From Elusimicrobiota bacterium (lineage in GTDB: Bacteria > Elusimicrobiota > Elusimicrobia > Elusimicrobiales > UBA9959): 33,467 nucleotides of DNA. Position 1 is the stretch's first letter, and each line of letters begins with the position of its first letter. The stretch covers positions 1 to 33,467 of the forward strand of contig DAOWGR010000088.1 of the NCBI GenBank assembly GCA_030637365.1, read 5' to 3'. Of the stretch, positions 1 through 33,467 are shown piece after piece. The notes beneath the pieces were generated by a model. That model was not told the origin of the DNA and made no database searches. It saw only the letters and a program-made list of their open reading frames with translations. Made by a program: the position numbers and the translations under genes.

Positions 1-2
1 AA

Positions 3-209
3 AAGCTTATTGTGGCGGCGGATATTCCCTCGGGCCTAAGTCCCGATACGGGCCATCATAGCGGCGTTTTTATTATGGCAAAACACACTTTTACTTTGGG
101 TTTTCCCAAAACCGGACTTATGGCGGCTCACGCTCAAAAAAATATAGGAAAGCTTAAAGTGATAGATATAGGCTATCCACAAGGATTATTGGAAGAAGCT
201 CGCGTTTAA
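3..209 (+). CDS. nnrE: NAD(P)H-hydrate epimerase (YjeF N-terminal domain), 3' part only; truncated by window edge
   Basis: The frame is open from position 3: KLIVAADIPSGL...HTFTLGFPKTGL...GKLKVIDIG. This matches the end of the YjeF_N domain, and the stop follows the domain. Confidence 0.8.
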   Translation, partial: KLIVAADIPSGLSPDTGHHSGVFIMAKHTFTLGFPKTGLMAAHAQKNIGKLKVIDIGYPQGLLEEARV

Positions 210-220
210 AATCATATGTT

Positions 221-637
221 ATGAATATAATAATCGCCGATGATGATGAAAATTTGCTTTCAATGATTGTTCCTCATTTGAAATTTCTCGGACATAAGGT
301 GTCTTGTGTTTCAAACGGAGAAGAGCTTTTAAAAAAAGTTAAAGAAATTAAAGCCGATCTTATAATAACCGATATCAATATGCCGAATATGGACGGAAAA
401 GAAACTTTTAAAAAATTACGCGGCATGGTTGAATACGCGGATGTTCCCGTTATAATTTGGAGCGGCATTGAAATAAAAGAAGGCGAAGATATCGCGTTTT
501 CAAAGAAAAATGTGAAATTTATGAAAAAACCTTTCGGCCTTGCCGTTCTTGAAACCGCGATAAAAGAGCTTGCCGCCGCGCCCAAAATAATGGATGATTT
601 TGAATCTTTCGGCGATATTTCTCAAATCAAAGAATAA
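221..637 (+). CDS. Single-domain response regulator (receiver only)
   Basis: Motifs IIIADDD, DLIITDINMPNMDG (phosphoacceptor Asp) and KKPF; no output domain. Confidence 0.9.
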   Translation: MNIIIADDDENLLSMIVPHLKFLGHKVSCVSNGEELLKKVKEIKADLIITDINMPNMDGKETFKKLRGMVEYADVPVIIWSGIEIKEGEDIAFSKKNVKFMKKPFGLAVLETAIKELAAAPKIMDDFESFGDISQIKE

Positions 638-639
638 CA

Positions 640-795
640 AGTACAACCCTTAGGATTGTACTGGTCTCAAGTCACATGTCACCAGTCACAAGTAAAAAAA
701 ATCGTAAACCATGTCGGTTTTGGATGACTGGGATTTCGAAGGTTTACTCGGATATTTTAAAAAACCAATACAACCCGTCGGGTTGTACCGGTTTT
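640..795. repeat. Two related short palindromes (640-662 and 761-795) plus a degenerate heptamer run
   Basis: agtacaacccttaggattgtact and aaaaccaatacaacccgtcgggttgtaccggtttt share the core tacaaccc-NNN-gg(a/g)ttgtac. The run gtcacat/gtcacca/gtcacaa lies at ~671-691. Confidence 0.6.
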
Positions 796-846
796 CTATC
801 AGACTGCCAAATTTTAAAGCGTTAACTAATCTCTTACCCCTCTGCC

Positions 847-1605
847 CTATCCTCTATTTGTTTTCAGTTCTTTATTCAATTTTACGGACATTTCAATGAT
901 ATGCCGCCTGAATTGAGGCTGTTTTTTTTCTATGAGTGGAAGAAGAGTTTTTCTTATCCAATTTCTGGTATATTTCTCATCTTCATTGGTTTTATCTTTT
1001 CTTGAAGAAAGTTTATGGTTTTTTATATAGGCCAATATCTCCCCGCGAGTAATCGCCATAAGCGGCCTTATGGCATAAATCTTTTTAGAGGCTTTTTTCC
1101 ATAGAATTCTTTTTATGGGTATACCAAGCAAACCTTTTGGATTGGTTCCTCTTATTAAATTGAGTAGAACCGTTTCTATATTATCGTCCGAATGATGAGC
1201 GGTCGCTATGATGGAGCAATTCTTTTTTTTCGCCGTTTGAATTAAAAAATCATATCGCGCGAGCCTTGCCGCGTGTTCAAGGCTTGTTTTTTTCTTTTTG
1301 GCCAAAAGGGGAACATCAATTTTTTTACTTATGGTTTCAATATCGTATTGTAGTCCGAGTTTTTTTACAAAAGTTTCGTCCATATCCGCGTTTTTACCGC
1401 GAAGCATATGATTTATATGGCAGATACAAAGATTGATATTTCTTTTTTTTGAATGCTTGGCGAAAAAATCCAGCATCATTATGGAATCCGGTCCGCCCGA
1501 TATCGCGAGTAATATATTGTCGCCTTTTTTTAAAAGCGAATATTTTTTGGAGTTTGAATTTATCTTGTCTAAAATTTTAAGCGTGAGAGACTTGTTGCCG
1601 GCCAT
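847..1605 (-). CDS. tilS: tRNA(Ile)-lysidine synthetase, short form
   Basis: PP-loop AISGGPDS, HINHMLRG, AARLARY, TAHHSDDNIET, IRPL, DKTN..YTRNWIR. Likely start is the ATG at 1605 (MAGNKS), not the ORF-track start at 1701. Confidence 0.92.
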   Translation of the reverse strand: MAGNKSLTLKILDKINSNSKKYSLLKKGDNILLAISGGPDSIMMLDFFAKHSKKRNINLCICHINHMLRGKNADMDETFVKKLGLQYDIETISKKIDVPLLAKKKKTSLEHAARLARYDFLIQTAKKKNCSIIATAHHSDDNIETVLLNLIRGTNPKGLLGIPIKRILWKKASKKIYAIRPLMAITRGEILAYIKNHKLSSRKDKTNEDEKYTRNWIRKTLLPLIEKKQPQFRRHIIEMSVKLNKELKTNRG

Positions 1606-1701
1606 ATTATAATTATACAAATATAGAGAGAGCGTAAAAGCAGAGGTATTTCTGATGCGATATTTAATATAATTTAAAAGCCAATTCAATTGGGGAGTCA
1701 A

Positions 1702-2850
1702 ATGAATATAAAGAATATTAAATTTTCAGCGGAAAAGATAAGAAACAGTTTTATCCCTTTTTTGGTTTTTATCGCTTTAATTCAGAATTTAATTGTTTCA
1801 TGGCAGGTATTTTCCAAAATCCCGCTTTCAGATCCCGCTTCATATCCTGAAATAGCCAAGGCTTCAAAATTTTTTTATGATACCGGCATAAGGGAGCCCG
1901 TTCAGATATACATTGTAAAATTTTTCATGCTTTTTGGCTTAAATGATGTTTTAAGCGTAAGAGTCGCCACCACGGCAATAGTTGTTTTTTTTGGAGTTTT
2001 ATTGGTTAGGCTTGTTTTTAAAAGATATGGTTTCACAGTCGCTATGGTCGCGGGATTTGTTTTCGCGATCAATCCGTTTGTGGGCTATTATGGCGTTCAG
2101 GGCGTAAATAATCTTACAAGCGGATTTTTTCTGATGCTTTTTGTATATTTTCTCACCAAAAAAGAATATATTCGCGGAAATTTAATTTATACGGCCTTGT
2201 TCGCCGCTTTAAGCATGCTGACAAGGCTTGAAAATATATTGATTATTTTTTTAATTTTAGCGTCTTTTGTTTTGATAAATTTTTCAAAAACCAAACTAAG
2301 ATTTTCTCTACTGGTATTTGCTTTCGCGTTTATCGCGGTTTTGCCCTATCCTTTGCATCAGGCTTACAAATATAAAAGTCCCATCCATTCCCATAATCTG
2401 GCGGCCAGATTTTGGGTCAATACCGAAAAAAACGGACCGCAATCCGCTCAGCGGTATAAAGACGGTCCCATGAGCATAAGCGGTTTTTTATTTAGAGGCG
2501 GCGCTTGCGGCGCGGCATTGTCTTTGTGTAAAGGGTATTTTAAAAGCGGTTTTCATTACTTGCCGAGACTTTTGTATTATAAAGTCGCTTTTTTCTTATT
2601 TATTTTTGGCTTTATCGTGATATTGTTAAGAAAAGAATATTTTTTGGCGAGCCTGCTTCCCATAATGATATTGCCGGTGGTTTTCATAGCCGGTATTGAC
2701 CAGATTTCCAAGGGAAGCGGCATAGAGCTCAGATTTTATATTAATGCGCTTTGGTTGTTGGGAATTTACGCGGGGTTTGGCGTGAATACCGCCGCGATGT
2801 ATGCCAAGCAAAAATTTGAAAAGCTTGCGGCAAAAAAACAAATTAATTGA
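1702..2850 (+). CDS. Multi-pass membrane glycosyltransferase, GT-C (ArnT/PMT-like)
   Basis: Many hydrophobic segments, a 'SDPASY...REP' first loop, 'AINP' and 'LTRLE' motifs. ATG 1702 is preceded by GGGGAG. Confidence 0.6.
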   Translation: MNIKNIKFSAEKIRNSFIPFLVFIALIQNLIVSWQVFSKIPLSDPASYPEIAKASKFFYDTGIREPVQIYIVKFFMLFGLNDVLSVRVATTAIVVFFGVLLVRLVFKRYGFTVAMVAGFVFAINPFVGYYGVQGVNNLTSGFFLMLFVYFLTKKEYIRGNLIYTALFAALSMLTRLENILIIFLILASFVLINFSKTKLRFSLLVFAFAFIAVLPYPLHQAYKYKSPIHSHNLAARFWVNTEKNGPQSAQRYKDGPMSISGFLFRGGACGAALSLCKGYFKSGFHYLPRLLYYKVAFFLFIFGFIVILLRKEYFLASLLPIMILPVVFIAGIDQISKGSGIELRFYINALWLLGIYAGFGVNTAAMYAKQKFEKLAAKKQIN

Positions 2851-2958
2851 TTTGCCGCAAGCTCGCGACAGTGCTTTATGGCGCAAATATTTTGTATTAT
2901 TATTGTAATGGTCCGATTGTAAGGCTTTTATTTGCCGATTCGGCTAAAGGGGAAAGTT

Positions 2959-3912
2959 GTGAAGATAAATTTGAATAAATGCAAATTTATAGCGGTTATA
3001 ACCGTCCTTTTTTTAATTCCTTTTCTCATAATGAGCAATCATTTTCTTAATGGCGCTAAAAAAATGGTTGAGAGGAATGCTTTAGAGCGCATGAGTCTTA
3101 GGACAAGAGCTGTTTCAAAAGTGGTTTCCGGCGTATTAAATTCAAATTATGAAATTTTTAGAATCGCGAACACCGAAAAGTTTGTAAATCTTTCCAACTC
3201 GGGAAGAAAAAAGCTTCTTAAAGAGGGAATGGAAAAGCATAAGGGTGTTTACAGGGGGTTCGCTGTTTTTACTCCGACTTGCAAAAAAATATTCTCTATC
3301 GGAGATATTGGCGATTATGATTGTTCAAAAAACGGGCTTTTAAAAAAAGCCGTTTTATCCGAAATGTCGGTTGGGGCGGTGGAATACTCAAAAGATGAGC
3401 CATGCTTTTTGGTTATGGCTGAGCCTATATTTGCCGGTAAACCAAAAAAAACCGGACTAATCGCGTTTGGAAGAATAAATCTGGCGCCTTTAAATAATAT
3501 CATAAGATCGTTTGGAAAAAAATCTCGCAGTGAGCTTGGGATTGCTGACGCCGGAGGACGAATCATAAGCGATTCCACCGGCAGGGCGATAATAAAACCC
3601 GGTATTAGGATTTCCGATGAAATAATCAAAATTATAAATTCTTCTTTAAGACGAGGAATTCGAAATTCAAGTTCACAAATTAAGATGAAGGACAAAATAA
3701 ATTTGGTGGCGGTTTCAAGCGTGCCGGGAACAAAATGGTGGGTTTACGAAAAGATAAATTCTTCCAGTTTGCTTGATTATTCTTTTTGGGCCAAGAAAAT
3801 TATTTATAGCGGCGTTGTTTTAATTATCATATTCGCTTTTGTTTCTCATGAGCTTGCCAAAATATGGCTTGTTCCCAAGAAACTGCAGGTCAAGACCGAG
3901 ATTAAGGCTTAG
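2959..3912 (+). CDS. Membrane protein with a periplasmic dCache-like domain and no cytoplasmic output domain
   Basis: N-terminal TM; Cache-like motifs (LVMAEPIF...GRINL, IADAGGRII, VAVSSVPGTKWWV); second TM; short tail. GTG 2959 follows AAGGGG. Confidence 0.6.
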   Translation: MKINLNKCKFIAVITVLFLIPFLIMSNHFLNGAKKMVERNALERMSLRTRAVSKVVSGVLNSNYEIFRIANTEKFVNLSNSGRKKLLKEGMEKHKGVYRGFAVFTPTCKKIFSIGDIGDYDCSKNGLLKKAVLSEMSVGAVEYSKDEPCFLVMAEPIFAGKPKKTGLIAFGRINLAPLNNIIRSFGKKSRSELGIADAGGRIISDSTGRAIIKPGIRISDEIIKIINSSLRRGIRNSSSQIKMKDKINLVAVSSVPGTKWWVYEKINSSSLLDYSFWAKKIIYSGVVLIIIFAFVSHELAKIWLVPKKLQVKTEIKA

Positions 3913-4076
3913 AAGAGCAGAGAGAGGCAAGATTTGTAAGGATATTCCTTGCAAATTTGATTTCTTACCTCTTTTTGTTATTCGTATTATTAGGTCTTGA
4001 TCTCAGTTTATATTGGGTCATAGGTTGCTTGCCAATTAGTGTATTGCTACTAATATATATAAATAGGATAGAGTTT

Positions 4077-6062
4077 ATGCGATATAAATTTTTTCAAAAT
4101 ATTCTGTTTTTTTGTCTTTTTTGCGGATTTTCAAATAACGCGTTTGCCATTAATGATTTGGAGTCCCGGCGAAGTGAAGCCTCCGTGGTTTTTGACGGCG
4201 GCGCGGCGGTTTTTGAAGATTTGTCCGGCTTCAAGTCGGATTTAAAATATTCCCAGCAAAATTATATTTCAGAGCTTCGCCAAGTAATGTCGGCGGGCCG
4301 TTGGAATGGCAGCACTCCCGCTATAAGGCATTTTCAATTTAAACACAGTGAAGAGGGGTGGAACGCGCAAGCTCAAAGTGTCGGTCTCGAAGGGTTTTTT
4401 TGGACAAAAAGGGAGCTTGAAAACAAATACGGCCCAGATAAGTTTATTCATCAGGTTGACGGTTATTTTACATATTTGGAGCATTTGCTTTCTCCCGTTG
4501 CATGGACAAAAGAATTCAGGGAGGACTTGGCCGAGCTTAAAAAGTCCGACCTTAATGTATATGAGAAAAATGACAAATTGAATCTTATTTTGGAGCGTTA
4601 TATTAAAGGGCTTCAGGAAAATATGGAGAAATATGACAGCGCGGGGTGGATTAAAAAAGCGAGGATTTATGAATTGTTTCCGCGCGCTTATAATACCGCC
4701 GGCAGACGAAACGCCGATGGGTTTAAGTCTCCTTCAAATTCCGATAAAACGCTGTTTTTTAAGGATTTCGCCATATCCGATTTTGATGTGATTAAAAGGA
4801 TGGGTTTTGATGTTGTGTGGCCCATGGGCATATTGCCGATAGGGAAAAGAGGACAGACCGGAACGGGCGGCGGTTCGCCTTATTCCATAAGCGATCATTC
4901 CACCGTTAATCCTGATTTGGGCACGGAAGAAGATTTTAAAAATTTTGTTAAAAAAGCGCATATGGCGGGTTTGAAAGTTATAATTGATTTTGTTGTTAAT
5001 CATACATCGCTTGATTCAAAGCTTTTGCATGAAGACCCGGATTATTTTATTAATTTTCGTTATGACGGAGCTTGTCCGAGAGACGGGTATTTTGAGCATT
5101 ATTGTAAAGGGCAAAAATATTGCGTGAATAACGGAGGTTTTGAGTATGGCGGAGGCGTGTCCACTTGGATTGACACCGCTCAGGTAAATTACGGCAATGA
5201 AAAACTCAGAGGCCGAATGACTCAAATACTCAAGGGTTGGGTGTCCAAATTTGATATTGACGGGTTCAGGGTTGATATGGCGCATCTTGATTTGAATAAT
5301 GTTTTTTCGCGAACATGGCAAAAAAGCATGCCGCATGAAGAATTTTACAGGCCGATGATAAGAGAAGTTAAGTCGGCAAAAGCTTCGGTCGCTTTTGTGG
5401 CGGAAGCCTATTCTTTTCAGGAAGATTTGTCGGCTTGCGGTTTTGACGCTATTTACAGCAAATATGAAATGGGCCGGCCCGAGGGCCAAACAGGCTGGTA
5501 TGAAACGAGCGCGAGCGGAAACAGCTATGAGATTGGGAGTTCCATAAACAGAGTGGCGTTTCTCGCGTGGCAAAACGGCGGCGCGGGATCGGTTGTTTTC
5601 GTGGGCAATCATGATGAGCCCGCTCCCGAGACGGTGTACGGCAAGAGGCTTCCGGCCGCTCTTATGATGACTATGCTGATGCCAAGTTCTATAATGGTTT
5701 ATTCGGGCGCTGAGATAGGATATAATGCCGCGATTGCCACGGAACATAAGCCATTGCCTTTTAGCGTGCCCACTGAAATTGATTGGAGCGAGGGCGAAGC
5801 TTGGGTTAAGGAAACTTACCTGAATGTATTTTCAATTTCAAATAAGATAAGAAATGAAATGGGCGATTATGATATTAAACCTCTCTGGCCGAAAGATGGC
5901 GGGCAATGGTCCGGCTATATGATGATATCCAAATCAAAGCCCGATTTGAAAAAAGCCGTTATAGGAAATATAACATGGAATTCCGCCGCGGTTTATCTTC
6001 CGGAATTTCAAATAAATCTGAATCTTGAGCCCGGCGAGTACAAAATAGTGAGCCTTAAGTAG
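4077..6062 (+). CDS. Secreted GH13 alpha-amylase-family glycoside hydrolase
   Basis: Signal peptide MRYKFF...NAFA; GSPYSI, DFVVNHT, GFRVDMAH, AEAY, NHDE. Likely start is ATG 4077. Confidence 0.85.
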   Translation: MRYKFFQNILFFCLFCGFSNNAFAINDLESRRSEASVVFDGGAAVFEDLSGFKSDLKYSQQNYISELRQVMSAGRWNGSTPAIRHFQFKHSEEGWNAQAQSVGLEGFFWTKRELENKYGPDKFIHQVDGYFTYLEHLLSPVAWTKEFREDLAELKKSDLNVYEKNDKLNLILERYIKGLQENMEKYDSAGWIKKARIYELFPRAYNTAGRRNADGFKSPSNSDKTLFFKDFAISDFDVIKRMGFDVVWPMGILPIGKRGQTGTGGGSPYSISDHSTVNPDLGTEEDFKNFVKKAHMAGLKVIIDFVVNHTSLDSKLLHEDPDYFINFRYDGACPRDGYFEHYCKGQKYCVNNGGFEYGGGVSTWIDTAQVNYGNEKLRGRMTQILKGWVSKFDIDGFRVDMAHLDLNNVFSRTWQKSMPHEEFYRPMIREVKSAKASVAFVAEAYSFQEDLSACGFDAIYSKYEMGRPEGQTGWYETSASGNSYEIGSSINRVAFLAWQNGGAGSVVFVGNHDEPAPETVYGKRLPAALMMTMLMPSSIMVYSGAEIGYNAAIATEHKPLPFSVPTEIDWSEGEAWVKETYLNVFSISNKIRNEMGDYDIKPLWPKDGGQWSGYMMISKSKPDLKKAVIGNITWNSAAVYLPEFQINLNLEPGEYKIVSLK

Positions 6063-6151
6063 TTTTATTTGGCGGTATTTGGGGAAAAAGTAATTATTAT
6101 AGTTTTAAAGAAAATTTGCTAATCGCGATACGTGCCGTATTGGAGGTTGTT

Positions 6152-7642
6152 TTGCTTCGTTCAAATCCTCATTTAATAGAAATTAACGCGAGACTTTGGA
6201 TAAATCAGCTTAGGAAGAAATATTCGGAAGATATAACTCTTTCAACTATTCCCGAAGAAGAATTATTGAAAATTAAGCATTTGGGTTTTGACATAATTTG
6301 GCTTATGGGCGTATGGGGGCCAAGTCCCCAATCGGCTGAAATAGCCAAGAAAGAGCCGGAACTTATAAAAATCGCGAAAGAAATTATTCCTGAATTTAGT
6401 CCGGATAAAATAGGAGCGTCTCCTTATTCCATTTTTGAATATAAGCTCAATGAAGATTTGGGTTTTGAATGGGAAATTAAGGCGCTTAAAGAAAGATTAA
6501 ATTCTTTAGGCATTGGTTTGTTTCTTGATTTTGTTTCAAATCATATGGCAAAAGATAATCCTTTTATTAAAGAATGTCCCGAATGTTTTGTAAGCGCGAG
6601 CGCCGAAGATTACGCTGCGCGCCCCGATCAATTTTTTGTTTTTGAGACAAACGGCGAAAAAAAAAATATCGCTTACGGCAGAGACCCCAATTTCCCGCCA
6701 TGGACCGATACGGCTCAGCTTAATTTTTTTAATGCTCGCGCGAGAGAGAAGATGCTTCAATTTTTAATGGATATAGCCGATATGTCCGACGGCGTTCGCT
6801 GCGATATGGTGATGCTGACATTGAATGATATTTATGAAGGGACATGGGGCTGGCTTTTAAATAAAGAGGGGCTTCAAAAACCCGGCAATGAATTTTGGGC
6901 CCAAGCCATAAAAAAAGTTAAGCGGAAATATCCCAAATTTATTTTTATCGCGGAAGTTTATTGGGGGCTTGAATGGCGTTTCCAGAATATGGGTTTTGAT
7001 TATACCTATGATAAAATAATTTATGATCGTTTAAGAAACAGCGACTGTGATAATATCCGAGGGCATTTGAGAGCCGAAAAATTATATCAAAAGCGTTCGG
7101 TCAGATTTATAGACAATCATGATGAAGTGTCTTCAATTAAATCGTTCGGCAGGGAAAAGGCTTTCGCGGCGGCCGTTATAATGTCAACGATTAAAGGGCT
7201 TAGGTTTTATCAGGACGCGCAATTGGACGGAGAGATTGTTAAAGTGCCCGTGCAAGTCCTTGATTATGATTGTCCGGTGGATTTGGGCGCGAGAAAATTT
7301 TACGAGAAACTTCTTAAAATAGTTGATCATCCCGCCTTTCACGGCGGAGAATGGAATTTGCTTGAAGTTAATCGTTCCCATCCGGAAAATAAAAGCAATA
7401 TTAATATTTTAAGCTGGTCGTGGTCGCAGATGAGAACGGTTAAAATTGTAATTGTTAATTATTCCCAGGAGACTTCATCGGGAATAGTAAGAACCAAGAT
7501 TAAATCTTCCGAGGATAATACGGCATTGTTTGAAGAATTGTCCGGCAGATTCATTTCATTTAATTCAAGTGATATACAGGACGGTCTTAAAATGGAAAAT
7601 ATGCCGCCGTATTCGGCCTATATTCTGGATATGGAGTTCTGA
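6152..7642 (+). CDS. Cytoplasmic GH13 alpha-amylase-family protein
   Basis: IWLMGVW, ASPYSI, DFVSNH, GVRCDM, AEVYW, NHDE; no signal peptide. TTG 6152 follows GGAGG. Confidence 0.87.
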   Translation: MLRSNPHLIEINARLWINQLRKKYSEDITLSTIPEEELLKIKHLGFDIIWLMGVWGPSPQSAEIAKKEPELIKIAKEIIPEFSPDKIGASPYSIFEYKLNEDLGFEWEIKALKERLNSLGIGLFLDFVSNHMAKDNPFIKECPECFVSASAEDYAARPDQFFVFETNGEKKNIAYGRDPNFPPWTDTAQLNFFNARAREKMLQFLMDIADMSDGVRCDMVMLTLNDIYEGTWGWLLNKEGLQKPGNEFWAQAIKKVKRKYPKFIFIAEVYWGLEWRFQNMGFDYTYDKIIYDRLRNSDCDNIRGHLRAEKLYQKRSVRFIDNHDEVSSIKSFGREKAFAAAVIMSTIKGLRFYQDAQLDGEIVKVPVQVLDYDCPVDLGARKFYEKLLKIVDHPAFHGGEWNLLEVNRSHPENKSNINILSWSWSQMRTVKIVIVNYSQETSSGIVRTKIKSSEDNTALFEELSGRFISFNSSDIQDGLKMENMPPYSAYILDMEF

Positions 7643-7742
7643 AGCAGTACAACAGCGCGGCAGCGATACAGTGTGGCAGTGTAACAGAGATTTATTATTA
7701 AAAACAATAAAAGTTGTTGGTTTTTTTTGCATAGTTTACTTA

Positions 7743-7868
7743 TTGGGTCATGTTAGTTGTATTTACACGCATGACCAAGGTCTCCTAGAGGTCGTCTTTC
7801 CGTATCTCCCCCGCCCGAATGCCCAAGTCGGGCTCCGAACGGCCATGCTTAGCAAACACAACTACCAT
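7743..7868 (-). other. Structured intergenic element (candidate ncRNA or MITE-like hairpin)
   Basis: 7754-7766 pairs with 7852-7864, and 7769-7776 pairs with 7841-7848. The mismatches become G-U pairs only on the minus strand. A nested palindrome lies at 7811-7842. Confidence 0.45.
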
Positions 7869-7954
7869 TCCTTTATCTATAATTATTTTTTTGTAGTAAG
7901 TGCCCCACCCTATTGAGGATAAATTTGAATTACCCCAGCCTAAATAAGGAATAC

Positions 7955-8704
7955 TTAGACTTCTCTGGCGAGGGTAAACGCCGCCACTTTGCGCGCCCCG
8001 GCTTTTTTTAGCGTTTTCGCGAGTTCCTCAAGCGTGTTTCCCGTTGTGGCGACATCATCAATCAATATTATATTTTTTCCTTTTATGAGTTTTGGTTTCA
8101 AAGCGCTGAACGCTCCGGAAATATTGGTTTTTCTGGCCTCTTTATTTAAGGTTGCTTGAGGTTTGGTGTTTTTGACGCGGATAACGGCGTCTTTTATAAC
8201 TTCAAAATCTTTTTTTTCGGCTATGATATCGGCCAATAAGTCGCTTTGATTAAAACCTCTTTGAGCCAATTTTTTTCGCGCGAGCGGCACAGGCAATAAA
8301 AAACTGAAATCTTTAAATTCGGAATTTGTTTTTAATGTTTCTCTCATCCATAAGCCGAGTGTTTTTGAGAGATAAGGCTTGCAATTATATTTATATTCAT
8401 GAATAGCGGAACGCATGGGTTCATTGAAAATAAAGGCCGATCTTATAAAAGAGCATTTCGGCTTTATTTTCAGCTTTTTGCAGGGATAACAATGCATCTC
8501 TGAATCTATGGGTTTGCCGCATTTGGCGCAGAAAAAGCCGCTTATTTGTTTTAGCTGCCGGAGGCAAGCCAGGCATAAAATATTTTCATTTAAATGATGA
8601 ATATCATTTTTGCAATGCAGGCATATTCTGGGAAAAAGAATGTTTATGAAGAATTTCAAAAAATTTGAATGAAACACTTTGTTTGTAATTTTTTTTATAT
8701 TCAT
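7955..8704 (-). CDS. comF: ComF family protein (zinc ribbon + phosphoribosyltransferase-like domain)
   Basis: CxxC motifs, PVPL...RGFNQS, IILIDDVATTGNTL. Likely start is ATG 8704. Confidence 0.9.
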   Translation of the reverse strand: MNIKKITNKVFHSNFLKFFINILFPRICLHCKNDIHHLNENILCLACLRQLKQISGFFCAKCGKPIDSEMHCYPCKKLKIKPKCSFIRSAFIFNEPMRSAIHEYKYNCKPYLSKTLGLWMRETLKTNSEFKDFSFLLPVPLARKKLAQRGFNQSDLLADIIAEKKDFEVIKDAVIRVKNTKPQATLNKEARKTNISGAFSALKPKLIKGKNIILIDDVATTGNTLEELAKTLKKAGARKVAAFTLAREV

Positions 8705-8752
8705 CGCGCTTGTTTGCAATGCTGTTTCGTATTTATTCTATTTCTTGCTTCT

Positions 8753-8811
8753 CCCGCCACTAAAGCCCTCCACTGCGGCTTTGGCGGGTCCGCCGAAGAA
8801 GTAATGGCGGA
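8753..8811. repeat. Tandem GC-rich REP-like palindromes
   Basis: cccgcca...tggcggg is followed by tccgccgaagaagtaatggcgga. The latter is a 20/21 reverse-complement match to 15530-15550. Confidence 0.65.
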
Positions 8812-8827
8812 GATTTTTGTTTCTTAA

Positions 8828-11800
8828 TTAGAATTGAAATGTGACTGAGCTTCCGATTTGATATGAAAAATATTCCTCTTGTTTAAGGTGTTTATGCCAT
8901 AGTCTTTGAACAGAGGCGTTTAACGCGATTCTAAGATTTTTTGTGGCTTCATAATCGCTGTTTGTATTTAAAGAAAATAATCTTGAATTTTCGGCTATGG
9001 TGATGGGGGATTTTTTGATGGCATAGCTTAATGTGGTGGTCCAAACTATTCTATTGGTAAAAGCCACAATATTTTTCATAAAAGGCAATCTGAGCCCTTT
9101 GGGAATTTTAAAGTCCGAACGCATAAGCAAGCTTGGCGTTAAGGACATGCTGTCTTGAGTGGCGACTCCCAATCCGCTTTCGGTAAAATCCGAAGTATAA
9201 TCCACTTTAGGCGTAAATCTGAATTTGTTTATATCAAATGTTCCCTGAATGGTGGCGTCATTATGTCTGGTATTGCTTACTTTTTGGTTTATGCGCAGAT
9301 CTTTTTTTTCGGAAAGCCGCAAATTATAGCTTATGGCCGCGTCTAAAAAGTCGAAAAATTTAAATCTTAAATCCGTTCCGTAACTGGAGCTTTGTTCAAT
9401 ATCCACCGCTATGTTTTCTTTCGTGTTTTTTGAAAATTTAAAATTTAATGTCGCGTTTTTTGCCCATTTTTCCGTTTTTGTCAGTATTTCAAGCTTGCTC
9501 ATGGAAAACAATATGTCCGGAAAAGTTCTGCTTATGGTTTTGCTTTTGGTTTGGGTTATTTCGGAGCGCTGCACGGTATTTGTAAAATTATTGGTCAAAG
9601 ATATGGTTGAAAAAGGCGCGTATCGCCCTTTTAAGTTATAACCTTCAAACGGCTGCCATCTCTGTGTTGAATTATAAGTGTCTCTTACGGTCAGAGAGTT
9701 TTGCTGAGCTACTGAATTTTCAGGTTTCAGGTCGCGCCTTATCCAGAGATCCTTTTTGGAGTTGTAGCTTTTTTCCACATAGTCCCATGAATCTCCGTCT
9801 TGCAATTGATAATTGGAGGAAATTACCATGGACCTCAAAAGCCTGTTTCGCGGCATTAATTTATTCATATTGAGCGATAGGCTTAGAGCTCCTTGAGAGG
9901 TTCTTCTTATTGTTTTAATTTCACCGGTATCAAATGTGGTGGATGATTGAAGAACGGTTACCGTGGTTACGGACAGATTATTGTTTTCCATCGTGTTAAT
10001 GGAATAATTAAGGCTGGGATTCAGCCAATCAAAAAATCTAAAATTTGAATTAAACCCTGCTGTTTGCTGAAGAGATTTGGGATATTTTAAAGAATTCGCG
10101 GTATTTGATAAATTGAAACGGTCTTCTTTTACTTTTTTTAAATCGTAAGAGGGATTAAATGAAGATCCTTTCCACGGAATAAATGTAAGTTTCGCGCCGT
10201 AATTTCGGCTCACTTCATCAGTATTATAAAGATTTGACAAATCACTTAATTTAGCCGCGTTGTAATTTACTTGGGTTTCATTGATGCCGTAGTTTAAAAC
10301 AACGGTTCTTGGAATTATAAAAAAGTTGAAAGGCGCGCTATAGTTTAAACTGCCGGAATAGGCGTTGTTTTCATCATGCCTTTTAGCCAGATCATATTCC
10401 GTTTTATTTCGCGAATAATTGAGGCCTATTTGCGGAAGTTTGCCAAAGTTGAAATTGCCGCTCGCCGATGTGTTCTGTTTTTTCACCTTTCCCTGCTGAA
10501 GTGAATTAACAAGGTTGTTATTTCCCGTTATAAGTGTATTGGGGGTATCTGTTATTTGATTTGAAACATTTACATTTATCGGGAAAAAACGAAGTTTGGT
10601 AAAGTTTAAATAGCCCGTATTAAGTTCATTATCCTGATTTGAAATGGCTGAAACCGGAGTCTGGAAATTTTTATCCACAAGCCTGTGTTTTCCGCCGAAA
10701 CTCATCCATCCGGGAATATCAAAATTTCCTTCAATTTTTTTCGCGGTTCCCGTTTTTTTCAAAGGTACAGCCAAGTGTATTTCATTAATATAAACCGTTC
10801 CGCTGTAAGTATTTGAATCCGCCGTTTCAATACCCACGGATATCATTGGCACCTGTTGGAGGCTTAAGAGCCCTTTGGATGATACGCTTATATCATAATT
10901 TGATTCGTTTTCGCTCCAAACATCGGGTATATTGTCGCCGTTTATATCTTCCTGCTTAAGCGTAATAAGCCGCCAGCCAGTGAAAGAGTTTAAAGATACG
11001 GAAACCTTTTGATAATTATTATCATCTCCGAGTTTAAGATAAAAATTCGTGTTGGAGGTCGCGCTGCTGTATAAAAGAAACTTAAATTCCTCGTGTTGGG
11101 CGATATTAATCGCTCTGGCGTATTTTCGGTAAACATAAACGGTTGATGAGGAGGATATATTTGAATAATTGAATGAAAGAGACTGTTCTATCAGATTTTC
11201 GGAATTTGTTTCTTTTTGCTGCTTGGCCGCCGAGCCGTAAAGGTCGTTGTAAACAGCGGTGGCGTCTCCTCCCGCGTCATATATGGGCGTATAGCCCGGA
11301 TTATCAACATTGTTTACGGCCAAAACTTCCATAGTTCCGCTATGCGTGCTTTGGCTTATGTTCCAGGTATTGCCCACGACTGATATTCTGGCTATTTTAA
11401 TTGTGCCGGTGGAAGTTCCGCCGGGCGTTTGTTTTAATGATATTCGGATTTGTTTTATGGCATTCCATTTGTATGTGTCGCTTGATGTTATATGGAGAGA
11501 TGTGTAAAGAGTATGCCAGCCGCTAAAATCTATATTGTTTTTTGTATTTAGACTGTCATCATTGTCTATAAAAAGCGAACTGTTGACATAACCGAAGTCT
11601 CCGCCGGTATAATCTTGGGGATCCAGGCGGCCGTTCCTGTTTAAGTCCGCGGAATCCAGGCGGCCGTTATCTTCGCCATAGCGCTTCCAATGGTCATCGT
11701 GCGGCTTGTAAAGCCAGCCTATATCTTCATCATTTGAAAGTTGTCCGTCGCAATTTAAATCTTCGCTTTTGGGCGCGCCGTGAATATCTATTCCGTTTGA

Positions 11801-14206
11801 ACAGTTAAAAGACTGTCCGCTTTTTCCGTCCGCGTCTTCGCTGATTTGGCCGAGATGAAAATTTATTTGAGGGCCGGGAATTCCAATTGAGTTTTCTCCG
11901 TAAGCTACAAATTCAAAAGTGTTTTTTTGAGAAAAATCAAGGCCCGTATTGGAAAAAGGATACACTATTGATATTTCCGGCGATATGTTGAAATCATAAT
12001 TAACGGTCAATACCTGCTGGTCTCCCTCGCTTGTTGACGCGGAATTTATTGTTTTGGATTTAATATCTTCGCTTGCCCACGCTAAAGCCGAGGGATACGC
12101 GGGATTTTCCGTCGGGTTTGCGGCTATATGCCAGAAATTATGGTCCAAAGAAGGAGTGTCGTCCTGTTTAACGCCTTCCATATTGTCTATAAGAGCGAAA
12201 TCATTCAGATTGGGTTTGACTATTGATTGGGCGGCTTCCGCCTGTAAATTGGCTTTGATGCCGAGCAGATTCAGATTTTTCAGCTGCGCGTCCCCTTCAT
12301 AAACAAGCATGCTGTTTGTTAAATCGGTTATGTTCGGCACGGTATTTGTTTTCATGCCGCCCTGATACAGCAGAGAACTGCCGAATGATAAATGGGAGCT
12401 TAAATCATAAGAAACTCTTCCGCCGATAAGTGAAAGACTGCCTGCGCCTCCGAAAGGAGCGACTTCATAAGTAATGGTAATGGCGCTGTCCGATTTTATT
12501 TTGTCGGGATGATAAAAAGTTATGAATCCCGAATCATAATCTATAAAATAAGATTCATTGCGCCTGAGTTTTACTTTGTCAATTGTCACGAAATCCGAAT
12601 GGGTGACAATATTGGGCTCAAGCATAAATGTTTTAAAACGATGATAATATTCCACTCTTATCAGGCGTTTTGACACGGGCGAAGGCGCGTAAATCTGCGT
12701 GTCGGGCTCGGTGGAATTATCAAGCGTGAATTGTTTGTCAAGATAAAATATGCCTTGTTCAAAATCCACATGAATGGTTTCGGGGTAAGTTTGTTGGGGC
12801 GATAAGCCGCTTCCCACATTATTCCTGGTTAAGTCCTGAACTTTTAATGAAAAACTGCCTCTGCCGTCGTCGCGGACAATATTCATCTGCCCTATGGAAT
12901 AATAGGTTTTTAACTCTCTTTGCCAGCCAGTCTCCGAATTGTTGTTTATGTAAATATCGTTTTGCGTTTTTATAAGTTTGAAATTTCCGCTTCCGCCCGA
13001 GCCGGTATTCGCCGATGACGGATTTTCCGAAAGTTTGAATCCGCTTGAATTTTTAAAATCAATGATTATCACTTCCTGCGAATCTAAAGCTCTGTTAAAA
13101 GTCAGTATGCCTTTGATATAGTCGATATTATAATCCAAGCCGGGATTTAATCGTTCAAATTTGCCGGTATAGGTGGAAGTCTGGACATCAAGGTCATCGG
13201 CTGTCATATTAAAAATCGTTATGCCGTCGGCGACGGCTTGCTGTTGCTTGTCTATATAAATTGCTTCGCTGTTTGGCTCCAAAGGAAGGCGCGCCGGATT
13301 TCCGAAAGTTAAATCATAATATTTTCTTCTCAGATAGCTTATATCGGAAATGTCCGTGGCTTGAAATTGCGTATTGCCCGTGAATTGTTTTGTTTTTGTC
13401 TGGCCTTTCGTGCGGCTGCCTATGAAAGTAAAACTGAATTTTTTGGTTTTTAAATCCGCTCTTATTCCAAAGAGCTGCTTATTATACGATACGAATTCGG
13501 TTGAGGGCAGAGACAGGTTAATATCGCCGAAAGCGATGTTTTGCACCACTTCTTGGGGGTCTCCTCTATATACCACGGAAATATCCTGTCTGTCTTCTTT
13601 TGTGTCGTCATAGTCCACATTCACATTTATTTTATTTCCGACTTTGCCCTGCATGCGCACCTGAAGCTGTTGATTGATTTCAAAAAGGCCGGATGATTTC
13701 GGGCGGGTAACGGTTTTTTGCTCATTTAAATATTTTTTTCCGGAATAATTGAAGCTTATTATTTTTCTTCCGGTAACCGATAAAGAGGTTCCATAAGATG
13801 TAAATTCCACTTCCGGCGCGGGAAGCGCGGGAATATTTGTTGAGATCGCCACATAAATCGGCGCCGGCGCAATAGCTTTTTCAAATTGTCCGGTTTCAAT
13901 TTTTTCACGGACTTTATTCCATGAGCTTGGAGAATAATTTGAAATCGGCAATTCTTCAAAAATTATTTCAGGGTCGGCTTGAGGAGTCGTGGATTTTTTT
14001 ATTTCAGTTTTTAAAATGGCGGCCGAATCCGGCCTTTCAAGAAGCATGAATCTTGAAGACGGCTCCGGCGTTGGAGCTATGTAATCTTCGCTTTGGCCGT
14101 CTGATGGACATAGCCCATTGTTACGGCATCCGACATAGTCTTGAGAATACGCTCGCGCGCTTGCGAGGTTCAATAATATTAAAAATATATATATCAATTT
14201 ATACAT
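8828..14206 (-). CDS. Giant outer-membrane beta-barrel protein, SprA/Sov (T9SS translocon)-like
   Basis: Signal peptide. The segment QQLQVRMQGKVGNKINVNVDYD...VVQNIAFGDINLSLP...QLFGIRADL resembles the SprA N-terminal region as I recall it. Also DxNxxG loops, a long amphipathic beta-strand C-terminal half, and a terminal Phe (VTFQF). Likely start is ATG 14206. Confidence 0.72.
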   Translation of the reverse strand: MYKLIYIFLILLNLASARAYSQDYVGCRNNGLCPSDGQSEDYIAPTPEPSSRFMLLERPDSAAILKTEIKKSTTPQADPEIIFEELPISNYSPSSWNKVREKIETGQFEKAIAPAPIYVAISTNIPALPAPEVEFTSYGTSLSVTGRKIISFNYSGKKYLNEQKTVTRPKSSGLFEINQQLQVRMQGKVGNKINVNVDYDDTKEDRQDISVVYRGDPQEVVQNIAFGDINLSLPSTEFVSYNKQLFGIRADLKTKKFSFTFIGSRTKGQTKTKQFTGNTQFQATDISDISYLRRKYYDLTFGNPARLPLEPNSEAIYIDKQQQAVADGITIFNMTADDLDVQTSTYTGKFERLNPGLDYNIDYIKGILTFNRALDSQEVIIIDFKNSSGFKLSENPSSANTGSGGSGNFKLIKTQNDIYINNNSETGWQRELKTYYSIGQMNIVRDDGRGSFSLKVQDLTRNNVGSGLSPQQTYPETIHVDFEQGIFYLDKQFTLDNSTEPDTQIYAPSPVSKRLIRVEYYHRFKTFMLEPNIVTHSDFVTIDKVKLRRNESYFIDYDSGFITFYHPDKIKSDSAITITYEVAPFGGAGSLSLIGGRVSYDLSSHLSFGSSLLYQGGMKTNTVPNITDLTNSMLVYEGDAQLKNLNLLGIKANLQAEAAQSIVKPNLNDFALIDNMEGVKQDDTPSLDHNFWHIAANPTENPAYPSALAWASEDIKSKTINSASTSEGDQQVLTVNYDFNISPEISIVYPFSNTGLDFSQKNTFEFVAYGENSIGIPGPQINFHLGQISEDADGKSGQSFNCSNGIDIHGAPKSEDLNCDGQLSNDEDIGWLYKPHDDHWKRYGEDNGRLDSADLNRNGRLDPQDYTGGDFGYVNSSLFIDNDDSLNTKNNIDFSGWHTLYTSLHITSSDTYKWNAIKQIRISLKQTPGGTSTGTIKIARISVVGNTWNISQSTHSGTMEVLAVNNVDNPGYTPIYDAGGDATAVYNDLYGSAAKQQKETNSENLIEQSLSFNYSNISSSSTVYVYRKYARAINIAQHEEFKFLLYSSATSNTNFYLKLGDDNNYQKVSVSLNSFTGWRLITLKQEDINGDNIPDVWSENESNYDISVSSKGLLSLQQVPMISVGIETADSNTYSGTVYINEIHLAVPLKKTGTAKKIEGNFDIPGWMSFGGKHRLVDKNFQTPVSAISNQDNELNTGYLNFTKLRFFPINVNVSNQITDTPNTLITGNNNLVNSLQQGKVKKQNTSASGNFNFGKLPQIGLNYSRNKTEYDLAKRHDENNAYSGSLNYSAPFNFFIIPRTVVLNYGINETQVNYNAAKLSDLSNLYNTDEVSRNYGAKLTFIPWKGSSFNPSYDLKKVKEDRFNLSNTANSLKYPKSLQQTAGFNSNFRFFDWLNPSLNYSINTMENNNLSVTTVTVLQSSTTFDTGEIKTIRRTSQGALSLSLNMNKLMPRNRLLRSMVISSNYQLQDGDSWDYVEKSYNSKKDLWIRRDLKPENSVAQQNSLTVRDTYNSTQRWQPFEGYNLKGRYAPFSTISLTNNFTNTVQRSEITQTKSKTISRTFPDILFSMSKLEILTKTEKWAKNATLNFKFSKNTKENIAVDIEQSSSYGTDLRFKFFDFLDAAISYNLRLSEKKDLRINQKVSNTRHNDATIQGTFDINKFRFTPKVDYTSDFTESGLGVATQDSMSLTPSLLMRSDFKIPKGLRLPFMKNIVAFTNRIVWTTTLSYAIKKSPITIAENSRLFSLNTNSDYEATKNLRIALNASVQRLWHKHLKQEEYFSYQIGSSVTFQF

Positions 14207-14264
14207 TAATTTATATTTAACAGACCCATCATTCAATAATCCAATATATGATAGAATAATTTAA

Positions 14265-15380
14265 ATGCGAATTCCTATCTTTCAGAGGTATATTTTAAAG
14301 GTTTTCATTCCTTTTTTTCTGCTTTCAACCTTTCTTTTTACCGCTTTGTTCATGATGGTTAACTTTATGCAGATTATTCATCGCGGCATATTAAGCGGTT
14401 TTTCATTTTATTTTCTTTTTAAAACGCTTGTTTTTCTCATTCCAAATATTTTCTCCATGGTGCTGCCGCTGGCGTTTTTAATGGCCACTTTGCTGAGTTT
14501 GGGGCAATTATCCGGCGATGGGGAAATTATGGCCATGCGCGCGGGAGGGTATTCATTTAAAGAAATTTTGACATCTCTTTTAGCGAGTTCTCTTGTTGTC
14601 GTTTTTTTGCTTGTTTTTATAACTAATTGGTTCGGACCGCTATCTCTCAAAAAATCCAATGATTATGTTCTGGCGATGGTAAATAAAATCACCAAATTGG
14701 AGCTGCGCGCCCAAACATTTCAGAAAATATCGGATTGGGAGATATATTCGGACGAGGTTGATAATAAGGCGCAAAAGCTTTTAAATGTTAAATTATCCAG
14801 AACATTTAAAAAATCCGATAATAATTCTTTATGGTTGTTAAAAATTGACGCGAAAGAAGGCAGTTATAGGATTATTAAAGAAAAGGGCTTATTGATGAAA
14901 TTTGGAAACGGCAGGTTTAATCAGGTTGATTTTAAGAATAATGAAACGCTGGTGCACGGAACTTTTAAAGCCTATGAAACGCTTATTCCTTTTTTTTCAA
15001 AAAGCACTTTGAACAGAAAACTTTATCCAAAAGAAATGCAAAGTTTTGAGCTTCTTGATAAGATTAAAGCCAATGCCTTAAGTCAAAGCATGCTTATGAA
15101 ATACAAGGTTGATTTTATCACAAGATTCACAATGGTTTTGTCTCCCGTCATATTTTTTTTAATAGGCGCGCCTCTGGGGCTTTTGCTTGAAAAAAAAGGG
15201 AAGGCGATGGGTTTTTCTTTAACTTTATTGATAATTTTCATTTATTACGGCATTAGCGTAATATCCATGGCGCTCGCGAAAAAACACGGAATATTTTTTC
15301 CTTGGATATTATATGTTCCTCCTATTTTGGGTTTCGCGGCGGGAGCTTATATTTGGAGGGCGAAGCTGTATTTAAAGTAG
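14265..15380 (+). CDS. lptF: LPS export ABC transporter permease, LptF/LptG family (LptF position)
   Basis: IFQRYI start, LPLAFLMATLLSLGQLSGDGEIMAMRAGG, periplasmic beta-rich region, three C-terminal TMs. Confidence 0.82.
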   Translation: MRIPIFQRYILKVFIPFFLLSTFLFTALFMMVNFMQIIHRGILSGFSFYFLFKTLVFLIPNIFSMVLPLAFLMATLLSLGQLSGDGEIMAMRAGGYSFKEILTSLLASSLVVVFLLVFITNWFGPLSLKKSNDYVLAMVNKITKLELRAQTFQKISDWEIYSDEVDNKAQKLLNVKLSRTFKKSDNNSLWLLKIDAKEGSYRIIKEKGLLMKFGNGRFNQVDFKNNETLVHGTFKAYETLIPFFSKSTLNRKLYPKEMQSFELLDKIKANALSQSMLMKYKVDFITRFTMVLSPVIFFLIGAPLGLLLEKKGKAMGFSLTLLIIFIYYGISVISMALAKKHGIFFPWILYVPPILGFAAGAYIWRAKLYLK

Positions 15381-15382
15381 CC

Positions 15383-15613
15383 GCAGAGCGGAGCTCTGCT
15401 TAAAGAAGCAAGAGGCACCCTTAGGAATCTGGTCGTTCACATAGTTTGCGACACTTGATGAAGCATAGCTTCCATGTTCCGAAAGATTCCAAGGCTATGC
15501 CAGGTGCCGTGACGCGGACTATGTCCATCCCGCCATTACTGCTTCGGCGGGCAAGGCAGACGGGGCCGAGGCTATGCTCCACGGGACCATGGGCTTGTCC
15601 CGTGGTCTCATGG
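15383..15613 (+). other. GC-rich, highly structured spacer between lptF and lptG (candidate cis-acting RNA or composite palindromic element)
   Basis: Multiple stems, several mutually exclusive, with G-U pairs favouring the plus strand (see findings). Confidence 0.5.
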
Positions 15614-15650
15614 TAAACTCTGAACTTTAAACTGATATTGATAGGAGAAT

Positions 15651-16736
15651 ATGAGCAAAATTTTTCCAAAATATATAGCGGCGTCTTTTTTTGGGCCTTT
15701 TTTCTTCGGCCTTGGAATATTTACCGCTTTGATTTTTTTTGGCACGCTTTTTGATAAATTGAACATATTCATGCGCGCGGGATCAAACTTAAGTTTATTT
15801 GTGAAATATCTTTTATGCCAATTGCCATATTACGCGGCGCAGGTTATTCCCATGGCAACGCTTTTGGCTGTTTTATTCGCGCTTGGAGACTTTATCAAAA
15901 GGGGAGAATGGAAGGCCGGGCAAGCCGGCGGGTACAGGCCGCTAACCATGATAATGCCGCTTTTGCTTTGTTCTTTGATAGTGGCTGTTTTTCATTTCGC
16001 GCTTATAGAATTTGTTTCTCCCGTTTTATACATGAAATCCCAAAGGATTTATCATTCAGAGTTAAAGGGAAAAAAAGACTGGGGAAATATGGCGCGCAAA
16101 AATGTGTCTTTTTTTGCCGGTGAAGGAACTTTTATTTCAGCCAATGTTTTTAACGGTAAAACCCGGAGTATGGAAAAAGCTGTGGTTGATATTTATAAAG
16201 ACGGAGAGATGTCTGTTGAAATATCGGCGAAAAGAGCGTATTGGGACAAAGAAAGCGCGAGGTGGATATTTTTAAACGGAGCGCTTACAAAATATGATGA
16301 TGACAGGCCTTTGACCAAAAGCTTTGATGTGTATAAATCGGAATTTTTAATTCATCCTGAAAAACTGGTTTTCAAGGAGCTTGTAGCGGATGGAATTTCA
16401 ATAAGAAAACTTTTAAATAGAATTGATAAACTGCGCTTTATCGGTTCCAGTATTATAGCTGAAAAAACTCTTCTTTATTATAAGCTGGCTTTTACTCTTT
16501 CAAATTTTGTCATGGCCATGATAGGCATTGTGGTTATACTTTTCTTTAACAGAGTAAATAATATGTTCAATATCGGTATTGCCATTTCGTTGGGATTTCT
16601 TTTATGGGCTTTTATGACAATTTCTTCATCAGCCGGAGTGTCTGAAGTTCTTTCGCCGGTTTGGGCCGGGTTCGGGCCGCTTGTGTTGTTTTTTCTGATA
16701 GCTCTGTTCGGAATGAGAAAAGCGAAAATAATATAA
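15651..16736 (+). CDS. lptG: LPS export ABC transporter permease, LptF/LptG family (LptG position)
   Basis: PMATLLAVLFALGDFIKRGEWKA, ISAKRAYWD...WIFLNG, C-terminal TMs. AGGAGA precedes the ATG. Confidence 0.82.
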   Translation: MSKIFPKYIAASFFGPFFFGLGIFTALIFFGTLFDKLNIFMRAGSNLSLFVKYLLCQLPYYAAQVIPMATLLAVLFALGDFIKRGEWKAGQAGGYRPLTMIMPLLLCSLIVAVFHFALIEFVSPVLYMKSQRIYHSELKGKKDWGNMARKNVSFFAGEGTFISANVFNGKTRSMEKAVVDIYKDGEMSVEISAKRAYWDKESARWIFLNGALTKYDDDRPLTKSFDVYKSEFLIHPEKLVFKELVADGISIRKLLNRIDKLRFIGSSIIAEKTLLYYKLAFTLSNFVMAMIGIVVILFFNRVNNMFNIGIAISLGFLLWAFMTISSSAGVSEVLSPVWAGFGPLVLFFLIALFGMRKAKII

Positions 16737-16816
16737 ATAAATAGTAATCAGAGAGTGGAAAGCAGTGAGTAGTTAACGGCATGGCAATGCGACTGCTATG
16801 GGCAAAAGAGGGAATT

Positions 16817-17488
16817 ATGTCTAAAAAAACAATAAAAGAATTGAATAAAATTGAAAGGCCGCGCGAAAGGCTTATGCGTTATGGCGCGGGGAAATTGTCA
16901 AACGCGGAATTATTATCCATTCTTTTGAGAACCGGCAGAAAAGGGCAGAATGTTTTGGAGATTTCCAAAAAAATATTAAAAAAATCCGGTGAAAAAAATT
17001 TCGGCGACATTAAATTTGAAGAGCTGAAAAAATATCCAGGTCTCGGACCCGTCAAAGCTTGCGAAATTATCGCTTGTTTTGAGCTTGGCAGGAGATTTCT
17101 TAAAGGCAAAAAATTGAATGTGTATTTAAGCCCTGAAGATGTATGGGCCGAACTTAAAGACATTCGGGAAAATAAAAAAGAGCATTTTATCGTTTTTTAT
17201 CTGGATACCGGAAATCAGGAAATAAAACGCGAAATAATATCGGTGGGCACGCTTAATTACAATATAGTCCATCCGAGGGAAGTTTTTGAGTCCGCTGTGA
17301 AAAATCTTGCCGCCGGCATAATTCTCGCTCATAATCATCCGTCAGGCTCTCTTGAACCGTCGCCGGAAGATTTAAGCTTAAACAAGAGGCTTGTGGAAGC
17401 CGGCAAAATACTCGGCATACAAGTTTTAGACCATATAATAGTCACTCAAACCGGTTTTTCAAGCTTTAAAGAAAAAGGATTAATGTGA
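16817..17488 (+). CDS. radC: RadC family JAB-domain protein
   Basis: RPRERL, LSNAELLSILLRTG, VHPREVF, AHNHPSG, LDHII. ATG 16817 follows GAGGG. Confidence 0.93.
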   Translation: MSKKTIKELNKIERPRERLMRYGAGKLSNAELLSILLRTGRKGQNVLEISKKILKKSGEKNFGDIKFEELKKYPGLGPVKACEIIACFELGRRFLKGKKLNVYLSPEDVWAELKDIRENKKEHFIVFYLDTGNQEIKREIISVGTLNYNIVHPREVFESAVKNLAAGIILAHNHPSGSLEPSPEDLSLNKRLVEAGKILGIQVLDHIIVTQTGFSSFKEKGLM

Positions 17489-17575
17489 AAATTAGGAAAT
17501 AGCCGCTTTATTTACGGCCAGATATATTTTTCTATAAATTTGTTTGTTTAATGTTTTTTAAAATTGGATGACATT

Positions 17576-18073
17576 ATGATGAAAGCGATAAAGGGTGATA
17601 TAACAAAACTTAAGGCTGACGCGATTGTGAATGCCGCCAATTCCACTTTGCTTGGAGGAGGAGGCGTTGACGGGGCGATACATCGCAAGGCCGGGCCTGA
17701 TTTATTGGCTGAATGCCGCCTTTTAAACGGCTGCAAAACAGGTGAAGCGAAACTTACCAAGGGATATGATTTGCCGGCAAAATATATTATTCATACAGTC
17801 GGCCCCGTATGGCATGGCGGCAATCGCAATGAAGCGGAACTTTTGCGGAAATGCTATTTAAATACGCTTGATATGGCGAAAGAGAAAGGTTTTAAATCAA
17901 TCGCGTTTCCATGTATCAGTACCGGTATTTACCATTATCCTGCCGAAAAATCCGCCAAAATAGCTATTGAGACTGTTAGGGAATATTTGGAAAAGGAGGA
18001 TTATAATTGCGAAGTTATTTTCTGCTGTTTTTCCGAAAACGATCTTAAACTTTATCAAAGCATACTTGATTAA
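17576..18073 (+). CDS. ymdB: Macro-domain O-acetyl-ADP-ribose deacetylase
   Basis: GDIT, AIVNAAN, GGGGVDGAIH, IHTVGP, AFPCISTGIY. Start could be 17576 or 17579. Confidence 0.88.
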   Translation: MMKAIKGDITKLKADAIVNAANSTLLGGGGVDGAIHRKAGPDLLAECRLLNGCKTGEAKLTKGYDLPAKYIIHTVGPVWHGGNRNEAELLRKCYLNTLDMAKEKGFKSIAFPCISTGIYHYPAEKSAKIAIETVREYLEKEDYNCEVIFCCFSENDLKLYQSILD

Positions 18074-18122
18074 AAAGGCGTTTATTGCTTTTTGGGCATA
18101 TTGACTTTAGTATAATCTTCAA

Positions 18123-18962
18123 ATGGCAAATGTTAAAGACATATTTATAAGAATATTGAAAATATTTAGTAGCGCCATCGGCAAATTCTTAAAAATTAAC
18201 GGTTCTCAAAGAGCCGCGGCTTTCGCTTACGCGGCATTCTTTTCTTTTTTTCCATTGATGATTATTCTTGTTACCTTGGCGTCGGTTTTTATTGATCATA
18301 ATATGGCTGCCAACGCGATTATTGAATATATTAAAAAATATATTCCGCTCAGCGGTTCAATGCAGAGTTATATTTTTAGCGCTATGGCGGGCGTGGTCAA
18401 AATTCGCATTCAGGCCGGTTCGCTCATGTTTATTATGTTGGTTTGGATTTCCATACAATTTTTTATTACTTTAATATCAGCGGCTAATCAGGCTTGGGGG
18501 ATTAAGCATCATAATTGGTGGCATAGTCCGTTAAAAAGCGTAATTCTTTTCGGTTTTATGGCGGGAGCTATGTTTTTGGGCATGGCTTTGCCCATGCTAA
18601 TGCGTATGATTAAGGTTTGGCTTTTTCCAACGAGCACATTTATTTCTTGGGTATATCCCGTGGGATTATTTTTTATTCCGTGGCTGATAATGTTCTTAGG
18701 GCTTGGTTTTTTTTATAAGTTCGCGCCGAGGCGGCGCACGAGTATTCAAGAGGTATGGGCCGGAGCTTTGATTTCCACAATCTTTTTGCAAGCGGGGGGG
18801 AATTTGTTTGTATTGTATCTTAAGAATTTTTCTTCGCTGAATGTGGTTTATGGCGCGTTTGGCGGCATAATGGCCCTGCTGTTATGGATTCATCTTTCCG
18901 GGTGTATTATTATTTTTGGAGCTTGTTTCTGCGCCGCGCGGGCGCAAATTAACAATACTTAA
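18123..18962 (+). CDS. YihY/virulence factor BrkB family membrane protein
   Basis: AAAFAYAAFFSFFPL, YKFAP, VYGAFGGIMALLLWI. Confidence 0.88.
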   Translation: MANVKDIFIRILKIFSSAIGKFLKINGSQRAAAFAYAAFFSFFPLMIILVTLASVFIDHNMAANAIIEYIKKYIPLSGSMQSYIFSAMAGVVKIRIQAGSLMFIMLVWISIQFFITLISAANQAWGIKHHNWWHSPLKSVILFGFMAGAMFLGMALPMLMRMIKVWLFPTSTFISWVYPVGLFFIPWLIMFLGLGFFYKFAPRRRTSIQEVWAGALISTIFLQAGGNLFVLYLKNFSSLNVVYGAFGGIMALLLWIHLSGCIIIFGACFCAARAQINNT

Positions 18963-20095
18963 GATTTACGCCTGTCGGAGCGCTCGCGCGTAGCGGGGCG
19001 CGCCACTCCGTTTTCATCAAAAATATGCAGTTTGTCAATGGCAAAAACCAATTTAATCCGGTCGCCGGTTTTAATGGGGAAGTCATGCCTTTGATTGGAT
19101 TGAAACTCAAGTCCTTGAGCTTTGCAATGAAGGGACACATCATTGCCCATGGATTCCGCGAGCTCAATTTCACAATCAATAGCCTCGCTACACAACATGT
19201 CGTTAGGCTTTCTTTCAGCTAAATATATATGTTCGGGCCTTATCCCCAAAGTATAATCGGAACTTTCATCGCTTAAAATATCGGGAAATTTCAAAGGAAG
19301 CGTAAGTGCCGTATTGTTTATCTTAAAAAACAATTGGTCATCCTTTTTTATAATATCGCCCTTAAAAAGATTCATCGGCGGGCTTCCGATAAAAGTGGCT
19401 ACGAATACATTTTTCGGCGAAGAATAAATTTCAGACGGCGCGCCGCATTGCTGAATAATACCGTTGTGAAGCACCACCATTCTGTCGGCCATGGTCATGG
19501 CTTCGCATTGGTCATGAGTTACATAGATTATCGTAGTTTTCAGTTTTTTGTGAAGTTTTGATATTTCAACCCTCATTTGGGTTCTCATTTTGGCGTCCAA
19601 GTTTGACAAGGGTTCGTCAAATAAAAAAACTTTCGGTCTTCTGACTATCGCTCTTCCGACGGCTACGCGCTGTCTTTGTCCGCCGCTTAAATTCTTAGGT
19701 GTTTTGCGCAGAAAATCTTTAATGCCCAGAAGTTCAGCGGCATCATTCACGCGTTTGTCAATTTCTTTTTTATCCGTTTTTCTTATGCTTAAGCCAAAGC
19801 TGATATTTTCATAGACATCCAAATGCGGAAACAGGGCATAGTTTTGAAAAACCATTGAGATGCTTCTGTCTTTCGGCGGAAGGTTTGTGATGTCTTTACC
19901 GTCAATAAACATTTTGCCGCTTGTCGTATTTATCAAGCCCGCGATCATTCTTAGGAGAGTTGATTTGCCGCAGCCGGACGGGCCTACAAAGACCATAAAT
20001 TCACCGGCATTGATTGAAAGATCCAAATCCTTAATTGTGGATTTATCATTATTGGGATAATGTTTTACCACATTTTCTAAAATAACACTTGCCAT
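18959..20095 (-). CDS. Carbohydrate ABC transporter ATPase (MalK/UgpC type)
   Basis: GPSGCGKST, LSGGQRQR, FDEPLSNLD, YVTHDQ, C-terminal TOBE-like region. ATG 20095 has an AGGAGA RBS. Confidence 0.95.
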   Translation of the reverse strand: MASVILENVVKHYPNNDKSTIKDLDLSINAGEFMVFVGPSGCGKSTLLRMIAGLINTTSGKMFIDGKDITNLPPKDRSISMVFQNYALFPHLDVYENISFGLSIRKTDKKEIDKRVNDAAELLGIKDFLRKTPKNLSGGQRQRVAVGRAIVRRPKVFLFDEPLSNLDAKMRTQMRVEISKLHKKLKTTIIYVTHDQCEAMTMADRMVVLHNGIIQQCGAPSEIYSSPKNVFVATFIGSPPMNLFKGDIIKKDDQLFFKINNTALTLPLKFPDILSDESSDYTLGIRPEHIYLAERKPNDMLCSEAIDCEIELAESMGNDVSLHCKAQGLEFQSNQRHDFPIKTGDRIKLVFAIDKLHIFDENGVARPATRERSDRRKS

Positions 20096-20193
20096 ATCAG
20101 TTCTCCTAAATACGCAAAATACTCGCAAAACGCGCTGATAAATATATTCCTGAATTTGCGAACAAAGGTGACATATAATTCCTTCTAATCTTG

Positions 20194-20293
20194 CATCTTA
20201 TTTACATATCTACGCCGTTTATCTTCTGTCCGTATTAACTTATCATCTTATTTACATATCTACGCTGTTTATCTTTTGTCCATATCAACTTAT
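20194..20293. repeat. Two-copy 50-bp tandem direct repeat
   Basis: 20194-20243 and 20244-20293 (catcttatttacatatctacgc...aacttat) differ at 4 positions. Confidence 0.9.
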
Positions 20294-20310
20294 AAACTTG
20301 CTTTTATCTT

Positions 20311-21120
20311 CTATCCTTTTATTCCCGAAGACGCAATGCCTTCTATAAAATATTTCTGAAAGAACACATACGCGATAACCAATGGAATCACCAAAAACAT
20401 TGAGGCCGCCATTTGTATTCCAAGATCTCCTCCCGCCTGTCCTCCCACCGCGAACATTGTTATCATTTGCGGCATTGTCATCATGGTTTGTTCTCTTATA
20501 ATCATCATCGGCCAGAGAACCTCATTCCATGTTCCCATAAATGTTATTATTCCCACCGTTACCATCGCGGGTTTTGAAAGCGGCCAAAAAATCTTAGTCA
20601 AAATTTGCAATTCTCCCGCTCCTTCTATTCTCGCCGCTTCCATCAGATCGCCCGGTATGCTTACAAAGGTCTGACGGAAAATAAGAATTCCCATGCCGCT
20701 TATCATCCACGGAACTATAAGGCCGGGATAAGAATCCACCCATCCGAGTTTAACGATAAGGGTATATAAGGGAATCAGAGTCAATTGGCCGGGAATCATC
20801 ATTGTAAACAGAACTATCATAAAAAGAGTTTCTCTGCCAGTGAATTTGAGCTTCGCGAGAGCGTAGCCGACAAGAGAACTGAAAAAAATAACCGATGCGG
20901 TGGTGGCTCCGGCCACAATAGTACTGTTTAAAAGAGCGCGGCCTATCGGAATTTTTTTAAAAACCGCTATATAATTATGGAATGTGAAATTGGAAGACAA
21001 AAGATTCATGGAAGTAGCTTCAGCGACAGGTTTTAAAGAAGCCGAGGCCATCCATAAAAACGGATAAATGAAACTCACAGCCGCGAAAAGCAATATAAGA
21101 TGAAGAATAAGTTTTTTCAT
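20311..21120 (-). CDS. Carbohydrate ABC transporter permease (MalG-like)
   Basis: EAA loop EAARIEGA, GYALAK, WNEVLWP, FQKYFIEGI. Confidence 0.93.
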   Translation of the reverse strand: MKKLILHLILLFAAVSFIYPFLWMASASLKPVAEATSMNLLSSNFTFHNYIAVFKKIPIGRALLNSTIVAGATTASVIFFSSLVGYALAKLKFTGRETLFMIVLFTMMIPGQLTLIPLYTLIVKLGWVDSYPGLIVPWMISGMGILIFRQTFVSIPGDLMEAARIEGAGELQILTKIFWPLSKPAMVTVGIITFMGTWNEVLWPMMIIREQTMMTMPQMITMFAVGGQAGGDLGIQMAASMFLVIPLVIAYVFFQKYFIEGIASSGIKG

Positions 21121-21332
21121 TGTATTTCCTGTTTTAGTAAATGCTAAATTATAATCATCTATCCTTTAATTTGGCGAATTACCATTTTATCATTCGCTAT
21201 TTCCGTTTCTGTCTTTTTGCCTCTGTTTTTTCCATGGCAAAGCTTTGCTTTGCGGCTACCTTTCATAATTGCTTTTGTGCTTTTTCTTGTTTCTTTCTGC
21301 CATACTGCCGCGCTGTTGCCTGTCGCGCTTAT

Positions 21333-22208
21333 TTAATACTCCGTTTCTTTGCCGAGATATTTTTTCTGCACAAGAACAACCATAAGTATTACAATCGCCA
21401 GAGCAAAACCGATGGTGGCGGCATAGCCCATATGCTGAAACAAGAAAGCGTGTTTGTACATATAAAGCACAACCGACATGGTTTTATCCAGAGGTCCGCC
21501 GCCCGTCATTACATAAGGCTCAATAAAAAGACTGAATGCTCCGAAAGTGGAAAGAACAACCACTAAAAGCATGGTTGGCCGCAAAAGCGGAAGCGTTATG
21601 CGCCAAAAATCCTGCCATCTGCTCGCCCCTTCAATCCGGGATACTTCATAGAGATGACCCGGAATACTAAGCAAGCCGCCAAGAAAAAGGATTATATAAA
21701 AACCCATATTCTTCCAGGTCGCCATGATGGCGATTGCTGGCATGGCGATTTTTGTGCTGGTAAGCCAGCCGACCGGAGATATGCCGATTAAACTCAGAAG
21801 ATGATTAAAAATTCCGGTGTCGGTCGCGTAAAGTTTTTGCCATAAAATTGTTACAACCGCGCCCGAGATTATCACCGGCAAGAAAAAGGCCGCGCGAAAA
21901 AATGTTCTCGCGAATATTTTTTCCGCCAGCACCATGGCTATTATTATTGAAAAAAATATTTGCAGAGGAATATGAATCAAAAGAAAAACGAGCGTGTTTA
22001 AAAGAGCCTGCCAGAATTGCGTGTCATGCAGAAGGAAAATGAAATTATCCAAACCGACAAAGGCGGGAGAAGTCAATAAATCCCATCTGTGAAATATCAG
22101 ATAAAATGAAAAGACTAAAGGATACGCCGTAAAGGCGAGCAAGAAAATTATATACGGAGATATAAAAGCGTAGCCTATGTTTTCGTTTTTTTCTTTACCA
22201 ATAGTCAT
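21333..22208 (-). CDS. Carbohydrate ABC transporter permease (MalF/UgpA-like)
   Basis: FVGLDNF, FFLPVII, LYEVSRIEGA, MTGGGP, MGYAA. Likely start is ATG 22208, overlapping the end of the upstream gene. Confidence 0.93.
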   Translation of the reverse strand: MTIGKEKNENIGYAFISPYIIFLLAFTAYPLVFSFYLIFHRWDLLTSPAFVGLDNFIFLLHDTQFWQALLNTLVFLLIHIPLQIFFSIIIAMVLAEKIFARTFFRAAFFLPVIISGAVVTILWQKLYATDTGIFNHLLSLIGISPVGWLTSTKIAMPAIAIMATWKNMGFYIILFLGGLLSIPGHLYEVSRIEGASRWQDFWRITLPLLRPTMLLVVVLSTFGAFSLFIEPYVMTGGGPLDKTMSVVLYMYKHAFLFQHMGYAATIGFALAIVILMVVLVQKKYLGKETEY

Positions 22209-23451
22209 ATATATTCTGCACATTTTCCGCGGCCATTTTCATTGATTTTTCAGGGCTTATCACTCTGTAAATGGCGGCGGCTTCAAATTGTCTTGAGATT
22301 ATATCCAAAATCTGTATGAGATGCGGCGAGTCGTCCATAGGCACGACGAAATCCGCCTGCCGCGCCGCCTTTTTTAAAAGAGGATTTTTTTTAAAAAAGC
22401 TTTTAAAATACGCGTCATCGGCAATATGGGCTCGCGTCGGAATTTGGCTTGTCAGTTCAAGAAGTTTTAAATCCGCTTTTTTACTTATTAAAAATTTAAT
22501 GAATTTCCATGCTTCGTCGGGATGTTTTGTCGTTGAAAATATCACCATGTTTTTGGGATCGCCATAAGTGTAAACGGGGCCTTTATGATTGTCGGGAACG
22601 GGAATAGGCGCGAAATCAAACTTAAGATTTGGATTAAGCCTCTTATAATATTCTATTATCCATGGCCCCACCATGCTCATTGCCGTCTTGCCGTCAACAA
22701 AAGTATCTCTGGAGAATCCGAGCATTGGAAAATACCGATTTTTAAAACCATCCGCGAAAAATTTCATCGCGGCAATGGCGCCGTCATTATTGAAAATGGC
22801 CTTATCGCCTTCAAGCAGAGTTTTACCGCCCGTTGCCGCCACATAAAACGGATAAAAATCAAAAAGCCTTTGATACCAAACGGTTTTTATGGATACTTTC
22901 ATCGCCCAATGGTCAAGTATGCCGTTTCCGTCTTCATCACTGTTAATGGATTTGGCGACATTAATAAATTCGCTGTAGGTTTTCGGAGGTTTCAATTTGA
23001 GAGATTTAAATATTTCCGTATTATAGGCCAGCATAACCGGATTGGATTTCCACGGGATTTGACAAAGCTTGCCGTTATTTGAGCGAAATTTATCCGTGAG
23101 TTTCGTTCCCGTCCTGTCTACAATAACCTTTTCACTGTCTTTAAATCTGTCCAGACAAACAACCGCTTTTGACTCTATGAATTTTCCCATTATCGCGGGA
23201 AGAATATTGGAGCATATATCGGGAGTGGTTTTTGACATTATTGCCGAAAGAAGTATTTCCTCGCTTGAGCCCGTGGCGGGAATCGGCTGCACTTTTACAT
23301 GAATATCGGGATGAAGCTCATTCCACTCATTTACCAGAATTTTCGCAAGTTTAATTTCTTCGGTATTTGAAGACGACCAATACAAAAGCTCAACCGCCTG
23401 ACAATTGCAAGCCGAAAATAAAAGAAATATTGTAAAAAGGTTTGAAAGCAT
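22195..23451 (-). CDS. Sugar ABC transporter extracellular solute-binding protein (family 1)
   Basis: Signal peptide or possible lipobox (FSAC), WNELHPDI, LAYNTEIF, GKTAMSMVGPW, EAWKFIKFL. Confidence 0.9.
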   Translation of the reverse strand: MLSNLFTIFLLFSACNCQAVELLYWSSSNTEEIKLAKILVNEWNELHPDIHVKVQPIPATGSSEEILLSAIMSKTTPDICSNILPAIMGKFIESKAVVCLDRFKDSEKVIVDRTGTKLTDKFRSNNGKLCQIPWKSNPVMLAYNTEIFKSLKLKPPKTYSEFINVAKSINSDEDGNGILDHWAMKVSIKTVWYQRLFDFYPFYVAATGGKTLLEGDKAIFNNDGAIAAMKFFADGFKNRYFPMLGFSRDTFVDGKTAMSMVGPWIIEYYKRLNPNLKFDFAPIPVPDNHKGPVYTYGDPKNMVIFSTTKHPDEAWKFIKFLISKKADLKLLELTSQIPTRAHIADDAYFKSFFKKNPLLKKAARQADFVVPMDDSPHLIQILDIISRQFEAAAIYRVISPEKSMKMAAENVQNIYDYW

Positions 23452-23508
23452 TCTTAGTATAGTATAATAAATCTCTATTATATATAAAGCGTTTCGGAGG
23501 AAATTTGA

Positions 23509-24495
23509 ATGGAAAATACCATGGAACAGAAAAAAAATTTAAAGGGTAAATATCACGATGAAATATTATTCGCGCGGCATAAGGATAATCCGTTAATTAC
23601 GCCCGATATGTGTCCGTATCCCATTAACACCATTTTTAATCCGGCGGCGGCGGAAGTCAATGGCGAAACCGTTCTTCTGACCCGCGTGGAAGACAAACAC
23701 GGCATTTCCCATTTAACGGTGGCAAGGAGCAAGGACGGAATAAGCGATTGGAAAATTGACAAATCTCCGTCGCTTGAGCCCGAACCTGAAAAATATCCTG
23801 AAGAAGAATTGGGAATTGAAGATCCGAGAATTACTTGGCTTGAGGAATTAAAAGTTTGGGCCATTACTTATACCGCGGTTTCTAAAGACGGGCCTTTGGT
23901 TTCGCTTGCCACGACAAAAGATTTTAAGACATTTAAAAAATTAGGCCCGATATTGCGGCAACATGACAAAGACGCGGCTCTTTTCCCAAAACGCGTCAAT
24001 GGCAGATGGGCCATTATTCATAGGCCGACTCTTTCCCATTTGGTTCCGGCTCATATGTGGATATCTTTTTCGCACGATTTAAAGCATTGGGGAGATTTTC
24101 AGATTATTATGCGTGCAAGGAAAGGAAACGCGTGGGATGGAGCAAAACTTGGAATTTGTCCCGAGCCTCTGGAAACTCCCGATGGATGGCTCATTTTATA
24201 TCACGGCATAAGGAAAACATGCTATGGCTCCATATACAGAATAGGTTTGGCATTGCTTGATTTGGATAAGCCGTGGCAGGTTATTCGCAGAAGCAGAGAC
24301 TGGGTAATGACTCCGCTTGCTCCGTATGAGCTTTTCGGCGATGTCGGCAATGTTATCTTTCCGTGTGGCTGGATTCATGATAAGAAAACGGGAATTGTGA
24401 GTTTATATTACGGCGGAGCCGATACCAGTATAGCGCTTGCCACCGCGCCAATGAAAGAAATTCTCAGCTATATGAAAAATTGCCCCGAAAAATAA
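23509..24495 (+). CDS. GH130 family beta-mannoside phosphorylase/glycosidase
   Basis: IFNPAA, GIEDPRIT, DKDAALFP, IHRP, YHG, GDVGNVIFPCG, YYGGAD. GGAGG RBS. Confidence 0.9.
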   Translation: MENTMEQKKNLKGKYHDEILFARHKDNPLITPDMCPYPINTIFNPAAAEVNGETVLLTRVEDKHGISHLTVARSKDGISDWKIDKSPSLEPEPEKYPEEELGIEDPRITWLEELKVWAITYTAVSKDGPLVSLATTKDFKTFKKLGPILRQHDKDAALFPKRVNGRWAIIHRPTLSHLVPAHMWISFSHDLKHWGDFQIIMRARKGNAWDGAKLGICPEPLETPDGWLILYHGIRKTCYGSIYRIGLALLDLDKPWQVIRRSRDWVMTPLAPYELFGDVGNVIFPCGWIHDKKTGIVSLYYGGADTSIALATAPMKEILSYMKNCPEK

Positions 24496-24550
24496 TGAAC
24501 GGAAAGTAGAATATTGTAGCGGGTGATTTACAAGCCCGTGGTTGCGAAAT

Positions 24551-24587
24551 AAAATCGCGCTCTGATGTATATCGGGGCGCGATTTTT
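24551..24587 (+). terminator. Intrinsic terminator after the GH130 gene
   Basis: Stem aaaatcgcgctctgat / atcggggcgcgatttt ending in a T run. Confidence 0.65.
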
Positions 24588-24673
24588 CAATGGGGAATCA
24601 TTTTATTTGTTTTTTAATATGTTCCCAGCCGCTTTTGGCGGGACAGGCGGAGGTTATGCCTATTGGGCGGCGA

Positions 24674-24802
24674 AATCTAAACACGGAGGGGTAAAAAATA
24701 CACAATGATAAACCCCCCGTAGATTCCATTCCCCGTGTCCCGCATAGCGGGATAATCACGGGAAATAATAGAATCTAAGCACGGAGGGGTAAAAAATACA
24801 CA
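24674..24802. repeat. 31-bp direct repeat pair flanking a 67-bp palindromic spacer
   Basis: aatctaa(a/g)cacggaggggtaaaaaatacaca occurs at 24674-24704 and 24772-24802, with one mismatch. Confidence 0.85.
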
Positions 24803-24826
24803 GGTATTTTTTATAAAATTATATAT

Positions 24827-25561
24827 ATGCCCATATTGATTTGTGAGGATAAAACCATTGAGTATTATTTAACGCCTTCAAAAAGACGCCGAAGCATTAT
24901 TATGCGCGTGGATAGAGACGCTCGCGTGCAAGTGAGCGCGCCGAAATTCGCGACTCTAAATTTTATAGAGGGTTTTCTTAAAGAAAGAGTTGATTGGATT
25001 ATTAAAAGGCGGAATAATTTTAAAAATCTTGATCGTTTGTATCCGGTTAAAGAATTTAAGGCAGGTGAAATGTTTCCGCTTTTTGGCAAAAGTTTGAAAT
25101 TGAATATTGAAAAGAGGTTAAGGCCTGTCGTATGTGAATTGGGCGCTGAAAATATTAATCTTTTTATCGGAGATGGGATTGATTTGAAGTTTAAAGCTAT
25201 GGCTTCGCGCGCGATTATGGATTTTTACAGCGAGCAACTTAAAATAAAAGCGATTGATATTATAGGCAAATATTCAAAATCCCTGGATGTGCATGTCGCT
25301 AAGCTGTCAATCGGCAATCAGAAAAGAATATGGGGCAGTTGTTCAAGGAAAGGAGATATAAGGCTTAATTGGCGTTTGGCCATGATGCCTTTTGCCGTTA
25401 TGGAATATATTGTGGTTCATGAAGTTTGCCATTTAAAAGTTCATGGGCATTGCGCGAAATTTTGGAAAGTGGTTGAGGGCGTTTTGCCCGATTATAAAAA
25501 ACACCGTAAGTGGCTGCGCCTTAACGGCATATCCTTTTTTTTAATTTCAGATTGGGAGTAA
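24827..25561 (+). CDS. YgjP/DUF45 (SprT-like) zinc metallo-hydrolase
   Basis: RIWGSCS, IRLNWRL, YIVVHEVCHL (HExxH), H...FWKVV. Confidence 0.88.
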   Translation: MPILICEDKTIEYYLTPSKRRRSIIMRVDRDARVQVSAPKFATLNFIEGFLKERVDWIIKRRNNFKNLDRLYPVKEFKAGEMFPLFGKSLKLNIEKRLRPVVCELGAENINLFIGDGIDLKFKAMASRAIMDFYSEQLKIKAIDIIGKYSKSLDVHVAKLSIGNQKRIWGSCSRKGDIRLNWRLAMMPFAVMEYIVVHEVCHLKVHGHCAKFWKVVEGVLPDYKKHRKWLRLNGISFFLISDWE

Positions 25562-25644
25562 CAGAGCAATAGGGATAAATTCCAATCTCAAATTACAAAA
25601 TTCAATAAAATCATAAAGTAGAAAGCGGATAAGTAAAGAAAAGC

Positions 25645-26847
25645 CTATGATATTTTATCCACAATTTTGGCTACCACCAGATCGGATGTGACATTTAATG
25701 AAGTCCTGAACATATCTAAAATTCTGTCCACCGCGACAATTAAAGCGATATAGGCAACGGGAAGGCCGATCTGATTTAAGATTACCACCATCATTACCAA
25801 TGAGGCGCTTGGCAGCGCGGCGACGCCGACACTCAGCATTACAACTGTCAGACCCAGCATTAGCTGTTCGCCCAAACCGAGCGGAACTCCGGCAAGATTG
25901 GCAATGTAAAGCACCGCGATTACTAAATAAGCGGCTGTTCCATCCATGGAAATGGTCGCGCCCAAAGGCAGTACAAAACCCGCGCTTCGCTTGCTTACTC
26001 CGCCTTTTTCTTCGGCAACTTTCAATGAAACCGGCAAGGTTGCCGAGCTTGAAGCGGTAGAAAAAGCCATAATTGAAGCGTCCTTAACCTTTGAAAGATA
26101 GCGATAAGGATTGATGTGCCCCAGAATTAGTAATATAAGCGGGAGCGTGATAAAACCGTGCAGTAAAATCACACCGATTACCACCAGCATATAACTCCAG
26201 AGTCCGAGTATAACCTCAATGCCTTCTTTAGCAATTACATATGAGAGCAAACTGAAAACACCGATAGGTGTCAGTTTAATTATCCATTCCGCCAGTTTCA
26301 GCATCGCATTATTAATGCCGGTAAAAAAATCTCTGAGCAAATTTTGATGATGTTCAGTGAGGTACAAAGAAGCTATCGCGAACAGAATGGAAAAAACAAT
26401 CACCTGCATCATTGCGCCTTGCGTCAATGACGCGAATACATTGGTCGGGACAAAACTCAAGAGCATTCCTTCAAACGAGAAAGGTTTCATGGACTGGGCA
26501 ATGGCAAAACTCAGTCCGTCCGCAGACACCTTTTGTCCGATTTTTATCATATTCATGGCAAAAATGGCTAAAGCCGCGGATAATGCCGTTGTCATCAGAT
26601 AGAGCGTGATTGTTTTCAAACCTATGTTTTTCAATTGTTTAAGTGAACCTAATCCCGATATGGCGATAAAAATACTCGCGAAGACCAAAGGAACAACCAG
26701 CATTTTTAATAGCGCGATAAAAATCTGTCCGATAACTCTTTGCTTGATGGCCAATTCCGGCATTAGTAATCCAAAAATTATTCCAAGGAATATGCCCAGC
26801 ACAACAAGGTTATTGGTGTTCGTAAATTTTTTTAATCTCTTTCTCAT
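25645..26847 (-). CDS. Dicarboxylate/amino acid:cation symporter (DAACS, GltP-like)
   Basis: AFSTASSSATLP, LPLGATISMDG, VDRILDMFRTSLNV. Confidence 0.93.
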   Translation of the reverse strand: MRKRLKKFTNTNNLVVLGIFLGIIFGLLMPELAIKQRVIGQIFIALLKMLVVPLVFASIFIAISGLGSLKQLKNIGLKTITLYLMTTALSAALAIFAMNMIKIGQKVSADGLSFAIAQSMKPFSFEGMLLSFVPTNVFASLTQGAMMQVIVFSILFAIASLYLTEHHQNLLRDFFTGINNAMLKLAEWIIKLTPIGVFSLLSYVIAKEGIEVILGLWSYMLVVIGVILLHGFITLPLILLILGHINPYRYLSKVKDASIMAFSTASSSATLPVSLKVAEEKGGVSKRSAGFVLPLGATISMDGTAAYLVIAVLYIANLAGVPLGLGEQLMLGLTVVMLSVGVAALPSASLVMMVVILNQIGLPVAYIALIVAVDRILDMFRTSLNVTSDLVVAKIVDKIS

Positions 26848-26863
26848 TGAAGTAATTCTCCAT

Positions 26864-28441
26864 TCAATTAATGTTTAACAGACTGTTTTCCACGGCTTTT
26901 ATGGCGTCAACCGCCGAACTTGTTATGCCGCCGGTATAGCCGGACCCTTCGCCTATCGGATATAAATTTTTCATATTTAGCGATTCATGGTTTTTGCCTC
27001 GCGTAATTCTGATAGGGCACGATGTCCTTGTTTCGGGGGCAAGCAATATCGCTTGGCTTGAAACAAATATCGGATAATTTTCTTTCCATTTATTAAACGC
27101 TCTTTTAAGGACAATGCGTATGAATTTGGGGAATATTTTATTCATATTAACGGATATTGTTCCCGTTTTGCATGAATTTTTATTTAATTTCAGGGACGAT
27201 TTTTCATGTAAAAAATCCATTAGATTTTGCGCCGGGACTTTCCATTTTCCGCCCGCCGCGTTAAAAGCTTTCCTTTCCATGTTTTTTTGAAACGCGATGC
27301 CGGCCAAGGGATGGTTTGATTTATAATCTTCTTTGTGGCAGGTTATGACAATGGCTGAATTTGAAAATGCGGACGCTCTGTTTGAATAGCTCATGCCGTT
27401 TACAACCAGCAGGCCGTTTTCAGATGAAGCGTTTACTATTTCTCCGCCGGGGCACATGCAAAATGTATAAGCGCCGCGCTTTATTTTTTTGTCGGTATAG
27501 GTAAAAGAATAAGCGGCGGCTCCTATGGCGGAAACATTTTTATATTTATGGCCGTATCTTATGAGATTGATTGTTTCGGCGGGATGTTCCAGCCTAACGC
27601 CTACGGCAATCTCTTTTTGCTCAATCGCAATGCCTTTTTTATGAATCATTTCAAATGTGTCGCGGGCTGAATGTCCCACCGCGAGATAAATAATTGAGGA
27701 GTGATACTCCTTTTCGCCGTTTATAATTATGCCCGAAACTTTATTTCCCGATATAATCATATCTGTCATTTTTGAGTTATAGTGTATTTCGCCGCCGCGC
27801 TCAAGGATATAATTTCTTATATTGCGCGTTATTTTGCATAATACATCCGTTCCCAAATGAGGTTTGCTGATATAGTCTATTTCTTCGGGCGCGCCGAATT
27901 TTATGAAAGTGTCCAGCACTTTGTTTAAGTTTTCAGAATTTTTTATTCTGGAAAACAATTTGCCGTCCGAATATGAACCGGCCCCGCCTTCGCCGAATTG
28001 GATATTTGATTCGGAATTTAATGTTCCCTCTTTAATAAATTTTTGAATATCAATGGAACGGTCTTCTATTTTTTTGCCTCTTTCAAATATTAAAGGTTTT
28101 ATTCCGTATTCAAGAAGTTCAAGAGCGGCGAATATGCCGGCGGGGCCGAAACCGATTATTATCGGCTTGTCTTTAAGTTTTTTTTCTTTCTTGGCAGGTT
28201 TTATGTTTTCTGCGTACGGGAGAAAGTTTTTTTTATTATTGAAGCCGGCGGGAACGCCTGCGGCTATTGAGATTTCATAGTAGAATTGTCTTTTATCGCG
28301 GGCGTCAAGGGATTTGCTAAGTATTTTAATGAATTTTATATGTCCCCTGCTAATCACCAATTTATCGGAAGCGGCTTTTATATATTCGTTTATATCGTCT
28401 TTTTCAACGGGCACTCTTAGATTGTTTATTATTAAATTCAT
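26864..28441 (-). CDS. FAD-dependent oxidoreductase (uncharacterised dehydrogenase family)
   Basis: IIIGFGPAG, GEGGAGSYSDGKL, FCMCPGG, GEGSGYTGGITSSAVD. Likely start is ATG 28441. Confidence 0.88.
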   Translation of the reverse strand: MNLIINNLRVPVEKDDINEYIKAASDKLVISRGHIKFIKILSKSLDARDKRQFYYEISIAAGVPAGFNNKKNFLPYAENIKPAKKEKKLKDKPIIIGFGPAGIFAALELLEYGIKPLIFERGKKIEDRSIDIQKFIKEGTLNSESNIQFGEGGAGSYSDGKLFSRIKNSENLNKVLDTFIKFGAPEEIDYISKPHLGTDVLCKITRNIRNYILERGGEIHYNSKMTDMIISGNKVSGIIINGEKEYHSSIIYLAVGHSARDTFEMIHKKGIAIEQKEIAVGVRLEHPAETINLIRYGHKYKNVSAIGAAAYSFTYTDKKIKRGAYTFCMCPGGEIVNASSENGLLVVNGMSYSNRASAFSNSAIVITCHKEDYKSNHPLAGIAFQKNMERKAFNAAGGKWKVPAQNLMDFLHEKSSLKLNKNSCKTGTISVNMNKIFPKFIRIVLKRAFNKWKENYPIFVSSQAILLAPETRTSCPIRITRGKNHESLNMKNLYPIGEGSGYTGGITSSAVDAIKAVENSLLNIN

Positions 28442-28533
28442 TAAATATAGTCCGTTAATACACTGTTGCTTTTTTTCTTTGTGCCTGTCCGATAATTGCT
28501 CTCCCGAATCGGAAATTTGCGGAAGCAAATTAC

Positions 28534-29211
28534 TTATTCGGGAGTGGATTGGGTAGCATAAATGGCTTTTACGCAATTGAGATAATGCCGGCGTTTTTCC
28601 TCGGGAAAATTCTCATATCTTAATTCCACGGCTTTTCCCGCTCCAAACATGGCATTGTCTATGGGAAATAATTTATCAAATTCTTCAGGCAGAAATTCTT
28701 TTTTAATCTCTATTCTAAGCCCATAGCTCGGAATAAAAGTGAGGCAATATACCCATTTTTGAGTTGACGGATTACAAAGTTTAAGCGCCGGACCGGGATT
28801 GTTGCCGGTGGAGGATTTCATTTCCCATGTTTTGCCGGGGATGTCGCCGGCTATGTCCAATAATTCCCGCCAGAAAATTCTAAAAGCTTCTTCCGAAGCG
28901 GGATATCTGACAGCGATATGTTTTAAAAATTTATCAAATTCATAACGGATATGCGCGGGATCAATTATTCTTCGGGATGTTTTTTTGGGTTTTTCTTTTT
29001 CATCGGTTTTTACTTGCTCTATCAATTCTTTAAGACTTGATGTTTCTTCTTGTGACGCTTGCTCAAGATATTGGGCGCGAAAGGTTATTTTATATCCGCC
29101 TTTTGCGGGATAGATGGTTACATTTTCACCGATAACTTTTATAACTATGCCGAAACTTTTATTTATTGTGTTTTTTACCACGGAATATTGCTCGAATTTG
29201 GGTGTTTCCAT
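28534..29211 (-). CDS. Hypothetical soluble protein
   Basis: Long ORF co-oriented with downstream genes. ATG 29211 follows GAGG. No family recognised. Confidence 0.7.
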   Translation of the reverse strand: METPKFEQYSVVKNTINKSFGIVIKVIGENVTIYPAKGGYKITFRAQYLEQASQEETSSLKELIEQVKTDEKEKPKKTSRRIIDPAHIRYEFDKFLKHIAVRYPASEEAFRIFWRELLDIAGDIPGKTWEMKSSTGNNPGPALKLCNPSTQKWVYCLTFIPSYGLRIEIKKEFLPEEFDKLFPIDNAMFGAGKAVELRYENFPEEKRRHYLNCVKAIYATQSTPE

Positions 29212-29269
29212 TTTTAGGGCCTCAGTAATATAATACAGAATATAGAGGGCGGAGAAAATAGCGTGACAG

Positions 29270-29332
29270 TTCAACTCACTAATCACTTGCCACTAGACAC
29301 TTGTGCCACTTGTCACTAATCACTAAACACTG
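29270..29332. repeat. Degenerate heptamer tandem array
   Basis: tcactaa/tcacttg/ccactag/acacttg/ccacttg/tcactaa/tcactaa/acactg units. Confidence 0.7.
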
Positions 29333-29489
29333 ATATGGCTGAAAGCGGGATAGCGCGTATAAAAGGTGCCCATGCAGTCTATAGGTCTTTTTATCACCGT
29401 AAATTAGGCCTTTGGACACTTAGCTGCTTGCGCGTATTCCGGTACAATATAAATAATATCAGGAGCATAAATAAGAAAGGAGAATCTAT

Positions 29490-30758
29490 ATGAAAAGAAT
29501 TATATTAGCGGTAGCGATGGTTTTCTCAATGTCAGCCATATCTTTGGCGGAAAATAATTTTTTGCTGAACTCAAGGACAATTTTGCAATCAATGGATATG
29601 GATAATGCCATAGCAATTGAAGATGTTTCACTTCCAAATCCCGCTTATGCTATTGCCGCGCGGTCCAAATCTCCGGTTATTTCTCCGGCGCTTGATTTAA
29701 GCGTCAAAATTCCTTTTGCCATGATTAGGCAGAGCATGACCGAAGGGGAAGATGTTAGCTTGGTTGATTCTTCCAAGCCGATTTTAAAGCGTGAGGGCAA
29801 TCATTTGATTTTAAGCAATATAAAAGTGAATATCAGCGGAGTGGGGGTTAAGCCGATAATATTTATCAAACCATGGTTTGAAAGCAAGAATAACTTGGCT
29901 ATCAAGTTCCTCAAATTGGATTTTGATTTTGGTTTGGGCCTAAAAGCGGGTTTTCCGATTTTTGGCAAAGATGAGGCAATGTCGTATTTGGCCAATTTAG
30001 TCACGGAGCGCATCACGGAAAGCGTAAATGAAGCTTTTATAGAAAATGAAGTTCCTCTTAAATCCGAAGATGTTTTTATTTTTTCTTATGATCCTGAAGC
30101 ATGGATTTTGCGCGTGAGCATATCTCCGGACTTTGTGGCGCCTTTGCTTCCCGGATTAATAGATAATATCAGTTTGACCGCTTTTGACTTTGACGATAAA
30201 AATTTTATTATGGGCGTGAATTCCGGTGTCGCCGAGATAAAACAGCTTAAAGGCTATAATATGGCGATTAGCGATGGTTTGATTACAAACTTTTTGGTCA
30301 AAAACATGGAAGATCCCACAATTGACTTCAGTTCCAATGTTAAAAACGGCGGTCTTCAATTTCGCGATGACGGACAAATTGAATTGACAGGCAAGGCGAA
30401 AGTGGATGCTCTTCCTTTTGATCCCAAAGTGTATTTTACGGTTGATATAAAGCCGACTTTAGCGGCTCCGAATACCATTAGATTCTCCATTGAAAAAATA
30501 AAAGTGAACAGGATTTACGGAATGAATTTTATGGGTTCAATAATCGGGGTATTGGAAAGAATGATTATTTCATCGGCTGTTGATGATATAGTGAAAAATC
30601 CGGAACTTGCCAAGGTTATGTCCGTTCGCAAAATTGACAGAAAGACTGTTGAATTAAAACTTGAGGATAAAGCTTTTCTGCCCGCTTTTGCCAAGGGTGC
30701 GGTAATCAATAATTTGCTTGTTAAACATGGCTTGATATATTTGGGTTTTGAATTTTAA
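29490..30758 (+). CDS. Exported hypothetical protein, probably two TULIP-like (helix-wrapped beta-sheet) domains
   Basis: AAGGAGA RBS and signal peptide (MKRIILAVAMVFSMSAISLA). The N-terminal half is paralogous to the next gene. The fold is inferred. Confidence 0.7.
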   Translation: MKRIILAVAMVFSMSAISLAENNFLLNSRTILQSMDMDNAIAIEDVSLPNPAYAIAARSKSPVISPALDLSVKIPFAMIRQSMTEGEDVSLVDSSKPILKREGNHLILSNIKVNISGVGVKPIIFIKPWFESKNNLAIKFLKLDFDFGLGLKAGFPIFGKDEAMSYLANLVTERITESVNEAFIENEVPLKSEDVFIFSYDPEAWILRVSISPDFVAPLLPGLIDNISLTAFDFDDKNFIMGVNSGVAEIKQLKGYNMAISDGLITNFLVKNMEDPTIDFSSNVKNGGLQFRDDGQIELTGKAKVDALPFDPKVYFTVDIKPTLAAPNTIRFSIEKIKVNRIYGMNFMGSIIGVLERMIISSAVDDIVKNPELAKVMSVRKIDRKTVELKLEDKAFLPAFAKGAVINNLLVKHGLIYLGFEF

Positions 30759-30779
30759 CCGCATTAGGAGATGGTTGTT

Positions 30780-31553
30780 ATGAAGAAAGCCGCTGAAAAA
30801 TTCGGGAAACATATGGTGGTAAGTATTATTGCGGTTGTCGCGGTGTTTATGGCTGTGAGATATGTTTCGGCCGAGAACTTTAATCTTAACGGTATCGGCG
30901 CGGATGCTATTCTTCAATCTGAATTATCAGGCGATATATTGCCCGCATACGCGTCTAAATCTGTTCGGAAAAATGACGATATGGTTGATATGAATTTTTC
31001 CGTTCGGATACCGTTTAAGGCCGTTAAAAAGGCGTTTCTTAGCGCGGCCGCGTCCAATAAGCGGCTTAGTATGATAAATCCTGCAAGTCCGATTATTGTT
31101 CAGGAGGGAGATTTATTGGTGATTAAGAATATTCGCGTTGATATTGGGGGTATTATCGCGGAACCTGTTGTCAGACTTAAGCCTTATGTCGCGGGTAAAG
31201 GCGCTTTGAATATTGTAATTGAAAGAATTAAAATACATGTTTCCATGACGCCGTCCAAGTCAGCCGCCGTTCCCGAGTTTTTTAGTCAGGAAGAAATAAT
31301 GGCGGAGATTATGGATACGGCCATTAAAGGCATTATGGAAGAGATAGACAGACAATTGATTGAAGAAAAGATGCCGTTTAGAGCGGATGAAATGCTATCT
31401 CTTGAGTATGATGAGGCTTCGTGGATATTTCGCGTTATTGTTTCTCCCAAGCTTTTTAATCGCTTGTTGCCTCAGATGGTTGGAGAGACTTGTTTTACCG
31501 GATTCAGTTTTAATGATTCCGCCATATTTATTAATATCGGAACGGAGAAATAA
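30780..31553 (+). CDS. Exported hypothetical protein, paralogue of the upstream gene
   Basis: AGGAG lies 9 nt before ATG 30780; signal peptide; SVRIPF vs SVKIPF and YDEASWIFRV vs YDPEAWILRV. Confidence 0.72.
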   Translation: MKKAAEKFGKHMVVSIIAVVAVFMAVRYVSAENFNLNGIGADAILQSELSGDILPAYASKSVRKNDDMVDMNFSVRIPFKAVKKAFLSAAASNKRLSMINPASPIIVQEGDLLVIKNIRVDIGGIIAEPVVRLKPYVAGKGALNIVIERIKIHVSMTPSKSAAVPEFFSQEEIMAEIMDTAIKGIMEEIDRQLIEEKMPFRADEMLSLEYDEASWIFRVIVSPKLFNRLLPQMVGETCFTGFSFNDSAIFINIGTEK

Positions 31554-31582
31554 GCGCGAAAGAACCATCATATTTAAAGAGA

Positions 31583-31628
31583 AATAAAAAAATCCCGACA
31601 GGTTTAATTGTCTGCCGGGATTTTTATT
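31583..31628. terminator. Bidirectional intrinsic terminator between convergent genes
   Basis: A-run, then stem atcccgacag / ctgccgggat, then T-run. Confidence 0.75.
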
Positions 31629-31665
31629 AGTAATTGGATGTTTTATTTGGCGCCGCTTTGTGATT

Positions 31666-32364
31666 TTATCGTCCGCTTCTTCCACCGCTTCTATTGCGTT
31701 GGATATTTCTATTGCGGTTTTGCATTCTTTCGCCTTTGCGCTGCATTTTTTCGCCGCGATTTTGCATTCTTTTGCCCTTACGCTCCATTTTTTCGCCTTT
31801 TTCATTCATTTTTTCGGCGGCGCGATTAAGTTTATCGGCGGCCTTATCATGGCCAAGCTCCGATTGTCTTTCCGCTTTGCGCTCCATTTTTTCGCTTTTA
31901 TTCTGCCATTTTTCGCCGCGATTTTCTTTTCTTTCTCCCTTGTGTTCCAATTTTTCGCCTTTGCGCTCCATTTTTTTACCAAGGGTTTTTAATCGTTTGG
32001 CTTTTCTCACAGCTTTCATTTTCTTAAAAGCCGTCCTTTCTTTTTTGCTTATTTTGCCGTTTCCGTCGGTGTCCATGTGTTTCTTTTTAAGAGCTTTTTG
32101 TTTTTTCTCGTTTTTATTAAACGCCTTTTTTTCTTTTTTGCTTATTTTGCCGTTTCCATTTGTGTCCATTTGTTTCTTTCTGAAAGCGGCTCTCTCGGTT
32201 TTATTCATTTCATCCATGGAGTCATTGGCTTCTTGCCATGCGTGATATTCCATTTGCTCTTGGTTTTGCTCTTTGTTTGATTCTTTATTTTGTTCTTGGG
32301 CGCGCAGTAAAACGCCGGAGCAAAAAAAGATACCTATTACCGCTACTGTTATTTTTATTTTCAT
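31666..32364 (-). CDS. Secreted Lys/Arg-rich protein with two EF-hand-like loops and heptad repeats
   Basis: AAGGAGA RBS, signal peptide, DTNGNGKISKKE and DTDGNGKISKKE, GEKMERK-type 7-aa repeats. Confidence 0.8.
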   Translation of the reverse strand: MKIKITVAVIGIFFCSGVLLRAQEQNKESNKEQNQEQMEYHAWQEANDSMDEMNKTERAAFRKKQMDTNGNGKISKKEKKAFNKNEKKQKALKKKHMDTDGNGKISKKERTAFKKMKAVRKAKRLKTLGKKMERKGEKLEHKGERKENRGEKWQNKSEKMERKAERQSELGHDKAADKLNRAAEKMNEKGEKMERKGKRMQNRGEKMQRKGERMQNRNRNIQRNRSGGRSGR

Positions 32365-32433
32365 TTTATCTCCTTTATGACGGCAGATTAAGATTAAGGT
32401 TTAGATTTGCCTGCAATCTGCCGTTCTGTTTTA

Positions 32434-33180
32434 TTATATGGGTTTTAAGAGCGCCGGCCACATGGGAATAAGCGAGCGGACAAAAGCTTTGGTTACGCCG
32501 GACATTGCCGATGAAATATCAAAACCTTCATAACTCATGGACGCCGACCACATGACTGAACCTGTTTCTATGTCCACCATGCGCGATATCAGGGATGTGC
32601 TGGCCGCGGTGGTTACCAAATGGGAATTGGGCACGCCCATAACCGAGCCTTCCGAACGCATAGTGCTGCCGGCCACTTTTTTTACTTTGTTTAGCGAAAT
32701 CCCTTGGGACGCGCTTATAAGATAGCTTGTTGCCGGAGTATTTTCAACTACGGAACCGAGAAACAGCGCGTCCACACCAAGCAAATTGCCGATTTTTTTC
32801 GCGGTGGTTCTGTCAAAACCGCTGGAAGCGGTAAGCTGGTGTTCTTTTAGAATGGAGTCTAATTGTTGGCGTTCAACAACATCTATTCCGTGCGCGAGCA
32901 GGTTTTGAGTCATAAGATCGGCGGCAATATTTCCTTTATGTCCATTGAATGTCATTACGGCGACGCGGCTAATGCCGGAAAAATCAGCTCGCGGGTTAAT
33001 GGCAACCTGCGGAGTGGCGCAGCCCGCGGAAAAAATGGCTATGACTAGTGTAGCAACAAAGAAGTTTTGAAAGTATTTCAGGAATTTAGAATTGTTCCTT
33101 ATTCCTATTTGCCTGGTTGCCGAATTACCTAGTTGCCTAATTATAAGTAGTAGAGGTGTGTTTCTCATTAAATTTTTCAT
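32434..33180 (-). CDS. CsgG/HfaB-like lipoprotein
   Basis: Lipobox FSAGC; RVAVMTF, VVERQQLDSILKEHQL, KIGNLLGVDALFLGSV, RMVDIETGSVMWS. The ATG overlaps the upstream stop (ATGA); the true start is uncertain. Confidence 0.75.
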   Translation of the reverse strand: MKNLMRNTPLLLIIRQLGNSATRQIGIRNNSKFLKYFQNFFVATLVIAIFSAGCATPQVAINPRADFSGISRVAVMTFNGHKGNIAADLMTQNLLAHGIDVVERQQLDSILKEHQLTASSGFDRTTAKKIGNLLGVDALFLGSVVENTPATSYLISASQGISLNKVKKVAGSTMRSEGSVMGVPNSHLVTTAASTSLISRMVDIETGSVMWSASMSYEGFDISSAMSGVTKAFVRSLIPMWPALLKPI

Positions 33181-33467
33181 TTTGCCCTCAAAAAATGAAG
33201 ATGTTTAATCGCGGTCTCGCGCATCTTTTTTTTAACGGCATTATCAAGGCAGGCTTGCCACGCGGATATGGCTTTGTTTTTCAGTCCTTTTTTTTCATAA
33301 ATAAGCCCAAGCATGAAATGAGCTTTGGCCTTTTTGGGGTTTAAACGAACCGCGGTTTCAAAAGCTTTTTGCGCTTCATTTATTTTTTTCAGTTTGCTGT
33401 AAATAAAACCAAGCTGAGTATACAGTTCAACATTTTTTGGCTCTTGTTTTATTTTTTCTTCACTCAT
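33177..33467 (-). CDS. Tetratricopeptide repeat protein (possibly 5'-truncated at window edge)
   Basis: LYTQLGFIY...AQKAFETAVRLNP and AHFMLGLIY...AISAWQ are TPR units. Confidence 0.85.
   Translation of the reverse strand: MSEEKIKQEPKNVELYTQLGFIYSKLKKINEAQKAFETAVRLNPKKAKAHFMLGLIYEKKGLKNKAISAWQACLDNAVKKKMRETAIKHLHFLRAK

Follow-up and report, generated by a model that had tools for sequence, protein, structure and literature searches.

SprA forms an outer-membrane barrel of 36 strands with a lateral opening, and in the secretion system known as type 9 (T9SS) the PorU sortase cleaves the C-terminal sorting domain (CTD) and attaches the cargo to LPS. In the solved T9SS, according to the published account (PMC10994853), the release of carrier and cargo is the energy-requiring step and is driven by GldLM. 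In Flavobacterium, type-B CTD cargo is paired with PorP/SprF-like carriers, as reported in two further papers (PMC9143113, PMC12618676).

The window analyzed here is a stretch of 33,467 nucleotides from an Elusimicrobiota genome that is 79% complete, and it contains an sprA-like gene. Like SprA/Sov of Flavobacterium johnsoniae (PDB ids 6h3i and 8gl8), its product is a giant, predicted secreted outer-membrane protein with a C-terminal Phe, and the two proteins have four collinear sequence stretches and a fold common to both halves; unlike SprA, it comprises 1792 rather than 2403 aa (about 600 aa shorter), with about 12–15% identity in structural alignments. As in the T9SS of Bacteroidota, the genome holds PorV-family carriers and CTD-tagged proteins, whereas GldKLMN and PorU were not detected in it and its phylum lies outside Bacteroidota/FCB.

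A distant SprA relative in Elusimicrobiota

The longest extent of the reading frame (8828..14236, minus strand) opens at a TTG, and the ATG at 14206 is likely the start of the gene, giving the 1792-aa protein with the N-terminus MYKLIYIFLILLNLASARAYSQ. Residues 2–20 form an N-terminal helix in the AlphaFold model, and the N-termini of homologues are similarly hydrophobic, the same-genus homologue beginning MHKLIYIF. The protein ends in VTFQF, and a terminal Phe is found in all 21 SprA-like proteins compared (the window protein and 20 homologues from the phylum). These observations confirm the ~1790-aa reading frame with a signal-peptide-like start and terminal Phe described in an earlier note on this DNA, which had also judged that the genome does not look like Bacteroidota; named homologues at 47–61% identity are indeed proteins of Elusimicrobia/Elusimicrobiota MAGs.

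Table 1. Features of the sprA-like locus; positions refer to the window.
Feature	Position	Strand	Remarks
comF-family gene	7955..8719	-	DZR_2 (double zinc ribbon) + PRTase; TIGR00201
sprA-like gene	8828..14206	-	1792-aa predicted secreted giant outer-membrane protein; SprA/Sov superfamily, distant member
C-terminal ~660 aa, predicted barrel wall	8831..10807	-	consecutive long beta-strands, ends in beta-signal-like ...TFQF
Second SprA-model stretch	12329..12613	-	TIGR04189 positions 603-697, E 2.1e-10
Conserved SprA N-terminal signature	13310..13813	-	residues 142-309 = TIGR04189 positions 89-256
Signal-peptide-like N-terminus	14141..14206	-	first ~22 residues, ...ASARA/YSQ; judged by eye
Intergenic region sprA-like/lptF	14207..14264	.	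58 bp, AT-rich, divergent; sequence read directly
lptF (LPS export permease)	14265..15380	+	PF03739 E 1e-60; TIGR04407 E 7e-45, under cut-off
lptG (LPS export permease)	15651..16736	+	PF03739 E 9e-60; TIGR04408 E 2e-44, under cut-off

The SprA-like N-terminal signature proposed from the first reading is recovered by the NCBIfam model TIGR04189, which matches the protein with an E value of 2.6e-30 and 104.5 bits, below the curated equivalog cut-off of 200 bits (82.4 + 37.4 bits for the reading frame in the whole-genome search), whereas a Pfam scan returns no family at E 0.01, SprA_N included. The signature aligns with residues 160–290 of F. johnsoniae SprA and includes VNVDYDD...FGDI.LSLP, where conservation in the family alignment is highest. 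A PDB search with a profile of 20 homologues yields F. johnsoniae SprA (6h3i) as its sole match (E 1.1e-18), in four collinear stretches (153–282 with 160–290 of SprA, 525–604 with 701–780, 883–1066 with 1211–1403, and 1081–1191 with 1456–1567), the second of which is collinear with the second TIGR04189 stretch. Outside the phylum, the best tblastn partners are Gemmatimonadota, Eisenbacteria, and Edwardsbacteria loci (E 1e-50 to 7e-64), with a Bacteroidales locus at 7e-8. SprA-like proteins of the FCB candidate phyla (Gemmatimonadota, Eisenbacteria, Edwardsbacteria, Calditrichota, Cloacimonadota, and WOR-3) are of similar size, about 1700–2000 aa, and just 21–30% identical to the window protein; unlike it, many pass the TIGR04189 cut-off (210–530 bits), and intermediates form a continuum reaching over that cut-off. 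The giant gene thus belongs to the SprA/Sov superfamily, as a genuine though remote relative of SprA.

The SprA fold, a giant barrel with inserted cap domains, is confirmed in predicted structures of the protein. The AlphaFold models cover its halves only, the C-terminal model comprising the last 1200 aa, with pLDDT values of 81.4 for the C-terminal and 72.0 for the N-terminal half and pTM of 0.48–0.49. The beta-rich C-terminal half noted earlier appears in the model as 28 consecutive strands of 10–19 residues within the last ~660 aa, mostly with pLDDT of 85–95, and other long strands are predicted at residues 140–254 and 592–664 in the half-length models. In Foldseek searches the top four matches are SprA chains for both the C-terminal half (E 7e-41 to 1e-33, next match 8e-6) and the N-terminal half (E 5e-48 to 1e-34, next match 3e-8), with TMq values of 0.54–0.57 and 0.42, respectively. 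VIA-align superimposes residues 1 to 1162–1194 of the C-terminal model on SprA 757–2401 (Z 16.8–17.6, 826–1015 residues aligned). Homology to SprA and the SprA fold are thus both upheld, by the PDB profile search and by strong Foldseek matches to SprA alone for each half.

Carriers, cargo, and the search for a motor

Ten reading frames of the same genome are PorV-like. They match the PorV model NF033710 with E values down to 1e-18, scoring at most 115 bits against a cut-off of 250, and PF19572 with 27–32 bits against a cut-off of 27, and their profile matches PorV in the PDB (6h3i_F) at E 8e-25 with the runner-up at 0.04. Seven CTD matches exceed the TIGR04183 cut-off, all at the extreme C-termini of their reading frames; the CTD search gave no match in any of 14 control genomes. 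For five of the ten PorV-like reading frames, the one immediately upstream carries a CTD or FlgD_ig tail, two more being cut by contig ends, and in all five hand-picked f2 genomes a PorV-like gene lies beside that of a 1400–1600-aa FlgD_ig protein. With carriers and cargo in the genome, often as neighbouring gene pairs, the sprA-like gene is not the orphan that the earlier note took it for. A cargo gene followed by its own FadL-like carrier gene, in many pairs per genome, resembles the type-B CTD and PorP/SprF pairs of Flavobacterium, as described in the papers cited above; here, by contrast, the tails match TIGR04183/PF18962 (type A) or FlgD_ig, PorV rather than PorP/SprF gives the best score for the carriers, and there is no gliding machinery.

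Among 151 Elusimicrobiota genomes, the SprA-like protein is encoded in 142, in single copy, a PorV-like protein in 106, and a CTD over the cut-off in 104. The nine genomes without an SprA-like protein include one with a CTD and none with a PorV-like protein, so that pore and carrier go together. One genus (g9) has the SprA-like protein in 30/30 genomes and a TIGR04183 CTD in 0/30, and the pore is therefore retained where recognisable cargo is absent.

Two independent GldM models (the second being PF12081, best score 18.7 bits), one GldL model (best score 24.7 bits, noise level), and one GldN model find nothing over the cut-off in any of the 151 genomes, only noise-level matches, whereas the GldM, GldL, and GldN searches of a Bacteroidales MAG as positive control give 282, 222, and 210 bits; as the models derive from Bacteroidota, strongly diverged homologues could escape them. 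In the window's own genome, two GldK matches (69–73 bits against a cut-off of 350) were rejected as plain FGE-sulfatase genes in unrelated contexts. The PorU sortase model NF033707 was likewise set aside, as in this 79%-complete genome it matches cargo reading frames through its CTD part only (positions 986–1094). Of the canonical T9SS, carrier and CTD cargo are found, and the motor, the GldK/GldN ring, and PorU are not. Among the further genes that the earlier note had named for the genome at large, PorV-like carriers, CTD/FlgD_ig cargo, and an LptD-like gene are present, while GldL, GldM, and GldN did not turn up.

The sprA-like gene is probably the Elusimicrobiota ortholog of SprA/Sov, most likely serving as the translocon of a pared-down type-9-like pathway without the known motor. 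By analogy with F. johnsoniae, Sec-exported proteins ending in a CTD would pass from the periplasm into the barrel, where they would be caught by a pore-docked PorV-like carrier barrel, usually encoded right behind its own cargo gene, and the cargo would exit to the cell surface bound to its carrier, where it may remain so. Such a pathway, with pore, carriers, and cargo acting together, would make no use of the GldLM/PorLM proton motor, the GldKN ring, or PorU; how release would be energized is likewise inferred. The SprA fold and the failure to detect GldL, GldM, and GldN in 151 genomes favour the simplified or ancestral T9SS-like export suggested earlier, stripped of its orphan status. Against it stands that a motor-less version would have no known way to finish transport, given the energy-requiring release described in PMC10994853. 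The pore's retention in genus g9, the SprA and PorV scores far below the curated cut-offs, and the restriction of the models to halves of the protein also count against it.

That energy is needed for release in the solved mechanism also speaks for a different reading, in which the gene encodes the translocon of a canonical motor-driven T9SS whose motor and ring are too divergent for the TIGRFAM/Pfam models, or for which other PMF-driven stators substitute. SprA and PorV themselves score far below their own curated cut-offs here, and the remaining parts could therefore be equally diverged. Moreover, in FCB candidate phyla a GldM match is missing from all 19 genomes that carry SprA, and GldL and GldN from four such genomes, with the Bacteroidales control positive, so that the models may see Bacteroidia only. 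Nevertheless, this reading appears unlikely in view of the uniformly noise-level motor matches throughout Elusimicrobiota and of the flanks of the sprA-like gene, where no conserved unknown genes are seen and no neighbours other than comF and lptFG are shared by more than 7 of 21 loci.

Conserved neighbours of the sprA-like gene

Pfam and NCBIfam searches find no T9SS gene in the window besides the sprA-like gene, bearing out the earlier note. Its gene layout also holds, with lptF divergent across the short intergenic region and comF on the same strand as the sprA-like gene, 108 bp downstream. The assembly has one copy each of lptF and lptG. Of 20 Elusimicrobiota loci, 15 preserve the divergent lptFG-sprA arrangement (one of the 15 with lptFG co-oriented upstream). 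Among the 57 loci of FCB candidate phyla with no less than 5 kb of sequence upstream, 23 have divergent lptF/G on that side, 152–2284 bp from sprA; the association with lptFG is genuine and far more ancient than first supposed. In distant lineages, identities are 29–36% for the sprA-like protein and 21–32% for LptFG, the sprA-like gene being as conserved as lptFG.

This adjacency to the only lptF and lptG of the genome, the near-universal, single-copy occurrence of the sprA-like gene, and its retention in genus g9 would also be consistent with a pore whose main job is outer-membrane/LPS biogenesis with LptFG, for example the handling of LPS-linked or envelope components, CTD secretion being secondary or separate. 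The protein resembles LptD in being a large outer-membrane barrel whose gene adjoins lptFG, and weak Foldseek matches (E 1e-5 to 1e-3) of the C-terminal model include LptDE chains. An identity as LptD was rejected, there being no match to Pfam LptD (PF04453) and the SprA match being ~35 orders of magnitude better. A separate LptD-like reading frame (G000:C88:3586-5715, 709 aa, PF06835 27 bits) lies in the same genome, and 13/13 genomes of the family, this one included, encode an LptD-like protein whose N-terminal domain is of the LptC/OstA type; the SprA-like pore therefore does not replace LptD. In addition, 7 of 20 loci retain gap and pgk, housekeeping genes without an envelope link, in the vicinity, so that ancestral gene order alone may explain the lptFG adjacency, and the lack of PorV-like proteins in the SprA-less genomes links the pore to the carrier. 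A main role in LPS biogenesis is accordingly judged improbable.

For the preferred type-9-like exporter, a tentative and rather unlikely extension is that lptFG and the divergent sprA have long formed one functional unit, common to Elusimicrobiota and the FCB phyla. The ancestral SprA machine would then have been a motor-less housekeeping exporter placing carrier-bound surface proteins in step with LPS delivery, and GldKLMN (motor and hub) and PorU would have been added later in Bacteroidia, in connection with gliding and the anchoring of cargo to LPS. If true, no trans-envelope motor would be required to drive release from the pore, and secretion of the T9SS type would be far older and wider than its textbook range.

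On the other flank, 17 of 20 Elusimicrobiota loci have a co-oriented comF no more than about 320 bp downstream, with ends that overlap or nearly touch in several, and no minus-strand terminator-like site was found in the gap between the two genes in the window. This closeness is the sole support for a pore that works with ComF in the uptake of macromolecules such as DNA; macromolecule uptake had also been suggested in the earlier note. The cytoplasmic membrane is where proteins of the ComF family act. The pore fold, the carriers, and the cargo tags point outward, Pfam and NCBIfam searches find no other competence gene in the window, and comF is beside sprA in none of 80 FCB loci, all of which makes uptake very improbable. 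Of the proposed comF-sprA-lptFG synteny, both sides hold within the phylum, whereas conservation of the comF side is confined to Elusimicrobiota.

The SprA-like gene and its predicted fold

The largest ORF of the window (8828..14236, minus strand) opens with TTG; an in-frame ATG at 14206 was taken as the start because a same-genus homologue has an almost identical N-terminus. The resulting protein of 1792 aa begins like a signal peptide, a basic residue leading into a hydrophobic stretch and ARA/YSQ, and ends in ...VTFQF, the terminal Phe being present also in 20/20 homologues fetched from across the phylum. The giant protein of ~1790 aa described in the earlier note therefore stands, as does the layout described for it, with lptF divergent and comF co-oriented downstream (see table). 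Named homologues, at 47–61% identity, come from Elusimicrobia/Elusimicrobiota MAGs. No terminator-like site was found on the minus strand between the SprA-like gene and comF. Elsewhere in the window lie genes for sugar use and housekeeping, and no further T9SS gene was found within it, as the earlier note had stated. The assembly to which the window belongs (as contig C178) comprises 1.5 Mb in 192 contigs and is 79% complete; the lptF and lptG of the window are its sole copies.

Features of the window and of related loci
Feature	Position	Remarks
SprA-like gene	8828-14206 (-)	1792 aa
comF-family gene	7955-8719	same strand as SprA-like gene, 108 bp downstream
lptF	start 14265	divergent from SprA-like gene, 58 bp from its start
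lptG	start 15651	after lptF
lptF-lptG gap	15381-15650	270 bp; lptF and lptG almost abut in most other phylum loci
Sugar-use cluster	3957-7642 and 18959-24495	surrounds SprA-like gene; two alpha-amylase-family genes, MalK/UgpC-type ATPase, two ABC permeases, solute-binding protein, GH130 phosphorylase
Three ORFs (250, 422, 260 aa), then CsgG-like lipoprotein gene	28534-31553 and 32434-33180	ORFs without Pfam match at E 1e-5
LptD-like gene	G000:C88:3586-5715 (L165)	own genome; LptC/OstA-type N-terminal domain is the sole domain match
PorV-like protein with C-terminal TPR repeat	G000:C49:14016-15770 (L040)	own genome; 584 aa, unusual fusion for a carrier barrel
PorV-like gene after large protein, family f2	L081:4337-9518; L082:4292-10089	large protein of 1397 or 1605 aa with internal FlgD_ig domains

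The likeness to SprA, already noticed from the sequence, is borne out by profile and structure comparisons. The NCBIfam model for Sov/SprA, TIGR04189, matches the protein with an E of 2.6e-30 and 104.5 bits, about half of its 200-bit cut-off; no Pfam family was found in the protein at E 0.01, and phmmer with the single protein against PDB sequences gave no match at E 1. A profile of 20 family members retrieves from the PDB F. johnsoniae SprA alone (6h3i, 6h3j; E 1.1e-18), four collinear stretches relating profile positions 153–1191 to SprA residues 160–1567. With the first 1190 aa, phmmer returned 1080 matches at E 0.001 or better among 1.84 billion cluster representatives, forming a gradient from ~1750-aa proteins like the one studied here to proteins of 1900–2500 aa; 11 of 24 scanned representatives exceed the SprA cut-off, the best at 530 bits. 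The ESM Atlas contains no model of the SprA-like protein, and its feature matches are unnamed or SprA_N-bearing clusters. Separately, the SprA-like protein P0252 (2486 aa, from a 'bacterium' MAG) carries an N-terminal stretch that matches the T9SS PorG model at E 2e-11, under the cut-off.

AlphaFold2 was run on two overlapping halves of 1200 aa, the C-terminal half with a 21-sequence alignment, giving a pLDDT of 81.4 and pTM of 0.49 for the C-terminal and 72.0 and 0.48 for the N-terminal model. In Foldseek searches of the PDB the top four matches are SprA chains in both cases, with E values of 7e-41 to 1e-33 (TMq 0.54–0.57; next match 8e-6) for the C-terminal and 5e-48 to 1e-34 (TMq 0.38–0.42; next match 3e-8) for the N-terminal model. 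VIA-align likewise ranks SprA first (Z 16.8–17.6; 826–1015 residues), model residues 1 to 1162–1194 being aligned with SprA 757..2401. Weak matches of the C-terminal model to TonB-dependent transporters, porins and LptD (Foldseek E about 1e-5; VIA Z about 13–14, at most ~430 residues) were set aside as generic barrel likeness. The beta-rich C-terminal half reported earlier corresponds in the half-model to 28 consecutive predicted strands, each of 10–19 residues, in the final ~660 aa; more long strands are predicted at residues 140–254 (the SprA_N signature) and 592–664. The strand content, as seen in half-models only, fits a barrel of SprA's size, and the protein is very probably a SprA-superfamily translocon.

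Carriers, tagged proteins and their distribution

The earlier note had called the gene an orphan, a description that fails at the level of the genome. The T9SS sorting-domain model TIGR04183 gives eight matches in the own genome, seven of them above cut-off, and 0/14 in control genomes. In the ORFs matched by this C-terminal sorting domain (CTD) model, Pfam finds PF18962 or FlgD_ig at the very C-terminus. Among these ORFs are a PQQ-propeller protein, a lectin-like protein and an NHL-repeat protein, and the complete ORFs share signal-peptide-like starts and similar basic-hydrophobic tails. For the PorV-like carrier barrel, the PorV model NF033710 gives nine matches, all below cut-off (18–66 bits vs 250), and a local HMM built on five of the matching proteins identifies 10 PorV-like ORFs. 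The best PDB match of this profile is the PorV chain in the SprA complex (6h3i_F; E 8.4e-25), followed by TodX at 0.04. Five of the 10 ORFs immediately follow a same-strand ORF with a CTD or FlgD_ig tail (contigs C113, C114, C154, C172 and C34), and for two more the upstream side is lost at a contig end. The genome-wide checks suggested in the earlier note thus located CTDs, FlgD_ig tails, PorV-like ORFs and an LptD-like ORF. On contig C143 a CsgG-like domain, another besides that of the window, is fused to a PorV-like ORF.

The survey of the phylum covered 151 genomes, 139 of them of high quality. The SprA-like gene is present in single copy in 142 (132 of the 139), a CTD above cut-off in 104 (with up to at least 35 in one genome) and PorV-like matches in 106, many of them right beside a CTD. 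The nine genomes lacking the pore (0.6–2.2 Mb; seven at 1.4 Mb or less, eight in one family) have no PorV-like match (0/9), and one of the nine has a CTD, as a single match. This pattern is suggestive only, relatives not being independent.

Family f2, a CTD-poor lineage of gut type, speaks against a pore that serves cargo alone: 44/45 genomes retain the pore, and CTDs occur in just 8/45 (0/30 in its genus g9), with NF033710 matches, all weak, in 14/45. The phylum's own PorV profile nevertheless finds one or two clear PorV-like genes in each of five f2 genomes chosen (E 1e-34 to 1e-44). In the two f2 loci viewed the PorV-like gene is single copy, follows a large protein (see table) and lies beside Tad-pilus genes (TadE, RcpC, secretin), and a minimal set of pore, carrier and large protein seems to persist in this family.

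Motor, sortase and the proposed route of export

No match to GldL or GldM was found in the own genome. The two GldK candidates were rejected as ordinary FGE-sulfatase genes in unrelated contexts (69–73 bits vs 350), and the PorU match is confined to its CTD part, on cargo ORFs. Across the 151 genomes there is no GldM, no Pfam GldM first domain above cut-off (six matches at E 0.001–0.01), no GldL above cut-off (one match at 24.7 bits) and no GldN. The built-in control genomes are themselves without any motor match, and a separate positive control was therefore made: a Bacteroidales MAG, reached via its SprA locus, has adjacent GldL, GldM and GldN at 222, 282 and 210 bits. GldM is also undetected in 19/19 SprA-bearing non-Bacteroidales genomes (among G156 and G158–G179) spanning Calditrichota, Cloacimonadota, WOR-3, Gemmatimonadota, Eisenbacteria, Zixibacteria, Marinimicrobia, Ignavibacteriaceae and Edwardsbacteria, and GldL and GldN gave no match in four of these. 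Elusimicrobiota is therefore not alone in being motor-less or in escaping the models; what is restricted to Bacteroidia is either the motor itself or the reach of the models.

An SprA-fold protein, PorV-family barrels and CTD-tagged proteins often gene-paired with a carrier are present, and GldKLMN and PorU are undetected. By analogy with F. johnsoniae structures (passages of PMC10994853), cargo would enter the pore from the periplasm, its CTD would bind carrier loops reaching into the pore via the lateral opening, and the carrier-cargo pair would exit sideways into the outer membrane. Since no sortase was found and cargo genes tend to be neighboured by a carrier gene of their own, the cargo is expected to remain carrier-bound on the surface; a comparable fate is proposed for type-B CTD proteins with PorP/SprF-like carriers (PMC9143113, PMC12618676). 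The same passages of PMC10994853 state that in Flavobacterium release of cargo from SprA requires the GldLM motor. A motor hidden from the present models would accord with that requirement and with model blindness; with GldL, GldM and GldN above cut-off in 0/151 genomes of the phylum, we regard it as unlikely. Release without a motor might be spontaneous, folding-driven or driven by an unrecognised stator. Taken as a whole, a pared-down T9SS-like exporter without a known motor is the probable reading.

Linkage to lptFG and comF

In 17/20 diverse genomes of the phylum, comF follows the SprA-like gene at a distance of no more than about 320 bp, and in one more it is 4 kb off; lptF/G stands beside the SprA-like gene in 15/20 (co-oriented upstream in one of the 15) and 3 kb off in another. 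When all ORFs of the 20 loci were clustered, no further neighbour was widely shared: gap and pgk occur in seven loci and an M6-type peptidase in six (L054, L056, L057, L058, L062 and L064). The peptidase has about 550 aa and a tail that is CTD-like or FlgD_ig, lies next to lptG and is likely a cargo encoded next to its pore.

A search with a 3-sequence alignment of SprA-like proteins from the representative-cluster search provided 80 loci from Gemmatimonadota, Eisenbacteria, Edwardsbacteria, WOR-3, Stahlbacteria, Zixibacteria, Calditrichota, Cloacimonadota, Marinimicrobia, Ignavibacteria and Bacteroidales. Upstream sequence reaches 5 kb or more in 57 of these loci, and 23 of the 57 have divergent lptF/G at 152–2284 bp upstream; comF is near 0/80. 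The comF-sprA-lptFG synteny raised earlier thus holds in most of the 20 loci of the phylum, and its lptFG part extends to a share of these FCB loci while its comF part does not. Uptake together with ComF, to which the linkage within the phylum might point, is accordingly most improbable. The best matches of the window protein outside the phylum are lptFG-linked loci of Gemmatimonadota and unclassified MAGs (E 4e-62 to 7e-64), compared with about 1e-50 for Eisenbacteria and Edwardsbacteria loci and 7e-8 for the Bacteroidales locus.

The lptFG linkage and the f2 pattern would suit a pore that acts with LptFG mainly in biogenesis of the envelope or of LPS; we consider this role quite unlikely. 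A version in which the pore stands in for LptD is ruled out by a separate LptD-like ORF. The Pfam model PF04453 matches in just 10/151 genomes, and a profile of three of the matching ORFs finds an LptD-like gene of ~700 aa in 13/13 genomes of the family, the own genome included. The LptD of the phylum is strongly diverged, PF04453 being blind to most genomes.

Abstracts on the T9SS restrict it to Bacteroidota or the FCB superphylum, and passages of Abby et al. 2016 (PMC4793230) report it in 60/97 Bacteroidetes genomes and nowhere else. A full-text search, with subscription journals outside its reach, found no literature linking Elusimicrobia with SprA or T9SS and none on sprA-lptFG linkage; in excerpts of papers naming both 'Elusimicrobia' and 'T9SS' the terms stand in unrelated passages. 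Elusimicrobiota is a phylum outside Bacteroidota/FCB with pore, carriers and tagged cargo in which motor, ring and sortase are undetectable, a natural minimal system in which to ask what the motor is really needed for. The findings also make it possible to annotate giant proteins of the phylum now listed as 'hypothetical', hundreds in number, together with their cargo, and the lptFG linkage across phyla gives a new lead on how the machine arose.

Four runs of a single cold-seep metagenome study have contigs containing 63–90% of the sampled words of window 7955-16736, compared with 5–28% in other cold-seep and marine-sediment runs. No RNA run contained the stretch. The four best runs may be the source of the assembly.
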